Assembly: GCA_963830365.1 (NCBI GenBank)
Contig: CAWHMU010000036.1
Location: 1-64,000 of the forward strand
DNA length: 64,000 nucleotides
Source of the DNA: an uncultured Chlamydiae bacterium
GTDB lineage: Bacteria; Chlamydiota; Chlamydiia; Chlamydiales; Parachlamydiaceae
Direction: 5' to 3'
Part shown: piece by piece, positions 1 to 64,000 of the stretch
Layout of the letters: each line of letters begins with the position of its first letter
Numbering within the stretch: position 1 is the stretch's first letter
Made by a program: the position numbers and the translations under genes
The notes under the pieces: model-generated
The model's input: the letters and a program-made list of their open reading frames with translations, nothing else
Told to the model about the DNA's origin: nothing
Databases searched by the model: none

Positions 1-991
1 GGGGCACACGCAGACTTTTCATATCGGTTTTGGCAAAAATTTCTAAGCCCGCCCGCAAGGCCGCCAGCTGCAGGATGGGAGGATTGCTGATCTGCCACCC
101 TTCGGCGCTGGGGGTCGGCTTGATCTTGTCATCCATCAGGAAGCGGGTTTTGACATCATGACCCCACCAGCCTTCGAAGCGGGGTAGGTCCAGGCGATGA
201 TGATACTGCTGATGAACGAAACACCCACCGATGGTGCCGGGTCCGCCATTCAGATATTTATAGCAGCACCAGACAGCAAAATCCACGCCGGCCTCATGCA
301 GGGCATATTCCAAATTGCCGATGCCATGCGCCAGATCAAAGCCCACCAGGCAGCCATACCGTTTGGCGAGGGCGGCGATGCGGGAAATATCGAAGGCTTG
401 CCCTGTGTAGTAATTGACGCCTTCCATTAACACCAACGCGGTTGATTCCCCGTGCTGGTTTAGGAGATGTGCAAGGTCATTTTCATCCACCACCCCGTCT
501 GCAGCCGCCGGCAGCTGGATAATGGTTGTGTCAGGATCCAAACCATGAAACTTCACTTGGGAACAAAGCGCATAGTAGTCGGAAGAGAACATGCCGGGAT
601 TGATCAAGATCTTGTATCTGGCAGCTGTCGGCCGGTAGAAAGAAACCAGCATCAGGTGCAGATTGACTGTTAAACCGTTCATCACGGAAACTTCAGCCGG
701 GCTGGCGCCGACGAGTGCGGCCAGTTTTTCCGTCAATAAGTCATGATAAAAAATCCACGGGTTCTTGCCATGCATATGCCCTTCCACGCCGAGATCTTTC
801 CATTGAGCCAGTTCCTCATTCACATAGGATGCTGTTTGCCTGGGCTGGGCCCCAAGGGAGTTGCCGGCGAAGTAATGCACCTCTTGTCCGTCTTTTGTCC
901 GTGGAATATAGAACTTTTCTCGAAAAGCATTTAAGGGATCTTTTTCGTCTTGGCTTTTGGCAAAGAGGGGGTCTAAGGAAAAATTCTCCAT
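1..991 (-). CDS. kynU: Kynureninase, 3' end beyond window edge (not in ORF track)
   Basis: Manual translation from ATG 991: MENFSLDPLFAKSQDEKDPLNAFREKFYIP...HYFAGNSLGAQP...WKDLGVEGH; GNSLG motif of kynureninases; adjacent to other kyn genes. Confidence 0.92.
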   Translation of the reverse strand, partial: MENFSLDPLFAKSQDEKDPLNAFREKFYIPRTKDGQEVHYFAGNSLGAQPRQTASYVNEELAQWKDLGVEGHMHGKNPWIFYHDLLTEKLAALVGASPAEVSVMNGLTVNLHLMLVSFYRPTAARYKILINPGMFSSDYYALCSQVKFHGLDPDTTIIQLPAAADGVVDENDLAHLLNQHGESTALVLMEGVNYYTGQAFDISRIAALAKRYGCLVGFDLAHGIGNLEYALHEAGVDFAVWCCYKYLNGGPGTIGGCFVHQQYHHRLDLPRFEGWWGHDVKTRFLMDDKIKPTPSAEGWQISNPPILQLAALRAGLEIFAKTDMKSLRVP

Positions 992-998
992 GGGTATA

Positions 999-1820
999 CT
1001 AGCCTCTTTTAGTCAGCTTAAAAAGCAGGGGCCTGCTAGGGGCGGCATCGGCCACAAAGCTTGGCATCTGCAGATTCAAGGCATAATGTCCATCCGCCAC
1101 CGATGGCGCGGCATAGATCAGCTCGGTGATAGTCCTTTCGCTATGGGATGCAGGCGTCAGTTGGCGGCTGTCCAGAGGGATATTCCAAAAAAGGCGGTGG
1201 ATGAGCATATGCCCTTCGTCATGCATGCGGTCGACGGAGGGGAAGTCGACCAGCAGATGCGCTACATGTTTTGAAAGCAGGTATTCCATGGCCTCGCGCG
1301 AGAAAAATGGCGGCGTATTTTTTTGATAGTCGCACGATAGTTTAAAAGGGCCATTAGGCAGGGTGCGGATAGCAATACCTTGGCAGAAGGCATCGGGCAC
1401 ATGCTGCAGCTTTTCTTCCAACAGGCTGCTGGTGATGAGCATATCGGCCGGCTGCAGATCCGGCAGATAGCTGTCGTGACAGTCAGATCCCTTGACGGGT
1501 AAAACGGTAATTAACGTCAGCGGAATCAATAGTGCCTTAAACACTTCTGGCACGGCGAGGGCATCTGTCGTGATATGGCCGGCGCATTCGGTATGGGTGC
1601 CGTGGCTATGCGGCGTCAGATGGTATTGGCACCAGTTGCAGCTGCCGCCGCGGCTGACATCGCCGATCATACCGGGCAACTCCCTGGTTTCGGCCGATGC
1701 CTTCCCGATGTCATGCACGTTGGGCTGCAAGCCTGAAAAATCCAGCGGCATGGCGATATCGATGCCCTTTTCGCCGTCGATGTCATAGCCTGTTGAATCG
1801 ATGTTTAATTCTATGCGCAT
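999..1820 (-). CDS. Cyclase-family metal hydrolase, probable kynurenine formamidase (KynB-like)
   Basis: HSHGTHTEC metal motif and DFPSVD; operon context. Confidence 0.8.
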   Translation of the reverse strand: MRIELNIDSTGYDIDGEKGIDIAMPLDFSGLQPNVHDIGKASAETRELPGMIGDVSRGGSCNWCQYHLTPHSHGTHTECAGHITTDALAVPEVFKALLIPLTLITVLPVKGSDCHDSYLPDLQPADMLITSSLLEEKLQHVPDAFCQGIAIRTLPNGPFKLSCDYQKNTPPFFSREAMEYLLSKHVAHLLVDFPSVDRMHDEGHMLIHRLFWNIPLDSRQLTPASHSERTITELIYAAPSVADGHYALNLQMPSFVADAAPSRPLLFKLTKRG

Positions 1821-1822
1821 GG

Positions 1823-2923
1823 TTACACGTCATCCTGAAAAAAGTAATTCACCGGCGGTAGCAGACCCTCTGGCAGCGGTGGAATAAACGGTTCCGGCAG
1901 CAGCAGCATGGGGATGAGATAGAGGTCGGCAAAGATATTATATTTTTCAACGGTAGCCTGCAGGTATTGCACTCCCGAAGAGCCGCCGGTGCCGCTTTTC
2001 CAGCCGATCATTTTCTGCACCATCTGGCTATGGCGATAGCGCCACAGCGTGAACAGGGCGTTGACTTCCACTACCTCTGTCAAGAGCATATCGGGCAAAT
2101 GCAATAGGGGATGGTGGCGGTACAGGCGGATGAAAAGGGCGGCCATGAAGGCTTTATATGAAAAGCGACGTTGCCCTGTTTTCAGCAGCTCTTGATAGGG
2201 TGCGGCATTAAATATAATAGCGAAATTAGGGCGCAGTTCATCCAGTCTTTTGTAGAAGCCCTGTCTTTCTTCCTCGGTAAATTCTGGATTATTTTGGATA
2301 TGCGCTTTCTCTTGCTGCATCATCTGTTCAAAGGCCTCTCCATAGGCATCGGTAAAGCGATAGGCGCCCTTTTCCAAGAATGGCATACCCTCCAGCCATT
2401 TTTCAATGCATCCCAATAGAGAAGTGTGCTGTTCAGCCTCTTTCAAAGCCTCTTTATGTACACTTTTCAGGTCGGTATCATAAGGGCAGCGGGCATAAAG
2501 CATTCGTTCATCCCTTTTTAAGCCGAATTTGGTTTCGATCATGCGGAATTGGTAGCTTTGGAAGCCCGACATGGTGCCTAAATTGTCCCGGAAATTGAGG
2601 AATTCCAGCGGCGACATCGTCTCCAGTACTTCGAATTCCTGCAATAAGAGATGAAAGATTTTATTGATGCGCTGCAGGCGGATCAAGATGAGTTCCATAT
2701 CCTGTTGGGCTATGGGTGCCTGGAAGAGGGCGAAGATGGAATCCAGATCGGCAATAATTTGCTTAAACCACAATTCATACACCTGATGCACGATAATGAA
2801 AAAGAGCTCTTCATGTCGCGCCGCTCCTTTTTCGGCGCTCAATAGCTTTTGGGAGGAAAGGATTTTATCCAGCTGCAGATAGTCGCCGTAGACTTCATTT
2901 GGATGAGATCTGCCTTGCTCCAT
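1823..2923 (-). CDS. kynA: Tryptophan 2,3-dioxygenase (long form)
   Basis: YGDYLQLDKIL, HEELFFIIVHQVYELWFKQ, SGFQS, GTGGSSG motifs; ATG 2923 directly after HAAO stop. Confidence 0.95.
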   Translation of the reverse strand: MEQGRSHPNEVYGDYLQLDKILSSQKLLSAEKGAARHEELFFIIVHQVYELWFKQIIADLDSIFALFQAPIAQQDMELILIRLQRINKIFHLLLQEFEVLETMSPLEFLNFRDNLGTMSGFQSYQFRMIETKFGLKRDERMLYARCPYDTDLKSVHKEALKEAEQHTSLLGCIEKWLEGMPFLEKGAYRFTDAYGEAFEQMMQQEKAHIQNNPEFTEEERQGFYKRLDELRPNFAIIFNAAPYQELLKTGQRRFSYKAFMAALFIRLYRHHPLLHLPDMLLTEVVEVNALFTLWRYRHSQMVQKMIGWKSGTGGSSGVQYLQATVEKYNIFADLYLIPMLLLPEPFIPPLPEGLLPPVNYFFQDDV

Positions 2924-2924
2924 A

Positions 2925-3449
2925 TCAAGCTGCCTTTGTCGGCGGTTGCATGACATGGCCGCATTGTTGGCAGCGCCGCTTCTCTGGATCATCATAAAAA
3001 TGTTCAAATATTGCTGGCAGTTGTTCGACGATATCGGTCACCTCGGCATATTCTTCATACAGCAGGTGGTGGCATTTTTCACAATACCATTGGAAGCCAT
3101 CCAATTCGTTGGCCTGCCTTTTATGTTCGATCACCAGGCCGATGGTGTTGGCCGGCCGTTGCGGGGAGTGGGGCGTGCGGGAAGGCAGCAGATAAACCTC
3201 GCCTTCGTTGATTGGCACATCCACAGGCTGTCCATTGTCAATCATCTTTAAAACGATAGCGCCTTCGATCTGATAAAAAAACTCTTCCCCTTCGTTGACA
3301 TGGTAATCCTTGCGTGTGTTGGGACCCGCCACCACCATCACGATAGTGTCGGTATCCTGCCAGATCACCTTGTTGCCTACCGGCGGTTTCAATAGGGCGC
3401 GATTTGCGGCCACCCATTTCTTTAAATCCACTGCCGACCTTGGAATCAT
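2925..3449 (-). CDS. nbaC: 3-hydroxyanthranilate 3,4-dioxygenase
   Basis: LKPPVGNK, GPNTRKDYH, EEFFYQ, PHSPQR, two CxxC rubredoxin-like sites. Confidence 0.96.
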   Translation of the reverse strand: MIPRSAVDLKKWVAANRALLKPPVGNKVIWQDTDTIVMVVAGPNTRKDYHVNEGEEFFYQIEGAIVLKMIDNGQPVDVPINEGEVYLLPSRTPHSPQRPANTIGLVIEHKRQANELDGFQWYCEKCHHLLYEEYAEVTDIVEQLPAIFEHFYDDPEKRRCQQCGHVMQPPTKAA

Positions 3450-3552
3450 GGAACCCCCAATTTTAATGCAGCATAAAACACAAAAAATTAAGGTACAATA
3501 AATTATTTAATTTGATATTTTAACATTAACACCTTTTAAAAGATGACGCCCC

Positions 3553-4437
3553 ATGCATGAAATTATTAAAACACACTATGACATCCCAAGGAATATCATC
3601 GAAACGATCGTGTTGCGCGCGTTAACCGAAGATCTGGCGGCCGGCGATGTGACGTCCACCGCCTGCATCGATAGCGAGGCCGCCAGCCAGGCCAAGGCTG
3701 TCGCCCGCCAGCAGCTCATTGCCTGCGGCAGCGGGGTGGCAGCCTGTGTCTTTGCAATGATCGATCCAAAGCTGCACTTTGCCGTGCAGGCCGCTGACGG
3801 CACACCGCTTGAAACCGGCGGTGTTCTCTGGACAGTCTCCGGCAACACCCGGTCGATTCTGATGGGGGAGCGCGTGGCATTGAATTTTGTCCAGCACATG
3901 AGCGGCATCGCCAGCATGACAAGGGCCTATGTTATGGCCATTCCTGCCGGATATGACACGCGCATCACTGACACGCGCAAAACGACTCCCGGTCTGCGCC
4001 CGTTGGAGCGCTATGCCGTGCGCATCGGCGGCGGCTTTAACCACCGCGATAACCTCGGCAGTGCCATCCTTATCAAAGACAATCATATCTCAGCCTGTGG
4101 CAGCATCGAAAAGGCTATCGCGCGCGCCAAGCTTTTCGCCTCCCACACCTGCCGTATCGAATGTGAAGTGGAATCGCTTGGGCAGCTGCAAGCAGCCTTG
4201 GCGGCCGGCGTCGATATCGTCCTGTTAGACAATATGCCTGATGAGGCAGTTGTTGAAGCGGTGCGTTTGGCCAAAGGGCGGGCCGTGATCGAAGCTTCCG
4301 GCGGCATCACCCTGGGTAGGATTGGCGCGCTGGCTAAAGCCGGCGTCGAGATTATCTCGATAGGCGCCATCACACATTCCGCCCCGGCTGTCGACATCGG
4401 CCTCGACATGGACTTGGTTTGCACCACAGAGGCATAG
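3553..4437 (+). CDS. nadC: Quinolinate phosphoribosyltransferase
   Basis: DTRKTTPGLR, NHR, LIKDNH, LLDNM, EASGGI motifs. Confidence 0.97.
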   Translation: MHEIIKTHYDIPRNIIETIVLRALTEDLAAGDVTSTACIDSEAASQAKAVARQQLIACGSGVAACVFAMIDPKLHFAVQAADGTPLETGGVLWTVSGNTRSILMGERVALNFVQHMSGIASMTRAYVMAIPAGYDTRITDTRKTTPGLRPLERYAVRIGGGFNHRDNLGSAILIKDNHISACGSIEKAIARAKLFASHTCRIECEVESLGQLQAALAAGVDIVLLDNMPDEAVVEAVRLAKGRAVIEASGGITLGRIGALAKAGVEIISIGAITHSAPAVDIGLDMDLVCTTEA

Positions 4438-4648
4438 AGGCACAGAGAAAAGCACTAAAAAGCAAGACAGGAGGAGAAACAGGCAAACGCTTTAGGCTAA
4501 ATAAAATATATTTCGATCACATTAAATTTGAATGCGTTTGACATGTTATAGCATCTGTTAATTCCTTTTAGAATGCATTCCAGCATGCCTTAACTGTGTA
4601 TAATTGCTTGTAATCGGCTGTTTCTCTTTGTCTCTGTGCCTATGTGGT
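4423..4648. repeat. Inverted pair of CACAGAG-type periodic repeats overlapping the nadC stop
   Basis: accacagaggcatagaggcacagagaaa (4423-4450) vs tttctctttgtctctgtgcctatgtggt (4621-4648). Confidence 0.75.
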
Positions 4649-4692
4649 AAAAAATACGCAAAGCTTTTGCTCTCAGCATTGCTCGTTTTCGA

Positions 4693-5475
4693 TCAATTCC
4701 CGCGGGAGTTGCGACGATGCTGGTTTAGCTGCAGATTGGCTTCGTAGAGTTTTAGGTATTTGTAATAGGCGGTATGGCTATTATAGGCGGAGATCACCAA
4801 GCCTTCGTATCCCCCCATGAACCCGCCTTTGATGATATAGCTTTTGATGAAGGCAAAGAGGCCATGCATAACGGCTTTGGTGGGCGATGAGTGGCACTTG
4901 CCGCGGTTCTGTTCGGCAAACAGGGTGGAATAGGCCTGCATCTTGCTTAAGAAATCGGCGATGGAGGCGTAGGAATAGTGCACGATGGGCGCCTGCAAAG
5001 GTACATAGCGCATGCCTTCAGAGATGATGGCCTCATGCACCTGGTCGTCTGAAAAACGCGTTTTAGTACGATTGTAAAGCCTGATCTGTCTGTCCGGATA
5101 CCAGCCGCACCATTTGATGAATTTGCCGTTGAAGTAATTCCGGCGGGTGAAGGCATAGACGGCTTTTGGATCGAGCTCTTCATTGGCGATGGCTTGGGCC
5201 AGTTCGGGAGTGGCGATTTCATCGCTATCGATCGAGAGGATCCAATTGTGTTTTGCCACTGCCGAGGCCATGTTATGGGTGGGTCCAAAGCCGACAAAAG
5301 GCGCATGCATCAGAGTGACATTGGGGAAGCTGCGCGCGATGTTGATGGTGCCGTCTGTCGACCCCGTATCATAGACCAGCACTTCGCCGAAAGGTGCCAG
5401 CGACTCTAGCACTTCTTTGAGATGCTTTTGGCTATTTTTGGCCAAGACCGTTACGCTGATATCTTTTAGATCCAT
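4693..5475 (-). CDS. Glycosyltransferase family 2 (WaaE/LgtF-like LPS glucosyltransferase)
   Basis: VYDTGSTDGT, WILSIDSDE, WYPDRQIRL, VHE motifs. Confidence 0.9.
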   Translation of the reverse strand: MDLKDISVTVLAKNSQKHLKEVLESLAPFGEVLVYDTGSTDGTINIARSFPNVTLMHAPFVGFGPTHNMASAVAKHNWILSIDSDEIATPELAQAIANEELDPKAVYAFTRRNYFNGKFIKWCGWYPDRQIRLYNRTKTRFSDDQVHEAIISEGMRYVPLQAPIVHYSYASIADFLSKMQAYSTLFAEQNRGKCHSSPTKAVMHGLFAFIKSYIIKGGFMGGYEGLVISAYNSHTAYYKYLKLYEANLQLNQHRRNSRGN

Positions 5476-5483
5476 GATGGGTA

Positions 5484-5960
5484 TTACCTAATTCCTTGGC
5501 TTAAGGCTTGCAAGACGCGCTCTGTGTGGCCCTCGACGGAGACGGGCTTTTCAAGCCAGCGGATGGTGCCAGAAGAGTCGACTACAAAGGTGGCGCGCAA
5601 GATGGCGAGCATTTTCTGGCCATCTTTTTCCTTCTCCTGCACGGCACCGAATTTGCGTGCCAGCTCCAGCTGTTCATCGCACAGCAGTGTGAAGTTGAGA
5701 CCGTATTTCTGCATGAATTTGACATGCGAATCGGCGCTGTCGGGACTGACGCCGATGACCAGTGTGTCAAGGTCATCCAGTTGCGGCATGTTATCCCTGA
5801 AGGAGCAGGCTTCTTTGGTACAGCCTGGGGTGTCGTCTTTAGGATAGAAATACAGCACAAAGGGGCTGCCGATGAGATCATCGCTATCGATTTCCAGCCC
5901 TTCATGGTCTTTAATCGAAAAGGCAGGAATTTTGTCGCCCACGTTTAGTTCATATGACAT
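5484..5960 (-). CDS. bcp: Peroxiredoxin BCP/PrxQ
   Basis: YFYPKDDTPGCTKEACSFRD. Confidence 0.95.
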   Translation of the reverse strand: MSYELNVGDKIPAFSIKDHEGLEIDSDDLIGSPFVLYFYPKDDTPGCTKEACSFRDNMPQLDDLDTLVIGVSPDSADSHVKFMQKYGLNFTLLCDEQLELARKFGAVQEKEKDGQKMLAILRATFVVDSSGTIRWLEKPVSVEGHTERVLQALSQGIR

Positions 5961-6058
5961 GGATAATGCTCCATTTAAAGTGTGATTGATGATATCACAA
6001 ATGGGGTCGATGTTAAATAGTTTTTTTGTTTCATTTCCAATCGCTTGGAGACATCAAG

Positions 6059-8083
6059 ATGCAATGGATAGCGCGCCTGATTTTTGCCGGTTTACTTTTG
6101 TGTGGAGAGCTATGTGCCGAGACGGCGGCGCCATCGTGGACTGTGTCCGAAATGCTGAAGGTAAAAACGCTGAAAGATGTCAGGCTCTCTCCCGACAACC
6201 GTTCAGCCATCTTCGTGGTGACTGACAGCGGGCTGGCTGACGGCAAAGACAGCTATCTTTCAAAGCTTTATAAAGTAGCTCTCAATGGCAGCCAAAATCC
6301 CATTCCCTTCACACAGGCAGAAAGTTCGGCCATACAGCCTAAATGGTCGCCTGACGGCAGATGGATCGCTTTTTTATCAGACCGCACAGGCGCGCTGAAT
6401 CTTTATCTCATCCGGCCTGATGGCGGCGAGGCCATGGCACTCACGCAAGCCAAAAGTAATATCCATACCTTTCAATGGTCTCCCGATAGTCGCCGCATTG
6501 CCTTCGTCATGCCGGACGCCTTAGCAAACAGTTCGGACGGTGGTACAAGCGACGCTATCGTCTATCAGCAAGACGATAGCGTCAACCGTCTGTGGCTGGT
6601 CGAGGTGGCCGCGCCTTTGTCGCTTAGGGCACTGACGCCCGATGGCTACTTCGTGCGCGGCTGCGGCGATTTTGGTACGGCTAATGAAGAGTTCGACTGG
6701 TCGCCTGATGGCAAGAGCATTATTTTTGCCTATGCGCCGGCGGCAGGCTTTGATAATTTCTACCGACACAGCAGCCTTGCCGGTTTGGATATTGAAACAG
6801 GCAAGATCATTCCATGGGAAAAGCTTTCCCAGCATGAATCGTTGCCCCGCTATTCACCTAATGGAAAATGGGTGGCCTACCTCAGCAGCGACACGCCGGC
6901 AAGCTATGCCATCCAGCGCCAGGTGGCTGTCAGGGCGGCCGACGGCACGCAATTCCGCCTGCTGGCGCAGACTTTCAATGCCGGACCATTTATGGCCGGA
7001 CCCAGCCTTTTGGGATGGCATCCGGCAGGAGAGCAGGTGCTTTTGTTCGAGCCGAAGGGCACGAAATTCCAGCTGCTGTGGCTGCCGCTCAATGGAGGGC
7101 CCGCCAAAGAAATCGTCGTCGGCGGCGGCCTGATCCAATCCCCCGTGCTGAGCGATGACGGCACCATGCTGGGGATGAGCGTGCAAACCCCTTCCTCCCC
7201 GCCGGAAGCCCATGTCGCATCCCTGGCAGACTTTAAACCAAAACCCATTTCATCGCTTAATAGTCCGTTTAAAACCTATCCAAACGCCTGCACAGAGGTG
7301 GTCTCTTGGCGGTCCACCGACGGCCAGAGCATCGAAGGATTATTGACCTATCCCGTCGGCTACCAGCCCGGCAGGCGCTATCCGCTGCTGCTCGTCATCC
7401 ATGGCGGTCCGATGGGCTTTTTCAACGAGTCTTTCCTCGGCTCGCCTGGGGTATATCCGCTGGCGGCCTTGGCAGAGGCCGGTTTTGCCATCTTGAGGCC
7501 CAATCCCAGGGGCTCCTGCGGCTATGGCAAGGCCTTCCGCTGTGCCAATTATGGGGATTGGGGCGGCAAGGACTACCAAGACATCATGTCGGGCGTTGAT
7601 GCCGTCATAGCCCGCGGCATCGCCGATGGCGACAGGCTGGGCGTTATGGGATGGAGCTATGGCGGCTATATGAGCGCCTGGATCGTCACGCAGACGGCAA
7701 GGTTCAAGGCCGCCTCTATTGGGGCGGCGGTGACGAATCTGACGAGTATGTCTGGTACAAGCGATATGCACGGCATGCTGGAGGATTATATGGGGCATTT
7801 TTCAACAGAGGCCGAGCGCTACCGCGAGCGGTCGCCGATCTACTATGCCGACAAGGTGACGACGCCCTGCCTTATCCAGCATGGGCTGGATGATGAACGC
7901 GTGCCTGTCACGCAGGCTTATGAGCTCTACCACGCCATGAACCGCCAAAAGCAAGTGGCCACGCTTGTGCTCTATCCGCATAGCGGCCACGGCATCAAAC
8001 AATCCAAACAGCTCATCGACGCCGCAGAACGCAATTTGTCCTGGTTCAAAGAGCACTTGTCAAGTGGGTCATCAATCCAATAA
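6059..8083 (+). CDS. Exported S9 family peptidase (beta-propeller + alpha/beta hydrolase)
   Basis: Signal peptide, repeated WSPDG, HGGP, GWSYGG nucleophile, DERV Asp, SGH His; GGAG before ATG 6059. Confidence 0.93.
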   Translation: MQWIARLIFAGLLLCGELCAETAAPSWTVSEMLKVKTLKDVRLSPDNRSAIFVVTDSGLADGKDSYLSKLYKVALNGSQNPIPFTQAESSAIQPKWSPDGRWIAFLSDRTGALNLYLIRPDGGEAMALTQAKSNIHTFQWSPDSRRIAFVMPDALANSSDGGTSDAIVYQQDDSVNRLWLVEVAAPLSLRALTPDGYFVRGCGDFGTANEEFDWSPDGKSIIFAYAPAAGFDNFYRHSSLAGLDIETGKIIPWEKLSQHESLPRYSPNGKWVAYLSSDTPASYAIQRQVAVRAADGTQFRLLAQTFNAGPFMAGPSLLGWHPAGEQVLLFEPKGTKFQLLWLPLNGGPAKEIVVGGGLIQSPVLSDDGTMLGMSVQTPSSPPEAHVASLADFKPKPISSLNSPFKTYPNACTEVVSWRSTDGQSIEGLLTYPVGYQPGRRYPLLLVIHGGPMGFFNESFLGSPGVYPLAALAEAGFAILRPNPRGSCGYGKAFRCANYGDWGGKDYQDIMSGVDAVIARGIADGDRLGVMGWSYGGYMSAWIVTQTARFKAASIGAAVTNLTSMSGTSDMHGMLEDYMGHFSTEAERYRERSPIYYADKVTTPCLIQHGLDDERVPVTQAYELYHAMNRQKQVATLVLYPHSGHGIKQSKQLIDAAERNLSWFKEHLSSGSSIQ

Positions 8084-8124
8084 AGGATAGGAAAAACAAG
8101 CGGCGTTGGGGTCTTTTCACTGAC

Positions 8125-8313
8125 TCCATAGGTTGATACCTATGGCTACATGCTTCCGCCTCTATCGAGGCTAACTAGACCTTCTGTGCTAGAATGCCGA
8201 TTTGTTTCAAAAGAACATTGCAAATAGATCATTACTTCTCATATTTCAACCATCAATTACTAAGGATTTTTTGACGAATCATCATGGGCAGGTACTCATT
8301 TGTGCGATGAGCC
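8125..8313 (+). mobile_element. Right half of the MITE found intact at 59784-60330
   Basis: Near-identical to 60134-60330 (ccataggttga.acctatggctacatgcttccgcctctatcgaggctaactagacc...ctcatttgtgcgatga). Confidence 0.85.
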
Positions 8314-8459
8314 GTCTGTTTCTCTTCTGTTCAAAATTGATATCAGCATCTAAAAAAGCTGGGAAATTCAGACAAAATGGATCCTAATATTGCGGCTCAG
8401 ATTGAAGGTCTGAGCCCCATAAAGATGCATTGATGTGTCGCTTTTATGGAAGAAAAACA

Positions 8460-8614
8460 AGCCTTGTTCACCTTCATAGGAAACTTTCGGTCACGATGAT
8501 ACTATCTTCTCTATCCTCTCTCCGTGCTCTCTGTGCCTCTGTGTTTCAAAAAAATCAAACACAGAGGCACAGAGAGCACGGAGCAAGAAATTGACCGGTT
8601 GGGTGAACAACGCC
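8460..8614. mobile_element. MITE with internal CACAGAG hairpin; 8-bp target duplication gaaaaaca
   Basis: Ends agccttgttcacc / ggtgaacaacgcc; gaaaaaca at 8452-8459 and 8615-8622; inverted copy at 26022-26165. Confidence 0.88.
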
Positions 8615-9015
8615 GAAAAACAGACACACACATCCATTAGGCCGTTTTGAACTTTTTGATAGCCCAAGCCTGACCCATGTCATTATAAAAAAAAAGTCAG
8701 GCCTATTGGTTTGGTGCCTTTCTTAGGTGAATAACCTAATACCAAGCCTGACCCTCTTTTTTCATCGAAGCGGCTTTGACAGCCACCTCCCATGCCATCA
8801 GCATTCATTCCGCAGAGAGCTCTGCGCGCGCCCATCTCTGTCTCTTCTCAATTATCTTAAGACACGCCAGCCTTCGGTATTAGTTTTTTTATATAACATG
8901 CTCAGTGGTGTGGCTAACGAGATGTATTTGTTTTTAAGGAAAGTCATGCTTGAAGATTTATGCAAGAGTTGTGTAGTATTGCCAGCAACTAGCATAACAT
9001 TTATTGCAGGTCATT

Positions 9016-10820
9016 ATGTTTTCACTCGCACGCGTGCTTTCTCCAAGAAAAAACACTAACAACTTGGTTGATAATACAATTAGCCTGACCGGCGCCGCAA
9101 ATAGTCAGTCTAAATCCTTTCATCTGACAGTGCTGCTTGGAGCAAGTCCTGTTAAGCTTAAGCGTCCGCGTGATGAGCATAAAGATGGCGACAAAGAGAA
9201 TGTTGGCCTATTGGGAAATCCAGGAGTCATACTAGGCCGGCAAGTGAAGTCGAGAGTACCTGTAGCGGCTTGTAAGGTTACCGATATCGCATTGGCGCAT
9301 ATCGGACAGCAGCTAGATAAGTTCAACTGTTTTAACCCCACTTCCCTTGAAAAGGCGCTGACAGAGAAAGAAATGTTGCGCCGGGTATTCATGCATGTGG
9401 ACGACACAATTAAAGCACAGCCCGAACAAAATCTCTGACCTGGCTAGAAAAGGTAGATGATTCATGACCGTTGATCCCATGCCATTGTTGATAAGCCGAA
9501 AAGCGCGGTGAATGTCTATCTGCAGACATCGCAAGTTGACGATAGCTTGGGTGGCAATAAAAGCTATGCCACGGCTATGGCTTTAGCTTTGTGAAAGGAC
9601 AGCAACTGCCAAACGTAACAGACCTGGTCAAATTAACTTCCAAGCCGCATGTGAATTTAGATCGGTACGCTAGAGAAGCTCAGCTATATCGCGAGGTGGA
9701 TGGCAAAACGAAATCATGCGTTCCCAAATTATATGATTTTGTTGCTTTGCCCAGTATGGGCGAGGGTAAAAAAGAGAGCACGATGTATTTGGAAAGATGC
9801 CGTGCAGGTTCATTTTTACAGTATTATCATGACAGCCTAAAACCGCATTTAGAACAAAAAAATCTCAATACTCCTCAGCAACAACTACCCGTGCTGCAAC
9901 CGTTTTTTGCCTCTTTAATTGCGATTTTAAAAGACTTCCATGCGCTTAATCTTGTGCATGGCGATTTCAAACCAGCCAACGTGCTGGTTAAAATCGAAGA
10001 TGGACGACCACGTCTTTTGCTGGCGGATTTAGATTCGGCACAGCCAGAGGGTCAGATGAAAGCCTCGCGTTTTGTGGCGTCTGCGTCTTATTGTTCGCCA
10101 GAAATGTTAAACTATCGTCAATCTGAGGGCGCAAGTTCGTCTGCCATTGGAAAGCCGATTGACATCTGGGCCTTGGGCTGCTGCTTTTATGGACTCTATA
10201 CAGAACAGCCTTTACGCTGGTCGGCTTTAGTTATGCATGGCTTCACCTTGAAAACCATGTTAAAAAAATTATCTGCCATGTCGGTAAGTGCCGCTGCCGC
10301 CGTTCAAGGCACCCCAACGGATCACGTTAAGCAGCAGGCCAGCCAACTGATAGCTGATATGCAATCCCTTGAGGCTAAGGTGAGAGAGCTTTCTGTTGCG
10401 CATCTGGCTTATTTGAAGGGCATAAGCGAGAGTGCGGCGGATTCCGAAGATTTAGCGGCCAGGGATGCGGCTTTTAAGGATATATCATCAGCTTTGTCAG
10501 CGAATTTAAAGCAGGCAGAAAACGTGGTAGCAGAGCTGGGGCAGGCCGGAGCTCCGCTTGGGGCAGTGCATCAGTCTTTGGATAGTTTTTTTGCAACGAT
10601 TAAGGCTAAAATTAATGAGACATGGGATGCTTTGAATAGCGCACCTGAACCAGATCCTGATAATGACCCTATGGTGCATTTGATCTGGCAGATGTTAAGA
10701 CCGATGGTAGATAAAAGAAGCTCTATCGAAACCGTTGCCGAATTTTTTCATGAGCATTTTGGAAAACAAGAAATGGATGTTTCTGCTAAGCCGAATACTC
10801 AACAAGAAGAAATGAAATAG
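9016..10820 (+). pseudogene. Ser/Thr protein kinase with disrupted 5' region (fragments 9016-9438 and 9591-10820)
   Basis: HGDFKPAN, LADLD, YCSPE, DIWALG in the 3' ORF; stops and frame changes between 9436 and 9593. Confidence 0.65.
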
Positions 10821-10987
10821 GGTTGACTAAGCAGGCTAAAAGCAAAGCCCATTTGTTCTTCTCGGGATTTTATATTTCATTCTACACACGTGTGCTCCGA
10901 ACACTTTTTATGGCATTCTTTAAATCCTTTTGCTAGAATAACTTCCGCCATTCGCGGAAAGGCTATAAAGTATAAGAGGTTGCTTGT

Positions 10988-12157
10988 ATGTCACTTTCAG
11001 TTTCCGCCGCTGTATGTTTCATTGCCTGCCACGGTGGACCGGCCGATCATTTCGCCACCTTTGCTAAAAATTTAGAGCATGATGGCCACCATGTTGAAAT
11101 CCTAGCTTCCGGTCCGGCATTGAATAAATTTCTGGAAAAAAGTGTCTATGTCAATCACCAGTTTTCTATCGATAAACTTTCAGAGGATGAAAAGGACTTA
11201 TTAGCGGTTCAAATTGCTAAAACCTGCTCGACGGCCTCCGTGGTGATTACCGATGTCGGGGATCCTTTTGCCTATAGGGTGCAACAAGCGCTCGCCAAAT
11301 ATGCCGTAGAAGTGCTTCGTCTGGCCTACTACGACAATCCCGAACCATATGTTCCCGGCGGCTATTCTACTCAAGCTGCCAAAGTGATACTGGCAGCGCA
11401 AGGAATTCTTTTTGGCAACGCCAACCTTGCCAAAGCCCCCCTATATCAGGAACCTAATACAGAAGTTGATTTTGGCGACCGCAAGAGAATTGGCCTTGGC
11501 TACTATCCTGTAAATCAAGGTGCTGATCTCGCCGTACGTAGAGAGAAAGAGCATGCGCCGATGCGCGCAAAGCTATTTTGTAAACATAATATAGAGGATA
11601 ATGGCCAAAAAGTTTTGTTGTACCTTGGCGGCAATAACGAAGAGTACTTTAATGAGGCTTTTCCTGCATTTCTTTCCATTCTAGACAAAACAACGCATCA
11701 ATCCGATCTTTCAAATTTGGTGATTGTGATGCAACAACATCCCGGCGCAAAATCCGCCAACCGCGATGCCAACTTGTTGGCGGCCAAGATAAAAGACTTC
11801 AGCCATACTTCGAAAGCCCCAAAAATTATTATGTCGGATGTCCGCTCAGACGAAGCACTTGTATGTGTAGATGCAGCCTTATATTACCAGACGAGCATGG
11901 GCCCCCAGATTGCTTTGGCAGGCATCCCCACGGTACAAATTGGCCATAAAACCTATGCCGATATCCTGGTGAGAAATCATATCACGCCTTCTGTAACTAA
12001 TGCGCCTGAATTGATACATGTTATCAATGCCTTGAAGCATGATAAAAAAACTAAGCCACAGCAAGAAGTCATACATGCAGCGCTGGGCATTAAGTCGGAT
12101 TGGCTAAAAAAACTTGAGGCAGTTATCAGAACTGCCACGCTGGTATCGAAACAATAG
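10988..12157 (+). CDS. Hypothetical protein, possibly GT-B fold
   Basis: 389-aa ORF; QQHP and TSMGPQIALAGIPTVQ resemble GT-B C-terminal motifs. Confidence 0.6.
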   Translation: MSLSVSAAVCFIACHGGPADHFATFAKNLEHDGHHVEILASGPALNKFLEKSVYVNHQFSIDKLSEDEKDLLAVQIAKTCSTASVVITDVGDPFAYRVQQALAKYAVEVLRLAYYDNPEPYVPGGYSTQAAKVILAAQGILFGNANLAKAPLYQEPNTEVDFGDRKRIGLGYYPVNQGADLAVRREKEHAPMRAKLFCKHNIEDNGQKVLLYLGGNNEEYFNEAFPAFLSILDKTTHQSDLSNLVIVMQQHPGAKSANRDANLLAAKIKDFSHTSKAPKIIMSDVRSDEALVCVDAALYYQTSMGPQIALAGIPTVQIGHKTYADILVRNHITPSVTNAPELIHVINALKHDKKTKPQQEVIHAALGIKSDWLKKLEAVIRTATLVSKQ

Positions 12158-12295
12158 CTACCAATGAGGTCTCCATGTTTGGCCTTGTTGATACAACAAG
12201 CCTTTCATCGGCAAATCGAACAGAATGTTCATAAGTCACGAAATTTCAGCGGCGGTGGCTGCCGCTAAATGGGCCGGCCAAGGAAATCGCCGTTG

Positions 12296-12560
12296 GCGAC
12301 GCCCTGCCATATACAGCATGGACTGTAAGATGAGCGCGTTTCTATCACGCCGGCTTATGAGCTCTACCACGCTCTGAATCGCCAAAAGCGCATGGCCATG
12401 CTGATGCTCTATCCGTGCAGCTGTCATGGGATCAAGCAACCCAAACTGCTTATCGATTTACTCATCGATCTACTTATCGATTTACTCATCGATCTACTCA
12501 TCGATCTACTCATCGATGGCGCCGTATGCAATTTGGCCAGGTTCAAACAACACCTGTTGG
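12296..12560 (+). pseudogene. Degenerate copy of the S9 peptidase C-terminus
   Basis: Aligns by eye with 7860-8060 (TPC.IQHGL*DERV..T.AYELYHA.NRQK); in-frame TAA. Confidence 0.8.
12449..12517 (+). repeat. 12-bp tandem repeat (ctYatcgatYta) x5.75
   Basis: Direct reading of 12449-12517. Confidence 0.95.
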
Positions 12561-12634
12561 ATCGGTAACTTTTGCCATTATAGCGGGCTTTTTATATGAT
12601 GGTGCATTCACGCTTTAAAGAAGGTAAGCACTCC

Positions 12635-13699
12635 ATGTTTTCAACTGCGCCGTCAGCCACGAAAAAATCCCCATCCGCGTGTGAGCATCAAGCGCCAGCT
12701 GAGGGATTCGATCTCGCCAAGCGGCCGCGCCGCAACCGCAAAAGCCCCGCCATGCGCGGTCTGCTGCAGGAGACGCGCCTGCATGCCAGCAATTTCGTCG
12801 CACCCTGTTTTGTGCTTGAGGGCACGGCGCAAAAGCAAGCCATCGCCAGCATGCCGGGAGTCTACCGCTTGTCGATCGATCTCTTGCTGAAAGAAGTCGA
12901 AACACTTCTGAAATTAGGCGTCAGGGCCATCAACCTCTTCCCCGTGATCCCTGCGGACCAGAAGGACAGTTTAGGTTCGGCCGCGCTAAGGGATGACAAC
13001 TTGCTCGTGCGCAGCATCAGGGCCTTGAAAGGGGAATTTCCCGAACTCTGCGTGATGGCAGACATCGCGCTTGACCCCTTTACCGACCATGGGCATGACG
13101 GCCTGGTCGATGGCGACGGTTATGTCATCAATGATGCCACCGTCATCAAGCTGGCCGAGATGTCCATTTTGACCGCCCAGGCGGGCGCCGATGTGGTGGC
13201 CCCAAGCGATATGATGGATGGGCGCGTGGCCTATATCCGCGCGGCGCTCGACCGGGCCGGTTTTGACACTGTCAGCATCCTGGCTTATGCTGCCAAATAT
13301 GCTTCGGCCTTCTATGGGCCTTTCCGTGAGGCGTTGAGTTCGGCGCCTAAATTCGGGGATAAGAAGGGGTATCAGCTAAACCCCGCCAACACGCGCGAAG
13401 CTCTTATCGAATGCCTGCTGGATGAAGATGAAGCCGCCGATATGCTGCTGATCAAGCCGGCCTTGGCCTATCTCGATATCATCGCCAAGGTGCGGCAGGC
13501 CACCCACCTGCCTATTGGTGCCTATCATGTCAGCGGCGAATACGCCATGGTCAAGGCGGCCGCCCAGCAAGGGTGGATCGACGGCGAGCGCGTGATGAAA
13601 GAGTGCCTGCTGTCCATCAAACGCGCCGGGGCCGACTTCATCCTGACCTATGCCGCGCGCGAAATGGCCGAGCAGTTGAAAATTAATTCGGATTGTTAG
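12635..13699 (+). CDS. hemB: Porphobilinogen synthase
   Basis: RPRRNR, DIALDPFTDHGHDG, APSDMMDGRV, YGPFR, IKPALAYLD, YHVSGEY; start uncertain. Confidence 0.97.
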   Translation: MFSTAPSATKKSPSACEHQAPAEGFDLAKRPRRNRKSPAMRGLLQETRLHASNFVAPCFVLEGTAQKQAIASMPGVYRLSIDLLLKEVETLLKLGVRAINLFPVIPADQKDSLGSAALRDDNLLVRSIRALKGEFPELCVMADIALDPFTDHGHDGLVDGDGYVINDATVIKLAEMSILTAQAGADVVAPSDMMDGRVAYIRAALDRAGFDTVSILAYAAKYASAFYGPFREALSSAPKFGDKKGYQLNPANTREALIECLLDEDEAADMLLIKPALAYLDIIAKVRQATHLPIGAYHVSGEYAMVKAAAQQGWIDGERVMKECLLSIKRAGADFILTYAAREMAEQLKINSDC

Positions 13700-13704
13700 G
13701 GGTT

Positions 13705-15324
13705 ATGTTAGGGGAAGCGCAATTCCATGATACCTTACAGGTTTTGTCACAAAAAAAGTTCTTTTCATGCGGCTTGGGCGTCGATAATAACGGGTGGCTG
13801 CGGGAAGTCGGACTGTTTGAAAAAGTCTATGAAATATTCAGAGGGTTGGTGGGTTTGGGCGATCGCACCAGCAGGCCCATTGTTGAATATAAAGTCATGC
13901 AACTTCTCCAATGCGGCATTGAGCATCATTGGCTAGGAAATGATGACGTCGGGATAATCGAGGACCTGGCAGCTCGCTTAGGGATCACAAAGATTAAGGC
14001 TGAGGCTGCTGCCACTGGGCTCGGTGCCTTGGTCCTTAAAATAAGGCATACGCCGCACTTAAAAGAGGATGCGGAAAAAACAAATAAACTTTTTAGTGAA
14101 ACGGAAAAGGTCATAGCCTCTTATAAACGTTGTCATGAGAAAGAACTTAGTCCATTCAGCCCTCTCATGATCTCGTTCTCGGCGATAGCTTTACCCTCAA
14201 CGACTCCTCCGGCGGCGGTAAATTTCACCCCCTTGGCGGCCGGGAATTCAGCGCCGCTAGGCAAGGCGGTTCTGTTCTCCCCCTCTCCTGCCATCATGAC
14301 TGAGGATACCGCCGGTAATCTTTTGGATGAAGATGAAGTCCTGGCCAGCATGAGTGTTTGTGACTCCAACAGGGGGATTGATCAGCCAATGACCGCATCC
14401 TCCCCTCAACATCCTATCCCTTGCCAAGTCGCCACCGCCACCGCTGTCAAAACACCGCGTGTAGATATTCTGAAGGAAGTGTTCGTGGCCGGCAGTCCTG
14501 CCAAAGACACCGTTGAGGGGGATGGAAAATTTAAGGCGCCATCACCCAAGGCTTGGGTGCCAAACAGCGGGATTTCAAACATCGGCTTGCCGCCGACAGC
14601 CTTTCCGCTGGTCGCCGCTGCCAGGGCCGAGAGCTTAGCAGGCATTCTCATCAGCCAACCACCTGTAGGATCGGATCAAGTCGACGAGGTCAAAGCCATA
14701 GCCGAGGCCCCAAAACTTTCCGCTAAAGAGCTGATGCTTGAGGCTATAAAAGAATTTGTGCATGCAGACATCCATGAGGTTTGGCAAGGGGTTTTTAATA
14801 AATTCGATAGGGATATGGTGAAATCGTGGTGCTGCGGCCCAAGCGGAGATTTTAAGCTTGAATTGCAGCAGCCGATGAAAGTCTGGATTCCTGGCAGGGA
14901 TGATAAAGGGGAGCGCGATTGTCCCGTTGGGGTGGTCTTGTTGTGGGGCGTGAATGTAAAAGGAGAGGCGACAAAGGTTGTCACCGGTAACTTTGATAAG
15001 GTCAATAAGGCGATGTATTTCAGCGAAGGATTCAATGTCTATGTCAACCCTAATAGGATTGGGGCCAGCGCCGGCTATCTTGAGTTCAAAGAGCTCAAAT
15101 ACAAAAGCAGGCATGAGATCACATCGTTGACTTACAAAGACCTCAAAGAGGATTATGGCTATTTAGCGCTGATGTTCGTCAGGCGGTTTGCCAGTTTGTT
15201 TGGTCATGTAGATGAAAACGACATCCTGCAGGTCGAGAAAAAGAGATCACTTGCCAATATGGTTGAAAATTGGAATACCGCAGCCAAAGTGGTGAACGAC
15301 GAAAAAAAGGCCTTGGAAGCATAA
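13705..15324 (+). CDS. Hypothetical protein with Pro/Ala/Ser-rich central linker
   Basis: Long ORF, no recognised motif. Confidence 0.7.
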   Translation: MLGEAQFHDTLQVLSQKKFFSCGLGVDNNGWLREVGLFEKVYEIFRGLVGLGDRTSRPIVEYKVMQLLQCGIEHHWLGNDDVGIIEDLAARLGITKIKAEAAATGLGALVLKIRHTPHLKEDAEKTNKLFSETEKVIASYKRCHEKELSPFSPLMISFSAIALPSTTPPAAVNFTPLAAGNSAPLGKAVLFSPSPAIMTEDTAGNLLDEDEVLASMSVCDSNRGIDQPMTASSPQHPIPCQVATATAVKTPRVDILKEVFVAGSPAKDTVEGDGKFKAPSPKAWVPNSGISNIGLPPTAFPLVAAARAESLAGILISQPPVGSDQVDEVKAIAEAPKLSAKELMLEAIKEFVHADIHEVWQGVFNKFDRDMVKSWCCGPSGDFKLELQQPMKVWIPGRDDKGERDCPVGVVLLWGVNVKGEATKVVTGNFDKVNKAMYFSEGFNVYVNPNRIGASAGYLEFKELKYKSRHEITSLTYKDLKEDYGYLALMFVRRFASLFGHVDENDILQVEKKRSLANMVENWNTAAKVVNDEKKALEA

Positions 15325-15344
15325 GCCAAGTTTTTCGCAGCGGG

Positions 15345-17489
15345 CTACTGCCGCTGTTCGTTGATCAATTCATACAGCTCAAGGCCCGTCAGGGCCTGCA
15401 CGCCGACATCGCGCAGCCAGGCGGACATGCCGTAATTCCAGCGCGAGCGTTCGCTATAGGTGTAGAAGATGTCGAAGGGCAGTGAGAAGGCCACGCCCTT
15501 GTCGAAATAGGTCTGCCCGTTGATCTTGTCGTGTGCGCTGGTCCAGGTATACCAGACCGTCATGCGCAGGCCGCTTGGGAAATAGTGGGATATCTCATTG
15601 CGCACCCCCCAGTCGTTGGCCAGAAATTTGCCGGCCGTCACCTTGAAATCCAGGCGCGCCTCTTTCCAGTCGTAATAAAGATTCAGGAAATACTGCGATC
15701 CTAAAAAACGTTTGTGGGTGAGCTTGAAGCCTTTAAGCTGGCGGATTTTATCGGTGAAGCCGAGGCCGCGGTAGCAGCGTTTCTTAAGTATCGCTCCATT
15801 GAGTCCGATCGCCCAGCAGCCTTTTAGAGGGTAATATAGGAATTCAGTGGCCATCCCGCCATATTCTTCTTCGAAATAGCCGACGGCGATACGTGCATAC
15901 AAGCCATGGCTTAGATTCCAGTTCTTCTGCAGGAAGGCTTCGTCAATTGTAAAACCCCGCTGATGGTAATATTTCACCACATCGGTGCGCACCTGGATCA
16001 GCTGGGAAGGGTTCAAGCGGTCATAGCCTTGTTGCTTGCCGAGATTGGTGATGAAATTATACCCGAGCAGCGCGCTGTAATAGATATCCTGCCATAGGAA
16101 GCCGTTGAAAGCCGCATTCAAGCCCAGCGCGTATTTGAATTTGCCGCTGGCACTGCCGAAGAGGGTGTGCATCCTGGGCATGAGTTCGAAATTATACAGA
16201 TTGCGCTTGCGGGCCACGAGATGCAGGCTGCTATAAGGGGCTGGGAAAGTGACCTCTGTCAAGGGTGTCAATACGTTGAGTTCATGCGGCCCCATCTGGC
16301 AGGCGGCAAAGAGGCGCACATAATCCATGCGGTAGTGATATTCCTGAATGGGAAAGCCTTCCGAATTGATCACCACCACGACTTCATCGATATCAGCCGG
16401 TATAAGGCCACCGAGGAGGTGGTTTAGACGATCGCGCACCTCCCTTTCAAGGCGGTAGGTCTCGTTGAGGACATTCAGCCGCATCACCTTTTCCTGGCAG
16501 GCGTTATAGGAAAGGTAGATATCTAACAGGGTTAAGCTTTGTGCCTGAAAGGCAAACAGCAGTTCCGGTGCCAGCACCTCTTCAGGGCGTCTTAAGCCGA
16601 GCGGCTCGGTATTTACCGGCGACTGGTAGGGCAGGGCGTCATCGATCTTGGGCAGGAAGCCTTTGGTCTCGCCGAGGTTATAAAAGGTCGAGGCCGAAAA
16701 GGCCAGTTTGCTGCCGCGGATGTAGCTGATGGAGAAATCGAAATAATCCCAGGCCCGGTATTTAAGGCCGAAGTTGAGCGGCGACTTTTTGACCCGGCCG
16801 CCGGGATGCTTTTCGAAGATTTCACTGTGGTAGGGCGTGGCGTCATATTCGGCCGTCAGGCTCAAGGGCTGCAGCAGGCGCCAGCAGCTTTTACGGAAAG
16901 GCATCAGATTGAAGCCGCCGAAAAAACCTTTGATGCGGCCGGCGCCATAGCCCAAGCTCACTTCAAGGTGGTAAGGCAAAAATACCTGGGTGAAGACGAT
17001 GTATCTGGCATGGAAGGCGCGCGTGCCGATGAAGTCCTCATAGCCAATGGCTATCCCCGGCAGGGCATATTCGCTGTCTTCCGGACTGAATAGCGACAGT
17101 TTAAAATTAGCGCCTTTGTCGGAGAAATCCCCGTAGCCATGTTGCGACAGCACGGGATCGTCGATGCCGGAAAAGACGCGGTAATTGCCGGTGATCTCCA
17201 AGCGGTCGAGCACCTGGCAGCGCAGGTTGTAATTTCGGTAGGGGGGGACATGGGAATAGCCGAAGCCCATCTCTCCCTCTGCTCCCATGCGGGCCGAGGG
17301 CATGGCGAAATAGCCGCCTTGCAGCAGATGGTTGTACGTCACCGGCAAACGCTCGTTGATGCGTTTATTCCAGTAGTCCACCACCAACAGGTCGTTCATC
17401 AGATTTTCCTGGTCAGACAGCTCATCGGCCGGCAAGCCGGCGGCTAAAAAAAGCATCAGCAGGAGTAAATAACGCGTGGTTTGAATCAT
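15345..17489 (-). CDS. YjbH-domain outer-membrane protein
   Basis: GYFAMPSARM, DKGANFKL, GYFEEEYGG, GKFLANDWG, DKGVAFSLPFD; signal peptide from ATG 17489. Confidence 0.85.
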   Translation of the reverse strand: MIQTTRYLLLLMLFLAAGLPADELSDQENLMNDLLVVDYWNKRINERLPVTYNHLLQGGYFAMPSARMGAEGEMGFGYSHVPPYRNYNLRCQVLDRLEITGNYRVFSGIDDPVLSQHGYGDFSDKGANFKLSLFSPEDSEYALPGIAIGYEDFIGTRAFHARYIVFTQVFLPYHLEVSLGYGAGRIKGFFGGFNLMPFRKSCWRLLQPLSLTAEYDATPYHSEIFEKHPGGRVKKSPLNFGLKYRAWDYFDFSISYIRGSKLAFSASTFYNLGETKGFLPKIDDALPYQSPVNTEPLGLRRPEEVLAPELLFAFQAQSLTLLDIYLSYNACQEKVMRLNVLNETYRLEREVRDRLNHLLGGLIPADIDEVVVVINSEGFPIQEYHYRMDYVRLFAACQMGPHELNVLTPLTEVTFPAPYSSLHLVARKRNLYNFELMPRMHTLFGSASGKFKYALGLNAAFNGFLWQDIYYSALLGYNFITNLGKQQGYDRLNPSQLIQVRTDVVKYYHQRGFTIDEAFLQKNWNLSHGLYARIAVGYFEEEYGGMATEFLYYPLKGCWAIGLNGAILKKRCYRGLGFTDKIRQLKGFKLTHKRFLGSQYFLNLYYDWKEARLDFKVTAGKFLANDWGVRNEISHYFPSGLRMTVWYTWTSAHDKINGQTYFDKGVAFSLPFDIFYTYSERSRWNYGMSAWLRDVGVQALTGLELYELINEQRQ

Positions 17490-17690
17490 AGGATGAAGTA
17501 CTTGGATCCTCAGAGGGAAAATCAGCATAGTGGCTAGCTGCCAAAAAAGGCAAGCAGTTATCTTCCCTAAAGCCTGACTGTGATCATAAAATAGTCTCGA
17601 CCCCAAGCCTTGTGATTGTTTCATACTTGTGGGTGATATTGCTTAAGATTGAGCTTTCATAGTTGTGATTTTTCCTTTATTCTTAGGACT

Positions 17691-18923
17691 ATGGAAGCTC
17701 AAATTTACGCGACAGATATTGTAAAGACTCTCGTTAGAGAAGGTTACATCGCCTATTTTGCCGGCGGCTGGGTGCGCGATTATCTGATGGGGCATCCTTC
17801 GGAAGATATCGATATCGCCACCAATGCCCCGCCGGAGAAGATCCTCGATCTGTTTCCCCGCACCATCTTGGTGGGGCTGGCCTTCGGCGTCATCATCGTC
17901 GTGGTCGATGGGCACCAATTTGAAGTCGCCACCTTCCGCCGCGATATCGACTATGCCGACGGGCGCAAACCCTCGCAGATCGAGCTGGCGACGCCTGAAG
18001 AAGACGCCTTCAGGCGGGATTTCACCATCAACGGCATGTTCTATGATCCGTTGCAGGAGGTGGTGCATGATTTCGTGCAGGGGACAGAGGACATCAAGCG
18101 CCATCTGATCTGCACTATCGGCAATCCCTATGAAAGGTTTGTGGAAGACCGGCTGCGTATGATCAGGGCGGTGCGTTTTGCGGCGCGCTTTGGCTTTGTG
18201 ATCGATGCAGACACGCAAGAGGCCATCCGCGCAACGGCCGATGCGCTCTTTCCGGCGGTGGCCATGGAAAGGGTGTGGCAGGAATTTTGCAAGATGTCCA
18301 GCTACCCACGCTTTGAGGCCGCCTTGATCGATATGCAGCGGTTGGGATTGCTGGGGGTGATTTTTCCGGCGCTTGCCGGCGTGCACCTCACTGAAATCAA
18401 GCGGTGGGTGGAGCCTTTTGCGCATTATCCTAAAGGGGTAGCGACGATCATCTATCTGCTGGCCCTTTTCCCGGATGCCGGCAGCCAAGATGCGCTTGAT
18501 CTTTGCCGCTATCTGCGCACCAGTGCCGCCGCTGGCAATCTGGCCGAATTCCTGGTGCGGCTGCGGCAGTGCGTGCAGCGGCAGCAGGTAACGGGTGAAA
18601 TCGACAAGGCGGCATGGGTGCATCTATATGCGCATGCTGAAGCCGAGCGCTGTATCCAGGTGCTGGCGGCGCATATGGCGGACGATGAAAGAGAAATTTT
18701 CCTGGCCGCCCAGCGCCAGCTGGCGCTAGCGCTGGAGGCGCATATCCAAAGAGTGGTGCAAAAGAAGCCCTTGGTAAGCGCCGCCATCTTGCAAGCTCAT
18801 GGCGTTGTTCCTGGAAAATCCATGGGTGTGATATTAAAAGAAGCCGAGCGCCTGGTCATCGTGCATGACTTTAAGCAGGCCGATGAGGCGGTGGCGATTT
18901 TGAAAGAGTCTGGATATTTCTAA
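17691..18923 (+). CDS. CCA tRNA nucleotidyltransferase / poly(A) polymerase family
   Basis: GGWVRD, DIDIAT, RRDFTING, EDRLRMIRAVRF. Confidence 0.92.
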   Translation: MEAQIYATDIVKTLVREGYIAYFAGGWVRDYLMGHPSEDIDIATNAPPEKILDLFPRTILVGLAFGVIIVVVDGHQFEVATFRRDIDYADGRKPSQIELATPEEDAFRRDFTINGMFYDPLQEVVHDFVQGTEDIKRHLICTIGNPYERFVEDRLRMIRAVRFAARFGFVIDADTQEAIRATADALFPAVAMERVWQEFCKMSSYPRFEAALIDMQRLGLLGVIFPALAGVHLTEIKRWVEPFAHYPKGVATIIYLLALFPDAGSQDALDLCRYLRTSAAAGNLAEFLVRLRQCVQRQQVTGEIDKAAWVHLYAHAEAERCIQVLAAHMADDEREIFLAAQRQLALALEAHIQRVVQKKPLVSAAILQAHGVVPGKSMGVILKEAERLVIVHDFKQADEAVAILKESGYF

Positions 18924-18944
18924 TCAGTTACAAGGAGATAGATC

Positions 18945-19700
18945 ATGCTGCGTCAAGTGACTAGTGCCCAACATCCGCTGGTAAAACATTTAGTAAAGCT
19001 GCGCCAGAACCGCGACTACCGCTATGATCACCATAGTCTGGTCATCGAAGGCCTTAAGCTGGTGGCTGAAATGGCCCGCGATACGCATTTCAAGTGTGTG
19101 GTGGTGCGCGACGAGACGCTTTTGCCCAAAGGGGTCAAAGCCGACGAGGTGCTGGTGGTCACCGACAGCGTGATGCAGAAAATCTCCGGCCTGCAGACGA
19201 CAGAAGGCATCGTCGCTGAAATAGCCATGCCACAGCCGGCAGTGCTGAAAGGCTTGCGCTATGTGGTGGCCTTGGACGGCATTGCCGATCCGGGCAATCT
19301 GGGCACGCTGTTGCGCTCGGCACTGGCATTGGGCTGGGAAGGCGTCTTCATCCTGGAAAATAGCTGCGATCCCTTCAATGAAAAGGCCATCCGTGCCGCC
19401 CGCGGCGCGACCTTCCGCCTGCCGCTGGCCTGGGGCAACTGGGAGCTGCTGAAGCAGCTGATCCAGGACAACAAGCTTGAACCGCTGGTTGCCGATCTGC
19501 ATGGAAAAGATCTGGCCGACGTGAGCGTCAAAGCGGGCGTGCTGCTGGTGCTGGGCAACGAAGCGCGCGGCGTATCTGAGGAGGCTAAGACTGCCTGCCA
19601 GGCCGTGACTATTCCGATGTCGGGCGAAATGGAATCGCTGAACGTCTCTGTCGCCGGCGGCATTGTGATGTATATGTTAGGAAAGACAAAAAAGAAATAA
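18945..19700 (+). CDS. TrmH/SpoU family RNA methyltransferase
   Basis: DPGNLGTLLRS, LGNEARG, ESLNVSVA. Confidence 0.93.
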   Translation: MLRQVTSAQHPLVKHLVKLRQNRDYRYDHHSLVIEGLKLVAEMARDTHFKCVVVRDETLLPKGVKADEVLVVTDSVMQKISGLQTTEGIVAEIAMPQPAVLKGLRYVVALDGIADPGNLGTLLRSALALGWEGVFILENSCDPFNEKAIRAARGATFRLPLAWGNWELLKQLIQDNKLEPLVADLHGKDLADVSVKAGVLLVLGNEARGVSEEAKTACQAVTIPMSGEMESLNVSVAGGIVMYMLGKTKKK

Positions 19701-19702
19701 CT

Positions 19703-20872
19703 ATGAAAAGTAAAGAGCAAGATTCTCAAGATTCCCAAATGCCAGAGGCCCAACTGCCCAAGCGCTGGATCGGCTGCGATATCGAAGCCGACTATTTCGG
19801 CGACGAGCGCAAAGTCGGCAAGCAGGATCGCAAGCACGCCGCTGCCAAAGACCGCTCCAAATACAAAAAGACCGACCAGCGCAAGCTTGTCAAGGAAAGG
19901 GATTTTAAGGTCGATAAGGAGCACTTAGAGCGCGGCCGGGTGCTGTCCATCGCCTCACAAGGCATCATCGTGGATGTCGATGGGGAACAGCTCTTATGCA
20001 CCTTGCGCGGCGTCCTCAAGAAGGACAAAACAGAAGCCAAGAATCTGGTGACGGTGGGGGACTTTGTGCTGCTGGAAAGAAGTTCTGCCGGCGAAGGGCT
20101 GATTGCGCATGTCGAACCGCGCGCTTCGGTGCTGTCGCGGGCGGAAAATCTCTCGCGCCGCAAATCCCAGCTGATCGCCGCCAACATCGACCAGGTGATC
20201 ATCACCGTAGCTGTCGTCTCACCGCCCCTTAAGCCAGGGCTTGTCGACCGCTATATCATCGCCGCCCAGAAAGGTGGCATGGCGCCTGTGATCGTGGTCA
20301 ATAAGATCGACCTGCTGGAAAGCTGCGAAGATGAGGTGCTGCGCGAGACGGAAAAGGAGATTTACAGCGAGATGCTCACGGCCTATCAGGCCGCCGGCAT
20401 CCCCATCATCGCGGTCAGCACGCTGACAGGGGTCGGCATCGACCGGTTGCAGGCCGCCATGGCCGGCAAAGCGTCGGTCTTTTCCGGACAGTCGGGGGTG
20501 GGCAAGTCATCGCTGATCAATACCATCACCGGCCACACGCTGCGCGTGGGCGGCATGGTGGGGAAGACCAAGAAAGGCTCGCATACCACATCGACAGCGC
20601 AGCTTTTGCCGCTGGCGTGCGGGGGCTGGTGCATCGATACGCCCGGCATCAAGAGCTTCGGGGTGTGGGATCTGGACAAAGAGGAGATCGAGCAGTATTT
20701 CCCCGAAATCTTCACCTGCGGCCACGCCTGCCGCTATCCCGACTGCTCCCATATGGGGGAAGAGGAGTGCGCCGTGGTGGCCGCCGCCGAAAAAGGCGAA
20801 ATCTCCTATCTGCGCTACGCCTCCTACGTCTCCCTCATGCAGAGCTTCTCGGAAGAGCACTACCGCCGCTAG
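19703..20872 (+). CDS. rsgA: Ribosome small subunit-dependent GTPase A
   Basis: NKID, GQSGVGKS, HTT, DTPG, C-terminal CxxxxCxHxxxxxC zinc site. Confidence 0.96.
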   Translation: MKSKEQDSQDSQMPEAQLPKRWIGCDIEADYFGDERKVGKQDRKHAAAKDRSKYKKTDQRKLVKERDFKVDKEHLERGRVLSIASQGIIVDVDGEQLLCTLRGVLKKDKTEAKNLVTVGDFVLLERSSAGEGLIAHVEPRASVLSRAENLSRRKSQLIAANIDQVIITVAVVSPPLKPGLVDRYIIAAQKGGMAPVIVVNKIDLLESCEDEVLRETEKEIYSEMLTAYQAAGIPIIAVSTLTGVGIDRLQAAMAGKASVFSGQSGVGKSSLINTITGHTLRVGGMVGKTKKGSHTTSTAQLLPLACGGWCIDTPGIKSFGVWDLDKEEIEQYFPEIFTCGHACRYPDCSHMGEEECAVVAAAEKGEISYLRYASYVSLMQSFSEEHYRR

Positions 20873-20874
20873 CG

Positions 20875-21498
20875 TTAAGCTGCGCGGTGGCTGATGCGCC
20901 GGTAGATGGTGGCCAGGGCCAGTATCGTCACCGGCACGGTGACAAGCAGGCCGATGCCAAGGAACAACAGACCCACGATGTTCAAACCCAAACAGGCCAT
21001 ATAAAGCACGAAAATTGGCCAGGTGATCCCTTCGGTGGCTTTGGCGGTCTGTTTCAGCGCTTCTATCGGCCCTAGGTTTTTATCGAGGACGAAGAAATGG
21101 AACAGGCCGAATCTGGCCAAGACATAAAATCCCGGCACGACCAATAAGAGCAGGCCGATGATGAACATGATGCCGAAGAGGATGCTGGCTACAATCCAGG
21201 AGACGAAAAGACGCCAGTTCCGGTACAGCTGGTCAAAGCCCGGCTTGATGGCCGCGGTGATCAGCAAGCTGGAGTTATAGAGGCCCATATTCGCCAGCGG
21301 CACGACCACCCAGCCCAGGAAATGCAGAACAGTCCATTGCAAACCATACTGCAAGCTATCTTCCCGGCCGGCAAACCCCAGGGCCAAGTTTAAGACGAAC
21401 AGGATGAACTGGTAGGCGATAAGGAAGCCTAGATTGGCTTTTGTCAGCCTCCAGCCTTCTTTGATAAGGTCTTTGACGGCAAATAATTGTGTGTCCAT
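20875..21498 (-). CDS. Integral membrane protein (YciC-like)
   Basis: Multiple TM segments; LLLLVVPG...GPIEALK pattern. Confidence 0.75.
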   Translation of the reverse strand: MDTQLFAVKDLIKEGWRLTKANLGFLIAYQFILFVLNLALGFAGREDSLQYGLQWTVLHFLGWVVVPLANMGLYNSSLLITAAIKPGFDQLYRNWRLFVSWIVASILFGIMFIIGLLLLVVPGFYVLARFGLFHFFVLDKNLGPIEALKQTAKATEGITWPIFVLYMACLGLNIVGLLFLGIGLLVTVPVTILALATIYRRISHRAA

Positions 21499-21643
21499 GG
21501 ATACCTCTTGTTAAAATAATTTTATATAATTTATGCATGAATTAATGACAAGCCCAGCAGGCATTTCACATATCCGGTTGTACTTAAAAATCGGGAGGCT
21601 TATCTTAAAATGAAATTAAACAGGCCAAAAAAAGGCGTTTCTT

Positions 21644-22972
21644 ATGTCATATATCCGCTCCGTCAAAGCTCTTGAAATCCTCGATTCGCGCGGCAACCCG
21701 ACGCTTGAGGTGATGATATCCACCGACCGCGATGTCATCGCCAAAGCCGCCGTGCCGTCGGGCGCTTCGACCGGCGCCAACGAAGCGCTGGAATTGCGCG
21801 ATGGCGATATGTCGCGCTATGGCGGAAAAGGGGTCTTGCAGGCGGTGGCGCATGTCAACGGTCCTATCGCCCAGATCCTGGTGGGGGAGCATGTCTTTGA
21901 CCAGCGGCGCCTCGACATGTTGATGATCGAAAGCGACGGCACGGAAAACAAAGGGCGCTTTGGGGCCAATGCCATCCTAGGGGCGTCGCTTGCGCTGGCA
22001 AGAGCCGGCGCGCTGACGGCTAAAGAGCCTCTGTACCGCTATATCGGCGGCTGCCAGGCCTATATCCTGCCCTGTCCGATGATGAATATCATCAATGGGG
22101 GCGCGCATGCCGACAACTCGCTGGATTTTCAGGAGTTTATGATCCGCCCGGTGGGGGCGCCGTCTTTTAAGGAAGCCGTGCGCTGGGGCGCCGAGATCTT
22201 CCATACCCTGAAGGGCTTGCTTAAAGCCGAAGGGTATGCCACCTCTGTCGGCGATGAGGGCGGCTTTGCCCCCAACCTGCCATCCAACGAAGCGGCTTTG
22301 GATATTATCTTGGAGGCCATTACCAAGGCCGGCTACCATCCCGGCAGCCAGGTCACGCTGGCGCTGGACTGCGCCGCTTCGGAATTTTTCGATATAGCCA
22401 GCGGCTGCTATATCGAGAAGAAACTCAAAAAGCGCAAGCAGGAGTACAAAGAACGCACGGCTGAAGAGCAGGTCGACTACCTGGCCGGGCTATGCGCGCA
22501 ATATCCGATCGATTCTATCGAAGATGGGCTGCATGAGGCCGACTGGGAAGGGTGGAAGATCCTGACAGAGCGCTTGGGAGCTAAAATACAGATCGTGGGC
22601 GATGACCTGTTTGTCACCAACCCTAAGTTTTTGGGTAAAGGCATTGCGCACGGCATTGCCAATTCGATATTAGTCAAAGTAAACCAGATCGGCACTTTGA
22701 CAGAGACGCTGGAGACCATCCGCCTAGCCCAGACGCATGCTTACAGCACGATCATCTCGCACCGCTCCGGCGAGACCGAAGACAGCATCATCGCCGACAT
22801 CTGCGTGGCGGTCAATGCCGGCCAGATCAAGACCGGCTCGCTGTCGCGCACCGACCGCATCGCCAAATACAACCGCCTGCTCAATATCGAGGAAGGCATG
22901 GGCGGCTATGGCCGCTATATGGACAGCAATCCGTGTAGGGCGCAACCTGATCCCGACCTGTTTCATCTGTAG
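21644..22972 (+). CDS. eno: Enolase
   Basis: [40 protein letters not shown]. Confidence 0.99.
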
Positions 22973-23047
22973 CCTTGAATCTTTAGACGCCTTATGTTGC
23001 GTGCCCGTGAGCTGGTAGCCTATCCCTCTTTAAGTCAGTAAAATGTT

Positions 23048-23070
23048 GCTGAGCTCCGATGGAGCTCAGC
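23048..23070. repeat. Perfect short hairpin gctgagctcc-gat-ggagctcagc between convergent genes
   Basis: Direct reading; a related gagctc hairpin occurs near 38630. Confidence 0.6.
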
Positions 23071-23213
23071 GGCAAACAGATAACGGCTTAAGGGAAATGG
23101 GATGTGCTTGCCCGTGCCCACTTTCATCTCCTATCGATGCTGCGATGATTAATCTGCACACCGTCGTTGCCGAGGGCGCGGCAGGTGACGGCCACATTCA
23201 GCGCTTGGGTGCG

Positions 23214-24656
23214 CTATGGGCGATGGTAGATGGCTAAGATCTCAGGATCTTTTTTTAATTCATCGGATGCATATCTAAAGGCCTCTCTATCGTTTTGCAC
23301 GGCAGCCAAGACAACCTCTCGATCGTTTTTTAATTCATCGGATGCATATCTAAAGGCCTCTCTATCGTTTTGCACGGCAGCCAAGACAACCTCTCGATCG
23401 TTTTTTAATTCATCGGATGCATATCGAAGAGCCGATCCATCGTTTTGCACGGCAGCCCAGACAACCTCTCGATCGTGCTGGAATTTCGGTGCATCTTGAA
23501 GAGCATATCCACGGTTTTGCACGGCAGCCAAGACAACCCCTTTATCGTGCTGGAATTTCGGTGCATATTGAAGAGCTCTTCCATTAGTTTGCACGGCAGC
23601 CAAGACAACCTCTCTATCGTCCTGAAATTGCGGTGCGTATCTAAGCGCCTCTCCATCGTTTTGCACGGCAGCCATGACAACCTCTCTATCGTCCTGGAAC
23701 TGCGGTGCGTATCTAAGAGCCTCTCCATCGTTTTGCACGGCAGCCAGGACAACCCCTTTATCGTGCTGGAATTGCGGTGCGTATCTAAGAGCCTCTCCAT
23801 TGTTTTGCACGGCAGCCAAGACAACGCCTCTATCGTGCTGGAATTGCGGTGCGTATCTAAGAGCCTCTCCATTAGTTTGCACGGCAGCCAAAACAACCTC
23901 TCTATCGTGCTGGAATTTCGGTGCATATTCAAGAGCCGATCCATTATTTTGCACGGCAGCCAAGACAATTTCTCTATCGTCCTGGAATTTCGGTGCATAG
24001 TCAAGAGCCTCTCCATAAGTTCGCACGGCAGCCAAGACAACCTCTCTATCGTGCTGGAATTTTGGTGCATATTGAAGAGCCCTTCCATTAGTTTGCACGG
24101 CAGCCAAGACAATTTCTTTATCGTGCTGGAATTTCGGTGCATGTTGAAGAGCCTCTCCATGAGTTCGCACGGCGGCTAATATAAAATCTCTATCTGCGAG
24201 TAATGCTGGTACTGCTTCAAGAATGTCGTAGTCCACCGCAACAAGCAACAGCACGATTTCTTTGTCTCCTAATAACTCGCGCTGTAATGGGTCTGCTGGA
24301 TTTGTTCTGATCAGATACCAATCCGCATCAAATCCCAAAATGATAGCCGCTTGCCTGCAAATAGCTTTTTTTGAATAATCTACACTCCTGTAAGGGTGAT
24401 TGAAAATAGCTGGGTCGGAGGCGTCTAATTTGTCTAGGGCGGCGATCATGTGTGCATAGGTTGATGGTTTTCCTGTCGGTCGCTGATTTTCACCTGATAG
24501 CGGGCGCGAAGCAGATGGGGAACGATGCTCTATCAGGCTAGCTTGGCTATCTGCGGTTGTATCCCCTTTCCTTTCATCGCTGTCTGACGCTGGCGTGGCT
24601 GCCGCGGCAAGTTTTTCTAAAGATGCTTTTATTCTTTTTTTTATGTCAAACAGCAT
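23214..24656 (-). CDS. DUF4116-type helical repeat protein (13 repeats of 24-25 aa); probably the 3' part of a frameshifted gene
   Basis: Repeats VVLAAVQxxGxALxYAxxFQxDRE; 72/75-bp DNA tandem repeat 23240-24180. Confidence 0.88.
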   Translation of the reverse strand: MLFDIKKRIKASLEKLAAAATPASDSDERKGDTTADSQASLIEHRSPSASRPLSGENQRPTGKPSTYAHMIAALDKLDASDPAIFNHPYRSVDYSKKAICRQAAIILGFDADWYLIRTNPADPLQRELLGDKEIVLLLVAVDYDILEAVPALLADRDFILAAVRTHGEALQHAPKFQHDKEIVLAAVQTNGRALQYAPKFQHDREVVLAAVRTYGEALDYAPKFQDDREIVLAAVQNNGSALEYAPKFQHDREVVLAAVQTNGEALRYAPQFQHDRGVVLAAVQNNGEALRYAPQFQHDKGVVLAAVQNDGEALRYAPQFQDDREVVMAAVQNDGEALRYAPQFQDDREVVLAAVQTNGRALQYAPKFQHDKGVVLAAVQNRGYALQDAPKFQHDREVVWAAVQNDGSALRYASDELKNDREVVLAAVQNDREAFRYASDELKNDREVVLAAVQNDREAFRYASDELKKDPEILAIYHRP

Positions 24657-25278
24657 GGCTTTTTTTGCTTAGCTCCAGGCCTTTATGCAGCGCGGCGATA
24701 TTTTTTAGTCCCTCATCGATGTCCTTAGCTTCTTTTGAGTGGTTGGGCTGCGCGCGTTCAAGAGACTTTTTACATTCTAGCGCGCCGACTAAGTCTTTAT
24801 CATATAAATAATCGGCAACGATTTCCCCTGGCCCGGCTCCGCCGCCATCAATAAAAAGATCTGCAAAGGTTGTCAGGCTGGCGTCCGATTTCAGCTCTTC
24901 TGTAGAGTCTGCCTGCCGATTCCTTGAGGCCGCCAGCGTAGCGCGTTCGGTGCTGCTTAACGAGGCTTCTATGGCCGCTGCGACGGCTGGATTTACATAG
25001 GGTTTGGGCGGCGCTGATGCAGACGGCGATGCTTGGCCAGCGGCGGCAGCAGCAGCGTCGGATCCGCTGCCAGCAGCTGCGGTCTGGTCGTTTAAAACAT
25101 GCTGAACGGCAGCGTCTGTTTTTTGCACCGTGGCGGCGGGTGGATTTTGGCTACATAAACGACGCACTAATGACACCATGCGGCCAAATAGGGAACCGAA
25201 GAAAGAGCCCTCATTAGGGGATGTGGGTGGATTTGGTGCGGCCATGCCTGAAGGAGGGATGGATGTTGGTGATGACAT
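24646..25278 (-). CDS. Ser/Pro/Ala-rich hypothetical protein; probable 5' part of the DUF4116 gene
   Basis: AAGGAG RBS before ATG 25278; overlaps next ORF just after an A7 run. Confidence 0.7.
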   Translation of the reverse strand: MSSPTSIPPSGMAAPNPPTSPNEGSFFGSLFGRMVSLVRRLCSQNPPAATVQKTDAAVQHVLNDQTAAAGSGSDAAAAAAGQASPSASAPPKPYVNPAVAAAIEASLSSTERATLAASRNRQADSTEELKSDASLTTFADLFIDGGGAGPGEIVADYLYDKDLVGALECKKSLERAQPNHSKEAKDIDEGLKNIAALHKGLELSKKSHAV

Positions 25279-25356
25279 AGGAGACTCCTTGATCAAAGCA
25301 TTTTAGCATAGTTAAATTGCGGTTTTTTCGCAGCTAGGGGTTGTTTTTCGATTTGA

Positions 25357-25595
25357 GGGTCATCACACAAATGAGTGGTTGACAGAGCTAACATCTCAAA
25401 AACTCATCATGTAGGCTTTGGCTGAACGGTTTGAGGTCAGGCTTGCGATTTGCGATTTGAAAGGCGTCGGGCTTTCTAATGCATTTAGGACTTTCAAATC
25501 ACAAATCACAAGCCAGACCCCAATCCTCAAAGTCCTTTCACGTCGTGAGTTCTTGAGCGCTCATCTCTGTCAACCACTCGTTTGTGCGATGAACC
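25357..25595. mobile_element. MITE with about 30-bp terminal inverted repeats and 8-bp TSD cgatttga
   Basis: gggtcatcacacaaatgagtggttgacagag / ctctgtcaaccactcgtttgtgcgatgaacc; cgatttga at 25349-25356 and 25596-25603. Confidence 0.9.
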
Positions 25596-25774
25596 CGATT
25601 TGAGAGGTGCTGACTCCTGATAAGTATAAATATACAATTAAATTCAATTAAACATCAAGTTTAGTTACAAGTGTTTGTTATTTTTTAAATGCTATTTGTT
25701 GGTGGTGAGTTAAAAAAAAGAATGGATTCTTGTTGTGTTTGATGAGTCATAAATCTTTATGATGGCAGATCAAT

Positions 25775-26254
25775 GGTTCATCCGACAAATGCGTACCTTA
25801 GCACAGTAGAAATAATTTAGGTTCATCACAGAAATTCGTACAGACTCTCAAGGCTTGACCTCAGTCAGGGCTCTCGGTAACAGACCGATAGCACTATCGC
25901 GCTGGCATAAACCACAACGAATTTAACCAGAACCTCTTCTCTTGTTTCATATCTCTAGTTTGCTTAAAACCTGCTTGAGGTCAAGCCTGCGATTTGCGAT
26001 TTGAAAACGTCCACCTTATTTGGCGTTGTTCACCCAACCGGTCAATTTCTTGCTCCGTGCTCTCTGTGCCTCTGTGTTTGATTTTTTGAAACACAGAGGC
26101 ACAGAGAGCACGGAGAGAGCAGCATCATCGTGACCGAAAGTTCCCCTGTGAAGGTGGACACGGCCCCTTATTTTAGCTCTCTCTAATTTCAAATCACAAA
26201 TCACAGGCTCGACCCCACTCCTCGAGAGTCAGGTACGCATTTGTCGGATGAACC
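25775..26254. mobile_element. MITE with perfect 24-bp TIRs and 8-bp TSD agatcaat, containing nested elements
   Basis: ggttcatccgacaaatgcgtacct / aggtacgcatttgtcggatgaacc; agatcaat at 25767-25774 and 26255-26262. Confidence 0.93.
26022..26165. mobile_element. Nested MITE (inverted copy of 8460-8614), 8-bp TSD ccttattt
   Basis: ggcgttgttcacc / ggtggacacggcc; ccttattt at 26014-26021 and 26166-26173. Confidence 0.9.
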
Positions 26255-26422
26255 AGATCAATGGACACCACTAACCACTGGTGATTTCAGAACTTTTTGA
26301 CAGTCTAGGCCGAGCCTTGAGATTTGCGAATGTCTGCATTATTTTTTAGCGGCTAGCACTAAAATCACAAATCACAGGCTAGACCCCAATCCTAGAGCCA
26401 ATTTTACGATAGGAGTTTGTAT

Positions 26423-27775
26423 TTACAGCTGGCCGCTGAAGGTCTGGATCCAGCGCTTGCCGTTTTTGACGACGCTGTCTAGCTGCACATCGTCTTTGCC
26501 ATGGGCGCGGCAGGTGACGGCCAGATTCAGGGCTTGGGTGGCGCATTTGAAGGCGGCTTTATTATCGCCGACCTTTTCGTGTGCAAACGACAGGTTATGC
26601 CAGGCCAGGGCCAGCAGCACGCGGTCTTGTCTTGTTTCAGGCAGGGCCAGGTGTCGATCTAAGGCCTCTTGGCGCAGGTTGAGTGCCTGCTGCGGGGAGA
26701 GTTTTTCGAGGAAGGCGCGTTTGTTGGTGCAGCGGGCGTGCATCTTTTCGGGGTCTTTGGAGAGGGCGACGCACTGTTCCCAGCGCTGGCTTAAGGCGGC
26801 CTGCGCGGCTTTGATTTGTGCTTTGACTTGGGCGGTTTGATCCAGCCCTTGGTAGTGGCTGATGTTGGCGGCGGCAAAGCCTGTGATCTCATTGTAGATC
26901 AATTCGGCCAGCTGGTCGTTGACCTCTGCCTGGTTGAAATGCGGCTTGGTCTGGGCTTGCCGCAGGCAGGCTTCGCCTGTGCCGAGGAGGCGGGCCGAAT
27001 CGTCGAGGGTGGTCTGTTTGAGGTAGCGCATGGCGCCGTGGGTGTAGAGCAGGATTTTAGGGATGTTGAAGAGCTGGCGCTGGTTAAGGGTGGCGGCTTT
27101 TTCCGCCCAGCGCTCGGCCGGCAGGCTGTGGATGAGGGCGTCGGCCTGGGCTGAATATTTGGTGCGGGTGGAGTCGAGGTGATACAGGTCTTCGAGGTGG
27201 TTTAGGGTGGACAGGTCGGGGCAGGTAGGGCTTAAGCCTAAGGCATATTGCTGCAGCAGCAAGGCGGTTTTAAGGACATAAAGCGCCGATTGGAAGGGGT
27301 CGGGGGTTTGCGTGCTGGCATAGATAGCCACGCCAAAGCGGGTCACGATTTCGGTCAGCTGCCAGGCGATCTCTTTAGGCAGGTGCACGGGGTCGAGTTT
27401 GGCAGCCGTTATGGCCTGCTTGGCGGCGACAAAGGCGCGTTGGTGGGCGTTGAGCCAGTCTTGGCGTTTTTTGGTGCTGGCAGCTTCCTGATCGATGGCG
27501 GCCTGTTTGGTGGTGGGTGGCGACAAGCTGATTTGTCTATAGGCAGTCTCCTTGGCGGTGATCTCATCGAGGTGGGCCAGGAGGTGTTGCGCCGGTACAA
27601 GTTTAAGTGTTTTGAAGGGATGGCAGAACAGGCAATGGAAGAGGGTGACGAAGAAAGAGAGGCATGACTGCCAGATGCGCTGCAGTTTGGCAGTCAGCGT
27701 GTGGGGATTTTTTGGGGCGGCGGCAACAGCTGGCAAGGGGGGCTGGGATGAAGTAGGTCTTTGTACTGGCAGCAT
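26423..27775 (-). CDS. Hypothetical helical protein with C-terminal TPR-like motif
   Basis: 450-aa ORF, AAGGAG RBS, ALAWHNLSFAHEKVGDNKAAFKCATQAL. Confidence 0.75.
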   Translation of the reverse strand: MLPVQRPTSSQPPLPAVAAAPKNPHTLTAKLQRIWQSCLSFFVTLFHCLFCHPFKTLKLVPAQHLLAHLDEITAKETAYRQISLSPPTTKQAAIDQEAASTKKRQDWLNAHQRAFVAAKQAITAAKLDPVHLPKEIAWQLTEIVTRFGVAIYASTQTPDPFQSALYVLKTALLLQQYALGLSPTCPDLSTLNHLEDLYHLDSTRTKYSAQADALIHSLPAERWAEKAATLNQRQLFNIPKILLYTHGAMRYLKQTTLDDSARLLGTGEACLRQAQTKPHFNQAEVNDQLAELIYNEITGFAAANISHYQGLDQTAQVKAQIKAAQAALSQRWEQCVALSKDPEKMHARCTNKRAFLEKLSPQQALNLRQEALDRHLALPETRQDRVLLALAWHNLSFAHEKVGDNKAAFKCATQALNLAVTCRAHGKDDVQLDSVVKNGKRWIQTFSGQL

Positions 27776-27935
27776 GTTTCACTCCTTAATTGTTTTAATT
27801 ATATAATAAATTTACTATAATTTATAGTTTGTTAGATAAAAAAGCAATAATAAAAATTGCGTAAAGTTTGTTGTTTAATTATAATGGAGGGTATAGGGTA
27901 ATGACACATGTTATCTGCTAAGAGTTGATAGCAAG

Positions 27936-28116
27936 GTTAGTTCTCAAGAAGTCATGGCACAGGTTCCGTGAGAACGGCTTGAGGTCAGGCTTGCGATTTG
28001 CGATTTGAAAGGAGTCGACCTTTCAAAGTGCTCTGTTGGACTTTCAAATCACAAATCACAAGCCAGACCCCAATCCTTAAGTCTCCAATCCTCTGCATGA
28101 GTTTTTGAGAACTTAC
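27936..28116. repeat. Palindromic element with GCGATTT/AAATCAC inner hairpin (family also at 25430, 25975, 26310, 29290)
   Basis: gttagttctcaagaagtcatg / catgagtttttgagaacttac outer arms; ggtcaggcttgcgatttgcgatttgaaag / ctttcaaatcacaaatcacaagccagacc inner arms; no TSD found. Confidence 0.8.
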
Positions 28117-28135
28117 ACAAGAAGAGGTCTGACTT

Positions 28136-28534
28136 ATGGAGATTTATAATATTGCGTTATTTGGCGAAGCCGAAAAAGGGGAATATTCCACCGCCTATTT
28201 CTGTCAAAGCGTGCAGCAGCTGCTGGAACGTTTTGGCAATCCTCCGCCAGAGAGCCGCGGCATTTATTATGCCATCCAAGCCCTGCTGTATCGGCGCGGC
28301 CTGATATTCTTTCGCGTACGCGAAGAGGGGTTCAGCTATGAGGATTATTTGAGTGGATTGCATTGTTTGCAAAAGCAGCAGCTGGTGCCGCATTTAGCGG
28401 CGCTGTGCCTGCCGGGCGTGGGCGATCGTGAAATCATCGAGGCCATCGCGCCGGTATGCGCCATCTATCACAGCATTTTGATTACCGGCGAGGCAGACTT
28501 TTACGACTACCTCACCGAAATCAGCATGCATTAA
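28136..28534 (+). CDS. Conserved hypothetical protein of chlamydial type
   Basis: IALFGEAEKG...FFRVREEGFS...LPGVGD resembles a conserved Chlamydiae family (recognition only). Confidence 0.75.
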   Translation: MEIYNIALFGEAEKGEYSTAYFCQSVQQLLERFGNPPPESRGIYYAIQALLYRRGLIFFRVREEGFSYEDYLSGLHCLQKQQLVPHLAALCLPGVGDREIIEAIAPVCAIYHSILITGEADFYDYLTEISMH

Positions 28535-28547
28535 ACCGTGCATTAAA

Positions 28548-29141
28548 TCAGTGTGTGGCGGTCATGAAGTATTTTTCCAGGCCCGCCTGGGTGGGTTGCA
28601 TGCTGGTTTTGCCTTGCTGCCAGTTGGCCGGGCATACTTCGCCATAGGTTTCAAAGTAGATCAAGGCATCCAGGATGCGCAAGGTCTCGTCCACGGAGCG
28701 CCCAAGCGGCAGGTCGTTGATCACCTGGTGGCGCACCACACCTTCCCTGTCGATTAGAAACAGGCCGCGGTAGGCAATGCCTTCTTCCGGGATGAGCACA
28801 TCGTAGGCGCTGGCGATTTTTTTGTTCAAATCGGCCACCAGCGGGTAGCTGACGCCCTGGATGCCGCCCTTGTTTTTTGGCGTATTGAGCCAGGCGAAAT
28901 GGGAATAGCAGCTGTCGATGGAGCAGGCCACCACTTGGGCGTTGCGCTGTTCAAATTCCGGCAGCTTATCTTGAAAGGCGTGCAGCTCTGTTGGACAGAC
29001 AAAAGTGAAGTCGAGCGGATAGAAGAAGAGGATCAGATATTTGCCGCGGTAGTGTGACAAGCAGAAATCATCGGTGATATGACCATTGACCACGGCTTTA
29101 GTTTTGAAATCGGGAGCCTGTTTGCCGACTAATGTGCCCAT
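28548..29141 (-). CDS. ahpC: 2-Cys peroxiredoxin AhpC
   Basis: FYPLDFTFVCPTE and GEVCPANW. Confidence 0.95.
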   Translation of the reverse strand: MGTLVGKQAPDFKTKAVVNGHITDDFCLSHYRGKYLILFFYPLDFTFVCPTELHAFQDKLPEFEQRNAQVVACSIDSCYSHFAWLNTPKNKGGIQGVSYPLVADLNKKIASAYDVLIPEEGIAYRGLFLIDREGVVRHQVINDLPLGRSVDETLRILDALIYFETYGEVCPANWQQGKTSMQPTQAGLEKYFMTATH

Positions 29142-29241
29142 AAAATCCTCCATCATTTAGTAAATAATAAAAAGTTTTGTAATTAGTTATCAACTTTACT
29201 ATAAATGTTTTTTTATAGCAATACCTTTCATCCAATGGATG

Positions 29242-29445
29242 GAGCTAACATCTCAAAAACGCATCATGTAGGCTTTGGCTGAACGGATTGGGTCAGGCTT
29301 GCGATTTGCGATTTGAAAGGAGTCGGGCTTTCTAATGCATTTAGGACTTTCAAATCACAAGCCTGACCCCAATCCTCAAAGTCCTTTCACGTCATGAGCT
29401 CATGAACGGTCATTCTCTGTCAACCACTCGTTTGTGTGATGAACC
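29242..29445. mobile_element. Left-truncated copy of the 25357-25595 MITE
   Basis: Near-identical internal sequence and right TIR ending gtgatgaacc; left TIR absent. Confidence 0.85.
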
Positions 29446-29580
29446 TCTTTTTTGCCCTTTATCTCTCATTTTGTAGCCCATACCTAAGCGCAGCGCAGGT
29501 GTGGGAACCTATGTCAATAAGACATAACCGGGGACCGGTTCTTCTTTTTTCTTTCCTGCAAATATTTATGAATAGAAGAG

Positions 29581-30216
29581 TCAGTTGCCGAAGAGCTCTT
29601 CGGCGCGCGGCAGCCACCCTTCGGCGCCGATGGTGGTGGCGGGGCCGTGTCCGGGGAAGACGCGCGTGGCCGGCGGTAGTTTGGCCAGTTTTTGCAGCGC
29701 GGGCCACATCAGCTTAGGCCGGGCCGTCGGAAAAGAGAGGTTGCCGATGGTGCCCTTAAACAGGGTGTCGCCGGAAAGCAGCAGCTGCGACTCGGGGGAA
29801 TAGAAGCATACGCCGCCGGGGGTATGGCCGGGGGTGTGGATGACAGTGAATGTTATCTCGCCCACGGTGAGGCTGTCGCCATCATCGATCAAGTGATCAG
29901 GGGTGACACCGGTGATCTGGATCCAGCACGGCAGCTGGTCGGCGCCGGGAGTTTGCAGGTTGGGCGCATCGAGGGCATGGATATAGACCGGGAGATGGTA
30001 TTTGGCTTTTAGAGGGGCAACATCGGCGATATGGTCCCAATGGGAGTGGGTCAGCCAGATGGCGACCGGCTGCAGTTGCTGTGCGTCGAGATAGGCGATG
30101 ATGGCGGTGGCGCTATCAGGGGCAGGATCGATGATGCAGGCTTGCCGTGTGTGTGGACAAGCCACGACATAGGCATTAGTTTCAAAAGGTCCTGATGGGA
30201 AAGCTTGGATAAACAT
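29581..30216 (-). CDS. MBL-fold metallo-hydrolase (glyoxalase II/YcbL-like)
   Basis: THSHWDH, HTPGHTPG, SGDTLF, PGHG. Confidence 0.93.
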   Translation of the reverse strand: MFIQAFPSGPFETNAYVVACPHTRQACIIDPAPDSATAIIAYLDAQQLQPVAIWLTHSHWDHIADVAPLKAKYHLPVYIHALDAPNLQTPGADQLPCWIQITGVTPDHLIDDGDSLTVGEITFTVIHTPGHTPGGVCFYSPESQLLLSGDTLFKGTIGNLSFPTARPKLMWPALQKLAKLPPATRVFPGHGPATTIGAEGWLPRAEELFGN

Positions 30217-30290
30217 TGCACTGGAGAGGAATTGAACCTCTAACCGCCCGGTTCGTAGCCGGGTACTCTATCCAATTGAGCTACCAGTGC
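30217..30290 (-). tRNA. tRNA-Arg (ACG), CCA not encoded
   Basis: GCACTGG/CCAGTGC acceptor stem, AGCTCAATTGGATAGAGT D-arm, CCCGG-CTACGAA-CCGGG anticodon arm, GGTTCAATTCC T-arm. Confidence 0.97.
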
Positions 30291-30362
30291 ATAAGAATTG
30301 ACTATATTGCCAAGCCTGCATATTTATAGCAAGCACTAATTGTAGAATTTTTGGAGGGGCGG

Positions 30363-31502
30363 TTAATTCTTCCAATATGATGGGATCGTCATCACGGCGT
30401 CGGCGTTATTGACATTTAAAAGCGTGACTTCTTCAATTTTCAGTGCCTGCATGTAGCCTTGGATAAGCAGCAGATTGGAGACATAGCTTTCAGCATTTGA
30501 GACAGACAAATTAAATTCCTTTTCGATAACGGCATCATCTTTGCCAATAAACGAGGCGATCATGCGCGCCAATTCATTTTTGGTCAGGATCTGGTCGTTA
30601 TTTTCCGTTTCTTTCTCTAGTGAGCCGATTTCCTTATACAGAATCCCCCCTACGCCTAATACGACGGTGTCTTTGGCTGTGATTTTTTGTTTGATGTAAG
30701 GATCTGTTTGCAAGGCGATGACAGCGGCATAATCCACGGCTTTTTGAATGTCGGCCGCCGTCATGGGATTTGGGGTGTTTGTCTCTGAGAGCTTCTTGCC
30801 TTGGATCTTTTCGATGATATAATTCTTGAATGGCACGGAAGCAAAGAGGCTTTTGTAAATGACCAGCTGGTTATTTTCATCCATGGTGGTAAGCTGGGCG
30901 CTGCCCCCGCCGACATCCCACACCACGGCATGTTCAGCCATTGCCGGACAGTTGGCTACGGCGCCGAGGAAGTCATATTCTGCTTCTTGCTGCTGTGAGA
31001 TGATATTCACCTCGATGCCGGTCTTCGCTTTGATTTCTTTAGCTACGGTTTGGGCATTTTTGGCCCGGCGGAAAGCGGCCGTGGCTACGGCGGCGACTTT
31101 TTTGGCGCCATATTTTGCGGCCAAGGCTTTAAGGGTATTGATGGTTTGGATGCCTTGTTCGATGGTGGCGCGGTCGAATTCATCGTTGGATGAATTTGCC
31201 AGGGCTTTTTCGTAAGGCATGGAGATTACTTGCTCGAAGAGGCGTTTGGCAATCTTATTGGTCTTGGCATCGACAAGGGCGATTTTCATTTTAGTAGCAC
31301 CGGAACCGATGTCGAGGGCGGCGCGGGTTTCCAATGTTGGTGGTGGAGGCGCGGTTGGCTGAGCGGGGGCTGGCGATGCATGGGTTTCAGGCAGTAGCTG
31401 GCAGGAGGTCGGTTGGCAAGTGGGTAGTGCCTGAATTTCGGCGTTGCCGGCGGCTGCGAGGATCATTCCGCAAAGTAGCCACAGCCATCTTTTTGGATTC
31501 AT
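30363..31502 (-). CDS. Ppx/GppA-family (ASKHA) phosphatase with signal peptide
   Basis: DIGSGATK, ATAAFRRAKN, ISQQQEA, DVGGGSAQ; hydrophobic N-terminus with AxA site. Confidence 0.85.
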   Translation of the reverse strand: MNPKRWLWLLCGMILAAAGNAEIQALPTCQPTSCQLLPETHASPAPAQPTAPPPPTLETRAALDIGSGATKMKIALVDAKTNKIAKRLFEQVISMPYEKALANSSNDEFDRATIEQGIQTINTLKALAAKYGAKKVAAVATAAFRRAKNAQTVAKEIKAKTGIEVNIISQQQEAEYDFLGAVANCPAMAEHAVVWDVGGGSAQLTTMDENNQLVIYKSLFASVPFKNYIIEKIQGKKLSETNTPNPMTAADIQKAVDYAAVIALQTDPYIKQKITAKDTVVLGVGGILYKEIGSLEKETENNDQILTKNELARMIASFIGKDDAVIEKEFNLSVSNAESYVSNLLLIQGYMQALKIEEVTLLNVNNADAVMTIPSYWKN

Positions 31503-31701
31503 CTGTATGTCCTCGGTTAGGTTGAAATTAAATGGCGTCTTTAGTTTGTTTTAGCAAATCGCTGATTATATCAAAAGATTTATATGGCATATGGTTACTG
31601 GTGGTAGTCACTTAAGATTCGGTAGTGCTCACCCTTTCGGTCGCGTTTTGTGGGAATTATGGCGTTCTTATGTATCCGTTAATGGGGTCGGAAACCATAC
31701 A

Positions 31702-31781
31702 TCAGGCCTTCAGCCTGAGTTTTTTATATATTCCACCTAGGGCGTTGCCCTAGGCTTTTATAAATTAGGCTTTCAGCCTGA
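31702..31781. repeat. REP-like palindromic unit
   Basis: tcaggccttcagcctga ... cctagggcgttgccctagg ... aggctttcagcct. Confidence 0.65.
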
Positions 31782-31924
31782 ACACAGTTCTCAGGGCAAT
31801 CCTTACAGAACTCTGCATTGAAATTTGATTTTTCCAGGTCGGAGAGAAGCGCAGTTTTGGGTGGGACAAGCCAGACCTCACTCTTCAAAATCTATCTGTG
31901 GCCACCAACTTAAGTGATGAACTT

Positions 31925-33223
31925 TTAGCAGTTATTGGCGGTGGTTGGCGACGAGCGTTCGCCGAGTTGTTCGATGACCTGGCAGTAGGTGTCGGCATAG
32001 ACGGAGTGTTCCGGCATGCCAACCAGCGAGCCGCAAAAGTAGACGTTGCTATCGCTGTCGGTGAAGGCTCTGTGATAGCCTACCGGATCGAACAGGCAGA
32101 CGCCATCGCGCCGGCTGGCGTAGTTGGCCACGCTGCCAAAGCCGGCGTTGTTGGGAATCAGGCTGGGAGATCCCAATGTGACGATATGGATCATGCGCTG
32201 CTCTGCCGGCGACAGCAGGTCTTTGGCGGCATAGGTATCGGTGGCGCCGATGCTATGGGCATAATGTACGATGCTGCCGCCGCCGTCTGTGCCTCCCATC
32301 TCGTGGATGAGCGCTTTCCATTTTTCGGCCATCAGGCGCGCCGGTTCCGAGATGTAGCCGAATTTGACAAAGGTGCAATTCCACAAGTCATTGGTCCATC
32401 CTTCGGTCGGACGGAAGACGTAATGCACGGAGATGTCGCCATGCGTTTTTGAGATTTTAGTGAGGATGGTTTCCATATCGGCACTGACATTCAAAATACC
32501 ATTGATCAGGCTGACACGGACTTTATCATGCATCTCCTGATCGGCATGGAAGGTGCCGGTACTGGTTTTTCCCTGGTAGTAGCCGGCGAACTGCAAAAAA
32601 TCTTTGCCGAATAGGCCGTGCATGAAGTTGTTCCACTTATCGTGTAGGTAGTCGCCGATGAAGGATTTCTTGCTGAAGGCGGGGTGATTTCCTGATGGGT
32701 TTTTCCGGCCGCTTGAGATTTCCTGCTGTTGCAGGTTGCCGTCGAGGTCGTAGCTGTTGGTGATGCGGTTGAGGCAATAGGAGGTGCCGGTAGCTATGGA
32801 GAGGCGGTTTTCCTCGATCTCTGCCAGCAGGCCATAGGCAGCCCCCTCCTGGCAGTAGCTGAAAGTCGTCTCGTAGCGCGTCTTTAGTCCGGCAAGTTCG
32901 TCGGCATAGGGACTGTTGACGTCGTCGACAACGATAGAGGTTAGCCTGTCTTCGTTGTCATAGGTGAAGAAGCGGCGCTTGCAGATCGTGCTGCCATCGC
33001 CGGTGAATTCGGCTGCCACCTGCTTGGTGACGGGGTCGTATTGAAAGTAGGTGGTGGTGCCATTTTCGGTGGTGATGGCGGCCGGCAAGGCAGGGTTTGT
33101 TTCGTCGGCCAGCCAGTATAAGGGTGGGGATTCGTGGTCAGGTGGTGTTTGGCTGGCGGCCGCGTTAGCGCTAAGCTGTGCCGATAAGAGTAGACTGCTA
33201 TATAAAATTATTATGTTTTTCAT
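31925..33223 (-). CDS. Exported protein with YD/RHS-like repeats and C-terminal alpha/beta-hydrolase-like (DUF687-like) domain
   Basis: Signal peptide; FQYDP, FTYDNEDRL, SYDLDGN; INGILN and AHSIG motifs. Confidence 0.7.
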   Translation of the reverse strand: MKNIIILYSSLLLSAQLSANAAASQTPPDHESPPLYWLADETNPALPAAITTENGTTTYFQYDPVTKQVAAEFTGDGSTICKRRFFTYDNEDRLTSIVVDDVNSPYADELAGLKTRYETTFSYCQEGAAYGLLAEIEENRLSIATGTSYCLNRITNSYDLDGNLQQQEISSGRKNPSGNHPAFSKKSFIGDYLHDKWNNFMHGLFGKDFLQFAGYYQGKTSTGTFHADQEMHDKVRVSLINGILNVSADMETILTKISKTHGDISVHYVFRPTEGWTNDLWNCTFVKFGYISEPARLMAEKWKALIHEMGGTDGGGSIVHYAHSIGATDTYAAKDLLSPAEQRMIHIVTLGSPSLIPNNAGFGSVANYASRRDGVCLFDPVGYHRAFTDSDSNVYFCGSLVGMPEHSVYADTYCQVIEQLGERSSPTTANNC

Positions 33224-33326
33224 TATGCTGTTGTTTGGTTTTATTTTTGCGGTATGTTAGATTATAAGATCGGTCTATTATAGCGCAATAGTAGCGAAAT
33301 TTTGATTTTTTGGAAATGGAAATACA

Positions 33327-34178
33327 ATGCTTGAAGTTATTTATCATATCGCCCCGGCAGCAGATCTTGACGAGGCTTGGCAGGCTCTGGAAGACAGCGG
33401 CTGCCGGCTGCTCTATAGCGAGCAAGACGATGCCGCACAGCAAATCATCGGCTACCTCCCGCCGGCTAGCGGCACAGCGCAGCTGCTGGCCAAACACAGC
33501 TTTATCCAAAGCATCGTCAACGCCCCCTTGCCATCCATCGATTGGGATGCCCAATGGGCGGCGCACGGCTTGAACTACCGCGATGGCATGCTGCATATCG
33601 ATATGCAAGATTTTGCGCCAGGCTGTCTGCTAACCCACATGCCATCAGGCCAATGGCCGAGCGTGCTAAAGCTAAAGCCGGGACCTGGCTTTGGCGACCT
33701 GTCGCATGCGACCACGCGCCTTGTGCTAAAGCTGATGCACGGCCGCATGGCGGGACAAGCCGTGATTGATGTTGGCTGCGGCAGCGGCATCTTGGCGCTG
33801 GCGGCGCTTTCGCTGGGGGCGGCTAGCGTCTGCGGCATCGATATCGAGGCAGCGGCGCTGGTGCATGCCGAGGCCAACTGCCGGTTGAATGGCATGCAAG
33901 GGCATATTTCCTTTGGCCAGCCGGCAGACTGCCGGGCGCTGGTGCCGACAACAAAGCCATTAGTGATCCTGATGAATATGATCCATAGCGAGCAAAGGCA
34001 AGCCTGGCAGAGCTTAGCGGCGATGCATGGCCAAGTGGGCTTGGCCATCACTTCCGGCATCCTGCGTGAACAAGAGGCAGAATACCTCAAAGGCTGCGCT
34101 ACATGGGGCTGGCGGCTGCTAGCGAAGATGGAGGAGGAGGGGTGGCTGGGTTTTGTGTTTGGCTGCTCGGCCCTTTAA
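33327..34178 (+). CDS. prmA: Ribosomal protein L11 methyltransferase-like
   Basis: PGPGFGDLSHATT, DVGCGSGIL, SGIL. Confidence 0.88.
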   Translation: MLEVIYHIAPAADLDEAWQALEDSGCRLLYSEQDDAAQQIIGYLPPASGTAQLLAKHSFIQSIVNAPLPSIDWDAQWAAHGLNYRDGMLHIDMQDFAPGCLLTHMPSGQWPSVLKLKPGPGFGDLSHATTRLVLKLMHGRMAGQAVIDVGCGSGILALAALSLGAASVCGIDIEAAALVHAEANCRLNGMQGHISFGQPADCRALVPTTKPLVILMNMIHSEQRQAWQSLAAMHGQVGLAITSGILREQEAEYLKGCATWGWRLLAKMEEEGWLGFVFGCSAL

Positions 34179-34253
34179 AAGGGACCTAAAGAACATAGGG
34201 GACGACATCAAAGATTTGTGTCCTTTATGTCCCTTAGGTCATTTAGGTCCTTT
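34178..34253. repeat. Palindromic 9-mer array (AGGGACMTA-type) between convergent genes
   Basis: aaagggacctaaagaacataggggac ... gtcctttatgtcccttaggtcatttaggtccttt. Confidence 0.65.
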
Positions 34254-34257
34254 AGCG

Positions 34258-34527
34258 CTATTTAGCGTCGCAGGCGCCTTTGTTTTTGCCGCAGGGGCAG
34301 CCGCCGCCTTCGGCTTTTGGAGCAGGCTCGCTGCCGGGTTTGTTCTTGCCATACATGGTGGCATAGAAGCCGTCGCCGGAGAAGGCGAGGCCGATGCCGC
34401 CGCCGGGACGGCGCACGAGCGTTTCGGCATGGCAGACCGGACATGTCAGCAAGGGAGCTTCAGTAATTTTTTGCATCGTTTCCAGTTCATGTTTGCAGGC
34501 CGAACAGAAATAGTCGTAAGTAGGCAT
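34258..34527 (-). CDS. FmdB-family zinc-ribbon protein
   Basis: MPTYDYFCSAC...CPVC...FSGDGFY. Confidence 0.9.
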   Translation of the reverse strand: MPTYDYFCSACKHELETMQKITEAPLLTCPVCHAETLVRRPGGGIGLAFSGDGFYATMYGKNKPGSEPAPKAEGGGCPCGKNKGACDAK

Positions 34528-34605
34528 CTTTAATTCCTTATATAAAAAAGAGAGTGCATCTGCATCGAATGCATTTTAGAAACACTGTTGGGGATTTCTA
34601 AGATT

Positions 34606-34905
34606 TCAATCTATTAAAACTCTAAAGTGTAACACACCAAGTGCCAGGCCGGCGACAGCGCTGACAAGCGTGGCTACGCAGGCTATGTCATTATCAGGGT
34701 TATTGATGATGGACTGCTCGATTGATGTGACGATCGCGATGACGCCACTGGCAATGCTTAGGCTGCCAACTATCAAGCCTTTGGATTGGCCGGCAATGAT
34801 AGAAACCACGCCGTGCGTTAGCAGAGTTCCGCCAGCCAGGGCGCAAGACGGACTAGACAAAAAATTATTGGGCACAGTCGCGTGAAAGCTAACAGACATC
34901 GACAT
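34606..34905 (-). CDS. Small hydrophobic membrane protein
   Basis: 99 aa, three hydrophobic stretches, AAGGA upstream. Confidence 0.5.
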   Translation of the reverse strand: MSMSVSFHATVPNNFLSSPSCALAGGTLLTHGVVSIIAGQSKGLIVGSLSIASGVIAIVTSIEQSIINNPDNDIACVATLVSAVAGLALGVLHFRVLID

Positions 34906-34930
34906 CCTTATGGTTTATTTGGCAATCATT

Positions 34931-35005
34931 CTATACCACGCGCGGTTAGGTTGTTTACATTTTGGCGCAGCCAAAATATGAACAACCTAACCGCGCGTGG
35001 TATAG
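34931..35005. repeat. TATAC-ended palindromic element (short member)
   Basis: ctataccacgcgcggttaggttgtt / aacaacctaaccgcgcgtggtatag; half copy near 38560-38600. Confidence 0.85.
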
Positions 35006-35013
35006 CTATATAC

Positions 35014-35054
35014 AAAAAGGAGCGCATTCACCCTTTCTGGTCGAATGCGCTCCT
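35014..35054 (-). terminator. Rho-independent terminator of groESL
   Basis: aggagcgcattc / gaatgcgctcct stem followed by T-run on minus strand. Confidence 0.8.
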
Positions 35055-35090
35055 GTATGCTGCATGGGGCAATTGGCCGGACAGGCTGGG

Positions 35091-36794
<1,704 letters not shown>

Positions 36795-36834
36795 TCATTA
36801 GATAAGCGTTGTCGGTTAATTGGGAGGTAACTAT

Positions 36835-37122
36835 TTAAGCTAATACGCCCAAGACATCATCTTCAGCCAGGATCAGCATTTCATCGCCATCGCCTTTGAC
36901 TTCGGTACCGGCATAGGAGCTGAACAGGACGCGGTCGCCGACTTTAAGCTGCATGGCTTCTTGGTTGCCGTGTTCGTCGATTTTACCGGGGCCGACGGCG
37001 ATGACGGTGCCTTCTTTGGGCTTTTCTTGGGCGGAATCAGGCAGCAGGATGCCGCCTTTGGTGGTAGGCGCTTTGGAGCGCTGGATCAGGACGCGATTGC
37101 CAAGAGGTTTTATTTTCTGCAT
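36835..37122 (-). CDS. groES: Co-chaperonin GroES
   Basis: KPLGNRVL, TKGGILLPD, VGPG. Confidence 0.98.
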   Translation of the reverse strand: MQKIKPLGNRVLIQRSKAPTTKGGILLPDSAQEKPKEGTVIAVGPGKIDEHGNQEAMQLKVGDRVLFSSYAGTEVKGDGDEMLILAEDDVLGVLA

Positions 37123-37170
37123 GATGGGAACTCCTGTGTTAATTCCGTATGTTAGTAAATAGATAATGAA

Positions 37171-37200
37171 ATTGTAGAGATAGAGAGAAATTTAAGTCAA
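37171..37200 (-). promoter_or_regulatory. Sigma70/66-type promoter for groESL
   Basis: TTGACT-N18-TACAAT on minus strand. Confidence 0.65.
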
Positions 37201-37217
37201 GGGGTGGTTTGATGTTC

Positions 37218-37244
37218 TTAGCACATTCGCGTTTTGAGTGCTAA
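37218..37244. promoter_or_regulatory. CIRCE operator (HrcA site)
   Basis: TTAGCACat-N9-GAGTGCTAA vs consensus TTAGCACTC-N9-GAGTGCTAA, upstream of groES. Confidence 0.9.
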
Positions 37245-37248
37245 AATC

Positions 37249-38508
37249 TCAATCGCCATATTCTGTCATCAAATATTTCTTGCGCTTACCAAGAAAGGCT
37301 GTGCGTTCGGGCTTGCACAAGTCGCATAGCTTCCAGGTAATATATTTCTCTTCGGTCAGCAAACGGTAAGCTTCCTCCGTGCCGTTGAGTTTGCAGATGG
37401 TAGCTTTGTGCTGTTTCATCGTTTCCACCGCTACTTGAAATTCGGTGGGGTACATCGTTTTAAGCACGCCCAATATTAAATACTGGGTCGACATCGGCTT
37501 AAACTGCTTGGCATCGGTGATGATGATCAAGACGCCCTGGCAGTCCTCTTTGGCAAAGCGTCCATACATCGGACGATAATAAAAGGGTTTGAATGAAACC
37601 CCCGGGAATTTTTGGGCGTTGAGCTGGGCGCTGAATTGTTTGGCGTTGATCCAGGGGGCGCCGATGACTTTGAAGGGCAGTGTGTAGCCGATGCCGATAT
37701 TGACCAACTTCAATTCCCCGATGATGCCAGTCGTCGAATAAAAAAATGGCGTCGATGGCTCGGGCACATACGGGCTGGTCGGAATCCATGGCAGGCCGGT
37801 GTCCTGGAAGCTCATACTGCGTTTCCATCCCTGCATGGGGATGACTTCCAATTTGCAGCCGATCTTATATTCGGTATTGAAATAGCGCGCCAGTTCCCCC
37901 ACCGTCATGCCATGGCAATAGGGCACATTAATATAGCCTATGGCCGAGCGCCACTTCTCTTCCAGCATCGGCCCATCGACCGTCGTGCCGTTGATGGGAT
38001 TTGGTCGGTCCAGCACCACAAAAGTGATGCCATGTTTGGCGGCTTCTTCCATGGCGTAAAACATGGTAGAGACATAGGTGTAGGAGCGGGCACCGATATC
38101 CTGGATGTCGTAAAGCAGCAGGTTTATGCCTTTCAGCATCTCGGGCGTGGGGCGGCGCGTTTTTCCATATAGGCTGTAAATGGGGATATTATCGTGGTCT
38201 TTCTCTTCCGCGACATGCTGGTTGGCATATGCGGCCCCGGTGATGCCATGCTCTGGGGCAAAAAGTGCGGCAAGCTTATACCCCTTGGCGCTGGCATTGG
38301 CTTTAAGTACATCGACGGTGGCCTGCAGCTGATGGTTGACGGCCGTGTGGTTAGTGATCAGGCCGATGCGCTTGCCTTTAAGCAGGGCGGTGTTGTCGTC
38401 CAGCATCAGCCGTTCGATCCCCACTCTGACTTTGGGAGAAGCTTCGGCCGAAAGCCAGCCTGGCAAAAACATGCTGAGAATGATGAGGGTGAGGGTATAG
38501 TTGAACAT
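37249..38508 (-). CDS. DUF1343 / NamZ-like exo-beta-N-acetylmuramidase
   Basis: GLITNHT, FAPEHG, YSLYG, DIQDIGARSYTY, LDRPNP, HGMTVGE, WIPTSP. Confidence 0.92.
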   Translation of the reverse strand: MFNYTLTLIILSMFLPGWLSAEASPKVRVGIERLMLDDNTALLKGKRIGLITNHTAVNHQLQATVDVLKANASAKGYKLAALFAPEHGITGAAYANQHVAEEKDHDNIPIYSLYGKTRRPTPEMLKGINLLLYDIQDIGARSYTYVSTMFYAMEEAAKHGITFVVLDRPNPINGTTVDGPMLEEKWRSAIGYINVPYCHGMTVGELARYFNTEYKIGCKLEVIPMQGWKRSMSFQDTGLPWIPTSPYVPEPSTPFFYSTTGIIGELKLVNIGIGYTLPFKVIGAPWINAKQFSAQLNAQKFPGVSFKPFYYRPMYGRFAKEDCQGVLIIITDAKQFKPMSTQYLILGVLKTMYPTEFQVAVETMKQHKATICKLNGTEEAYRLLTEEKYITWKLCDLCKPERTAFLGKRKKYLMTEYGD

Positions 38509-38790
38509 AAGTGTTAGATGATTCCTTGCTTGGTGCCTGCGCCGGCATCCTAAATACCGCGCGCAGCCGAAATGTAAACAACCTGGCCGCGCGTGGCATA
38601 ACTCTTTTACAAATTGTGATGGTTTTGTTGAGCTCTTTGGGAGCTCGGCCGCCACCATCACGCTTTGAGTTAATTAATGTGCCAATGGGCGATTCGCTTT
38701 TTCCGAGATGTTAAGGAATATGACATATTCAGAAATATGGGATACATAGAAATTATGAAAAGGTTAATATCGGATTTTTAAATATTTTTT

Positions 38791-38850
38791 TAGGACGCGG
38801 GCACGAAGATTAGGACGCGGGCACCGGCACGCACTCGGGCACGGGCACGA
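38791..38850. repeat. GGGCAC-type short repeat cluster upstream of putA
   Basis: taggacgcgggcac x2 followed by ggcac/gggcac units. Confidence 0.6.
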
Positions 38851-38888
38851 AATTTAAAGATAATCGGGCAGGGAAAAAGGATTTAAGT

Positions 38889-41800
38889 ATGGAAATGTCA
38901 AAATTTATGGCGGCGCTGTTGAACGGTTTAAAGGATGCCGGCAGGCATGCGCTGACACCTGAAGAGCGCAAGGATAAAGCAATCGACTTTGCCGCCGATA
39001 TGCTTAATGAGGCCAGGCGCTTGCGCACGCAGCATGAAAAATCCATTCAGGAACAGCTGGCCAGGATGATGAACGACCCTATCGGCAAAGCTTTTGTCAC
39101 CAGCATGACGGATCAATGTTTCCGCAGCCAGGACAGCCGGCGCGTCGCCGACCAGCTGGTTTATCTCATCCACAAAATCGGCATCCCCAACTTTCTTTCT
39201 TCCTTCAAAAGGCTGCAGTTGGCCGCGTTTCGCGCGCTTGGGCGTCCGCTGGCAGACCTGCTTGTGCCCCTAACCAAGCACATGCTGAGGCAAGAAACCT
39301 CGAATGTGATTCTGCCCGGCGAGTCAACAGCGCTATCCAAGCATATGGCTTTGCGTAGAGTTGAGGGGGTGCATATTAATCTGAACAGGCTGGGAGAGGC
39401 TATTTTAGGCGAAGAAGAGGCCGCTAGGCGTCTTGATAAGTATCTAAAAGATCTGGCAAATCCCGAGATCGAATGCATCTCGGTGAAGATATCGACCATT
39501 TTCAGTCAGATCAACCTGCTCGGCTGGGAAGAGACACTGGTCGAACTGAGCCGCCGCCTAAAGCTTTTATATCGCGCCGCCAAACAAAATCTCTTTATCA
39601 GTGCGGATGGCCAAAAAATGCCAAAATTCGTCAACCTCGATATGGAGGAGTACCGCGATCTGCATCTCACCGTAGAGCTGTTTAAAAAGGTGCTTGACGA
39701 GGCTGAATTCAAGGATTTCTCCGCCGGCATTGTCTTGCAGAGCTACTTGCCGGATGCTTTTTGCATCCAGCAAGGCCTGACAGCATGGGCTCAAAAGCGC
39801 GTGGCCGAGGGCGGCGCCCCCATCAAGATCCGCATCGTCAAAGGCGCCAATTTAGCCATGGAACAGGTCGAAGCCTCGCTTAAGAACTGGCCGCAGGCTC
39901 CCTATGCCACTAAAGGAGAAGTCGATGCCAACTACAAGCGCATGCTGGTGTATGGCTGCCAATTGCCGCACGCCAAAGCCGTACACCTGGGCATCGCCAG
40001 CCACAACCTGTTCGATATCGCCTATGCCCTGCTCTTGCGCGCCGAAAATCATGTCGAAGAGTATGTCTGCTTCGAAATGCTTGAAGGTATGGCCGACCAC
40101 CAGCGGCGCCTGGTGCAGCAGCTCTCCGGCAATATGCTGCTGTATTGTCCGGCCGCGACGCGTGAGGAATTCCAGAATGCCGTGGCCTACCTGGTACGGC
40201 GCCTGGATGAAAATACGGCGCCCGAAAACTTTTTGCGGCATGCCTTTGAGATGTTGCCGGGCAGCGACGCCTGGCAGGCGCAAGCTGAACTTTTTGCCAA
40301 GGCCTGCCATGCTATCGATACGGTGCAAACCACCCCTTCACGCCTTCAAAACCGCTTGCAGAATATGCCTCCGCCAGCTTTTGATGCATCCTTTGCCAAT
40401 GAGGCCGATACCGATTGGACGCTGCCACAAAATCGCCTTTGGGCAGAAGGGATCTTACGCGAGTGGTCTCACAAGCACTTTGAAGTGCTGCCTTTAGTGT
40501 TGGGTGAGCAGACTATCTCAACGGGGGTAGCCTTAGCAGCCGGACAAGACCCCTCATTTCCGGATAAAACCCTTTATCAATATGCCTTGGCTGGCGAAAA
40601 AGAATTGGAACTTGCCCTGCAGACGGCAGAACGGGGTTATAGCAGCTGGTCGGGCCGCCCTTTAAGCCAGCGCCTGCTGCTGCTGGCAGAAGTCGCCCAA
40701 AAGCTGCGCCAAAGGCGCGGCGATCTTATCGGCGCCATGGTCGCCGATACCGGCAAGACGGTGGCCGAAGCCGATGTCGAAGTCTCTGAAGCCATCGATT
40801 TTGCCGAATATTACCGCCGCAATGCGCTGGAGCTGCACTCCTTGGTGGATATCGCCTGGCAGTCTAAGGGGCCGGTGCTGGTGGCGCCGCCATGGAATTT
40901 CCCCTGCTCCATCCCTGCCGGCGGCATCTTGGCGGCTCTTGCGGCCGGCAATGCCGTCATCTTCAAGCCGGCGCCTGAAGCCGTGCTGGCCGGCTGGCAG
41001 CTGGCCAATACCTTTTGGGAAGCCGGCATCGATAAAGAGGCACTGCAGTTCTTCTGCTGTGCCGACGACCCTATCGGCAGCCGCCTGATCCAGGATGTGC
41101 GCGTCAAAGCCGTCATCCTGACCGGCGCCACCAGCACCGCCAAGCTGTTCTTCAAATTGCGTCCCGGCCTCGATCTTTTGGCTGAGACCGGCGGCAAGAA
41201 CAGCTTGGTCATTTCGCGTATGTCCGACCGCGATCTGGCTATCAAAGACCTTATCCATTCGGCTTTTGGCCATGCCGGCCAGAAATGCAGCGCCTGCAGC
41301 CTGGCGATATTGGAAAAGGAAGTCTATGACGACCCCCATTTCAGGCAGCAGCTGCACGATGCCGCGGCCAGCCTGAAAGTGGGCTCGCCTTGGCATCTGT
41401 CCACGCGCATAAACCCGCTCATCCGGACGCCTAATCCCGAACTCATGCGGGGTTTGACGACCCTGGAACCCGGTGAAGAGTGGCTATTGCAACCCAAACA
41501 GGATGCTAAGAATCCCAATTTGTGGTCGCCGGGCATCAAATTCGGCGTTAAGCCCGGCAGCTTCATGCATCGGACAGAGCTGTTTGGCCCGGTCCTTGGA
41601 GTGATGTGCGCCAAAGATATGGCTGAAGGCGTGGCTTTGGCCAATGCCACCCCCTACGGCCTGACCGCCGGCATCCATACGCTTGATGAGCGCGAGCAGA
41701 AAACATGGCTAAAGGAAATCGTAGCGGGCAACTGCTATATTAACCGCGGCATCACCGGCGCCATCGTGCAGCGCCAGCCTTTTGGCGGCTGCAAGGAAAG

Positions 41801-42539
41801 CAGTTTTGGTCCCGGCGCCAAAGCCGGCGGCCCAAACTATCTGCTGCAGCTGATGCAGCCTAAGCCAATGCGGTTGCCTAAAGAAACCGGCGCGGCCAAT
41901 AGCGAAGTCAATCTGCTGCATCAGAAAATGCAACAGGCCTTTAAAGACCCGCGCGAGCTTGAGCTATGGGAGACAAGCCTCGACAGTTACGCCTTCTTCT
42001 GGCAGTACTATTTCACCAAAAAGCACGATCCCAGCCAGGTACTGGGACAAGACAACTATCTGTGCTATGTGCCCCATGCCAAGCAGACGCTGCGCGTGCA
42101 GGCCGGCGATCTGGTGGTCGACGTGCTGCGCCTGGTGGCTGCAGCCCTGACCTGCCAGGCGCCTTTTGAAATCAGCCTGCCGCCGGGACTTGCCAAGCTA
42201 TTTGCCGACGACGAGTGGCTCAAACAGACGGCCGAGATTGTCTTTATAGAGGAAGATGAAGCGCGGCTGATCGAACGCCTGGCCGCCGGGCAGATCAAGC
42301 GCCTGCGCCTGCTGGCCGCGCCGAGCCCTAAATTGCAGCTAGCCATAGCCGAGGCGGCCTGCAATGCCGTCATCGCGCCCGTATTGGCCAATGGGCGCCT
42401 GGAACTTTTGCATTTTTTACGCGAGGTGAGCGTCAGCCACGACACCCACCGCTACGGCTATCTCGGCCTGCGCGAAAAAGAGCCCACCCCGCCGCCGCCT
42501 GCCGCCCAGGCCTGCGGTAGCAGCTGCGGCTGCGGCTGA
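38889..42539 (+). CDS. putA: Bifunctional proline dehydrogenase / P5C dehydrogenase
   Basis: NLDMEEY, RIVKGAN, ASHNLFD, YLVRRLDEN, PWNFP, AETGGKN, GQKCSAC, ELFGPV. Confidence 0.96.
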   Translation: MEMSKFMAALLNGLKDAGRHALTPEERKDKAIDFAADMLNEARRLRTQHEKSIQEQLARMMNDPIGKAFVTSMTDQCFRSQDSRRVADQLVYLIHKIGIPNFLSSFKRLQLAAFRALGRPLADLLVPLTKHMLRQETSNVILPGESTALSKHMALRRVEGVHINLNRLGEAILGEEEAARRLDKYLKDLANPEIECISVKISTIFSQINLLGWEETLVELSRRLKLLYRAAKQNLFISADGQKMPKFVNLDMEEYRDLHLTVELFKKVLDEAEFKDFSAGIVLQSYLPDAFCIQQGLTAWAQKRVAEGGAPIKIRIVKGANLAMEQVEASLKNWPQAPYATKGEVDANYKRMLVYGCQLPHAKAVHLGIASHNLFDIAYALLLRAENHVEEYVCFEMLEGMADHQRRLVQQLSGNMLLYCPAATREEFQNAVAYLVRRLDENTAPENFLRHAFEMLPGSDAWQAQAELFAKACHAIDTVQTTPSRLQNRLQNMPPPAFDASFANEADTDWTLPQNRLWAEGILREWSHKHFEVLPLVLGEQTISTGVALAAGQDPSFPDKTLYQYALAGEKELELALQTAERGYSSWSGRPLSQRLLLLAEVAQKLRQRRGDLIGAMVADTGKTVAEADVEVSEAIDFAEYYRRNALELHSLVDIAWQSKGPVLVAPPWNFPCSIPAGGILAALAAGNAVIFKPAPEAVLAGWQLANTFWEAGIDKEALQFFCCADDPIGSRLIQDVRVKAVILTGATSTAKLFFKLRPGLDLLAETGGKNSLVISRMSDRDLAIKDLIHSAFGHAGQKCSACSLAILEKEVYDDPHFRQQLHDAAASLKVGSPWHLSTRINPLIRTPNPELMRGLTTLEPGEEWLLQPKQDAKNPNLWSPGIKFGVKPGSFMHRTELFGPVLGVMCAKDMAEGVALANATPYGLTAGIHTLDEREQKTWLKEIVAGNCYINRGITGAIVQRQPFGGCKESSFGPGAKAGGPNYLLQLMQPKPMRLPKETGAANSEVNLLHQKMQQAFKDPRELELWETSLDSYAFFWQYYFTKKHDPSQVLGQDNYLCYVPHAKQTLRVQAGDLVVDVLRLVAAALTCQAPFEISLPPGLAKLFADDEWLKQTAEIVFIEEDEARLIERLAAGQIKRLRLLAAPSPKLQLAIAEAACNAVIAPVLANGRLELLHFLREVSVSHDTHRYGYLGLREKEPTPPPPAAQACGSSCGCG

Positions 42540-42540
42540 C

Positions 42541-42658
42541 AGGGACAGCATGGACGAAATGGACTAAATGGACTAAATGGACTAAATGGACAAACTATGG
42601 ACAATATGGACAACAAAAAAAGTCCATAGTTTGTCCATACAGTCCATAGTTTGTCCAT
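42541..42658. repeat. Palindromic array 1: 7 ATGGAC units facing 4 GTCCAT units
   Basis: Direct reading; mostly 9-nt period. Confidence 0.95.
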
Positions 42659-42716
42659 CTGATTCAAGAAACCCAGTTCAACAAAATCGATCAATGGGGT
42701 GAAAATTTTTAAAGGC

Positions 42717-44777
42717 TTATTCTGGCTTATGGGCGCCTAAAGCCTTTTTCAACCACAGGTTTATCTCATGGATGCTTTCTTTAATCACGGCAGGATTTGT
42801 CGGGACGTGATCTTGTCCATTGAGCCGTAGCATTTTCACGGGTTTATTTTGGGATTTGAGCGTGGCCTGTAATTCATAAGACTGTGAGATGGGCACACGT
42901 TTATCCTGGTCACCGTGGATGAGCAATAGAGGGGTATTAATATTGCTCGCTTGGAATAAGGGTGAGCGATCTTGGTATAAAGCTAATTTATCCCAGAATG
43001 GGCCGCCAAAATAGCGTGGTGCAAAATATTCTTGGCTGCTTGTGCCGGAGTAAGAGATCCAATCGCTGATGCCAGCACCCATGACAGCGGCCTTAAATCT
43101 ATTTGATTGTGTCAGCGCGCGAGCCGTCAAATAGCCACCATGGCTCCAACCTGCTATGGCCAGCTGAGCTGGATCGACGATCCCTTTTTCAATCAAAAGA
43201 TCAATGCCAGACATAATATCGAGATATTCAGCACCACCAAAATCGCCGTAATTGGCTAATCGGAATTTACTTCCATAACCTGAACTCCCACGGGGATTTG
43301 GTGCAAAGATAACAAAACCTTCGCTTAAAATATTTCCCCAACAGGTGGTGGGGTCGAGCATTTCTGCATACTCATCACAACCACCCAAATAACGCTTTGC
43401 CCATGCGCTAGCGGGTCCACCATGCGCCGTAGTGAGGAGAGGATATTTTTTGCTGGAATCATAGCCGTCAGGTTTGATAAGTAAACCATCAATCAATGTG
43501 CCATCCTTGGCGTGCCATTGTACAACCTCGGTTGTGCCGTGGGCTTTCTCAGGGCTAGCTTGGAACAGCTCTATTTTTTCTTTTTTGAAGGGGCGGGCTG
43601 GACTGATATAGGCCTCAGGCCTTGAATTCACTGTTTCATAAGCAAAACCGAAGAAATTGTGGCCACTATTGAGCGCGAGGGTAAGCGGTTCAATGAAACC
43701 ATTGCTGTTAGAAATATTGACCGGGGTTTTACTCGGATCAATATTTAAACTATAAATTTCATAGCCGACGGTCTTGAGCATTTCTAAGACATAAACGTTT
43801 TGGCTATCTGCATCCCAACCCAGTATCGTCGGCTCTTCATTAAAGGTAGGAGCTAGGCAGTGGGTTTTCGACTTAACCGTGTCAAATACACAAACTTTAG
43901 TCACCGCCCACATCAAGGTGTTGATCTGGACTTTGTTTGGCGGATTCTTTAAATCAAATTGTTTTACAAATTCATCGGCAGAAAGATTTGATTGAAAGGC
44001 TATCCATTTTCCATCAGGTGAGAAGACTGGCTGCACGCTATTGTGGGTAATGGTGTATGGAATATCCTTCAATTGCTGAGAATTCAGCTCATAAATGCCA
44101 AGTTTATTTGTAAGGGTATCTATATCGTCGGCAATGGGCTGATAGCCGATTACAAGAGATTTGCTATTGGGTGCCCAATCAAATCCTCTGATGTTTATCG
44201 TGTTTAGATTGAGTCGTTCAGCTACAGCGCTATCTTTGGGATGGTTTGGGATAATGTACAAGGCTCTGATGGAGGTTGTTGCCTCAACGTCAATGACCAT
44301 GCTTTTCGATGTCTTTGTGGGGTCTTTCGAGATAAAGGCAATACTTTCTCCGCTTGGAGATATTTTATAGGATTCTATATCGGACGTATGTTCATAAAGC
44401 TGCTTGGTTTCCCCCGTGCTAACGTCCGATGCCCAAAGACTTTGGAACGCTTTGCCTTTACTAAGAAAGAAAATCTGCTTGCCGTCTGGGGACCAAGCCG
44501 CTGAGGAGATATGAGGGGAGGTATGCATTAAAGAGATTTTTCCGCCTTTGTCACGTCGATAAAGCGCATATTCCCATGACATTGTATCCTTGATATTTTG
44601 TACCTGAAAAGTGATGACGACCACCTCTTTGCCATCAGGAGAGGGGACTACCTGTCCAAAACGTTTGAATTGTAACATTTCGTTCGGCGTGTAGTCTCTT
44701 GTTGGAGTTGCAAGGCAATTCACAGAAGTTAGGTAGAGCAGGCAACTGATCAATATGTTTTTCAAGAAAACTGTCAT
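42717..44777 (-). CDS. Second exported S9 family peptidase, AT-richer than neighbours
   Basis: Signal peptide, SPDG repeats, HGGP, GWSHGG, DKRV, QDH; AAGGAG RBS. Confidence 0.92.
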   Translation of the reverse strand: MTVFLKNILISCLLYLTSVNCLATPTRDYTPNEMLQFKRFGQVVPSPDGKEVVVITFQVQNIKDTMSWEYALYRRDKGGKISLMHTSPHISSAAWSPDGKQIFFLSKGKAFQSLWASDVSTGETKQLYEHTSDIESYKISPSGESIAFISKDPTKTSKSMVIDVEATTSIRALYIIPNHPKDSAVAERLNLNTINIRGFDWAPNSKSLVIGYQPIADDIDTLTNKLGIYELNSQQLKDIPYTITHNSVQPVFSPDGKWIAFQSNLSADEFVKQFDLKNPPNKVQINTLMWAVTKVCVFDTVKSKTHCLAPTFNEEPTILGWDADSQNVYVLEMLKTVGYEIYSLNIDPSKTPVNISNSNGFIEPLTLALNSGHNFFGFAYETVNSRPEAYISPARPFKKEKIELFQASPEKAHGTTEVVQWHAKDGTLIDGLLIKPDGYDSSKKYPLLTTAHGGPASAWAKRYLGGCDEYAEMLDPTTCWGNILSEGFVIFAPNPRGSSGYGSKFRLANYGDFGGAEYLDIMSGIDLLIEKGIVDPAQLAIAGWSHGGYLTARALTQSNRFKAAVMGAGISDWISYSGTSSQEYFAPRYFGGPFWDKLALYQDRSPLFQASNINTPLLLIHGDQDKRVPISQSYELQATLKSQNKPVKMLRLNGQDHVPTNPAVIKESIHEINLWLKKALGAHKPE

Positions 44778-44799
44778 TTATAGCTCCTTTAGGATCAAC

Positions 44800-44904
44800 A
44801 TGGACGGCATGGACTAAATGGACTAACATGGACTATATGGACAAAGCATACATTTTAGTTGTCCATACTGTCCATAGTTTGTCCATATAGTCCATGTTGT
44901 CCAT
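44800..44904. repeat. Palindromic array 2: 5 ATGGAC units facing 5 GTCCAT units
   Basis: Direct reading. Confidence 0.95.
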
Positions 44905-44908
44905 TTTC

Positions 44909-45481
44909 TCAAGGGCCCCGTTTTGGACTTTGGGCTGCCTTTCGTGTGTGATAAAGGCGTTCGGTGAAACCGCCTTCGCGTTGGAAAGCTTCGGCTTGTG
45001 CCGCAAGCTGTCGGTTAAGAAGTGTGCAAGCCACGGAAATCAGCACCAGCATGGCATTAGCCGCAATTTCTGGCAGGTTGAGTTGATTCTCATGCGCCTG
45101 CTGCTTTACCCATAGGGCAAACTGATCGGCTGTGGTAAAGCGTTGCCTGATCACTTCTTGGCGGCGCGGTTCGGCAAAAGCCCAGATATTCAGCTGGTGT
45201 TGGCGCAAAAAATCTTCGCAATCGAGTTTTAGTTCTTCAAGACTGGCGCGGGCCACATTCGTGAGTTTGAGCTCGGTCTTTTTGGATGTGCCGGAGGCTT
45301 GGCTGCCTTCAGCGATATTTTGCACGCCCGAACGGGCGGCCTGTACCATCTGGTCGTGGGTGCGGCTGCGCGCGCCGACAAAGCGGTCGCAGAACCGAAT
45401 CGTGATATCAAATACAAGGCGGGACAGCTGAAAGGTTTTGAGTTCGCGATAGCCCCCATGCTGGGGAATCAGCTTTTCCAT
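44909..45481 (-). CDS. Four-helix-bundle protein (TIGR02436-like) with suffix domain (TIGR04258-like)
   Basis: GGYRELK, DQMVQAARSGVQNIAEGS, ARASLEELKLD, EGGFTERLY. Confidence 0.9.
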   Translation of the reverse strand: MEKLIPQHGGYRELKTFQLSRLVFDITIRFCDRFVGARSRTHDQMVQAARSGVQNIAEGSQASGTSKKTELKLTNVARASLEELKLDCEDFLRQHQLNIWAFAEPRRQEVIRQRFTTADQFALWVKQQAHENQLNLPEIAANAMLVLISVACTLLNRQLAAQAEAFQREGGFTERLYHTRKAAQSPKRGP

Positions 45482-45546
45482 AGCGCAGCTCCATTTTTTC
45501 TTGTTTTCAAAAAGTTAATTTATTCTTTGATTTTGTCCAATCGAAA

Positions 45547-45650
45547 ATGGACAGCATGGACTATATGGACTACATGGACTACATGGACAACAAAAACGTC
45601 CATAGTTTGTCCATATAGTCCATATAGTCCATGTAGTCCATACTGTCCAT
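45547..45650. repeat. Palindromic array 3: 5 ATGGAC units facing 6 GTCCAT units
   Basis: Direct reading. Confidence 0.95.
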
Positions 45651-45723
45651 GTGCTGCTAGTGTTTGCCTTTTGCGGCTAAATCCTTTATGATTTCCATTC
45701 ATTCTCATAGCCGGTAGAAAATT

Positions 45724-47940
45724 ATGCAAATCCATGCCTCATTAAATCCTGATCAATGCCTTGCCGTCGATACACTTACCGGTCCTTTGCTGGTGCTGGC
45801 AGGGGCGGGGTCGGGTAAAACACGCGTCGTCACCTGCCGCATCGTCAACCTGATGGAACACGGCGTAGAAGCCTCGTCCATTCTCGGCTTGACCTTCACC
45901 AATAAGGCCGCGGCCGAGATGAAGGAGCGCGTCACGCAGATGACGCACAGCCTGGTGCTGGTATGCACTTTTCATAGTTTGGGCGCGCGCATCCTGCGCG
46001 AGGCGATCCATGTGATGGGCTACCGGCGCGATTTCACCATCTATGATGAACAGGATACCGAGAAGCTGATGAAGGTCTGCCTTGATGAACTGGAGAGCAA
46101 ACAGAAGCTCGATGCCAAAGGCTTTTTACATCTCATCTCACGCGCCAAGAATGCCATGCTGGGCCCAGAAGATATCAAAGAGGCTGAACTTGACGAACTT
46201 GAAAAAGCCTTTCCCGATGTCTATGCCCGCTATACCGCAAAACTTAAAGAATGCAATGCCGTCGATTTCGACGACTTGCTCTATCTGCCGGTGCGCCTAT
46301 TTCAGCAGCACCAGGATATGCTCGACCACTATCAAAACCGCTGGTCGCATCTGCTCATCGATGAGTTCCAGGATACCAACGCCGCCCAATATACCCTGGT
46401 GCGCCTGCTGGTGGCCAAACACAACAACATATGCGTCGTCGGCGATCCCGACCAGTCCATCTATTCGTGGCGCGGCGCCGATGTCAGCAACATCCTGGGT
46501 TTTGAAAGGGACTATCCCGGCGCGGTCGTCGTCAATCTGCAGCAAAATTACCGCAGCCGCACCAACATCCTGGAGGCTTCAAACGCGCTGATCAGCTACA
46601 ACCGCGGGCGTTATGAAAAGAACCTATGGAGCGATCGGGGCCCTGGTGAAAAGATCAGGCACTATACCGCCGATACCGAAAGGGGCGAAGCTGAATTCGT
46701 AGCTGACAAGATCAGCATGCATTACCAACAGCAGGATATCTCCTTAAAAGAGATGGCCGTTTTCTATCGCACCAATGCCCAGTCGCGGGCGCTTGAGGAC
46801 AAGCTGCTGTTGCACCAAATCCCCTATGTCATCGTAGGCGGCGTCTCGTTCTACCAGCGGCGTGAAGTCAAGGATATCTTGGGCTTTTTGCGCATGGTGC
46901 AATCCGGCACGGACTATGTGTCTTTCCTGCGCACGATAAACATTCCCAAGCGCGGCTTAGGAGAGGCCACCATCGATAAGATCCGCCTCGCGGCCGCCCA
47001 TGAGCAGCGCTCGATCTTAGGATACTGCATTGAACTTGTCGCAGGAGCTGAGCTGCAGCATCCCATCCGCCTTTCCGCCAAACAGAAGACTGCCTTGAAA
47101 TCTTATGTCGATATCGTGCACGAGCTGAGGGAAATCAGCAAGTCGTGCTCATTGAAAGAGCTTGTCAAAGCCGCCATCGAACGCACGGGCTACCTGGACC
47201 ACCTCGCCTGCGAAATGGAAAGCTATGACGAACGCAAGGAAAACTTGAATGCGCTCATTTCAAAGGCCATGGAATGGGAGCTGTCTTCCACTGAACCTTC
47301 CCTTGAAGCATTTCTGGAGGAATTATCGCTTAAGTCCAGCCTGGATGAAGCCCAAGCGCCACACGACCGCATCCACCTGATGACCATTCATAATGGCAAG
47401 GGGCTGGAATTCGAGGTTGTCTTTCTGGTGGGGATGGAGGAGGATCTATTCCCGCATGCCAATTCGCGCGATAGCGAACCCGCCCAGGAAGAGGAGCGCC
47501 GCCTATGCTATGTGGGGATGACGCGCGCCAAGGAATATCTTTACCTCTGCGATGTCAGGCAGCGCTTCTTATGGGGCACCACACGCAGCCAGCGTCCCAG
47601 CCGCTTTTTGCAGGAAGTGCCGGGTAAATACATCGAAAAGCTGCGTTCCTCGTTTTTTGCCAAATCTCAGCCATCAACAGCCAGGCGCGAAGCGCCCCGG
47701 CATATGCGCGATGAGGAGGATTTTTTGCCGGAGCCCTTTTCAGATGAGATTGAGGTGGCGCCAGTCAGGGAAACGGTGCAGCTTGTGCCGGGCGATGCCG
47801 TCTTTCATAAAGATTTCGGCATCGGCGTTATCCGTGAGGCCTATCAAGGCTCCATCGGCCTCACCTACAAGGTGTTTTTCTCCAATGACAGCCGTGAACG
47901 CAGCCTGGTGGCCAAATTGGCGCCGTTGCGCAAACTGTAG
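45724..47940 (+). CDS. pcrA: ATP-dependent DNA helicase UvrD/PcrA
   Basis: AGAGSGKT, TFTNKAA, DEFQDTN, GDPDQSIYSWRGA, QNYRS, TIHNGKGLEF, YVGMTRA. Confidence 0.95.
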   Translation: MQIHASLNPDQCLAVDTLTGPLLVLAGAGSGKTRVVTCRIVNLMEHGVEASSILGLTFTNKAAAEMKERVTQMTHSLVLVCTFHSLGARILREAIHVMGYRRDFTIYDEQDTEKLMKVCLDELESKQKLDAKGFLHLISRAKNAMLGPEDIKEAELDELEKAFPDVYARYTAKLKECNAVDFDDLLYLPVRLFQQHQDMLDHYQNRWSHLLIDEFQDTNAAQYTLVRLLVAKHNNICVVGDPDQSIYSWRGADVSNILGFERDYPGAVVVNLQQNYRSRTNILEASNALISYNRGRYEKNLWSDRGPGEKIRHYTADTERGEAEFVADKISMHYQQQDISLKEMAVFYRTNAQSRALEDKLLLHQIPYVIVGGVSFYQRREVKDILGFLRMVQSGTDYVSFLRTINIPKRGLGEATIDKIRLAAAHEQRSILGYCIELVAGAELQHPIRLSAKQKTALKSYVDIVHELREISKSCSLKELVKAAIERTGYLDHLACEMESYDERKENLNALISKAMEWELSSTEPSLEAFLEELSLKSSLDEAQAPHDRIHLMTIHNGKGLEFEVVFLVGMEEDLFPHANSRDSEPAQEEERRLCYVGMTRAKEYLYLCDVRQRFLWGTTRSQRPSRFLQEVPGKYIEKLRSSFFAKSQPSTARREAPRHMRDEEDFLPEPFSDEIEVAPVRETVQLVPGDAVFHKDFGIGVIREAYQGSIGLTYKVFFSNDSRERSLVAKLAPLRKL

Positions 47941-48111
47941 CTTTTAACCTAAAAGCGGCAGCAGCTAGGCCGCCTGTGCCAGCATGAACATGCCTACTTC
48001 CGAACTGTGGTGGATGAGATTCTCTGGCCGAGCTTTTAAAGATTGGGGGCTGGCTTGGCATGCCCCCGATCTTGACCCCGGTTTTAGCACAAAATGAAAA
48101 TTTGCGAGACA

Positions 48112-50331
48112 TCAAATGCTTTGGCGGGCCAGCATGTCGGCAAACAGGCCGCCTTGCTGAGCGAGCTCGGCGAAGGTGCCGCATTGCGCCACCTTGCCGC
48201 GGTCCAGTACATAGATGCGGTCGGCATGTTTTACCGCAGACAGTCGGTGGGCGACGATGATTCTTGTGGCCTTGAGCTTTTGCATATTCTGCATCACGAT
48301 TTGTTGGGTACGATTATCCAGGCCGCCCGTAGCTTCATCCCACAGCATGATCTTGGCCTTACTTAAAAAGGCGCCCGCCAGAAACAGGCGCTGGCGCTGT
48401 CCGCTTGAAATCGTCGTCCCTGCACTAGTCAGGACAGTATTTAGTCCCATGGGGAATTGTTGCAAATCGTTCTTAAATCCTGCCATCTCGACTGCCGCCA
48501 TGATTTCTTCCAGGGCATAAGGCTTTCCGCCGGTGATATTTTCGCGCATGGTGCCGTCCATCAGCTGGCTGTTTTGCAAGATGGTGCTGATCTGCCGGCG
48601 TACCGCTGGCAGATAAAGCGTAGCCAGGTCTTGTCCGTCATAATGAATTGCGCCCTGCTGGGGCGACTCAAAGCCGAGCAGCAGGCGGATGAGCGAGCTT
48701 TTGCCGCAGCCGGAGGGGCCGACGATGGCCACGAATTCACCCGGCGCGGCGCGGATGGAGATGTCGTCATGGATCAACGCACCCTTGTCATCATAGCGGA
48801 AGCTGACATGTTCGATATGGATGGCGCCGCTTAATGGTGGAGGGGTGATCTTGGCAGCACTGTTTTCCAGCGGTTCGTCCAGGATGACTTTGGCGTAGTG
48901 CCATAGGGCATAGGTGTTTGGCATTTGCAGCAGGGTGGCATTGAGATCGGCGAGGGCGACGGCGAAATTGACCAGGGCGATGTTAAAGGCCAGGTAGGCG
49001 CCGAGGCTGAGCATAGTTGAAGGGGAAGATGTGGCACCCACCCAGCCGATGACGACAAAGAAAATCACGAAATATTTCAGGCCGTCCAATATGATATCGA
49101 CGGCATGCAGGCGATTGGCGATGGTCCCCATCTGTAAATGCAGGCGCTGGTTGGCCATGGCATCGGCGGCCCAGAAACGGAAGATGCGCTCTTCGGCGCC
49201 GTGAGTGCGGATTTTGGAGAGGCCGATGATCATCTGGATGACTTTGCCGTTGATGATCCCGAACTGATAATTCATGGCGCGCTTTTTGATGGCGGCAAAG
49301 CCGTAGGCCGTCGCAGCCAGGCTAAAGAGCATAAGCCCCAGGGCGATGGCGCTTAGGGTAGGGCTGTAGTAAAACATGGCCACCAGATAAACGGTGGCAA
49401 AGATGGCATTGATAATTGTGCGGGCGGCATGGCCGGCTAAGCTGCGCCGGATCTCGGTGACGCATGAGAGGCGCTGGAACAGGTCGCCTACCGTGAACCT
49501 TCTGAAGAAGCGCATCGGCAGGTCGAGCAGGCGCTGCCATAAGGCCGCCTCCACATCGTGATTTAGATAGGTTTCTACTTTAAGCATGGCGTATTCCTTA
49601 ATGGCATTACAGGCGGCGATGCTTAGGAAAATCAGAGCCAGGCCAAGCAACAGCTGCATAAAGAGCTGTTTGTCCATTGACGGAATGATATGGTCGAATA
49701 AAATTTCGTTGGCAAAAGGTAGAAAAAGACTCAACACGCCTACCAACAAGCTTAGCATAAAGATAAACCAGAGATCATTTTTCCTGCCGTGCAGGCAGAA
49801 ATGCAGCATATCGCGGTGGCTCAATTTGTCTTGGGCGGGAAGCAGACGGTAAAATATGTTGGCGGTAGGGTCGAGCTTTTGGGCTAGTGCCGTATGGATT
49901 TTTTGCGGGGCAGGGGCTTCGGGATCGATCAGAGAATAGCCGCCGTTTGGGTCCGGGGACAAAACGACCGGCTTCAGGGGATTATCTTTAAAATAGCCAA
50001 GCAGGGGGCCGTGGTCCTCCAGCCACCAGTTTTTTGGCAGGGTGATGTCGCGATAGTTTACGTGCGATGCTTGGGCAATGGCATGCAGGCGTTCTGCCAG
50101 CGGCTGTGTGGTGGTGGATAGGGATGGAAATTGGAAATCGATATCCAGCTTAGCGCCCAGGATTTGACAAGCCCGCATGAGCGGTTCTGCGCCCATTGGT
50201 GCGTTTATAGGCGCCATTTCATCATCCAAGATGTTGCCGAACTCTTTCAGGGTGCTATCGAGCATGGCCCGGTCGCTTTGCCTGCGGAGCTGTGCTTGGC
50301 TGGCTTCATTTTCCTTTGCAGTCGGCGCCAC
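48112..50331 (-). CDS. NHLM-type bacteriocin ABC transporter, ATP-binding subunit (TIGR03797-like)
   Basis: WWLEDHGPLLG degenerate N-domain, TM domain, GPSGCGKS, ISSGQRQR, WDEAT. Confidence 0.88.
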   Translation of the reverse strand: MAPTAKENEASQAQLRRQSDRAMLDSTLKEFGNILDDEMAPINAPMGAEPLMRACQILGAKLDIDFQFPSLSTTTQPLAERLHAIAQASHVNYRDITLPKNWWLEDHGPLLGYFKDNPLKPVVLSPDPNGGYSLIDPEAPAPQKIHTALAQKLDPTANIFYRLLPAQDKLSHRDMLHFCLHGRKNDLWFIFMLSLLVGVLSLFLPFANEILFDHIIPSMDKQLFMQLLLGLALIFLSIAACNAIKEYAMLKVETYLNHDVEAALWQRLLDLPMRFFRRFTVGDLFQRLSCVTEIRRSLAGHAARTIINAIFATVYLVAMFYYSPTLSAIALGLMLFSLAATAYGFAAIKKRAMNYQFGIINGKVIQMIIGLSKIRTHGAEERIFRFWAADAMANQRLHLQMGTIANRLHAVDIILDGLKYFVIFFVVIGWVGATSSPSTMLSLGAYLAFNIALVNFAVALADLNATLLQMPNTYALWHYAKVILDEPLENSAAKITPPPLSGAIHIEHVSFRYDDKGALIHDDISIRAAPGEFVAIVGPSGCGKSSLIRLLLGFESPQQGAIHYDGQDLATLYLPAVRRQISTILQNSQLMDGTMRENITGGKPYALEEIMAAVEMAGFKNDLQQFPMGLNTVLTSAGTTISSGQRQRLFLAGAFLSKAKIMLWDEATGGLDNRTQQIVMQNMQKLKATRIIVAHRLSAVKHADRIYVLDRGKVAQCGTFAELAQQGGLFADMLARQSI

Positions 50332-50334
50332 GGC

Positions 50335-52518
50335 TTACTCCTGTTGTTCGCTCGTTACCAGTGCATGGTAGAGGGGGCAATGCTCCATTAGCCTGGCATG
50401 TGTGCCTTTGGCGATGATCTTGCCTAGGTCCAGCACAATGATTTCATCGCAATCGCGGATGCTGCTTAAGCGATGGGCGATCAAAAGCATGGCACTGCCG
50501 CTGTTGCGCAGATGCTGCATGATGGCATGCTCGGTAAAGGCATCAAGGGAATTGGTGCCTTCATCGAGGATCAGAATGGCAGGCTGCTTTAAGCCGGCTC
50601 TGGCAATCTCCAGGCGCTGCCGTTCCCCGCCGCTCAAATTGGCGCCATTCTCTTCAAGCATAAGCTCATAGCCGCCGGGTCTTGACATGATGGTGTCGTG
50701 CAGGCAGGCGCATTTAGCGGCCGCTATGACAGGCGGCAAAGGTATCGTTGGGTCAAGAAAGGTGAGGTTGTCTTTGATGCTGGCAGTGAAAATGAAGGGA
50801 TCGCTTTCGACCAGAGCCATGCTGTTGACAAATAGTTCGCGGGGTATAGCCTGCTGGCTTTTGCCGTCGAATAGCACTTCCCCTTCCCAAGGATGCAACA
50901 GTCCGGCGATAATCCTTGCCAGCGTCGATTTGCCGCTGCCAGAGGGGCCGACGAGTGCCACGCTTTTGCCGGCAGCCAGTGTCAATGAGATATCTTTGAG
51001 CATCGGTTCGTCGCAGCGGCTGTAGCCGAAAGTCACGTGGCGAATGTCGACCGCGCCGCTCAGTTTACTTGTCTGCTGAGGCCGTGCTTCCGGCGGTTTG
51101 AAGACGCTGTCGATGGGATAGCGCATCAGGTCATCCAGCCGCGCCATATCGACCTTTAGAAATTGCAGGCTCTGGTTCACGCCGGCCAGGCTGACCACGG
51201 GTTGGATCAGGCTGAACAGTAAAATCTGCACGGCGATGAACATCCCCACGGTCAGTTGACCATCGATGACGCGCCAACCGCCGACCGCGATGAAGATAAA
51301 GTAAGTCAAAGCTTGCAATAGCTGCGTGCATATGGTCAGGAAGATGTCCTTGCGCCCCACTGCCTGCAGCGCATTCAATAGTCTGGTATAATATGCCGCC
51401 CAGGTCTGGAAAAAGCGCCGTGTTGAGCCGCCGGCTTTTAGCATTTCTATATTTTCCAGCCCGCCGATGGCATAGGCAGTGCTGCGGGCTGAGTCCGACT
51501 GATAGCGTGCATACATGTCTGAGCGGGAGCTATAGACGCATTGCATCAGCAGGAGGTTGGCGGCCATCACCGACATAGCCACCAGGGCGATGGTATAATC
51601 GTAATAGAGGATCGCCACACCATAGCTGAAGGCAAACAGCACGCTTAAGACCAGCGTGATGACATCGTCGGCCAGGGCATGGTTGATCGATTCATTGAGA
51701 GTTAGGCGGTAGGCCACTTCACCTGGATAACGCTGCAGGTAAAATTCCATCGGCAGCCTAAGCATATGCCATAATGTCTCGCTGCCCAAAGCGACCGACA
51801 GGCGCGTTTTTAAGCGGTTGATGGCCTTGCCTTGCAGGAATATCAGCAACCCTTTGACAGCCATCACCAACAGCAATCCGGCCAGGATGCCGTTTTTCCA
51901 GTCCAGGTTTTGCGCTACCAGCACCCGGTCGATAAACACCTGCGTCAAGGCGGGAAAGGCCAAATTCGGCACGACCAGGCATAGGCCGATCAGGGCGGCA
52001 AAAAGTAGCGCGGCCTTGACGTTTTTCAGTCTATTGTAGATGGCCTCGATCACCCCTGGCGGCCGGCCGCTTTTTTTGAACTGCGTTCCGGGCTGCAGGG
52101 TGATGGCGATGCCGGTAAAGTCGCTGTCGAGCTCATCGTAGCTGATGCTGCGCGGCCCCGTGGCTGGATCGTTGAGGTATACATGCTTTTTGTCGAAACC
52201 TTCAAGGACCACAAAGTGTTCGAATTTCCAGAACAGGATGGCCGGCAGCGGCAGCTGATAGAGATCTTCCACCTCCAGACTGTAGCCGTCGGCCTGCAGC
52301 TGATAGCCTTCGGCGGCCTCGACGATATTTTTGGCGTTGCTGCCGTCGCGCGAGATGCCGCAGGCGATGCGCAGCTGTTCTATGGATAAAAATTTGCCAA
52401 AATGCGCCAAGATGATGGCTAGGCAGACGGCGCCGCATTCGGTGGCTTCGATCTGGATGCGTGTCGGCGTGCGCACGCGCCGGTAGGCGCTTGGCCGCGG
52501 GATGATATTCTCATTCAT
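50335..52518 (-). CDS. NHLM-type ABC transporter with C39 peptidase domain (TIGR03796-like)
   Basis: VRTPTRIQIEATECGA (catalytic Cys), EHFVVLEG (His), LNDPATG (Asp), SRDGS, GPSGSGKS, LSGGERQR. Confidence 0.93.
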   Translation of the reverse strand: MNENIIPRPSAYRRVRTPTRIQIEATECGAVCLAIILAHFGKFLSIEQLRIACGISRDGSNAKNIVEAAEGYQLQADGYSLEVEDLYQLPLPAILFWKFEHFVVLEGFDKKHVYLNDPATGPRSISYDELDSDFTGIAITLQPGTQFKKSGRPPGVIEAIYNRLKNVKAALLFAALIGLCLVVPNLAFPALTQVFIDRVLVAQNLDWKNGILAGLLLVMAVKGLLIFLQGKAINRLKTRLSVALGSETLWHMLRLPMEFYLQRYPGEVAYRLTLNESINHALADDVITLVLSVLFAFSYGVAILYYDYTIALVAMSVMAANLLLMQCVYSSRSDMYARYQSDSARSTAYAIGGLENIEMLKAGGSTRRFFQTWAAYYTRLLNALQAVGRKDIFLTICTQLLQALTYFIFIAVGGWRVIDGQLTVGMFIAVQILLFSLIQPVVSLAGVNQSLQFLKVDMARLDDLMRYPIDSVFKPPEARPQQTSKLSGAVDIRHVTFGYSRCDEPMLKDISLTLAAGKSVALVGPSGSGKSTLARIIAGLLHPWEGEVLFDGKSQQAIPRELFVNSMALVESDPFIFTASIKDNLTFLDPTIPLPPVIAAAKCACLHDTIMSRPGGYELMLEENGANLSGGERQRLEIARAGLKQPAILILDEGTNSLDAFTEHAIMQHLRNSGSAMLLIAHRLSSIRDCDEIIVLDLGKIIAKGTHARLMEHCPLYHALVTSEQQE

Positions 52519-53431
52519 CTTTCACACTCTCGAGTTTCAAACTCTCCAGTGGCAGCATGTAATAGAGCGGCCGGATGCGGTGGATGGTCGCCTGGACTGT
52601 GCCGACGGTACCGGTTGTCAGGGGGGATGGCAGGGACTTGCCCGATGTCAGGCGATAGTCATGGGTATGCGGATCGATATCCAGCTCGATGGTAGCTTCA
52701 ATCACGGCCTCATCGCCAGGCGCCAGATATTCCACCAGTTCCTTATTGTAGATCTGCTTTTCCAGGCCGGCTTGGGGGATGGCAAAGCCCGATACCTCGC
52801 TGACTTTTCCCTGCAGGTAGCCGTATTCTTGGGTATCAATGGTGGAAACGGCGACGTAGGCGGCAGTCCCCACGGCCAGGCGCTTTCCCTGTGCTAACGG
52901 GAAATAGGCGTAGACGCGGTATGGGGCGTGGCCTGCATTGCTGTATTCCAGCCATACCACCGGGCTGCCGGGCGTCAGTGTCTCCCCTTCGCCGGCCAGT
53001 AGTTCCAATACCTTGCCGTCGATGGGACTTGTGAGCCGATGCAGCGGCATTTGCCGTTCGGGATCGGCCATCTCGGCCATCAGCTGGCCGGCTTTAACCT
53101 CTTGGCCGGGTTTGACGGTGATATTTTGCATGAGACCACCGACGGGCGTGTTTATGGTCAGCAGGCGTCCCTTTTGGTTCATGACGATCCCCCTGCCGTG
53201 TACGGTGACGGGCAGGGAGCCAAAAACAGACCATCCGATGAGACCGCCAAGCAGCATGATCAGGCATAGCAGCGCAATCCACATGCGAGGAGTCACTACC
53301 ACAAGCAGGGCGTCCAGCTGCACAGGATGGGAAAGGCGTTCCAAAGGTCCTGGCCGAAATAGGGACGAAGCTGTTCCTGCGGCCTCTTCGGATGTGGGGC
53401 CGGGGGGTGATTTTTCGGTCATTGTGAGCAT
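52511..53431 (-). CDS. NHLM-type secretion adaptor (TIGR03794-like), short form
   Basis: LFRPGPLERLSHPVQLDALL, TM helix, GRGIV, SPIDGKV, QEYGYLQGKVSEVS. Confidence 0.87.
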   Translation of the reverse strand: MLTMTEKSPPGPTSEEAAGTASSLFRPGPLERLSHPVQLDALLVVVTPRMWIALLCLIMLLGGLIGWSVFGSLPVTVHGRGIVMNQKGRLLTINTPVGGLMQNITVKPGQEVKAGQLMAEMADPERQMPLHRLTSPIDGKVLELLAGEGETLTPGSPVVWLEYSNAGHAPYRVYAYFPLAQGKRLAVGTAAYVAVSTIDTQEYGYLQGKVSEVSGFAIPQAGLEKQIYNKELVEYLAPGDEAVIEATIELDIDPHTHDYRLTSGKSLPSPLTTGTVGTVQATIHRIRPLYYMLPLESLKLESVKDE

Positions 53432-53459
53432 GCCTTATCTAGGTTTCACCATTTAGGTT

Positions 53460-53630
53460 TCACCCCTTTGTCGGCGTCTGCGCAGGCGAGGTCTCCCGCG
53501 TGGCAGGCAACTTCGGCTTGCTTTGGCGGGCAGGGGGTTTTGGGGGGCCGTATGTATTCCTGGTAGGATATCCCCCTACCACTTGCAATAGTTGAGCTTT
53601 GGTCAGCGGCTGTTTTTGTTTTTTAGGCAT
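53460..53630 (-). CDS. Double-glycine leader precursor peptide A (56 aa; not in ORF track)
   Basis: GGAGG RBS; MPKKQKQPLTKAQLLQVVGG|YPTRNTYGPPKPPARQSKPKLPATRETSPAQTPTKG*. Confidence 0.85.
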   Translation of the reverse strand: MPKKQKQPLTKAQLLQVVGGYPTRNTYGPPKPPARQSKPKLPATRETSPAQTPTKG

Positions 53631-53732
53631 ATATCCTCCAAGCTTAAGTTCATCAACTGGGCCTATACTGGAATATACAAGATGTTTTATTATAATATAT
53701 ATAATTTTAAAAAAGCAGGCGATTTTGGACTT

Positions 53733-53915
53733 TTAAATAACCGGTCGAGGAATGGGATGGTTGTTTAGGAGGTTTTTGGGATTTAGCGATGACGATCCGA
53801 GAGGAATGCCGTAGGAAGGATTGGGTTGATGGGGCGAACGGGTCGGCGAGCATGCTCCCCCTTTGACATACATCAGTTGTTTTTTGGTCAGCGGCGGCTT
53901 TTCATCGTTAAACAT
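53733..53915 (-). CDS. Double-glycine leader precursor peptide B (60 aa)
   Basis: GGAGAG RBS; MFNDEKPPLTKKQLMYVKGG|ACSPTRSPHQPNPSYGIPLGSSSLNPKNLLNNHPIPRPVI*. Confidence 0.85.
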   Translation of the reverse strand: MFNDEKPPLTKKQLMYVKGGACSPTRSPHQPNPSYGIPLGSSSLNPKNLLNNHPIPRPVI

Positions 53916-53995
53916 GCAAGCTCTCCAGCTAAAATTAACAGAGGCCGTTGCCACTTAATTATATAGTAAAGTTATTTATTTAACTAATGTTTGTA

Positions 53996-54157
53996 TATAC
54001 CACACGCGGCTACGTTTGGCATTTTTCGGCTGCGCCAAAGCCCCGAGGTTTAACAATCGAAAGTGACCCAATATTCCAATATGGGGTCACTTTCGATCGT
54101 TAAACCTCGGGACTTTCGCGTTGCCGAAAATCGCCAAACCTAGCCGCGTGTGGTATA
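53996..54157. mobile_element. 162-bp TATAC-ended near-perfect palindrome
   Basis: tataccacacgcggcta.gtttggc...cccgaggtttaac.atcgaaagtgaccc / gggtcactttcgat.gttaaacctcggg...gccaaac.tagccgcgtgtggtata. Confidence 0.85.
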
Positions 54158-54177
54158 GTTGCCTTGTGCTGCCGCCC

Positions 54178-55398
54178 TTACTTATTGATGATGACGATGA
54201 CGGTGCATAGGGTGCCGGTGGGAAGGTCGGGCGGCGGCAGGGAGCTCATCCAATAGCCGGGTGTCCACCATTTCTTGGACCACTTATAGCCCTTGGTGAC
54301 TGGATCGATATCGGGATCGATGACGGCTTCGATGACGGCTTTATCCCCTGGGACGAGGAGGTTGACGAGTTCTTTGTTATAAAGGATTTTGGTGATGCTA
54401 TCGCGCGAGACGGGATAATCGGTGACTTCGGCCACTTTGCCCAGCAGCACGCCGTAGTATTTAGTGTCGGCCGAATAGACCACCATGACGGCCCTTTGCC
54501 CGACGACGACGTGCTTGTTCTGTTCCATAGGCAGGTAGGCATAGATGCGGTCGGGAGCATTTTTCTCGCTACGCCCTTCCATCAAGAGTAAATTGGAGCC
54601 GCGTTTGACGATTTCCCCTTCGTTGGCCATCAGTTCAAGCACACGTCCATCCCAGGGGCTCTTCACTTTGTAATATTTCGCTTGCTGCTCAAGCAGTCTT
54701 TTCAGTTCCAGGTTTTGGGTGAGGTCGCGCTCTTTATTCTTCAGCTCCTCCGAACGGTAGCCTTTAAGCAGGTTGAAATGCAGGTTGGCAATTGACACCT
54801 GGGTGGTTTCTCTTTCGATTTTAGCGGACGACAATTTGTCTTCGGCATCGCGTACGACGGCAGGGCTGATCAGCCCAAGCTCGAATAAATGCTTACGCCG
54901 GGTCACCTCAGCTTCCAGATCGGGGATTTTTTTGTTCAGCAGCTGGACATTGAATTTTTTGGCCAGCATCTCTCTTTTAAGGGCCTTTAGCTGTGCCGCT
55001 CCTTCCTGGCTGATGTCATGCTTAAACTTCTCTAAATCAAGTGTCAAATTCTCCACTTTCAGCTTGGCAGCCGACAGCTTGATTTCGTAGTCGTGATCTA
55101 AAATATCAACCACCAGCTGGTCTTCTTTGACCTCGTCCCCCGGGCTGACGAAAATTTTTTTAACAATCCCGTCCACTCTGGTATTGATGGTGAAAAGCCG
55201 CCCCTTGGCATTCAGGATAATGCCTTTGCCCACGACTTTCTCCGGCTGGAAATAATCATCAATCTCGTAGTAGGCAAGGCTTGTCAGGCAGACCAGGATG
55301 ATGACGATCCACATCTTAGGGGAAAGGCGCTGATAAAATCTTTTTTTGGGGGGCTCAAATGCCGGCTGCTGGGCTGGAGATGGGGGATTTGTTGTCAT
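54178..55398 (-). CDS. Second NHLM/HlyD-type secretion adaptor, full-length coiled coil
   Basis: TM helix, GKGII..KGRLFTINT, long heptad region, SPWDGRVLEL, YYGVLLGKVAEV; clear paralogue of 52511-53431. Confidence 0.87.
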   Translation of the reverse strand: MTTNPPSPAQQPAFEPPKKRFYQRLSPKMWIVIILVCLTSLAYYEIDDYFQPEKVVGKGIILNAKGRLFTINTRVDGIVKKIFVSPGDEVKEDQLVVDILDHDYEIKLSAAKLKVENLTLDLEKFKHDISQEGAAQLKALKREMLAKKFNVQLLNKKIPDLEAEVTRRKHLFELGLISPAVVRDAEDKLSSAKIERETTQVSIANLHFNLLKGYRSEELKNKERDLTQNLELKRLLEQQAKYYKVKSPWDGRVLELMANEGEIVKRGSNLLLMEGRSEKNAPDRIYAYLPMEQNKHVVVGQRAVMVVYSADTKYYGVLLGKVAEVTDYPVSRDSITKILYNKELVNLLVPGDKAVIEAVIDPDIDPVTKGYKWSKKWWTPGYWMSSLPPPDLPTGTLCTVIVIINK

Positions 55399-55440
55399 AG
55401 GGCATCTGCCTTTAATAAACGATTAATTTGTATTTATTAC

Positions 55441-57375
55441 CTAATCACAACTCTCTGCTACATTTTCTGGCCGTCCTGAGCCTATCTCCGGCAGCGAGGT
55501 GATATCCATGACTTCAATGCAATCGCTATTTTCCCCCTGCCAGAATAGTGTAGCGGTCAGAAAACGGATCTGGCCGATGTTCTGCATGTACTTTTTACGG
55601 AAATCGTTGCGCTGCAACAGGGACGTGGTCAGGTTTTCTTCAAAACTCAGCAGATCAAAGAGGGAAATGAAGCCCGCCTGCAGTTTGACGACGCCTTCGG
55701 CAAACAATAAGCGGTTTAGGCGCACATTTTGTTCGGCTTCCTTTAATTGGGCAGATAGCACGATTTGACTAGATAGGGCTGCAGGTAAGATCGTGAGGGC
55801 TTGCTGCATCAACAGCTGCGTGGACAGGATGGCTTGGGCATATTGCGCCTTCCTTTGCTGCAGCACGCCCATCGCGCCGTCGTTATACAGCGGCATGGCG
55901 ATATTGATGCCAAGCGACCAATTTGTTTGACGCTGATGCATCTCAAGGGGCGAAAGCAAGGGTTTGCCGGCTTCGCCAGTTTCAAAATTCGGCATGGTGA
56001 CTTGGCCTGTGACATTGAGTGTGGGCAGACGGTCGTTATTGGCGCCTTTTAACAGGAAATATATTTGCTTTTGGCGCAAGGTAGAGGCTTGGATGTCATA
56101 GCGGTGCCTGATCGAGTATTCAAGTAAATATGGGAATTGAGTTTGGAACCACTCGACATCGAGCGGTGGCAGCGGGAAGTCATCGGTTAAATATAAAACC
56201 TCATCCTTAAAGTCTGTCACTGAGACATCGCCCATGACAAATTCCAATTGTTGGATGGTGGAAAAAAGAAATTGCTGCGCCTCCAGCAGGCTGATTTGCT
56301 GCTTGACGATCTTCTGCTGGGGCTGGTGGATGTCAGTGCGGGCCAGCAATGAATTTTTGATCAGTTGCTTGATATTTTCGGTTAGTTCCCTCAGGCGTCT
56401 CAAACCCTCTTCCTGGATGCCAACGGCTTTTTGGGCAGCTACGGCTTCCCAATAGGCCGTGGTGGTGCTGAAGATGTTTTGGCTGACAGCATGGAAGTCG
56501 TCATAGTACCTGGCATAAAGTTCCATGCGGGCGGCTTTTTCCTGCATCCAATTTACACCGTTTAAAAAGCCGCGCAACAGCGGTTGCTGTACCAAAAAGG
56601 AAACCGAGCCGACATTGTTGTTTACTGTTGCCGGTGAATTGAGGGGGTTATGCAGCCTGTCGACCTGGGCGCTGACGGCAAAGGCCGTGCCTGGACGGGT
56701 GAGGGTGGTGGCGGAGAGGGTGGCAAGCGTTTCATTTCCATTGAGCTTTGTTTTTATAGGCACCGAGGCTCTTTGCAAATCGTCTTGGAAGAGATAGGTA
56801 TTGGTGCCGACGACATTATAATCGAAGGGGGAGGCCGCGCTGCGCAATACGCCGGCTTGCACGTTGATGCTGAGTTGTGAAATTTCCAGCGAAATCTGGT
56901 TCTCAAGTGCATATACAAGCGCTTCATTGAGCGAGAATGGCCGTCCTTTGGGATCTGTGCCGGGCATCATGATGAATGGTGTGTGCGGAAGTTCGGCTTC
57001 AAGTTCGGCTACCGTCAAGTCAGAAAGGTCTGGGAGGGCATCGTTTTCCTTTTCGAGGACTTCGAGGGAGTGGAGAAACTGTTTGCCAAGCAAAGGGTTT
57101 TTTGGCGGCACATCAGCCTGTTTTTTTGGCTGTGCCTGTGCCGGGGATGGAGGCGCAACCTTGCCCTCTTCCCGCATGAGATAGGCTACGAGTTCATCAT
57201 CTTCGGCAGACGCACCGAGCGTATGACTGGCAGCCGGCATCTCGGCAGGGGGTGCTAATACCCCGCTTGCCATAGCTTGAGCCGAAGGCGCAAGCTTATC
57301 ACTAACGGCAGTAGTTTCGGCCGCGGCCAGCTGATTGAGGGCAATAAATGTCAAAATGCAAAGCAGGGGTCTCAT
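55441..57375 (-). CDS. TolC-family outer-membrane efflux protein
   Basis: Signal peptide, SLNEALVYALENQ, VQQPLLRGF, AYWE, LPTLNV, IAMPLYN, AGFISLFDLL. Confidence 0.88.
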   Translation of the reverse strand: MRPLLCILTFIALNQLAAAETTAVSDKLAPSAQAMASGVLAPPAEMPAASHTLGASAEDDELVAYLMREEGKVAPPSPAQAQPKKQADVPPKNPLLGKQFLHSLEVLEKENDALPDLSDLTVAELEAELPHTPFIMMPGTDPKGRPFSLNEALVYALENQISLEISQLSINVQAGVLRSAASPFDYNVVGTNTYLFQDDLQRASVPIKTKLNGNETLATLSATTLTRPGTAFAVSAQVDRLHNPLNSPATVNNNVGSVSFLVQQPLLRGFLNGVNWMQEKAARMELYARYYDDFHAVSQNIFSTTTAYWEAVAAQKAVGIQEEGLRRLRELTENIKQLIKNSLLARTDIHQPQQKIVKQQISLLEAQQFLFSTIQQLEFVMGDVSVTDFKDEVLYLTDDFPLPPLDVEWFQTQFPYLLEYSIRHRYDIQASTLRQKQIYFLLKGANNDRLPTLNVTGQVTMPNFETGEAGKPLLSPLEMHQRQTNWSLGINIAMPLYNDGAMGVLQQRKAQYAQAILSTQLLMQQALTILPAALSSQIVLSAQLKEAEQNVRLNRLLFAEGVVKLQAGFISLFDLLSFEENLTTSLLQRNDFRKKYMQNIGQIRFLTATLFWQGENSDCIEVMDITSLPEIGSGRPENVAESCD

Positions 57376-57483
57376 GTATAGTATAACCAACAAGTTGCCG
57401 GATAGAAATAGTCCAGGGCTTAAATGTAAGTCAAATCTATACTTGAGAAATCAGAAGGTTTCAAGTTTTTTTTTGCCTGCCGG

Positions 57484-58212
57484 TTATGAGGCTGGATGGG
57501 TGGCGAATACAATATCGAAAAAACCGTTCCAATCCCTGTTTTGCCAGGCCGGCCGCATATAGATGGCGTCAAGGTCGATTAAGCTGCCAAAATCCTCTGC
57601 ATGCGGCAACACATTGTCAAAATCGCTTTCATGATCGAGTGTGGATGAATATGTATCAAACAAATCCTTCCATACCAAGTCCCTGCCACGGATCTTATGC
57701 AGCCAGGCAATCAGTTCGCGATCGTTGCAGATGGTCACTAAAACCTGCAGTGGATGGATGTGGTCTATGCGTTTGACAACTTTTTTCAAAGAGCTTTGGG
57801 CATAAATGATATAGGCCAGCGACGAATTGGCCAGCGTGTCTAGCACATAACGCATATCCTTTTTTTCCGAATCGGTCACGGCGGCATAGTAATCGCGGGG
57901 AGTGAGGCGGGCTTGGGGTTTTACGGTTTTAACTAGCAGGCTGCCGTTTTCATTGGTGAATTCCAGGCTGGTGGCGTTTTGGCGCAGGAAGGAATGATCC
58001 TTATGGGCAGGTGTGTGTGTGTCATCGGTCGACTGCATGTGTTGCTGGACAATGTGCATCACATCGGCAAAGGTGTCGGTAGGCTGGATTTCCATGACGT
58101 GCTGCACGCCCGATGATTCTTCCACGATAAGCTGTTGGCTGAAGGCGCTAAAAGGTAAAAGTAAGTAACATAGAGTTGTTAAGTTTCGTTTCATGTTAGT
58201 TATCTTTAGCAT
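57484..58212 (-). CDS. Exported conserved hypothetical protein (chlamydial type)
   Basis: AGGAG RBS, signal peptide, RIDHIHPLQ motif. Confidence 0.7.
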   Translation of the reverse strand: MLKITNMKRNLTTLCYLLLPFSAFSQQLIVEESSGVQHVMEIQPTDTFADVMHIVQQHMQSTDDTHTPAHKDHSFLRQNATSLEFTNENGSLLVKTVKPQARLTPRDYYAAVTDSEKKDMRYVLDTLANSSLAYIIYAQSSLKKVVKRIDHIHPLQVLVTICNDRELIAWLHKIRGRDLVWKDLFDTYSSTLDHESDFDNVLPHAEDFGSLIDLDAIYMRPAWQNRDWNGFFDIVFATHPAS

Positions 58213-58340
58213 TAACGCTCCTGTTTGTGTTATTTAATTTATAATACAATACTATATAGGTTTGATGTTAATTTGTAAATAGTTTATCCAGAAAATTTTG
58301 CGCTCGTCAGCCTTGCCTCTGGTGCACGCTCTCTCTTTTC

Positions 58341-58368
58341 TCGTGTCCGTTTGTGCAAACGGACACGA
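58341..58368. repeat. 13-bp perfect inverted repeat in divergent intergenic region
   Basis: tcgtgtccgtttg-tg-caaacggacacga. Confidence 0.7.
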
Positions 58369-58459
58369 AATAGACGGACGCCTGCCGGAAATCGCTATCT
58401 TAGAAATCCGCGGTTTTGCTATGCGTTGATACAAATATTTATATCTATGTGAGGATTCT

Positions 58460-59515
58460 ATGCAAAACCTATGGGTTGTTTTCTACACCGTTCTTTTTGG
58501 TCTGACAATCTTTCAGCCCGAGGTAGCTGCGCATCTAAAAAATAGTCGCTTTGAAAACTGGGTGCCGGAGACGACCCAGGAATTGGAAGACTGCAGCCGC
58601 CAGGCGCACACCTCTTTTGGTCCGATCGAATATGTGAGGAAGGGCGAGGGCCCTGTCGTGCTTAGCTTGCAAGGGGCTTTTGGAGGGTGGGACCAGTCGT
58701 TGCTGATAAGCTCCCATCTGCTCGAACATGGCTTTTCCGTCCTAGCGGTATCGCGTCCGGGTTATCTTGGCACCCCACTTAGCGTTGGCATGACGAACGA
58801 GCAGCAAGCCGATGCTTTGGCCGCGCTGTTAGAAATGTTGCATATCCCCAAAGTAGCGGTACTCGGTTTTTCTGCCGGCGCGCCGGTTGCCTTTCAACTG
58901 GCTTTGCGGCATCCTGAAAAAGTCTCGGCCCTGGTCTTGGAAAGCATTGGCGCCCAGTCAAACGACACACTTTCTTATATCGTCTTGGAGCTGTTGCTCA
59001 ACCAGGCGTCACCCTTTTCAGCTTCCGCCATCCCTCAATTGGATTTCGCCTTTTATATGCTCTATTTGACCATGCGTTTTGACTTCTATTCCACGGCTAA
59101 AGAGATTTTGCCGATGGATAATAACTTATTTTATACCGAGCTCAATCAGCGCATGCGCTTTGTCGTCAAGCATGCTAACCAGTCCGAATTTTTAAGGAAG
59201 ATGATCTACGCCATGATGCCGCTTTCGCCGCGGGCCGATGGCATCGCCAATGATATCGGCAATGCCGTGCTCGGCAATTGGCCCCTCGTGCCATCTTTCT
59301 ACCAAGGGATCGCGACGCCGACCATCATCGTGCAGGCTTTAAATGATACCAACGGCAATTATAGTACGGCGCAGTATGTAAACTCCCAAATTGCCGGCTC
59401 GCAGCTGCTCACGGTGCAAGACAGCGGCCACTTCATCTGGCTGGGACCTGATACCAAAGCCTGGGAAAAGCAGCTGGTCTCTTTTTTAAGGGCCTATAAG
59501 CCGCCCATGCCCTAA
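58460..59515 (+). CDS. Exported alpha/beta hydrolase
   Basis: SRPGYLGT, GFSAG nucleophile elbow, DSGH. Confidence 0.88.
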   Translation: MQNLWVVFYTVLFGLTIFQPEVAAHLKNSRFENWVPETTQELEDCSRQAHTSFGPIEYVRKGEGPVVLSLQGAFGGWDQSLLISSHLLEHGFSVLAVSRPGYLGTPLSVGMTNEQQADALAALLEMLHIPKVAVLGFSAGAPVAFQLALRHPEKVSALVLESIGAQSNDTLSYIVLELLLNQASPFSASAIPQLDFAFYMLYLTMRFDFYSTAKEILPMDNNLFYTELNQRMRFVVKHANQSEFLRKMIYAMMPLSPRADGIANDIGNAVLGNWPLVPSFYQGIATPTIIVQALNDTNGNYSTAQYVNSQIAGSQLLTVQDSGHFIWLGPDTKAWEKQLVSFLRAYKPPMP

Positions 59516-59646
59516 TGATACCAGCAGCTGGTTGAAATTTTCCATATGAACTGTGCCGAAGTGCGTGGCAATGGAAGGGGCTGAAATTTGTTGACCGCTA
59601 CTGCGGTAAGCGCACATTTCAGCTTACTTGTAAACCATCGTCGGAA

Positions 59647-59697
59647 AGACAAGGATACGGCTTCAGAGATGTGGAATATTTTAAACTGCGACTTTAT
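59647..59697 (+). pseudogene. Short remnant of an ISL3-family transposase C-terminus
   Basis: Translates RQGYGFRDVEYFKLRLY, matching the R.AYGFRD.EYFKL motif recalled for ISL3 transposases. Confidence 0.65.
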
Positions 59698-59783
59698 CGC
59701 AGTTGTTCATCCTGACCATCCTAAAATCCTGTTATTTCTTATTTTTCTTATGAGAATACCGTTGGACGATTTGTAAATCTTTT

Positions 59784-60330
59784 GGTTCATCGCACAATTG
59801 CGTGCCTCCCCATATGTAAACTAATGGAGGATGTTAAATAAATCATACATAATGGCAAATTGCGCGTTCGATCCTGTGAAGGAAGGATTTGAGTTGGCAC
59901 TGCCATACAAGAGATAGGGCACAAGCCATGAGAACATTTTTACAGCCTCGATAGAGGCGGAAGCATGTAGCCACATGCGTCAGCGTGTGGTAATCGCATG
60001 TTTAGAAACAAAGCCGTGAATACGGCGGCAGCAATGACTAAAGGATAGTATATACTATAATAATTGCATCTAATTCAGCTTCCATCGAAATTGCTGTCGC
60101 CGTATTCACGGCTCTCTTTATACTACATTTTATTCCATAGGTTGACACCTATGGCTACATGCTTCCGCCTCTATCGAGGCTAACTAGACCTTCTGTGCTA
60201 GAATGCCGATTTGTTTCAAAGAGAACCTACAAATAGATCATTACTTCTCATATTTCAACCAGCAATTACTAAGGCTTTTTGACGAATCATCGGCGGTATT
60301 TTTGCAACTCCCTCATTTGTGCGATGAACC
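59784..60330. mobile_element. MITE with 8-bp TSD aatctttt carrying nested REP-like inverted repeats
   Basis: ggttcatcgcacaa / ttgtgcgatgaacc; aatctttt at 59776-59783 and 60331-60338. Confidence 0.88.
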
Positions 60331-60423
60331 AATCTTTTTCATAAAAATAGGCTGGTTGGTTTTATCCTGTTTGTAAAAAACAAAGTATATTATAATAAAA
60401 CAAGAGATACGGCAGGAGGTTTT

Positions 60424-60555
60424 ATGAAGAAAATAGACAAAAAACCGCTGACTAAAACACAACTGGCACAGGTCGCCGCCGCCCGCAGGGAAAGTCCGAG
60501 TTTGGATAAACGTTATACCGATGAATCCGGCGGCAGAAGAATCATTAAAAGGTAG
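60424..60555 (+). CDS. Precursor-like peptide C (43 aa; not in ORF track), same leader but ending AA
   Basis: AGGAGG RBS; MKKIDKKPLTKTQLAQVAAA|RRESPSLDKRYTDESGGRRIIKR*. Confidence 0.75.
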   Translation: MKKIDKKPLTKTQLAQVAAARRESPSLDKRYTDESGGRRIIKR

Positions 60556-60561
60556 GCTATT

Positions 60562-60724
60562 TATACTGCAGCCGGCATCAACATTCGATTTATGGACGCA
60601 TCTTTTCTCGCCGAAATGTCGTTTCAAAAGCGAGCCTACAAATATGTATGTCACGCTTTCGAAACGACATTTCGGCGAAAAAATCTACATCCATAAATCG
60701 AATGTTGATGCCGGCTGCAGTATA
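60562..60724. mobile_element. Near-perfect palindromic element flanked by TA, inserted in a terminator
   Basis: TA-tactgcagccggcatcaacattcgatttatgga ... tccataaatcgaatgttgatgccggctgcagta-TA. Confidence 0.85.
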
Positions 60725-60868
60725 ACAGTAAATAGCCTTTTTTATTCTCTGTGTCTCTGTATCTCTGTGGTGAATTTCTTTGCCTGCCACAATGATCAAG
60801 TCTGATTTTTCATTTATAACGGCAACCATTTTTGAATTCGGGTACGGGCTCCCATTGAGCCTGTGTTG

Positions 60869-62980
60869 CTATTTGGCTGCCTTTTCGGCCTCGATGGCGA
60901 TGCGGAAGCCGGTATAAGCATCGGTATGTTCGGGCAAAAGGCCAAGCCTTTCGCTGACACGCACGCCATCGGCCAGGCTGTCATAGCAGCCGCCTTTCAC
61001 GACCTTCAGCGTGCCGCCGTCAGGTCCTTGTGGATCTGTATCCGACATTTTGGCGTAATAACTGTCATCATACCAATCGGCAACCCATTCCCACACGTTG
61101 CCGCTCATATCGAAGGCGCCATAAGGGCTTTTAGCTAGGTGCGTGAGCTGCTGTTTGCTGTGGCCTGCCGTCAGGGGAAGGGCGTTTATGCCATTATAGA
61201 AGCCGACAGGCGTGGTCAACACACGGAAATATGGCAGCGGTCGGTCGTCGTCTTTGTAATTGGCCCAGGTGCGGTCGATGGCATCGCTGCCGAAGCCATA
61301 GCGGTATTTTTTCAAGGGCGTGCCCGCCTTTTCAGGCTCCATGGCGGCGGCTTTTTCCCATTCGGCTTCAGTAGGCAGGCGGGCCTTACGGTCGGCACAA
61401 TAGGCCATGGCGCCATACCAGGACACGTTGATCACAGGGTAGGAGTCTTTGCCTGGCAGCGGCACGAATACCGGACTTTCCATACTTTGCATTTGGGCCG
61501 TGATCTGGCTATAGGGATCGGCGATAAAAGTCTTAAAAAGCAGACGTCCGCTCATATCAACCACCTGGCCGCGGTTGTCGGCCTCTTCTACAAACGAGAT
61601 GGTGCCGGCTTTAAGAGCTTGGTTCAGCCAGGTGGCATATTGGATGTTGGTGACTTCATAGATGCCGATGGCAAAAGCGCTGATGGTTACGGTTTTAGCA
61701 GGCAGCTTATTGGCAGTAGTTTCTGTGGTGATATCGCCCATGAGGACTTTGCCGGCGGGGACAGTGGCGGTCTGTTCGATGGGCAGGTAGGTGGCTTGGA
61801 TGTTTTTTTCCTGTTCCGCCTCTATCACCACCGTCTGTGGGGCCGGCGTCTGGTAATTTGGCACTTTATCAAAAGTGATGATATAACGATCGGCAGGGGG
61901 AGGTGTCAGCTGGGTGTATTTGCCGGAAAAATGTCCGATGATATCTTCATGTGCGGCCGTGAATTTGCTTAAGGTGAACCCCCCCGAGGCCACATTGGTG
62001 GTGACGATGAGTTTTCTTGGTTTTATAGCAGGGGGCGTATTTTCGCTGCCGAAGACGAGGTTGATGTCCGCTGACATCAACGCGCGCACATTGATGTCGG
62101 TGGGGTCTGGCGGAGTGCGCTTTAAATCGCTGCCTGCACCGCTTTCAGGTGGTGTGAGGGTGAGGCGATAGCGCCCTTCCGGCAGGGTAAAGGCTTTGCT
62201 GCCTCCGATGATTTCGGCTTGCGAGGTCTGCTGCCGCCCGCCGAGCTCTTGGATGGCGACATGGCTGTGTTCGACATTGGTATTGATAGTCACTTTGCCG
62301 GCGATCTGGAAGGGGGCTTTGAGTTCTTTGTTTTCCTGGGAATTTAAGTTGAAACGCATCTCGGCCGGCGGGATGTAATAGTCTGGTTCGCTGGTGGAAA
62401 AGGCCAGTGCATAGCTGCCGCTAGGCAGGTCTGAAAAGCGATATTCACGCCCTTCCCCTTTCCATACCTGCGACGATTTTGTCGAGCGCAAAAGAAAAGT
62501 GGCCGCGGGGATATTGGCGACGATATGTATTGAGGATAGTTTTGATGCCAGACGAAAGAGAGGGGTCAGGATGAGATTTTCGCCGCGATGCAGCACGATT
62601 TTCTGCGCGGGTGCAGCTTCATAAGCCGGCGGCAGGCGATAGAAAATTTCGTATGCCCCTGGCGGCAGCGGCTTGCTCTTCCAACGGATCTGCCCCTGGT
62701 TGGCGTTAAGCTTTAACGAAAAGGCGCGGGCGGTTTCGGGTTTGATGGCAATTTCGATGGTGTTGCCTTCTGGCAGGTCCGTTTGAATGGTGATGAAGCT
62801 TGGGATATGTGGGATGACCGGCCTCACTGGTCGGTGATAGTCATATCTGGGATAGCCAGACTGATATTGCTGGATAATGACCGTTGACATTTCGGCGTCA
62901 TCAACGGCACGTGCACCCGCCAAGGTGGGCATAGCTCCCAAAAATGCTACCAGAATGGTGACTAAAGATGCCAGATACAT
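60869..62980 (-). CDS. Exported protein with beta-sandwich (PEGA-like) repeats and C-terminal FGE-sulfatase/SUMF1 domain
   Basis: YEVTNIQY, PVINVSWYGA..YC, RLPTEAEWEKAA, DMSGNVWEW, KGG, GFR. Confidence 0.9.
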   Translation of the reverse strand: MYLASLVTILVAFLGAMPTLAGARAVDDAEMSTVIIQQYQSGYPRYDYHRPVRPVIPHIPSFITIQTDLPEGNTIEIAIKPETARAFSLKLNANQGQIRWKSKPLPPGAYEIFYRLPPAYEAAPAQKIVLHRGENLILTPLFRLASKLSSIHIVANIPAATFLLRSTKSSQVWKGEGREYRFSDLPSGSYALAFSTSEPDYYIPPAEMRFNLNSQENKELKAPFQIAGKVTINTNVEHSHVAIQELGGRQQTSQAEIIGGSKAFTLPEGRYRLTLTPPESGAGSDLKRTPPDPTDINVRALMSADINLVFGSENTPPAIKPRKLIVTTNVASGGFTLSKFTAAHEDIIGHFSGKYTQLTPPPADRYIITFDKVPNYQTPAPQTVVIEAEQEKNIQATYLPIEQTATVPAGKVLMGDITTETTANKLPAKTVTISAFAIGIYEVTNIQYATWLNQALKAGTISFVEEADNRGQVVDMSGRLLFKTFIADPYSQITAQMQSMESPVFVPLPGKDSYPVINVSWYGAMAYCADRKARLPTEAEWEKAAAMEPEKAGTPLKKYRYGFGSDAIDRTWANYKDDDRPLPYFRVLTTPVGFYNGINALPLTAGHSKQQLTHLAKSPYGAFDMSGNVWEWVADWYDDSYYAKMSDTDPQGPDGGTLKVVKGGCYDSLADGVRVSERLGLLPEHTDAYTGFRIAIEAEKAAK

Positions 62981-63305
62981 AGGGCTTGCCGTAGGTTAAA
63001 GGTTCTAAGAAGCAGTGTATAGCAAATCTTTGGCCGATGGGCTATCTTTATTTACACCGGAATTTTGGTACAGCCGCCGCTATTTGCGGCTAACTTCTTT
63101 TATTTCCACCACCTTGCTAGGCTTCTTACAATTCACGATGCACCGCATAATTGAGATTTGCCAAAATCAGAGGACTTAATACTTTTACCTGCCAATGGTG
63201 TTGATTTGTCGACTGAAACAACATTTGTTGATTTTCAATTCAAATAAATTTATACAATCTTAATATTTTACTGTTATATTATTATTTAATTAAACGGAGG
63301 TCTAA

Positions 63306-64000
63306 GTGATTTCTAATACAAGCTTTCGCACCGCAGTCAATGTGCTTGATGGGCTGACCTCCCATAAGGCGTCTGTTATCCCATCATCTGTTGTCCCATC
63401 AATTGAATTTGAAAAAGAATATGAGGGGCAGCACAATATAACAACTGCCTTAAAGATTATAAATAAAGCTGTTTTAGAAGGTGCTGATTCTCAGAAAGCG
63501 GAGTTGCTATCCTCCAGGCATCAAATTATATCTCTTAATAAATTGTTGAAGGGCGACTCATTTAACGCCGAAGTAAAGGATAAATTTGGCGTTGACATGG
63601 GTGATGAGACTGCTAAAATTAAGGGTATGCAAATTGCCATACCACAAACTAGCTTTGAAAAAATGGTAGAAACTGCCACAAAAATTCCCCGTATCATTTT
63701 CACAATTCTGTGTGATATTTTACTTCTGCCCGCTGCCTTGGCGTTATTGTTAGTGGCACGCTGCAAATCAAATTTCAATCCTAAACCTGAGGATGTTAAG
63801 CAACGGACCACCCCTATTCTGCTGTTGCATGGGTCTGGCTTCAATCAAAGCGAGTGGGTAGTGGGTAGACAGTTTTTAAAAAATCAAGAGTATGGCTCTG
63901 TCTTTTCATTGAATTATGATGGACTAGCAAGCAATGATCCGACCAAAGGTGTTGAAGATTATGCCCAAGATAAAATCAGCAAAGAAATTAAAAGGATTAA
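63306..64000 (+). CDS. Lipase/esterase-like alpha/beta hydrolase, runs off window (not in ORF track)
   Basis: GGAGG RBS, GTG start, open to window end; TM-like segment then TPILLLHGSGFNQ and FSLNY. Confidence 0.75.
   Translation, partial: MISNTSFRTAVNVLDGLTSHKASVIPSSVVPSIEFEKEYEGQHNITTALKIINKAVLEGADSQKAELLSSRHQIISLNKLLKGDSFNAEVKDKFGVDMGDETAKIKGMQIAIPQTSFEKMVETATKIPRIIFTILCDILLLPAALALLLVARCKSNFNPKPEDVKQRTTPILLLHGSGFNQSEWVVGRQFLKNQEYGSVFSLNYDGLASNDPTKGVEDYAQDKISKEIKRI

Follow-up and report, generated by a model that had tools for sequence, protein, structure and literature searches.

A chlamydial NHLM-type locus that probably exports short-leader peptides without a modifying enzyme

Introduction

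What does a RiPP-type peptide exporter carry when no modifying enzyme lies beside it? The question is raised by a gene cluster on contig CAWHMU010000036.1 of an uncultured member of the Parachlamydiaceae (genome G000), the first 64,000 nucleotides of which were analysed (the window). The cluster encodes, in the same order, the three families of the NHLM cassette (TIGR03794, TIGR03796 and TIGR03797). According to the sections of Haft et al. (2010, PMC2887384) drawn on here, this cassette tracks its precursor better than any tailoring enzyme; the present locus differs from the cassette described there in lacking an NHLP or Nif11 leader, in that no TOMM or LanM enzyme was found, and in having 20-aa leaders, a dedicated TolC and a duplicated adaptor. 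A first-pass annotation, made from the window alone, had proposed a secretion system for unmodified peptides in a group of bacteria not known to make bacteriocins. The second part of that view is overstated, as RiPP-like, LAP, lanthipeptide and proteusin-type clusters are already in print for environmental chlamydiae (antiSMASH surveys: PMC9666466, including its Data S10; PMC13229535), although the parts of these surveys covered here do not describe this exporter with unmodified, short-leader cargo.

An NHLM-type export cluster encloses two small peptide genes

All seven ORFs of the co-oriented export block reported at first pass are in place on the minus strand at 48112-57393: TolC, long adaptor, peptide B, peptide A, short adaptor, C39-ABC and second ABC. 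The features are as follows.

55441-57393, minus: TolC-family outer-membrane channel (Pfam OEP, 78.8 bits; TIGR01844, E 3.7e-16, below cut-off)
54178-55398, minus: long HlyD-type adaptor, 406 aa (TIGR03794, 120.8 bits, cut-off 156.2)
53996-54157, no strand: palindrome with 80-nt arms, 89% complementary, between long adaptor and peptide B
53733-53915, minus: peptide B precursor, 60 aa (20-aa Gly-Gly leader, 40-aa core)
53683-53719, minus: AT-rich element upstream of peptide A, putative promoter (37 nt, 78% alike to 60366-60402)
53460-53630, minus: peptide A precursor, 56 aa (20-aa Gly-Gly leader, 36-aa core)
52511-53431, minus: short adaptor, 306 aa (TIGR03794, 176.8 bits, above cut-off 156.2)
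50335-52518, minus: C39 peptidase-ABC transporter (TIGR03796, 867.5 bits, above cut-off 853.3; PF03412)
48112-50331, minus: second ABC subunit without peptidase, TIGR03797-like, 739 aa (708.1 bits, cut-off 709.4)
60366-60402, plus: element upstream of peptide C, common to peptide A (sequence comparison)
60424-60555, plus: peptide C precursor, 43 aa (20-aa leader ending Ala-Ala, 23-aa basic core)
contig C28 of the same assembly, 14257-14415: peptide D precursor (same leader type, ending Gly-Gly)

The TolC ORF begins with TTG; position 57375 is an in-frame ATG. Profile searches bore out the assignment of the C39-ABC (TIGR03796 and the peptidase family PF03412) and of the short adaptor. For the second ABC, TIGR03797 was by far the best match and was covered over its whole length, at 1.3 bits below the cut-off; among relatives this subunit occurs in forms of both 690-750 and 940-1010 aa. 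Walker A, signature and Walker B motifs were found in both ABCs, and the C39 domain of the locus is the only one in the assembly, which is about 82% complete. Chlamydia-like content of this genome includes OmcB-like matches, below cut-off, and three nucleotide transporters.

The leaders fit the recognition code of the C39 domain

As the first-pass annotation stated for the enclosed small ORFs, peptides A and B have short, 20-residue leaders. These end in Gly-Gly, carry Leu, Leu and Val at positions -12, -7 and -4, and are preceded by purine-rich ribosome-binding sites; at the DNA level the two leaders are 70% identical across 60 nt, and the cores are unrelated. These three residues are kept in all four leaders of the genome, of which A, B and D end in Gly-Gly and C in Ala-Ala, an ending common among chlamydial NHLP precursors. 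The pattern PLTK-x-QL-x2-V occurs three times in the six-frame translation of the assembly against 0.01 expected, a figure that flatters because the pattern was derived from the peptides themselves. A matrix built from the leaders of other genomes gave scores of 19.9 for D, 13.4 for A, 12.0 for C and a weak 5.3 for B. NCBIfam leader models returned no match to A, B or C at E 0.05, and D scored 14.9 against TIGR01847 (cut-off 15.7). Codon usage is near neutral in A (0.02) and B (-0.01), as compared to 0.09-0.18 in long genes. Two of the four peptides, A and D, were found by exact-sequence look-up in a public protein set, where A is called as a gene. A homologue search among 5.8 billion clusters found only A itself, so that its conservation cannot be demonstrated.

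An upstream element is common to A and C, and its 15-nt core occurs at these two genome sites only. A sigma-70 scan yielded 20 sites against 12.3 expected, the shared element not being among them. Peptide C (60424-60555) lies outside the coordinates of the first-pass annotation, which had missed both C and D.

The closest solved relative of the C39 domain is LahT of Lachnospiraceae C6A11 (6MPZ, E 3.8e-39). Residues Gln22, Cys28, His101 and Asp117 align with LahT Gln21, Cys27, His101 and Asp117; the oxyanion Gln and the whole catalytic triad, described as intact at first pass, are thus present. Within the portion of the LahT study used here (PMC6363468), the enzyme reads Leu-12, Leu-7 and Val-4, tolerates Lys at -5 and -8, has no need of the leader beyond its last 13 residues and cuts precursors whose leader is short. 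The leaders of the present locus fit this -12/-7/-4 hydrophobic code, with the difference that LahT is a Gram-positive enzyme with acidic substrate leaders, whereas here the leaders are basic and the system Gram-negative, with TolC. Since the last 13 residues are all that LahT reads, short leaders are nothing unusual in this C39 clade, contrary to what had been supposed. LahT itself serves lanthipeptide precursors.

A model of the C39 domain in complex with peptide A scored 0.70 (best control 0.01; of the solved pairs 116 of 157 attained the mark for this score, of the mismatched ones 2 of 215). Runs shared at least 77% of contacts, with partner pLDDT at least 50, and contacts fell at residues 9, 14 and 17 and across the cut site. 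In the model the leader lies in the groove of the C39 domain, which may reflect no more than likeness, because a like complex has already been solved (6MPZ).

Together, these data lead us to propose that the locus probably serves leader-cleaving export of unmodified peptides by an NHLM-type exporter. The C39 domain would likely trim the 20-residue leaders of A and B and of the unlinked C and D. To judge from the family, the leader would dock via positions -12, -7 and -4, Cys28 would cut after Gly-Gly or Ala-Ala, and the two ABCs would pair. The ABC-adaptor-TolC channel would then likely release the unmodified cores (2.8-4.3 kDa) into the host compartment. That the released cores would most likely act on competing bacteria is the weakest step.

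Possible roles of the cores

Core A (36 aa, 3.9 kDa, net +6) is rich in Pro, Lys and Arg and free of Cys; core B (40 aa, 4.3 kDa, net +3) is Pro-rich with one Cys; core C (23 aa) is basic and also Cys-free; core D has two Cys. The predicted masses of the unmodified cores are about 3920 Da for A, 4272 Da for B, 2776 Da for C and 3827 Da for D. Ser or Thr residues are present in A, B and C. All are hydrophilic (GRAVY -0.6 to -1.9), with no membrane-like stretch, and three of the four are cationic. No small membrane immunity gene was seen next to any of the four peptides in ORF lists (40-45 aa minimum) or on reading the A and B spacers. Because the cores are hydrophilic, mostly cationic and in two cases Pro-rich, and no such gene adjoins them, pore formation is unlikely; a pore-forming class II bacteriocin was rejected for want of a hydrophobic stretch. 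Cargo of this kind without an immunity gene seems to be new. Class IIa microcins and bacteroidetocins, as treated in part of PMC12219008, are likewise small unmodified products with a short double-glycine signal exported by a PCAT, a membrane fusion protein and TolC. They differ in size (about 5-10 kDa), in having a single PCAT rather than a two-ABC NHLM cassette, and in that, as for class II microcins at large, a membrane immunity gene is usually adjacent.

The cores could instead be signals between chlamydial cells, or host effectors acting through short motifs, rather than antibacterials; given export, this stands at about an even chance. The hydrophilic character of the cores, the want of an immunity gene and the element shared by A and C would all suit such a role, as would a stretch of core A that we take to be of the PxxPxR type, a motif common by chance in Pro-rich sequence. 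There is also a precedent in Xanthomonas, another host-associated bacterium, whose small peptide RaxX, cleaved after Gly-Gly and exported by the PCAT RaxB, mimics a host hormone (10.1101/442517, in part); RaxX is tyrosine-sulfated, whereas the present genome has only a 33-residue sulfotransferase match, below cut-off. However, profile searches around the locus revealed no adjoining receptor or two-component system, peptides released within the inclusion must still cross its membrane, and in relatives this exporter carries, among other peptides, NHLP/TOMM and Gly-rich microcin-like ones. Proline-rich antimicrobial peptides act on an intracellular bacterial target, and the cores may be comparable. 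By this analogy, a bacterial target inside the cell would have, given export, a chance somewhat short of even; a signalling role is less probable, and a host-directed one unlikely. An antibacterial target is slightly favoured.

Modifying enzymes and the distribution of the exporter

No maturase is encoded in the window, as already concluded at first pass, and the assembly as a whole gave the same result. YcaO, LanC, Nif11, PqqD and MNIO had no match in it (the LanC search was positive in 15 of 72 family genomes), and tblastn and HMM searches with the YcaO, SagB, LanB and LanC of relatives were empty. A peptide radical-SAM maturase was rejected, all seven radical-SAM proteins being housekeeping enzymes (MtaB, HemW, RimO, LipA, two RlmN and an EpmB-like protein). 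The term "unmodified" rests on absence from an assembly that is 82% complete.

Of 400 genomes from the phylum, 66 encode the C39-ABC. Short-leader peptides adjoin the exporter in six other genomes, and non-NHLP Gly-Gly ORFs adjoin the two nearest transporters as well (L003 and L016, SH-like 100). A Cys-free core of 37 aa occurs in two relatives, with 16 of the 37 positions in common. Outside this set, a scan of genome contigs with the exporter yielded five distant loci (37-43% identity); a metagenome scan yielded none with the adaptor alignment and 47 with the C39-ABC alignment (best full-length match 43%). In 34 exporter loci read (31 of these 47 and three from the genome-contig scan), leaders were long in most cases where a peptide scored, and no close relative was among them. 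The leader alignment A2 matched 7 of the 13 family genomes with the exporter and 4 of the 60 without it, and was rejected as a co-occurrence test because six of the seven positives had supplied rows to the model.

It is conceivable that A to D are RiPP precursors which, before export, would be modified in trans by an unlinked enzyme (a TOMM synthetase, a LanBC or an unrecognised one) whose gene falls in the unassembled part of the genome. In G034, the nearest relative, a TOMM YcaO and a SagB are encoded away from the exporter. Among the other family genomes, LanC occurs in 6 of the 12 with the exporter and in 9 of the 60 without it, kin that are not independent. The two Cys of core D, the Cys of B and the Ser/Thr of A, B and C could be substrates. 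The idea keeps some weight because in one relative, G009, LanB and LanC are flanked by two such leaders, on peptides with C-terminal Cys, Ser and Thr. Yet the same genome has an array of six Cys-free peptides with the same leader and no enzyme on its 10-kb contig, and cores A and C of the present genome are Cys-free too. Moreover, of eight further LanC loci three have their own precursors with FDLD-like leaders and four have no clear precursor; the other, in G263, consists of a LanC-like fragment with a Gly-Gly peptide next to it. Finally, G161 (96% complete), G186 (99%) and G238 (92%) have the exporter and short-leader peptides without NHLP, YcaO or LanC, the latter two being the maturase classes covered. 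Modification in trans is improbable. A YcaO of G035, considered as a maturase, was rejected as being of the housekeeping OsmC-YcaO type.

A hairpin-less adaptor and the integrity of the locus

The two adaptors are sisters in the tree (SH-like 86). The long one keeps the alpha-helical insert but, compared with its relatives, is missing the C-terminal tail and some of the N-terminal motif (alignment A1). The short one has the membrane anchor, both lipoyl halves and the barrel, and no alpha-hairpin: it aligns with L003 and with the long adaptor over a long deletion, and its AlphaFold2 model (pLDDT 88) joins strands 117-122 and 131-134 without a helix. The adaptor thus seems to have been duplicated locally with one copy lacking the hairpin, which seems new. 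By family precedent, only the long adaptor would be able to reach TolC, and the other may serve as an additional inner-membrane subunit or be a duplicate in decay.

The latter possibility, extended to the whole locus, would make the small ORFs drifting, functionless remnants of leaders. The complementary losses in the two adaptors, the long terminal branches in the trees, the lack of a homologue of core A and the broken exporter copies of relatives such as G031 point in this direction. Against it, the five transport ORFs are all open, with catalytic and ATPase motifs kept, the three recognition residues persist in four leaders despite diverging cores, and intact chlamydial loci commonly have adaptors of 250-290 aa without a hairpin. 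Decay is very unlikely.

Equally remote is the alternative that the exporter in fact serves an NHLP/Nif11 precursor, or a large protein, from elsewhere in the genome, with the small ORFs as bystanders: NHLPs occur in 37 of 69 exporter-positive genomes, often unlinked, and the assembly is incomplete, but the same search found no NHLP in it (a single tblastn match for NHLP/Nif11, E 0.022), a single genome among 11 others of the family that were tested has an NHLP, and A and B lie inside the export cluster. These counts also qualify the premise that the transporter trio normally accompanies NHLP/Nif11 precursors and maturases, as 21 of the 37 genomes have no YcaO. Applied to long ORFs, the leader matrix gave five matches, none cargo-like. 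RTX proteins were rejected as cargo, since no ORF of the assembly has two or more RTX nonamers.

Implications

Probable export of unmodified peptides by this locus bears on the suppression of co-infecting bacteria by some amoeba-dwelling chlamydiae, the mechanism of which is described as unresolved in part of PMC6520448 and for which secondary metabolites have been suggested (PMC9666466, in part). The locus family is a source of named, short, synthesisable candidates for this activity, possession of the system by protective symbionts being still hypothetical. Enzyme-centred cluster mining likely misses these peptides because no modifying enzyme marks them. A broader and rather doubtful proposal is that a RiPP exporter has been repurposed in environmental chlamydiae as a second, type-III-independent route for small, unmodified, fast-evolving peptide effectors acting on the eukaryotic host or on co-infecting bacteria; a leader of 15-20 residues would then be enough to make cargo of the product of any gene, wherever it lies in the genome, and in the present lineage the adaptor would be split into hairpin-bearing and hairpin-less subunits. 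In one phylum the NHLM cassette carries long NHLP, Nif11 and 15-20-residue leaders, a natural series for the study of leader recognition.

The palindrome between the long adaptor and peptide B is a dispersed repeat, found at 22 loci on 15 contigs of the genome.

Structure of the exporter locus

The window spans positions 1-64,000 of contig C36 in genome G000. This genome (2.73 Mb in 48 contigs, 82% complete) was taken as chlamydial on the basis of two OmcB-like matches, below cut-off, and three full-length nucleotide transporters. Gene order and place of the minus-strand block from TolC to the second ABC protein are as described in the first-pass annotation, which had proposed an NHLM-type exporter with its own double-glycine precursors. 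In profile searches, TIGR03796 and the short-copy TIGR03794 scored above cut-off, Peptidase_C39 was matched and TIGR03797 fell just short. The NHLM cassette is the transporter's family (PMC2887384), and we regard the locus as observed as real.

Features of the exporter block and peptide precursors (window coordinates unless a contig is named; cut-offs from NCBIfam)
55441-57393, minus strand: TolC, Pfam OEP match
54178-55398, minus strand: long adaptor, TIGR03794 120.8 (cut-off 156.2)
53733-53915, minus strand: peptide B, 20-residue Gly-Gly leader
53460-53630, minus strand: peptide A, 20-residue Gly-Gly leader
52511-53431, minus strand: short adaptor, TIGR03794 176.8 (cut-off 156.2)
50335-52518, minus strand: C39-ABC, TIGR03796 867.5 (cut-off 853.3), Pfam Peptidase_C39
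48112-50331, minus strand: second ABC, TIGR03797 708.1 (cut-off 709.4)
60424-60555, plus strand: peptide C, same leader motif, Ala-Ala end
Contig C28, 14257-14415: peptide D, leader motif, six-frame search

The assembly has one C39 domain. Its best solved match is LahT147 (6MPZ; E 3.8e-39), and Gln22, Cys28, His101 and Asp117 of the C39-ABC protein align with LahT Gln21, Cys27, His101 and Asp117.

The two adaptors pair with each other (SH-like 86) and then with the single adaptor of relative G034 (96), which points to a local duplication, the peptide genes lying between the two copies. In the alignment, the helical insert is missing from the short copy, and the C-terminal tail and part of the N-terminal motif from the long one; the AlphaFold2 model of the short copy (pLDDT 88) shows no hairpin and places a membrane helix at residues 48-70. 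Such features might be ascribed to decay of the locus, a reading to which we give little credit; relatives show both two-adaptor loci and hairpin-less adaptors. A dispersed 160-bp palindrome between the long adaptor and peptide B (53996-54157) may separate transcripts. Long palindromic repeats form three families (window 59790-60200, 60555-60740 and 53996-54157, with 110, 5 and 22 genomic loci, respectively); peptide C has one such repeat to either side, and the first family also occurs near peptide D.

Four putative precursors with a common leader motif

Peptides A and B have purine-rich ribosome-binding sites and AT-rich DNA upstream; their leaders share 70% DNA identity while their cores are unrelated. 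A six-frame search yielded two further motif-bearing ORFs, C and D. A leader matrix was built from 30 leaders of other genomes, themselves chosen by a similar pattern, so that its ranking is not a blind test. Of the distinct ORFs drawn from 39,370 candidate starts it placed D 1st, A 4th and C 7th; the score of B, 5.3, was under the listing threshold. A common 37-nt element lies upstream of A and of C, and its 15-nt core has no further copy in the assembly. Exact-sequence search of a public protein set returned A and D as singleton clusters and no match for B or C; no homologue of A was found among 5.8 billion clusters.

All four leaders carry Leu, Leu and Val at -12, -7 and -4. LahT recognises these residues in the final 13 positions of the leader; it also cleaves short-leader precursors and tolerates Lys at -5 and -8 (PMC6363468). 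When the C39 domain was modelled in complex with peptide A, the score was 0.70 and that of the best control 0.01. The mark is attained by 116 of 157 solved pairs and by 2 of 215 mismatched ones; contact agreement between runs was at least 77% and partner pLDDT at least 50. Residues 9, 14 and 17 of the modelled peptide lie in the groove, the cut site at Cys28/His101. Since a similar complex has already been solved, the model speaks more for likeness than for binding.

The cores are 23-40 aa long, with GRAVY of -0.6 to -1.9 and net charges of +6 (A), +3 (B), +4 (C) and 0 (D). Cores A and B contain 22-25% Pro, and core D two Cys; we presume a resemblance to proline-rich antimicrobial peptides and SH3 ligands. 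Among the ORFs around each peptide, no small membrane-protein gene was seen. The 703-aa protein adjoining peptide C (60869-62980) has a C-terminal FGE-sulfatase-like domain.

Modifying enzymes and other cargo

Neither maturases nor NHLP/Nif11 precursors were found in the 82%-complete assembly: YcaO, LanC, NHLP, Nif11, PqqD and MNIO gave no match, relatives' YcaO, SagB, LanB and LanC used as queries found nothing (tblastn or HMM), all seven radical-SAM proteins are housekeeping, and the single sulfotransferase match spans 33 residues, below cut-off. Controls gave no signal with the LanC and NHLP searches, which are nevertheless judged to work because they found matches in relatives (15/72 and 37/69 genomes). 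No RTX cargo was found in the genome either, and that the exporter serves some other cargo appears remote.

Modification of the peptides in trans is improbable, if somewhat less so. In G009, LanC and LanB are flanked by two peptides that combine short leaders with Cys/Ser/Thr tails, so short leaders can accompany modification. Among family genomes, LanC occurs in 6 of 12 with the exporter and in 9 of 60 without it. G034 encodes an unlinked TOMM YcaO and SagB, with no Gly-Gly precursor seen adjoining. Conversely, three of eight further LanC loci have FDLD-like precursors of their own, G009 also has six Cys-free short-leader peptides with no enzyme nearby, and three genomes 92-99% complete (G161, G186, G238) have the exporter together with short-leader peptides, and none of YcaO, NHLP and LanC.

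The six peptides form a tandem paralogous array with Gly/Lys/Ala-rich cores (L138:366-2691, G009:C20), its 10-kb contig carrying no enzyme or transporter. Genes for class I lanthipeptide enzymes, LanB and/or LanC, are common in the family (LanC in 15 of 72 genomes; loci L137 and L190-L195 of G009, G018, G030, G004 and G031). Precursors at three lanthipeptide-enzyme loci have FDLD-like leaders, one with a core that presumably recalls epidermin. At L087:8237-11993 (G007:C51) an NHLP match adjoins a LanB dehydratase; LanC is absent from this 17-kb stretch. Parachlamydiaceae lanthipeptide clusters are on record (PMC9666466 Data S10).

Distribution in the phylum

TIGR03796 was matched in 66 of 400 scored genomes of the phylum (one unscored), 45 above cut-off, and the C39-ABC protein in 13 of 73 family genomes. 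Among 69 exporter-positive genomes, 16 had NHLP and YcaO, 21 NHLP only, 5 YcaO only (one housekeeping) and 27 neither. We read 75 loci of at most 20 kb, leaving out the four weakest TIGR03796 matches; nine had a YcaO-like gene within the stretch, and examples of NHLP or Nif11 precursors were confirmed. Leaders of 15-17 aa lie beside the exporter in G034, G018, G030, G263, G161 and G186, and unlinked to it in G009, G238 and G280. In a FastTree of 71 C39-ABC proteins (five fragmented loci left out), the window protein groups with those of G034 and G035 (SH-like 100), both with an adjoining non-NHLP Gly-Gly ORF; other short-leader loci are spread over separate clades. Loci labelled 'none' in the tree are not cargo-free, because the neighbourhood pattern missed some NHLPs found by genome search.

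A related Cys-free core of 37 aa (16/37 identical) is present in two genera (L003:11169-11333, L013:14917-15075) whose transporters belong to different clades. A cNMP-binding protein accompanies the exporter in eight loci (L006, L007, L010, L017, L039, L050, L056, L070) and is absent at the window locus. Precursors of ~200 aa with doubled NHLP domains occur as five tandem copies at L014:14654-17973 (G046), and in G284, a genome with 27 matches to NHLP and none to YcaO. A 53-63-aa leader type (L199 and L208 of G040, L053, L057; one tested) matches neither NHLP nor Nif11 models; one G040 copy adjoins two large ORFs. Two 80-aa Gly/Ala-rich double-glycine peptides (L141:6705-7873) lie on contig C68 of G419, which lacks the exporter; the contig has replication/partition-like genes and may not belong to the bin.

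Proposed mechanism

Leader-docked cutting and export of unmodified cores through the C39 exporter is, in our judgement, the most likely reading, and a reasonably probable one. By analogy with the family, precursors would dock through the last 13 leader residues, Cys28 would cut the leader, and the paired ABC proteins, long adaptor and TolC would pass the cores to the inclusion or host cytoplasm. Once exported, the cores might act on an intracellular target in bacteria, a tentative proposal drawn from analogy; a signalling role seems somewhat less likely, and a host target, with the peptides as host-directed effectors, less likely again.

The working predicted here from the genes resembles that of class IIa microcin exporters; in contrast to what is usual for class II microcins, no immunity gene was seen adjoining the peptides. 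The transporter is that of NHLM/NHLP systems, but no NHLP precursor or maturase was found in the 82%-complete assembly. With RiPP-like, LAP, lanthipeptide and proteusin clusters already published for chlamydiae (PMC9666466; PMC13229535), the main surprise of the first-pass annotation is gone. No publication on short-leader cargo of an NHLM exporter in chlamydiae was found in mainly open-access literature, exclusive of the PMC9666466 antiSMASH outputs. Elsewhere in the window (1823-4437), tryptophan 2,3-dioxygenase, 3-hydroxyanthranilate dioxygenase and quinolinate phosphoribosyltransferase genes lie together and represent a kynurenine route to NAD.

What the first reader, a model, noticed from the sequence alone, without database searches (positions are those of the whole stretch)
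53460..53915. Two tandem precursors with register-exact leaders and unrelated Pro-rich cationic cores
Seen: leaders MPKKQKQPLTKAQLLQVVGG and MFNDEKPPLTKKQLMYVKGG share K6, P8-L9-T10-K11, Q13-L14, V17, G19-G20, i.e. L(-12), L(-7), V(-4), GG of the C39 recognition consensus, but with a basic TKxQL in place of the usual acidic SxxEL. Core A (36 aa) has 9 Pro, 7 K/R and 1 acidic residue; core B (40 aa) has 9 Pro and no acidic residue. Inference: the composition and the HPIPRPVI end of B recall insect proline-rich ribosome-targeting peptides (drosocin/apidaecin class); PKPPAR in A fits the class II SH3 ligand PxxPxR. Both functional ideas are speculative.
Basis: partly seen in the sequence, partly recalled or inferred. 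Interest (0 to 1): 0.85.

Follow-up and report, generated by a model that had tools for sequence, protein, structure and literature searches.

The report
Chlamydial secreted peptides with swappable cores
Two small genes inside a peptide-export operon of an environmental chlamydia carry the same cleavable export tag on unrelated cargo peptides; they likely belong to an undescribed, fast-changing set of secreted chlamydial peptides, and the proposed likeness to insect ribosome-blocking antibiotics is not supported.

Summary
Precursors A and B share 11 of 20 leader residues in register, and identity falls to chance at the Gly-Gly. They lie inside a TolC-HlyD-[B,A]-HlyD-C39/ABC-ABC operon (NHLP-type cassette) of an environmental chlamydia, the genome's only C39 exporter. 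Two more genes carry this leader (window 60424; contig C28) on non-Pro-rich cores. Short Gly-Gly precursors sit beside the same cassette in 10 of 39 chlamydial genomes fetched; none of 19 cores from other genomes is both Pro-rich and cationic, and one core pair is under purifying selection across genera. The basic leader is tolerated by the closest solved protease (LahT). The drosocin and SH3 ideas fail: B lacks the penultimate Arg, has 22.5% Pro and net +3; both motifs arise in 9-15% of shuffles. A second assembly reads B two bases shorter, giving a valid Gly-Ser leader and a different core, so B's Pro-rich frame is itself uncertain. Best reading: unmodified, fast-turnover secreted peptides, likely for competition. 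Seven literature searches found no description in chlamydiae; this scan noted similar tailoring-free Gly-Gly precursors in other genomes.

The parts
53460..53630 (-). Precursor A, 56 aa: 20-aa double-glycine leader (53571-53630) plus 36-aa Pro/Thr/Lys-rich core (53463-53570); GGAGG ribosome-binding site upstream
   Evidence: called as a gene in NCBI/ENA, a cluster of one; no family hit
53733..53915 (-). Precursor B, 60 aa: 20-aa leader (53856-53915) plus 40-aa Pro/Ser/Asn-rich core (53736-53855); GGAG upstream
   Evidence: this exact protein is not in the 15-billion collection
53707..53853 (-). Alternative-frame core of B (48 aa, 5 Pro, net +6). A second assembly joins it to leader B through a Gly-Ser end (protein P0001)
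53857..53861 (-). Run of five G (coding strand) in the Gly-Gly codons of B; two bases shorter in the version that gives P0001
   Evidence: inferred from the protein; that contig's DNA was not seen
53689..53694 (-). TATAAT box upstream of A, within a 17-nt stretch shared with the upstream region of precursor C
   Evidence: (pair I4)
53958..53963 (-). TATAAT box upstream of B
53996..54157 (.). 162-nt palindromic repeat between long HlyD and B; a genome-wide repeat (9 loci), not precursor-specific
54178..55398 (-). Long HlyD-type adaptor, 406 aa (TIGR03794 120.8 bits, under the 156.2 cut-off)
55441..57393 (-). TolC-type outer-membrane factor (start codon uncertain)
   Evidence: PF02321, TIGR01844
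52511..53431 (-). Short HlyD-type adaptor, 306 aa (TIGR03794 176.8 bits, over cut-off)
50335..52518 (-). Peptidase C39-ABC transporter, 727 aa (TIGR03796 867.5 bits, over 853.3); catalytic Gln, Cys, His and Asp align with LahT150; the only C39 found in the genome
48112..50331 (-). Peptidase-less partner ABC transporter, 739 aa (TIGR03797 708.1 bits, just under 709.4)
60424..60555 (+). Precursor C, 43 aa: same 20-aa leader type ending Ala-Ala, 23-aa charged core with 1 Pro; GGAGG site and TATAAT box (60391-60396); flanked by genome-wide repeats. A fourth gene, D (52 aa, two Cys), lies outside the window at G000:C28:14257-14415, minus strand

Best explanation
A and B are small genes with double-glycine export leaders inside a chlamydial peptidase-ABC/HlyD/TolC operon; the leaders are predicted to be cut after Gly-Gly and the unmodified, floppy cores likely secreted as members of a fast-turnover peptide repertoire, most likely used against competing microbes. 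Steps: (1) shown: four genes in this genome share a 20-aa leader on unrelated cores, and one C39 exporter is found. (2) Inferred from LahT: the leader helix docks L-12, L-7 and V-4 in the protease groove and is cut after position 20. (3) Inferred: the ABC pair, one or both HlyD adaptors and TolC move the core across both membranes in one step, into the inclusion, the host cytoplasm or the medium. (4) Inferred: no dedicated tailoring, as no RiPP enzyme flanks the genes. (5) Inferred: new members arise by copying promoter plus leader in front of new DNA and by frame changes at the cleavage site; selection keeps the leader and only some cores. Export and cleavage about 0.8; antagonistic role, given export, about 0.45 (signalling and host effects are rivals).
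For: Operon anatomy and family scores. Catalytic residues intact; LahT150 is the best PDB match and its specificity residues are those kept in the leaders (L/V/I at -12 in 21 of 21, L/M at -7 in 21 of 21; these positions were part of the search pattern, so this is not independent). DNA identity among the four genes is 32-42 of 60 nt in leaders and 15-19 of 60 just after. TATAAT lies within 70 nt upstream of 4 of 4 genes versus 116 of 846 long ORFs with equally AT-rich upstream DNA. The strict motif hits 3 places in 2.73 Mb, all short ORFs with a ribosome-binding site. Short Gly-Gly ORFs flank the cassette in 11 of 44 loci (10 of 39 genomes), often in arrays. The two closest transporters (SH-aLRT 99, quick tree) also have short precursors, with unrelated cores. 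One core pair from two genera keeps 16 of 37 residues, 10 of them with different codons, third positions least conserved. No YcaO in the genome; no RiPP tailoring family among 42 neighbouring proteins scanned, apart from GNAT acetyltransferases and one weak PqqD hit. The microcin V exporter accepts cargo of any composition (PMC10231218, abstract).
Against: No expression or activity data. No orthologue of core A or B was found, so selection on these two cores is untested. No immunity gene beside A, B, C or D, which antibacterial microcins normally have. 33 of 44 loci showed no short precursor in the stretch fetched (many end at contig edges; pattern-limited). C ends in Ala-Ala, not a canonical dipeptide. 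The genome is 82% complete, so a distant tailoring enzyme is possible; the LanC search had no positive control and seven radical-SAM genes were not examined. B's frame is uncertain.
Confidence: 0.62

Rival explanations
1. The exported cores are signals between chlamydial cells (density or developmental cues) rather than weapons.
For: No immunity genes; short unmodified cores; double-glycine exporters also carry quorum peptides (PMC6363468, passages); D gives a weak hit to the EntF induction-factor model (E 0.083, far below cut-off); one core is conserved across genera.
Against: No receptor kinase or regulator next to the operon; four unrelated cores in one genome and arrays elsewhere look like diversification, not one shared signal.
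Confidence: 0.17
2. The cores are host-directed mini-effectors: disordered peptides whose Pro motifs bind host SH3/WW-type domains after export into the host cell.
For: Obligate intracellular lineage (OmcB-like protein, three nucleotide transporters); no immunity gene needed; PxxPxR is present in A.
Against: PxxPxR occurs in 15% of shuffles of A and some SH3-type motif in 52%; absent from the other 20 cores tested; type I export would not by itself cross an inclusion membrane (established knowledge).
Confidence: 0.12
3. A and/or B are bacterial proline-rich ribosome inhibitors convergent with drosocin/apidaecin.
For: A meets the two compositional criteria of the PrAMP definition (25% Pro, net +6) and B has one PRP near its end.
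Against: Type II PrAMPs need a penultimate Arg (PMC11549390, passages); B ends R-P-V-I and A ends T-K-G. B has 22.5% Pro and 5% Arg. PRP arises in 9% of shuffles. No PrAMP hit among PDB sequences of 20 residues or more (shorter PrAMP chains are not in that library). A second assembly gives B a different core, and codon usage leans about 6 to 1 to that frame.
Confidence: 0.07
4. A and B are young or decaying copies: leader and promoter are real, but these two cores are unselected read-through of C-rich DNA with no function.
For: No homologues; all three frames of core A stay open for 36-40 codons and all frames of both cores are Pro-enriched; synonymous codon scores of the cores do not single out the annotated frame; the frame variant of B exists.
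Against: Both leaders, ribosome-binding sites and TATAAT boxes are intact despite 30% leader DNA divergence, which suggests lasting selection for expression; B in the window frame ends with a Pro-Ile like 5 other chlamydial cores (post hoc).
Confidence: 0.2

Closest known systems
NHLP/N11P three-gene export cassette TIGR03794/TIGR03796/TIGR03797 (Haft et al. 2010, PMC2887384, passages read)
   Same: Same HlyD + C39-ABC + peptidase-less ABC cassette; leader conserved by the transporter, cores variable, paralogous precursors.
   Different: Leaders are 15-20 aa with no NHLP or Nif11 domain; no YcaO or LanM beside them; two HlyD adaptors and a dedicated TolC; host is an obligate intracellular chlamydia. 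True NHLP + YcaO clusters do occur in other chlamydiae (L041).
Class IIa microcins and bacteroidetocins (PMC12219008, passages read)
   Same: Small unmodified precursor, double-glycine signal, PCAT + membrane-fusion protein + TolC in a Gram-negative cell; sequence-diverse cores.
   Different: Cores here are 23-40 aa, under the 5-10 kDa range; no adjacent membrane immunity protein; NHLP-type two-ABC exporter; no activity shown; that paper has no mention of chlamydiae.
LahT / LahT150 double-glycine protease (PDB 6MPZ; PMC6363468, passages read)
   Same: Closest solved homologue of the C39 domain (E 3.8e-39); reads L-12, L-7, V-4; tolerant at -8 and -5.
   Different: LahT substrates have acidic leaders (nearly invariant Glu-5); here Gln-8 and Lys-rich flanks.
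Proline-rich antimicrobial peptides, drosocin/apidaecin (PMC7736402, PMC11549390, passages read)
   Same: Pro-rich, net cationic composition of A; one PRP in B.
   Different: No penultimate Arg; low Arg; B below 25% Pro; animal precursors; trait not shared by the chlamydial family.

Membership tests
Double-glycine leader substrates of C39 exporters | Hydrophobic residues at -12, -7, -4 and G-G/G-A/G-S at -2/-1 | tested here: met
   A, B and D: L, L, V, GG; P0001: GS; C ends AA (non-canonical)
Double-glycine leader substrates of C39 exporters | Catalytically intact C39-ABC transporter in the genome | tested here: met
   Gln, Cys, His, Asp align with LahT150; single C39, 940 nt from A
Double-glycine leader substrates of C39 exporters | Cleavage and export shown | not testable with these tools
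   needs biochemistry
NHLP/N11P RiPP systems | Three-gene cassette TIGR03794/03796/03797 | tested here: met
   176.8/156.2, 867.5/853.3, 708.1/709.4 bits (score/cut-off; the last just under)
NHLP/N11P RiPP systems | Long NHLP or Nif11 leader domain in the precursor | tested here: not met
   20-aa leaders, no family hit; no TIGR03793 match in the genome (its controls did not ring, but the model scores a chlamydial NHLP)
NHLP/N11P RiPP systems | Tailoring enzyme (YcaO cyclodehydratase or LanM) | tested here: inconclusive
   None among the flanking genes; YcaO not found genome-wide with working controls; LanC not found but no control rang; genome 82% complete
Class II microcins | Small precursor with double-glycine signal plus PCAT, membrane-fusion protein and TolC | tested here: met
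Class II microcins | Adjacent small membrane immunity protein | tested here: not met
   Gaps around A and B are 28, 102 and 262 nt (the last mostly a repeat); C is flanked by repeats; D abuts a convergent gene
Class II microcins | Antibacterial activity | not testable with these tools
   needs assay
Proline-rich antimicrobial peptides | At least 25% Pro and net charge at least +1 | tested here: inconclusive
   A 25%, +6 (met); B 22.5%, +3 (Pro not met); C and D not met
Proline-rich antimicrobial peptides (type II) | C-terminal pharmacophore with penultimate Arg | tested here: not met
   B ends R-P-V-I, A ends T-K-G
Proline-rich antimicrobial peptides | Antimicrobial action on the 70S ribosome or DnaK | not testable with these tools
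   needs assay (definition)
   Present in A; 15% of shuffles have it

The most novel reading that the evidence does not exclude
Environmental chlamydiae run a phylum-wide, undescribed microcin-like arsenal: an NHLP-type exporter stripped of tailoring enzymes secretes unmodified peptides that are created by copying a promoter-leader module in front of new DNA and by frame-switching in the G-run that encodes the cleavage site (one leader, two cores), and these peptides are what lets chlamydial symbionts suppress co-infecting bacteria inside protist hosts, a defence whose mechanism was stated to be unknown (PMC6520448, passages).
Probability: 0.15. Interest if true: 0.8.

Novelty: new variant of a known kind. 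Interest (0 to 1): 0.42.

Why it matters
Chlamydiae are known for type III effectors, and their biosynthetic clusters have been noted only in bulk ('RiPP-like', functions unknown; PMC9666466, passages). A concrete list of about 25 small secreted-peptide candidates from about a dozen chlamydial genomes, short enough to synthesise, makes the question of how these symbionts compete inside hosts directly testable. The frame variant of B hints at a simple way to generate new cargo.

Tried and rejected
Family scans of A, B, C: no hit in NCBIfam or Pfam; D only weak sub-threshold bacteriocin-leader hits. PDB sequence search of the cores: only chance-level hits. Orthologue hunts: the leader pattern in metagenome contigs gave 88 stretches, none a chlamydial orthologue; most are chance matches, two or three look like true Gly-Gly precursors of other taxa (L167, L190, L214), showing that TKxQL leaders are not unique. 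Protein searches with B and with the four-gene profile returned only this organism's proteins and P0001. Genome-contig scan with the transporter gave 5 distant loci. Sequencing runs: none was listed, so no reads could be laid; no evidence either way. The ESM Atlas gave no result for A or B. Promoter scanner listed no full sigma-70 site for the precursors. Palindromes near B, C and D are genome-wide repeats (9, 5 and 83 loci), so a precursor-specific mobile element was rejected. The profile search of 61 genomes mostly re-found its training set (16 matches, 3 new), so it is not independent evidence of co-occurrence. A Pro-Ile dipeptide in the last 9 residues of 6 of 23 cores (0.85 expected) was noticed post hoc and does not survive correction for 400 dipeptides once the homologous pair is collapsed; kept as a lead only. 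No structure or complex prediction was run: cores are compositionally disordered and leader-protease binding would pass by likeness to 6MPZ. The transporter tree is the quick version; the careful search did not finish.

Full report
Observation. They share 11 of 20 leader residues and 42 of 60 leader bases; the next 60 bases share 16. Random pairs of short-ORF N-termini never gave 10 or 11 matches in 500,000 draws. Core A is 25% Pro, net +6; core B is 22.5% Pro, net +3, with one Cys.

Organism. The window is the first 64 kb of contig C36 of a 2.73-Mb, 82% complete genome. An OmcB-like cysteine-rich protein (PF03504, E 5.5e-7, under cut-off, 0 of 14 controls) and three ATP/ADP translocases mark it as a chlamydia; its large family of 1.5-3.7 Mb genomes points to an environmental lineage (inference).

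Setting. On the minus strand the order is TolC, long HlyD, B, A, short HlyD, C39-ABC, peptidase-less ABC. Scores place the cassette with the NHLP export system of PMC2887384 (passages): TIGR03796 and the short HlyD pass their cut-offs, TIGR03797 misses by 1.3 bits, the long HlyD is under. It holds the only C39 domain found in the genome. Its best PDB match is LahT150 (E 3.8e-39), with catalytic Gln, Cys, His and Asp aligned. In LahT, L-12, L-7 and V-4 carry recognition while Glu-8 and Glu-5 can become Lys, Ala or Asp (PMC6363468, passages). The basic leader is therefore a tolerated variant, not a new code.

More members. A still looser pattern gave 32 rows for 18 ORFs; I judged the other 14 to be chance by eye. 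C has a 23-aa charged core with one Pro, D a 32-aa neutral core with two Cys. All four have TATAAT within 70 nt upstream, against 126 of 1,511 long ORFs (116 of 846 when equally AT-rich); A and C share a 17-nt stretch around it. A, B and C have GGAG/GGAGG sites. A and D are called as genes in public sources; B in the window frame and C are not in the collection. No immunity gene or RiPP enzyme flanks any of them; YcaO was not found genome-wide, the LanC search was uninformative and seven radical-SAM genes elsewhere were not examined.

Relatives. The cassette is patchy in the order: TIGR03796 over cut-off in 10 of 61 genomes, TIGR03794 at E 1e-30 or better in 35 of 400. I fetched 44 loci from 39 other genomes. 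Short Gly-Gly ORFs lay beside the cassette in 11 loci (10 genomes), singly or in arrays of three to five; long NHLP-type precursors in 3 loci, one with a YcaO cyclodehydratase. I dropped pattern hits in L040, L046, L053, L107, L113 and L115 as chance; many loci end at contig edges, so the count is a floor. A profile search added three dispersed genes, two in cassette-bearing genomes and one in a genome where none passed cut-off. Of 19 cores from other genomes (two duplicates left out; the pattern clipped one residue from some), one has 20% Pro or more, the median is 6%, and none is both Pro-rich and cationic. Cores range from Gly-rich to acidic to Lys-rich. One pair from two genera keeps 16 of 37 residues, 10 with changed codons, with position identities 23, 20 and 14 of 37: purifying selection on at least one core, although the two transporters lie in different clades. 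The window's transporter groups with two other short-precursor loci (53% identity at best, SH-aLRT 99, quick tree), and short precursors are scattered over the tree. Among 42 neighbouring proteins scanned (chosen from short-precursor loci and a few others) none was a RiPP tailoring family, apart from GNAT acetyltransferases and one weak PqqD hit.

The frame variant. The only outside hit to B is P0001, from one Logan contig of 2,885 bases. It is leader B ending Gly-Ser followed by the 48-aa ORF that lies in another frame over core B; a G-run two bases shorter reproduces it exactly. Gly-Ser is a valid end for these leaders. Synonymous codon use leans about 6 to 1 toward that frame (weak), while the C-terminal Pro-Ile shared with five other cores leans, post hoc, toward the window frame. 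Either one assembly is wrong or two alleles exist; no reads were available to decide. In both cases the 'drosocin-like' end of B is not a secure feature.

Functional ideas tested. The PrAMP definition asks for 25% Pro, net positive charge and proven action on the ribosome or DnaK (PMC7736402, passages); type II members depend on a penultimate Arg (PMC11549390, passages). A passes the composition test only, B fails the Pro cut, and neither has the Arg. PRP appears in 9% of shuffles of B and PxxPxR in 15% of shuffles of A. The cores are C-rich and Pro-enriched in all frames. PDB searches gave nothing.

Mechanism. The most likely picture is a leader-defined, cargo-blind type I route, as shown for microcin V (PMC10231218, abstract): the C39 domain binds and cuts the leader, and the ABC pair, HlyD and TolC release an unmodified core. 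The repertoire appears to be renewed by copying promoter and leader and by frame changes. What the cores do is not shown. Diversity, arrays and patchy distribution fit competition best; absence of immunity genes fits signalling, host targets or targets the producer lacks; A and B may also be unselected newcomers.

Known or new. It works like class IIa microcin or bacteroidetocin export (PMC12219008, passages) on an NHLP cassette, but fails membership of NHLP RiPPs (no NHLP domain) and of class II microcins (no immunity gene, shorter cores, no activity shown). Seven literature searches listed no paper describing double-glycine peptides in chlamydiae; PMC9666466 (passages) reports only 'RiPP-like' clusters in bulk, and its supplementary table of clusters was not read and may list such cassettes. 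The library lacks most subscription journals. This scan has no notes on this genome; the eight notes listed from other genomes include similar tailoring-free Gly-Gly precursors at NHLP cassettes (unchecked), which suggests the architecture is common and the new part is the chlamydial family. Verdict: real, new variant of a known kind, interest 0.42.

Noticed in passing
window 52511-53431 and 54178-55398; L042, L043, L047, L050, L092, L096, L098, L111: Two HlyD-type adaptors per cassette recur in chlamydial loci; here one is about 100 residues shorter than the other. Whether they form mixed or alternative channels is unknown.
   Followed up: no
window 53996-54157, 59780-60291, 60561-60725; also 44798-44908 and 45547-45650: Several families of palindromic, MITE-like repeats fill intergenic spaces; the element upstream of precursor C has about 83 loci in the genome, the others 9 and 5.
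   Followed up: partly
L041:12153-14768 (G043): A chlamydial genome with a true NHLP precursor and a YcaO cyclodehydratase (TIGR03793, TIGR03604 over cut-off) next to the cassette: a complete azole-peptide cluster in a chlamydia.
   Followed up: partly
L046:12654-15973 (G046): Five tandem ORFs of 201-223 aa with NHLP-like leaders, at least three ending in Gly-Gly, with Gly/Ser/Glu-rich tails, divergent from the cassette.
   Followed up: no
L039:12671-12832 and L044:16019-16174: Homologous 37-aa cores in two genera with a purifying-selection signature; best candidates for a conserved function.
   Followed up: partly
L042, L050, L092, L094, L096, L098: cNMP-binding proteins, two with an Rce1-like protease domain, sit beside the cassette in several chlamydiae.
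   Followed up: no
L049 (G031:C31) and L052 (G031:C12): Both cassettes of this genome appear split into pieces by stops or frameshifts.
   Followed up: no
L053:4605-5756 (G000:C28): A RING-H2 finger protein with a Pro-rich N-terminus, a eukaryote-like candidate effector, lies 2.5 kb from precursor D.
   Followed up: no
window 44909-45481: Four-helix-bundle (23S rRNA IVP-like, TIGR04258) gene flanked by short repeats, between a S9 peptidase and UvrD.
   Followed up: no

What the first reader, a model, noticed from the sequence alone, without database searches (positions are those of the whole stretch)
60424..60555. Third, dispersed member of the leader family with AA instead of GG
Seen: about 6.5 kb from the precursors, on the opposite strand, an AGGAGG-preceded 43-aa ORF starts MKKIDKKPLTKTQLAQVAAA, with PLTKxQLxxV at the same positions 8-17. 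Its tail (RRESPSLDKRYTDESGGRRIIKR) is charged rather than Pro-rich. Known: C39 domains accept GG/GA/GS, and Gly at -2 is the most conserved position. Inference: a non-cleavable decoy or regulator, a relaxed-specificity substrate, or a decaying paralogue; it suggests a scattered substrate repertoire served by one exporter.
Basis: partly seen in the sequence, partly recalled or inferred. Interest (0 to 1): 0.75.

Follow-up and report, generated by a model that had tools for sequence, protein, structure and literature searches.

The report
Conserved Ala-Ala variant of double-glycine peptide
This is a small gene from an environmental chlamydia, with one 77% identical homologue, whose export leader ends in Ala-Ala where such peptides normally carry Gly-Gly; the same ending recurs in other chlamydial peptides, so their exporters likely cut at a site that Gly-based searches would miss.

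Summary
The ORF is real and not chance. It keeps 8 of 8 leader residues shared by precursors A and B; of 145,603 start-anchored frames only A, B and C do, next best 5. It shares a genome-unique 17-bp TATAAT element with B and ends at a terminator-like stem. A 77% identical homologue keeps the Ala-Ala site and the tail, so decay is unlikely. A fourth, Gly-Gly member lies on another contig; the genome has one C39 exporter. Ala-Ala is not unique: 21 of 80 chlamydial NHLP precursors read end in it (biased sample), some beside an intact exporter as its only NHLP precursors found, against 0 of 30 in non-chlamydial clusters. Best reading (0.52): a dispersed cargo of the NHLM-type exporter, cut after Ala-Ala. 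An uncut binder or decoy remains open (0.25): no other own-family short leader has Ala-Ala (0 of 18), and published PCATs need a Gly motif. Cleavage, export and expression are untested.

The parts
60424..60555 (+). Peptide C, 43 aa: 20-residue leader (60424-60483) and 23-residue predicted core (60484-60552)
   Evidence: homologue P0003 77% identical
60478..60483 (+). Ala19-Ala20 (GCC GCC) at positions -2/-1, where A, B and D have Gly-Gly; anchors L9 (-12), L14 (-7), V17 (-4) kept
   Evidence: codon table; positions
60414..60419 (+). Shine-Dalgarno AGGAGG, 4 nt before the ATG
60386..60402 (+). 17-bp AT-rich element holding TATAAT, likely a -10 region; identical copy upstream of B
   Evidence: 2 copies in the genome at 0 and at 1 mismatch; no full sigma-70 site called by the scanner
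53683..53699 (-). The same 17-bp element, 52 nt upstream of B's ATG
60554..60743 (+). Terminator-like stem (arms 60554-60563 and 60729-60738, then six T) starting at C's stop codon, with a 163-bp palindromic repeat (60562-60724) between the arms
   Evidence: fold; element ends from copies; 8 loci; not called by the scanner
59782..60332 (.). MITE-like dispersed repeat with terminal inverted repeats; not specific to this gene
   Evidence: (106 loci)
53733..53915 (-). Precursor A, 60 aa, Gly-Gly leader
53460..53630 (-). Precursor B, 56 aa, Gly-Gly leader; closest paralogue of C
   Evidence: E 0.01 to the C profile
50335..52518 (-). NHLM-type peptidase-containing ABC transporter (PCAT) with C39 domain; Q22, C28, H101, D117 present
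   Evidence: TIGR03796 867.5 bits, cut-off 853.3; PF03412; only C39 match in the genome
48112..50331 (-). Second ABC subunit without peptidase
   Evidence: TIGR03797 708.1 bits, just under the 709.4 cut-off
52511..53431 (-). HlyD-like adaptor, 306 aa
   Evidence: TIGR03794 176.8 bits, above cut-off
54178..55398 (-). Second HlyD-like adaptor, 406 aa
   Evidence: TIGR03794 120.8 bits, below cut-off
55441..57393 (-). TolC-like outer-membrane channel
   Evidence: PF02321

Best explanation
C is a conserved 43-residue paralogue of the double-glycine precursors A, B and D that is likely cargo of the genome's single C39-peptidase ABC exporter and is predicted to be cut after Ala-Ala to release a 23-residue charged peptide. 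Shown: the gene, its homology to A and B, the three hydrophobic anchors (L-12, L-7, V-4), a homologue with the same site and tail, one C39 exporter with its catalytic residues, and recurring Ala-Ala leaders in other chlamydial clusters. Inferred: transcription from the element shared with B, docking of the leader helix in the C39 groove, cleavage after Ala20, and export through HlyD-TolC without modification. What the released peptide does is not shown; a signal or effector role is more likely than a modified antibiotic, since no YcaO was found and the core has no Cys.
For: Homology: 8 of 8 shared positions, 3 of 145,603 frames. Gene anatomy: unique 17-bp element shared with B, SD, stop at a terminator-like stem, codon use like A and B (0.69 against 0.68 and 0.70; other frames 0.56, 0.60). 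Selection: P0003, E 1.2e-11, 77% identical, same anchors and Ala-Ala; 14 of 20 leader and 19 of 23 tail residues identical. Site: 21 of 80 chlamydial NHLP ORFs end in AA, 27 in AG, 17 in GG; 5 genomes had only AA precursors; in G391 and G284 these lie in the cluster with HlyD and a PCAT above cut-off; 8 of 21 have no Gly at +1. A short AA peptide with a K-K-P-L start of the motif lies directly before HlyD-PCAT in G032. Catalytic Q, C, H, D invariant in 38 of 38 chlamydial C39 domains. AA needs 5 changes on the PCAT tree, at least 4 forced. Anchors -4, -7, -12 drive recognition (PMC6363468, sections read; PMC6959990, passages). Complex model: score 0.45, best of 3 controls 0.02, runs agree in at least 80% of contacts, partner pLDDT 50-54; weak support only (mark reached by 116 of 157 solved and 2 of 215 mismatched pairs, at 0.60 or under by 18 solved and both mismatches), and like complexes are solved.
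Against: No cleavage, export or expression data. Passages read say the GG motif is needed for binding and cleavage and the cleft is narrow (PMC7018657, PMC6959990); accepted sites are given as GG, GA, GS (PMC10885120, PMC12219008). In the window's own family 0 of 18 short leaders read have AA (10 GG, 4 AG, 4 GA), and this PCAT groups with PCATs of genomes where no AA leader was found, not with the AA clade (SH-aLRT 100), so the comparative support comes from other families and mostly from long NHLP leaders. 13 of 21 AA precursors have Gly at +1 and could be cut one or two residues later; C cannot. P0003 has one extra Ala at the junction, so the predicted cores would start differently. The 21 of 80 is inflated by sampling.
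Confidence: 0.52

Rival explanations
1. C binds the C39 groove through its anchors but is not cut. It acts as a decoy that damps export of A, B and D, or it is exported whole.
For: Anchors kept while both Gly are replaced in C and in P0003; Gly motif reported as needed for cleavage (PMC7018657 passage); no AA among 18 own-family short leaders; own PCAT outside the AA clade; element shared with B fits co-regulation.
Against: The tail is better kept than the leader (19 of 23 against 14 of 20), as expected of cargo; genomes whose only NHLP precursors end in AA beside an intact PCAT cannot all be decoys; the same passage says GG is also needed for binding in other PCATs.
Confidence: 0.25
2. C arose from a B-like gene but no longer depends on this peptidase: it works inside the cell, leaves by another route, or is trimmed by another protease or at the internal Gly36-Gly37.
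For: Separate transcription unit on the other strand; tail unlike A and B; the internal GG is kept in P0003; genome 82% complete, so another processing enzyme may be missing.
Against: L-12, L-7, V-4 are kept in both copies while neighbouring leader residues change. The internal GG has E, Y, S at -4, -7, -12, and an acidic residue at -4 blocked LahT150 (PMC6363468).
Confidence: 0.17
3. C is a decaying paralogue, a frameshifted relic or an assembly slip in the GCC run.
For: Flanked by two mobile-looking repeats; the exact sequence is not in the protein collection, whereas B and D are; the +1 frame after the GCC run is open.
Against: An independent homologue has the same Ala run, frame and tail; the stop sits at the base of the terminator-like stem while the +1 frame reads through it; leader codons differ from B at silent sites while residues are kept.
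Confidence: 0.06

Closest known systems
Double-glycine (GG) peptides exported by PCAT/AMS transporters (class II bacteriocins and microcins, ComC; TIGR01847-type leader)
   Same: Short N-terminal leader with hydrophobic -12, -7, -4; small gene; PCAT with HlyD and TolC; orphan GG peptides away from their PCAT are known (PMC7018657 passage).
   Different: Ala-Ala at -2/-1 lies outside the GG/GA/GS set and outside the G[GAS] search patterns of PMC12219008; leader is basic; no Pfam or NCBIfam match for A, B or C.
NHLP/NHLM export system (TIGR03794, TIGR03796, TIGR03797; Haft et al. 2010, PMC2887384)
   Same: Same three-gene exporter type; precursors may lie far from export genes; last 13 leader residues alike.
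   Different: No nitrile-hydratase-like leader in this genome (TIGR03793: 0 matches), no YcaO found; substrates are short-leader peptides; that paper describes a classic Gly-Gly site.
LahT150 of Lachnospiraceae (PDB 6MPZ; PMC6363468)
   Same: Closest solved relative of the window's C39 domain (E 4.3e-39); one tolerant peptidase serving several precursors with varied cores.
   Different: Cuts reported after GG, GA and GS in the sections read; no Ala-Ala cut described there (substrate sequences are in figure supplements that I could not see).

Membership tests
Double-glycine (GG) leader peptide | Hydrophobic residues at -12, -7, -4 | tested here: met
   L9, L14, V17 in C and P0003
Double-glycine (GG) leader peptide | GG, GA or GS at -2/-1 | tested here: not met
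   Ala-Ala; so C is not filed as a canonical GG peptide
Double-glycine (GG) leader peptide | Cognate PCAT with catalytic C39 domain in the genome | tested here: met
Double-glycine (GG) leader peptide | Leader removed and core exported by the PCAT | not testable with these tools
   needs an assay; complex model gives weak support for binding only
Double-glycine (GG) leader peptide | Match to a curated leader model | tested here: not met
   no Pfam or NCBIfam match at E up to 1, also none for A and B; ComC and type-A lantibiotic clusters at 0.87 and 0.85 in the Atlas are leads only
NHLP precursor (TIGR03793) | Long nitrile-hydratase-like leader | tested here: not met
   20-residue leader; 0 matches in G000
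NHLM export cassette | TIGR03796, TIGR03797 and TIGR03794 genes together | tested here: met
   two above cut-off, TIGR03797 1.3 bits under
Modified RiPP (TOMM or lanthipeptide) | YcaO or LanM enzymes and a Cys/Ser/Thr-rich core | tested here: inconclusive
   no YcaO match; LanC-like search rang in no control; genome 82% complete; core has 4 Ser/Thr, no Cys

The most novel reading that the evidence does not exclude
C is a genome-encoded, co-regulated and conserved uncleavable leader mimic that occupies the C39 domain and throttles export: a natural PCAT inhibitor made from a substrate by swapping Gly-Gly for Ala-Ala.
Probability: 0.15. Interest if true: 0.8.

Novelty: new variant of a known kind. 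Interest (0 to 1): 0.6.

Why it matters
If chlamydial PCATs cut after Ala-Ala and Ala-Gly, the Gly-at-minus-2 rule is not general, and searches written as G[GAS] (PMC12219008) would miss many peptides of a system found in 66 of 400 genomes of this order. These bacteria live inside host cells (recalled), so the cargo could be unknown signals or effectors. This genome offers a clean test: one peptidase, three GG substrates and one AA substrate. If C is not cut, it is a candidate natural inhibitor. My searches turned up no paper on Ala-Ala PCAT sites or on these chlamydial peptides; two papers note RiPP-like or proteusin clusters in chlamydiae (bioRxiv 10.1101/2021.12.21.473556 and PMC13229535, passages). 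Most subscription papers are not in the library.

Tried and rejected
Sequencing runs: none was listed, so no read or expression check. Word-index protein search with C: no candidate; the exhaustive search did find P0003, and the two-row profile found only P0003 among 5 candidates. C against 41 related genomes: 5 weak matches outside G000, E 0.26-0.76, none a leader peptide. C+P0003 profile: no orthologue in 400 order genomes or in genome contigs. Metagenome scan with the neighbouring gene: only distant relatives, best segments 30-41% identical. The repeat upstream of both C and D: rejected as a specific link, 106 loci. Promoter and terminator scanner: 0 and 0 calls. The AA pattern search gave many matches inside large proteins or without a start; 10 checked singly were not small peptides. 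No C39 residue that tracks AA was seen by eye; not tested formally. 'Ala-2' in the synthesis section of PMC6363468 was not used, since the inhibitor ends in Gly-Gly. The LctT -1/-2 mutagenesis paper and the LahA paper were not held. A one-clade test on the PCAT tree did not finish and the tree is the quick one; G375 was left out as broken. Earlier findings: none.

Full report
Observation. The 43-aa ORF at 60424-60555 (+) is as described, with AGGAGG 4 nt before the ATG. Precursors A (53915-53733) and B (53630-53460) lie 6.5-6.8 kb away on the other strand, inside a cluster of TolC, two HlyD-like adaptors, a C39-containing ABC subunit (TIGR03796, above cut-off) and a second ABC subunit (TIGR03797, 1.3 bits under cut-off). 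The best-ranked relatives of this exporter among named genomes are titled Parachlamydiaceae or Chlamydiae, so I treat the organism as an environmental chlamydia.

Not chance. PLTKxQLxxV, definable from A and B alone, occurs 3 times in 5.46 million six-frame residues against 0.008 expected. C keeps all 8 positions shared by A and B between residues 2 and 17; of 145,603 start-anchored frames only A, B and C do, the next best keep 5. Against a wider Gly-Gly profile without C the match is weak (E 3.69), and E 0.0078 once other Ala-Ala leaders are in the profile. The homology rests on the within-genome comparison.

Gene anatomy. B and C share an identical 17-bp AT-rich element holding TATAAT, found twice in the genome even at one mismatch. 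C's stop codon lies at the base of a stem followed by six T; a 163-bp palindromic repeat with 8 loci sits between the arms. The scanner called neither promoter nor terminator, so both are inferred. The 550-bp repeat upstream has 106 loci and is not specific.

Repertoire. A fourth member, D (52 aa, Gly-Gly), lies on contig C28. One C39 domain was found in the 82% complete genome, with Q22, C28, H101 and D117. In 20 exporter-bearing genomes a profile without C found further small leader ORFs away from the exporter, several in G009, G019 and G028. The exporter occurs in 66 of 400 order genomes.

Conservation. An exhaustive search found 4 proteins at E up to 0.001; three are long proteins matching only the tail region, and one, P0003, is a full-length homologue (44 aa, E 1.2e-11, 77%). 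It keeps L-12, L-7, V-4 and Ala-Ala, adds one Ala after the site, and is identical at 14 of 20 leader and 19 of 23 tail positions. Synteny is inferred from that match only. This makes decay, frameshift or assembly error unlikely.

The Ala-Ala site elsewhere. A degenerate pattern over 73 exporter-bearing genomes gave many chance matches but also true NHLP precursors ending in Ala-Ala. I then read positions -2/-1 without fixing them, in the 75 loci from TIGR03793 searches: 80 ORFs from 37 genomes gave AG 27, AA 21, GG 17, GA 3, other 6, unread 6. The sample is biased: 15 genomes were chosen after the pattern search and read fully, while only 30 of 96 matches of the other 58 came with loci. AA appeared in 9 genomes of two families. 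In 5 it was the only ending found; of these G391, G284, G355 and G404 have a PCAT above cut-off and G375 a broken one. In G391 and G284 the AA precursors lie in the cluster with HlyD, PCAT and YcaO-pathway genes. In a third family a short peptide ending in three Ala overlaps an NHLP gene just before HlyD. In 70 non-chlamydial loci a site-blind motif gave 27 GG, 3 AG and 0 AA of 30 (a second reading by profile gave 17 GG, 1 AG, 1 misread and 16 unread of 35). The catalytic residues are invariant in 38 of 38 chlamydial domains. On a quick PCAT tree of 40 rows the AA label needs 5 changes.

Against the best reading. The window's PCAT groups with those of own-family genomes where no AA leader was found, and 0 of 18 own-family short leaders have AA. 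13 of 21 AA precursors have Gly at +1 and might be cut later; 8 do not. Papers give GG, GA and GS as the accepted sites and call the Gly motif necessary (passages of PMC10885120, PMC7018657, PMC6959990, PMC12219008). In PMC6363468 (results and discussion read) recognition rests on -4, -7 and -12, -3 is tolerant, and -1/-2 were not mutated; its figure supplements with substrate sequences were not seen and may bear on Ala at -2. PMC2887384, PMC9576775, PMC12537861, PMC13229535 and bioRxiv 10.1101/2021.12.21.473556 were seen as passages only. A predicted complex of the C39 domain with C scored 0.45 against 0.02 for the best of 3 controls, rated weak, with like complexes already solved.

Mechanism. 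Most likely C is transcribed on its own from an element shared with B, its leader helix docks in the C39 groove, and the peptidase cuts after Ala20 and exports a 23-residue peptide of net charge +4 through HlyD and TolC (0.52). All steps after the sequence facts are inferred. Rivals: bound or exported but uncut (0.25), independent of this peptidase (0.17), relic or artefact (0.06).

Verdict. A new variant of a known kind: it works like a double-glycine PCAT substrate but fails the Gly-motif test for membership. Interest 0.6, because the variant is conserved, recurs across chlamydial lineages, and can be settled by one cleavage assay.

Noticed in passing
G000:C28:14257-14415 (-) = L148:3257-3415: Fourth member D, 52 aa, Gly-Gly leader, two Cys in the core, on another contig; present in the protein collection.
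   Followed up: partly
L322-L329, L331, L332, L315, L317 (family f43): NHLP precursors with an Ala-Gly or Thr-Gly site and almost no core: 0-5 residues in 11 of 12 read, beside intact PCATs. A leader with no cargo is unexplained.
   Followed up: no
window 59782-60332: About 550-bp MITE-like repeat with nested inverted repeats, 106 loci in a 2.7-Mb genome, some copies nested in or split by others.
   Followed up: partly
window 60562-60724: 163-bp near-perfect palindromic repeat with TATA ends, 8 loci; one copy lies inside a copy of the larger repeat on C16.
   Followed up: partly
window 53996-54157: Another palindromic dispersed repeat upstream of precursor A, 33 loci.
   Followed up: no
L281, L284, L288, L291, L293, L295, L299 (G264:C1:1853969-1857538): Tandem array of at least 7 NHLP precursors, mostly Ala-Ala, about 10 kb from the PCAT; a related genome (G031) has a similar set with Ala-Gly and Gly-Gly.
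   Followed up: partly
L180, L181, L182 (G009): At least 8 short Lys/Gly/Ala-rich peptides with a near-identical leader ending in GG or GA, away from the exporter.
   Followed up: no
G300: 30 NHLP-domain matches scattered over one chromosome, many as tandem double leaders.
   Followed up: no
window 54178-55398 and 52511-53431: Two HlyD-like adaptors in one cluster, one short (306 aa); two adaptors also flank the exporter in several relatives.
   Followed up: no
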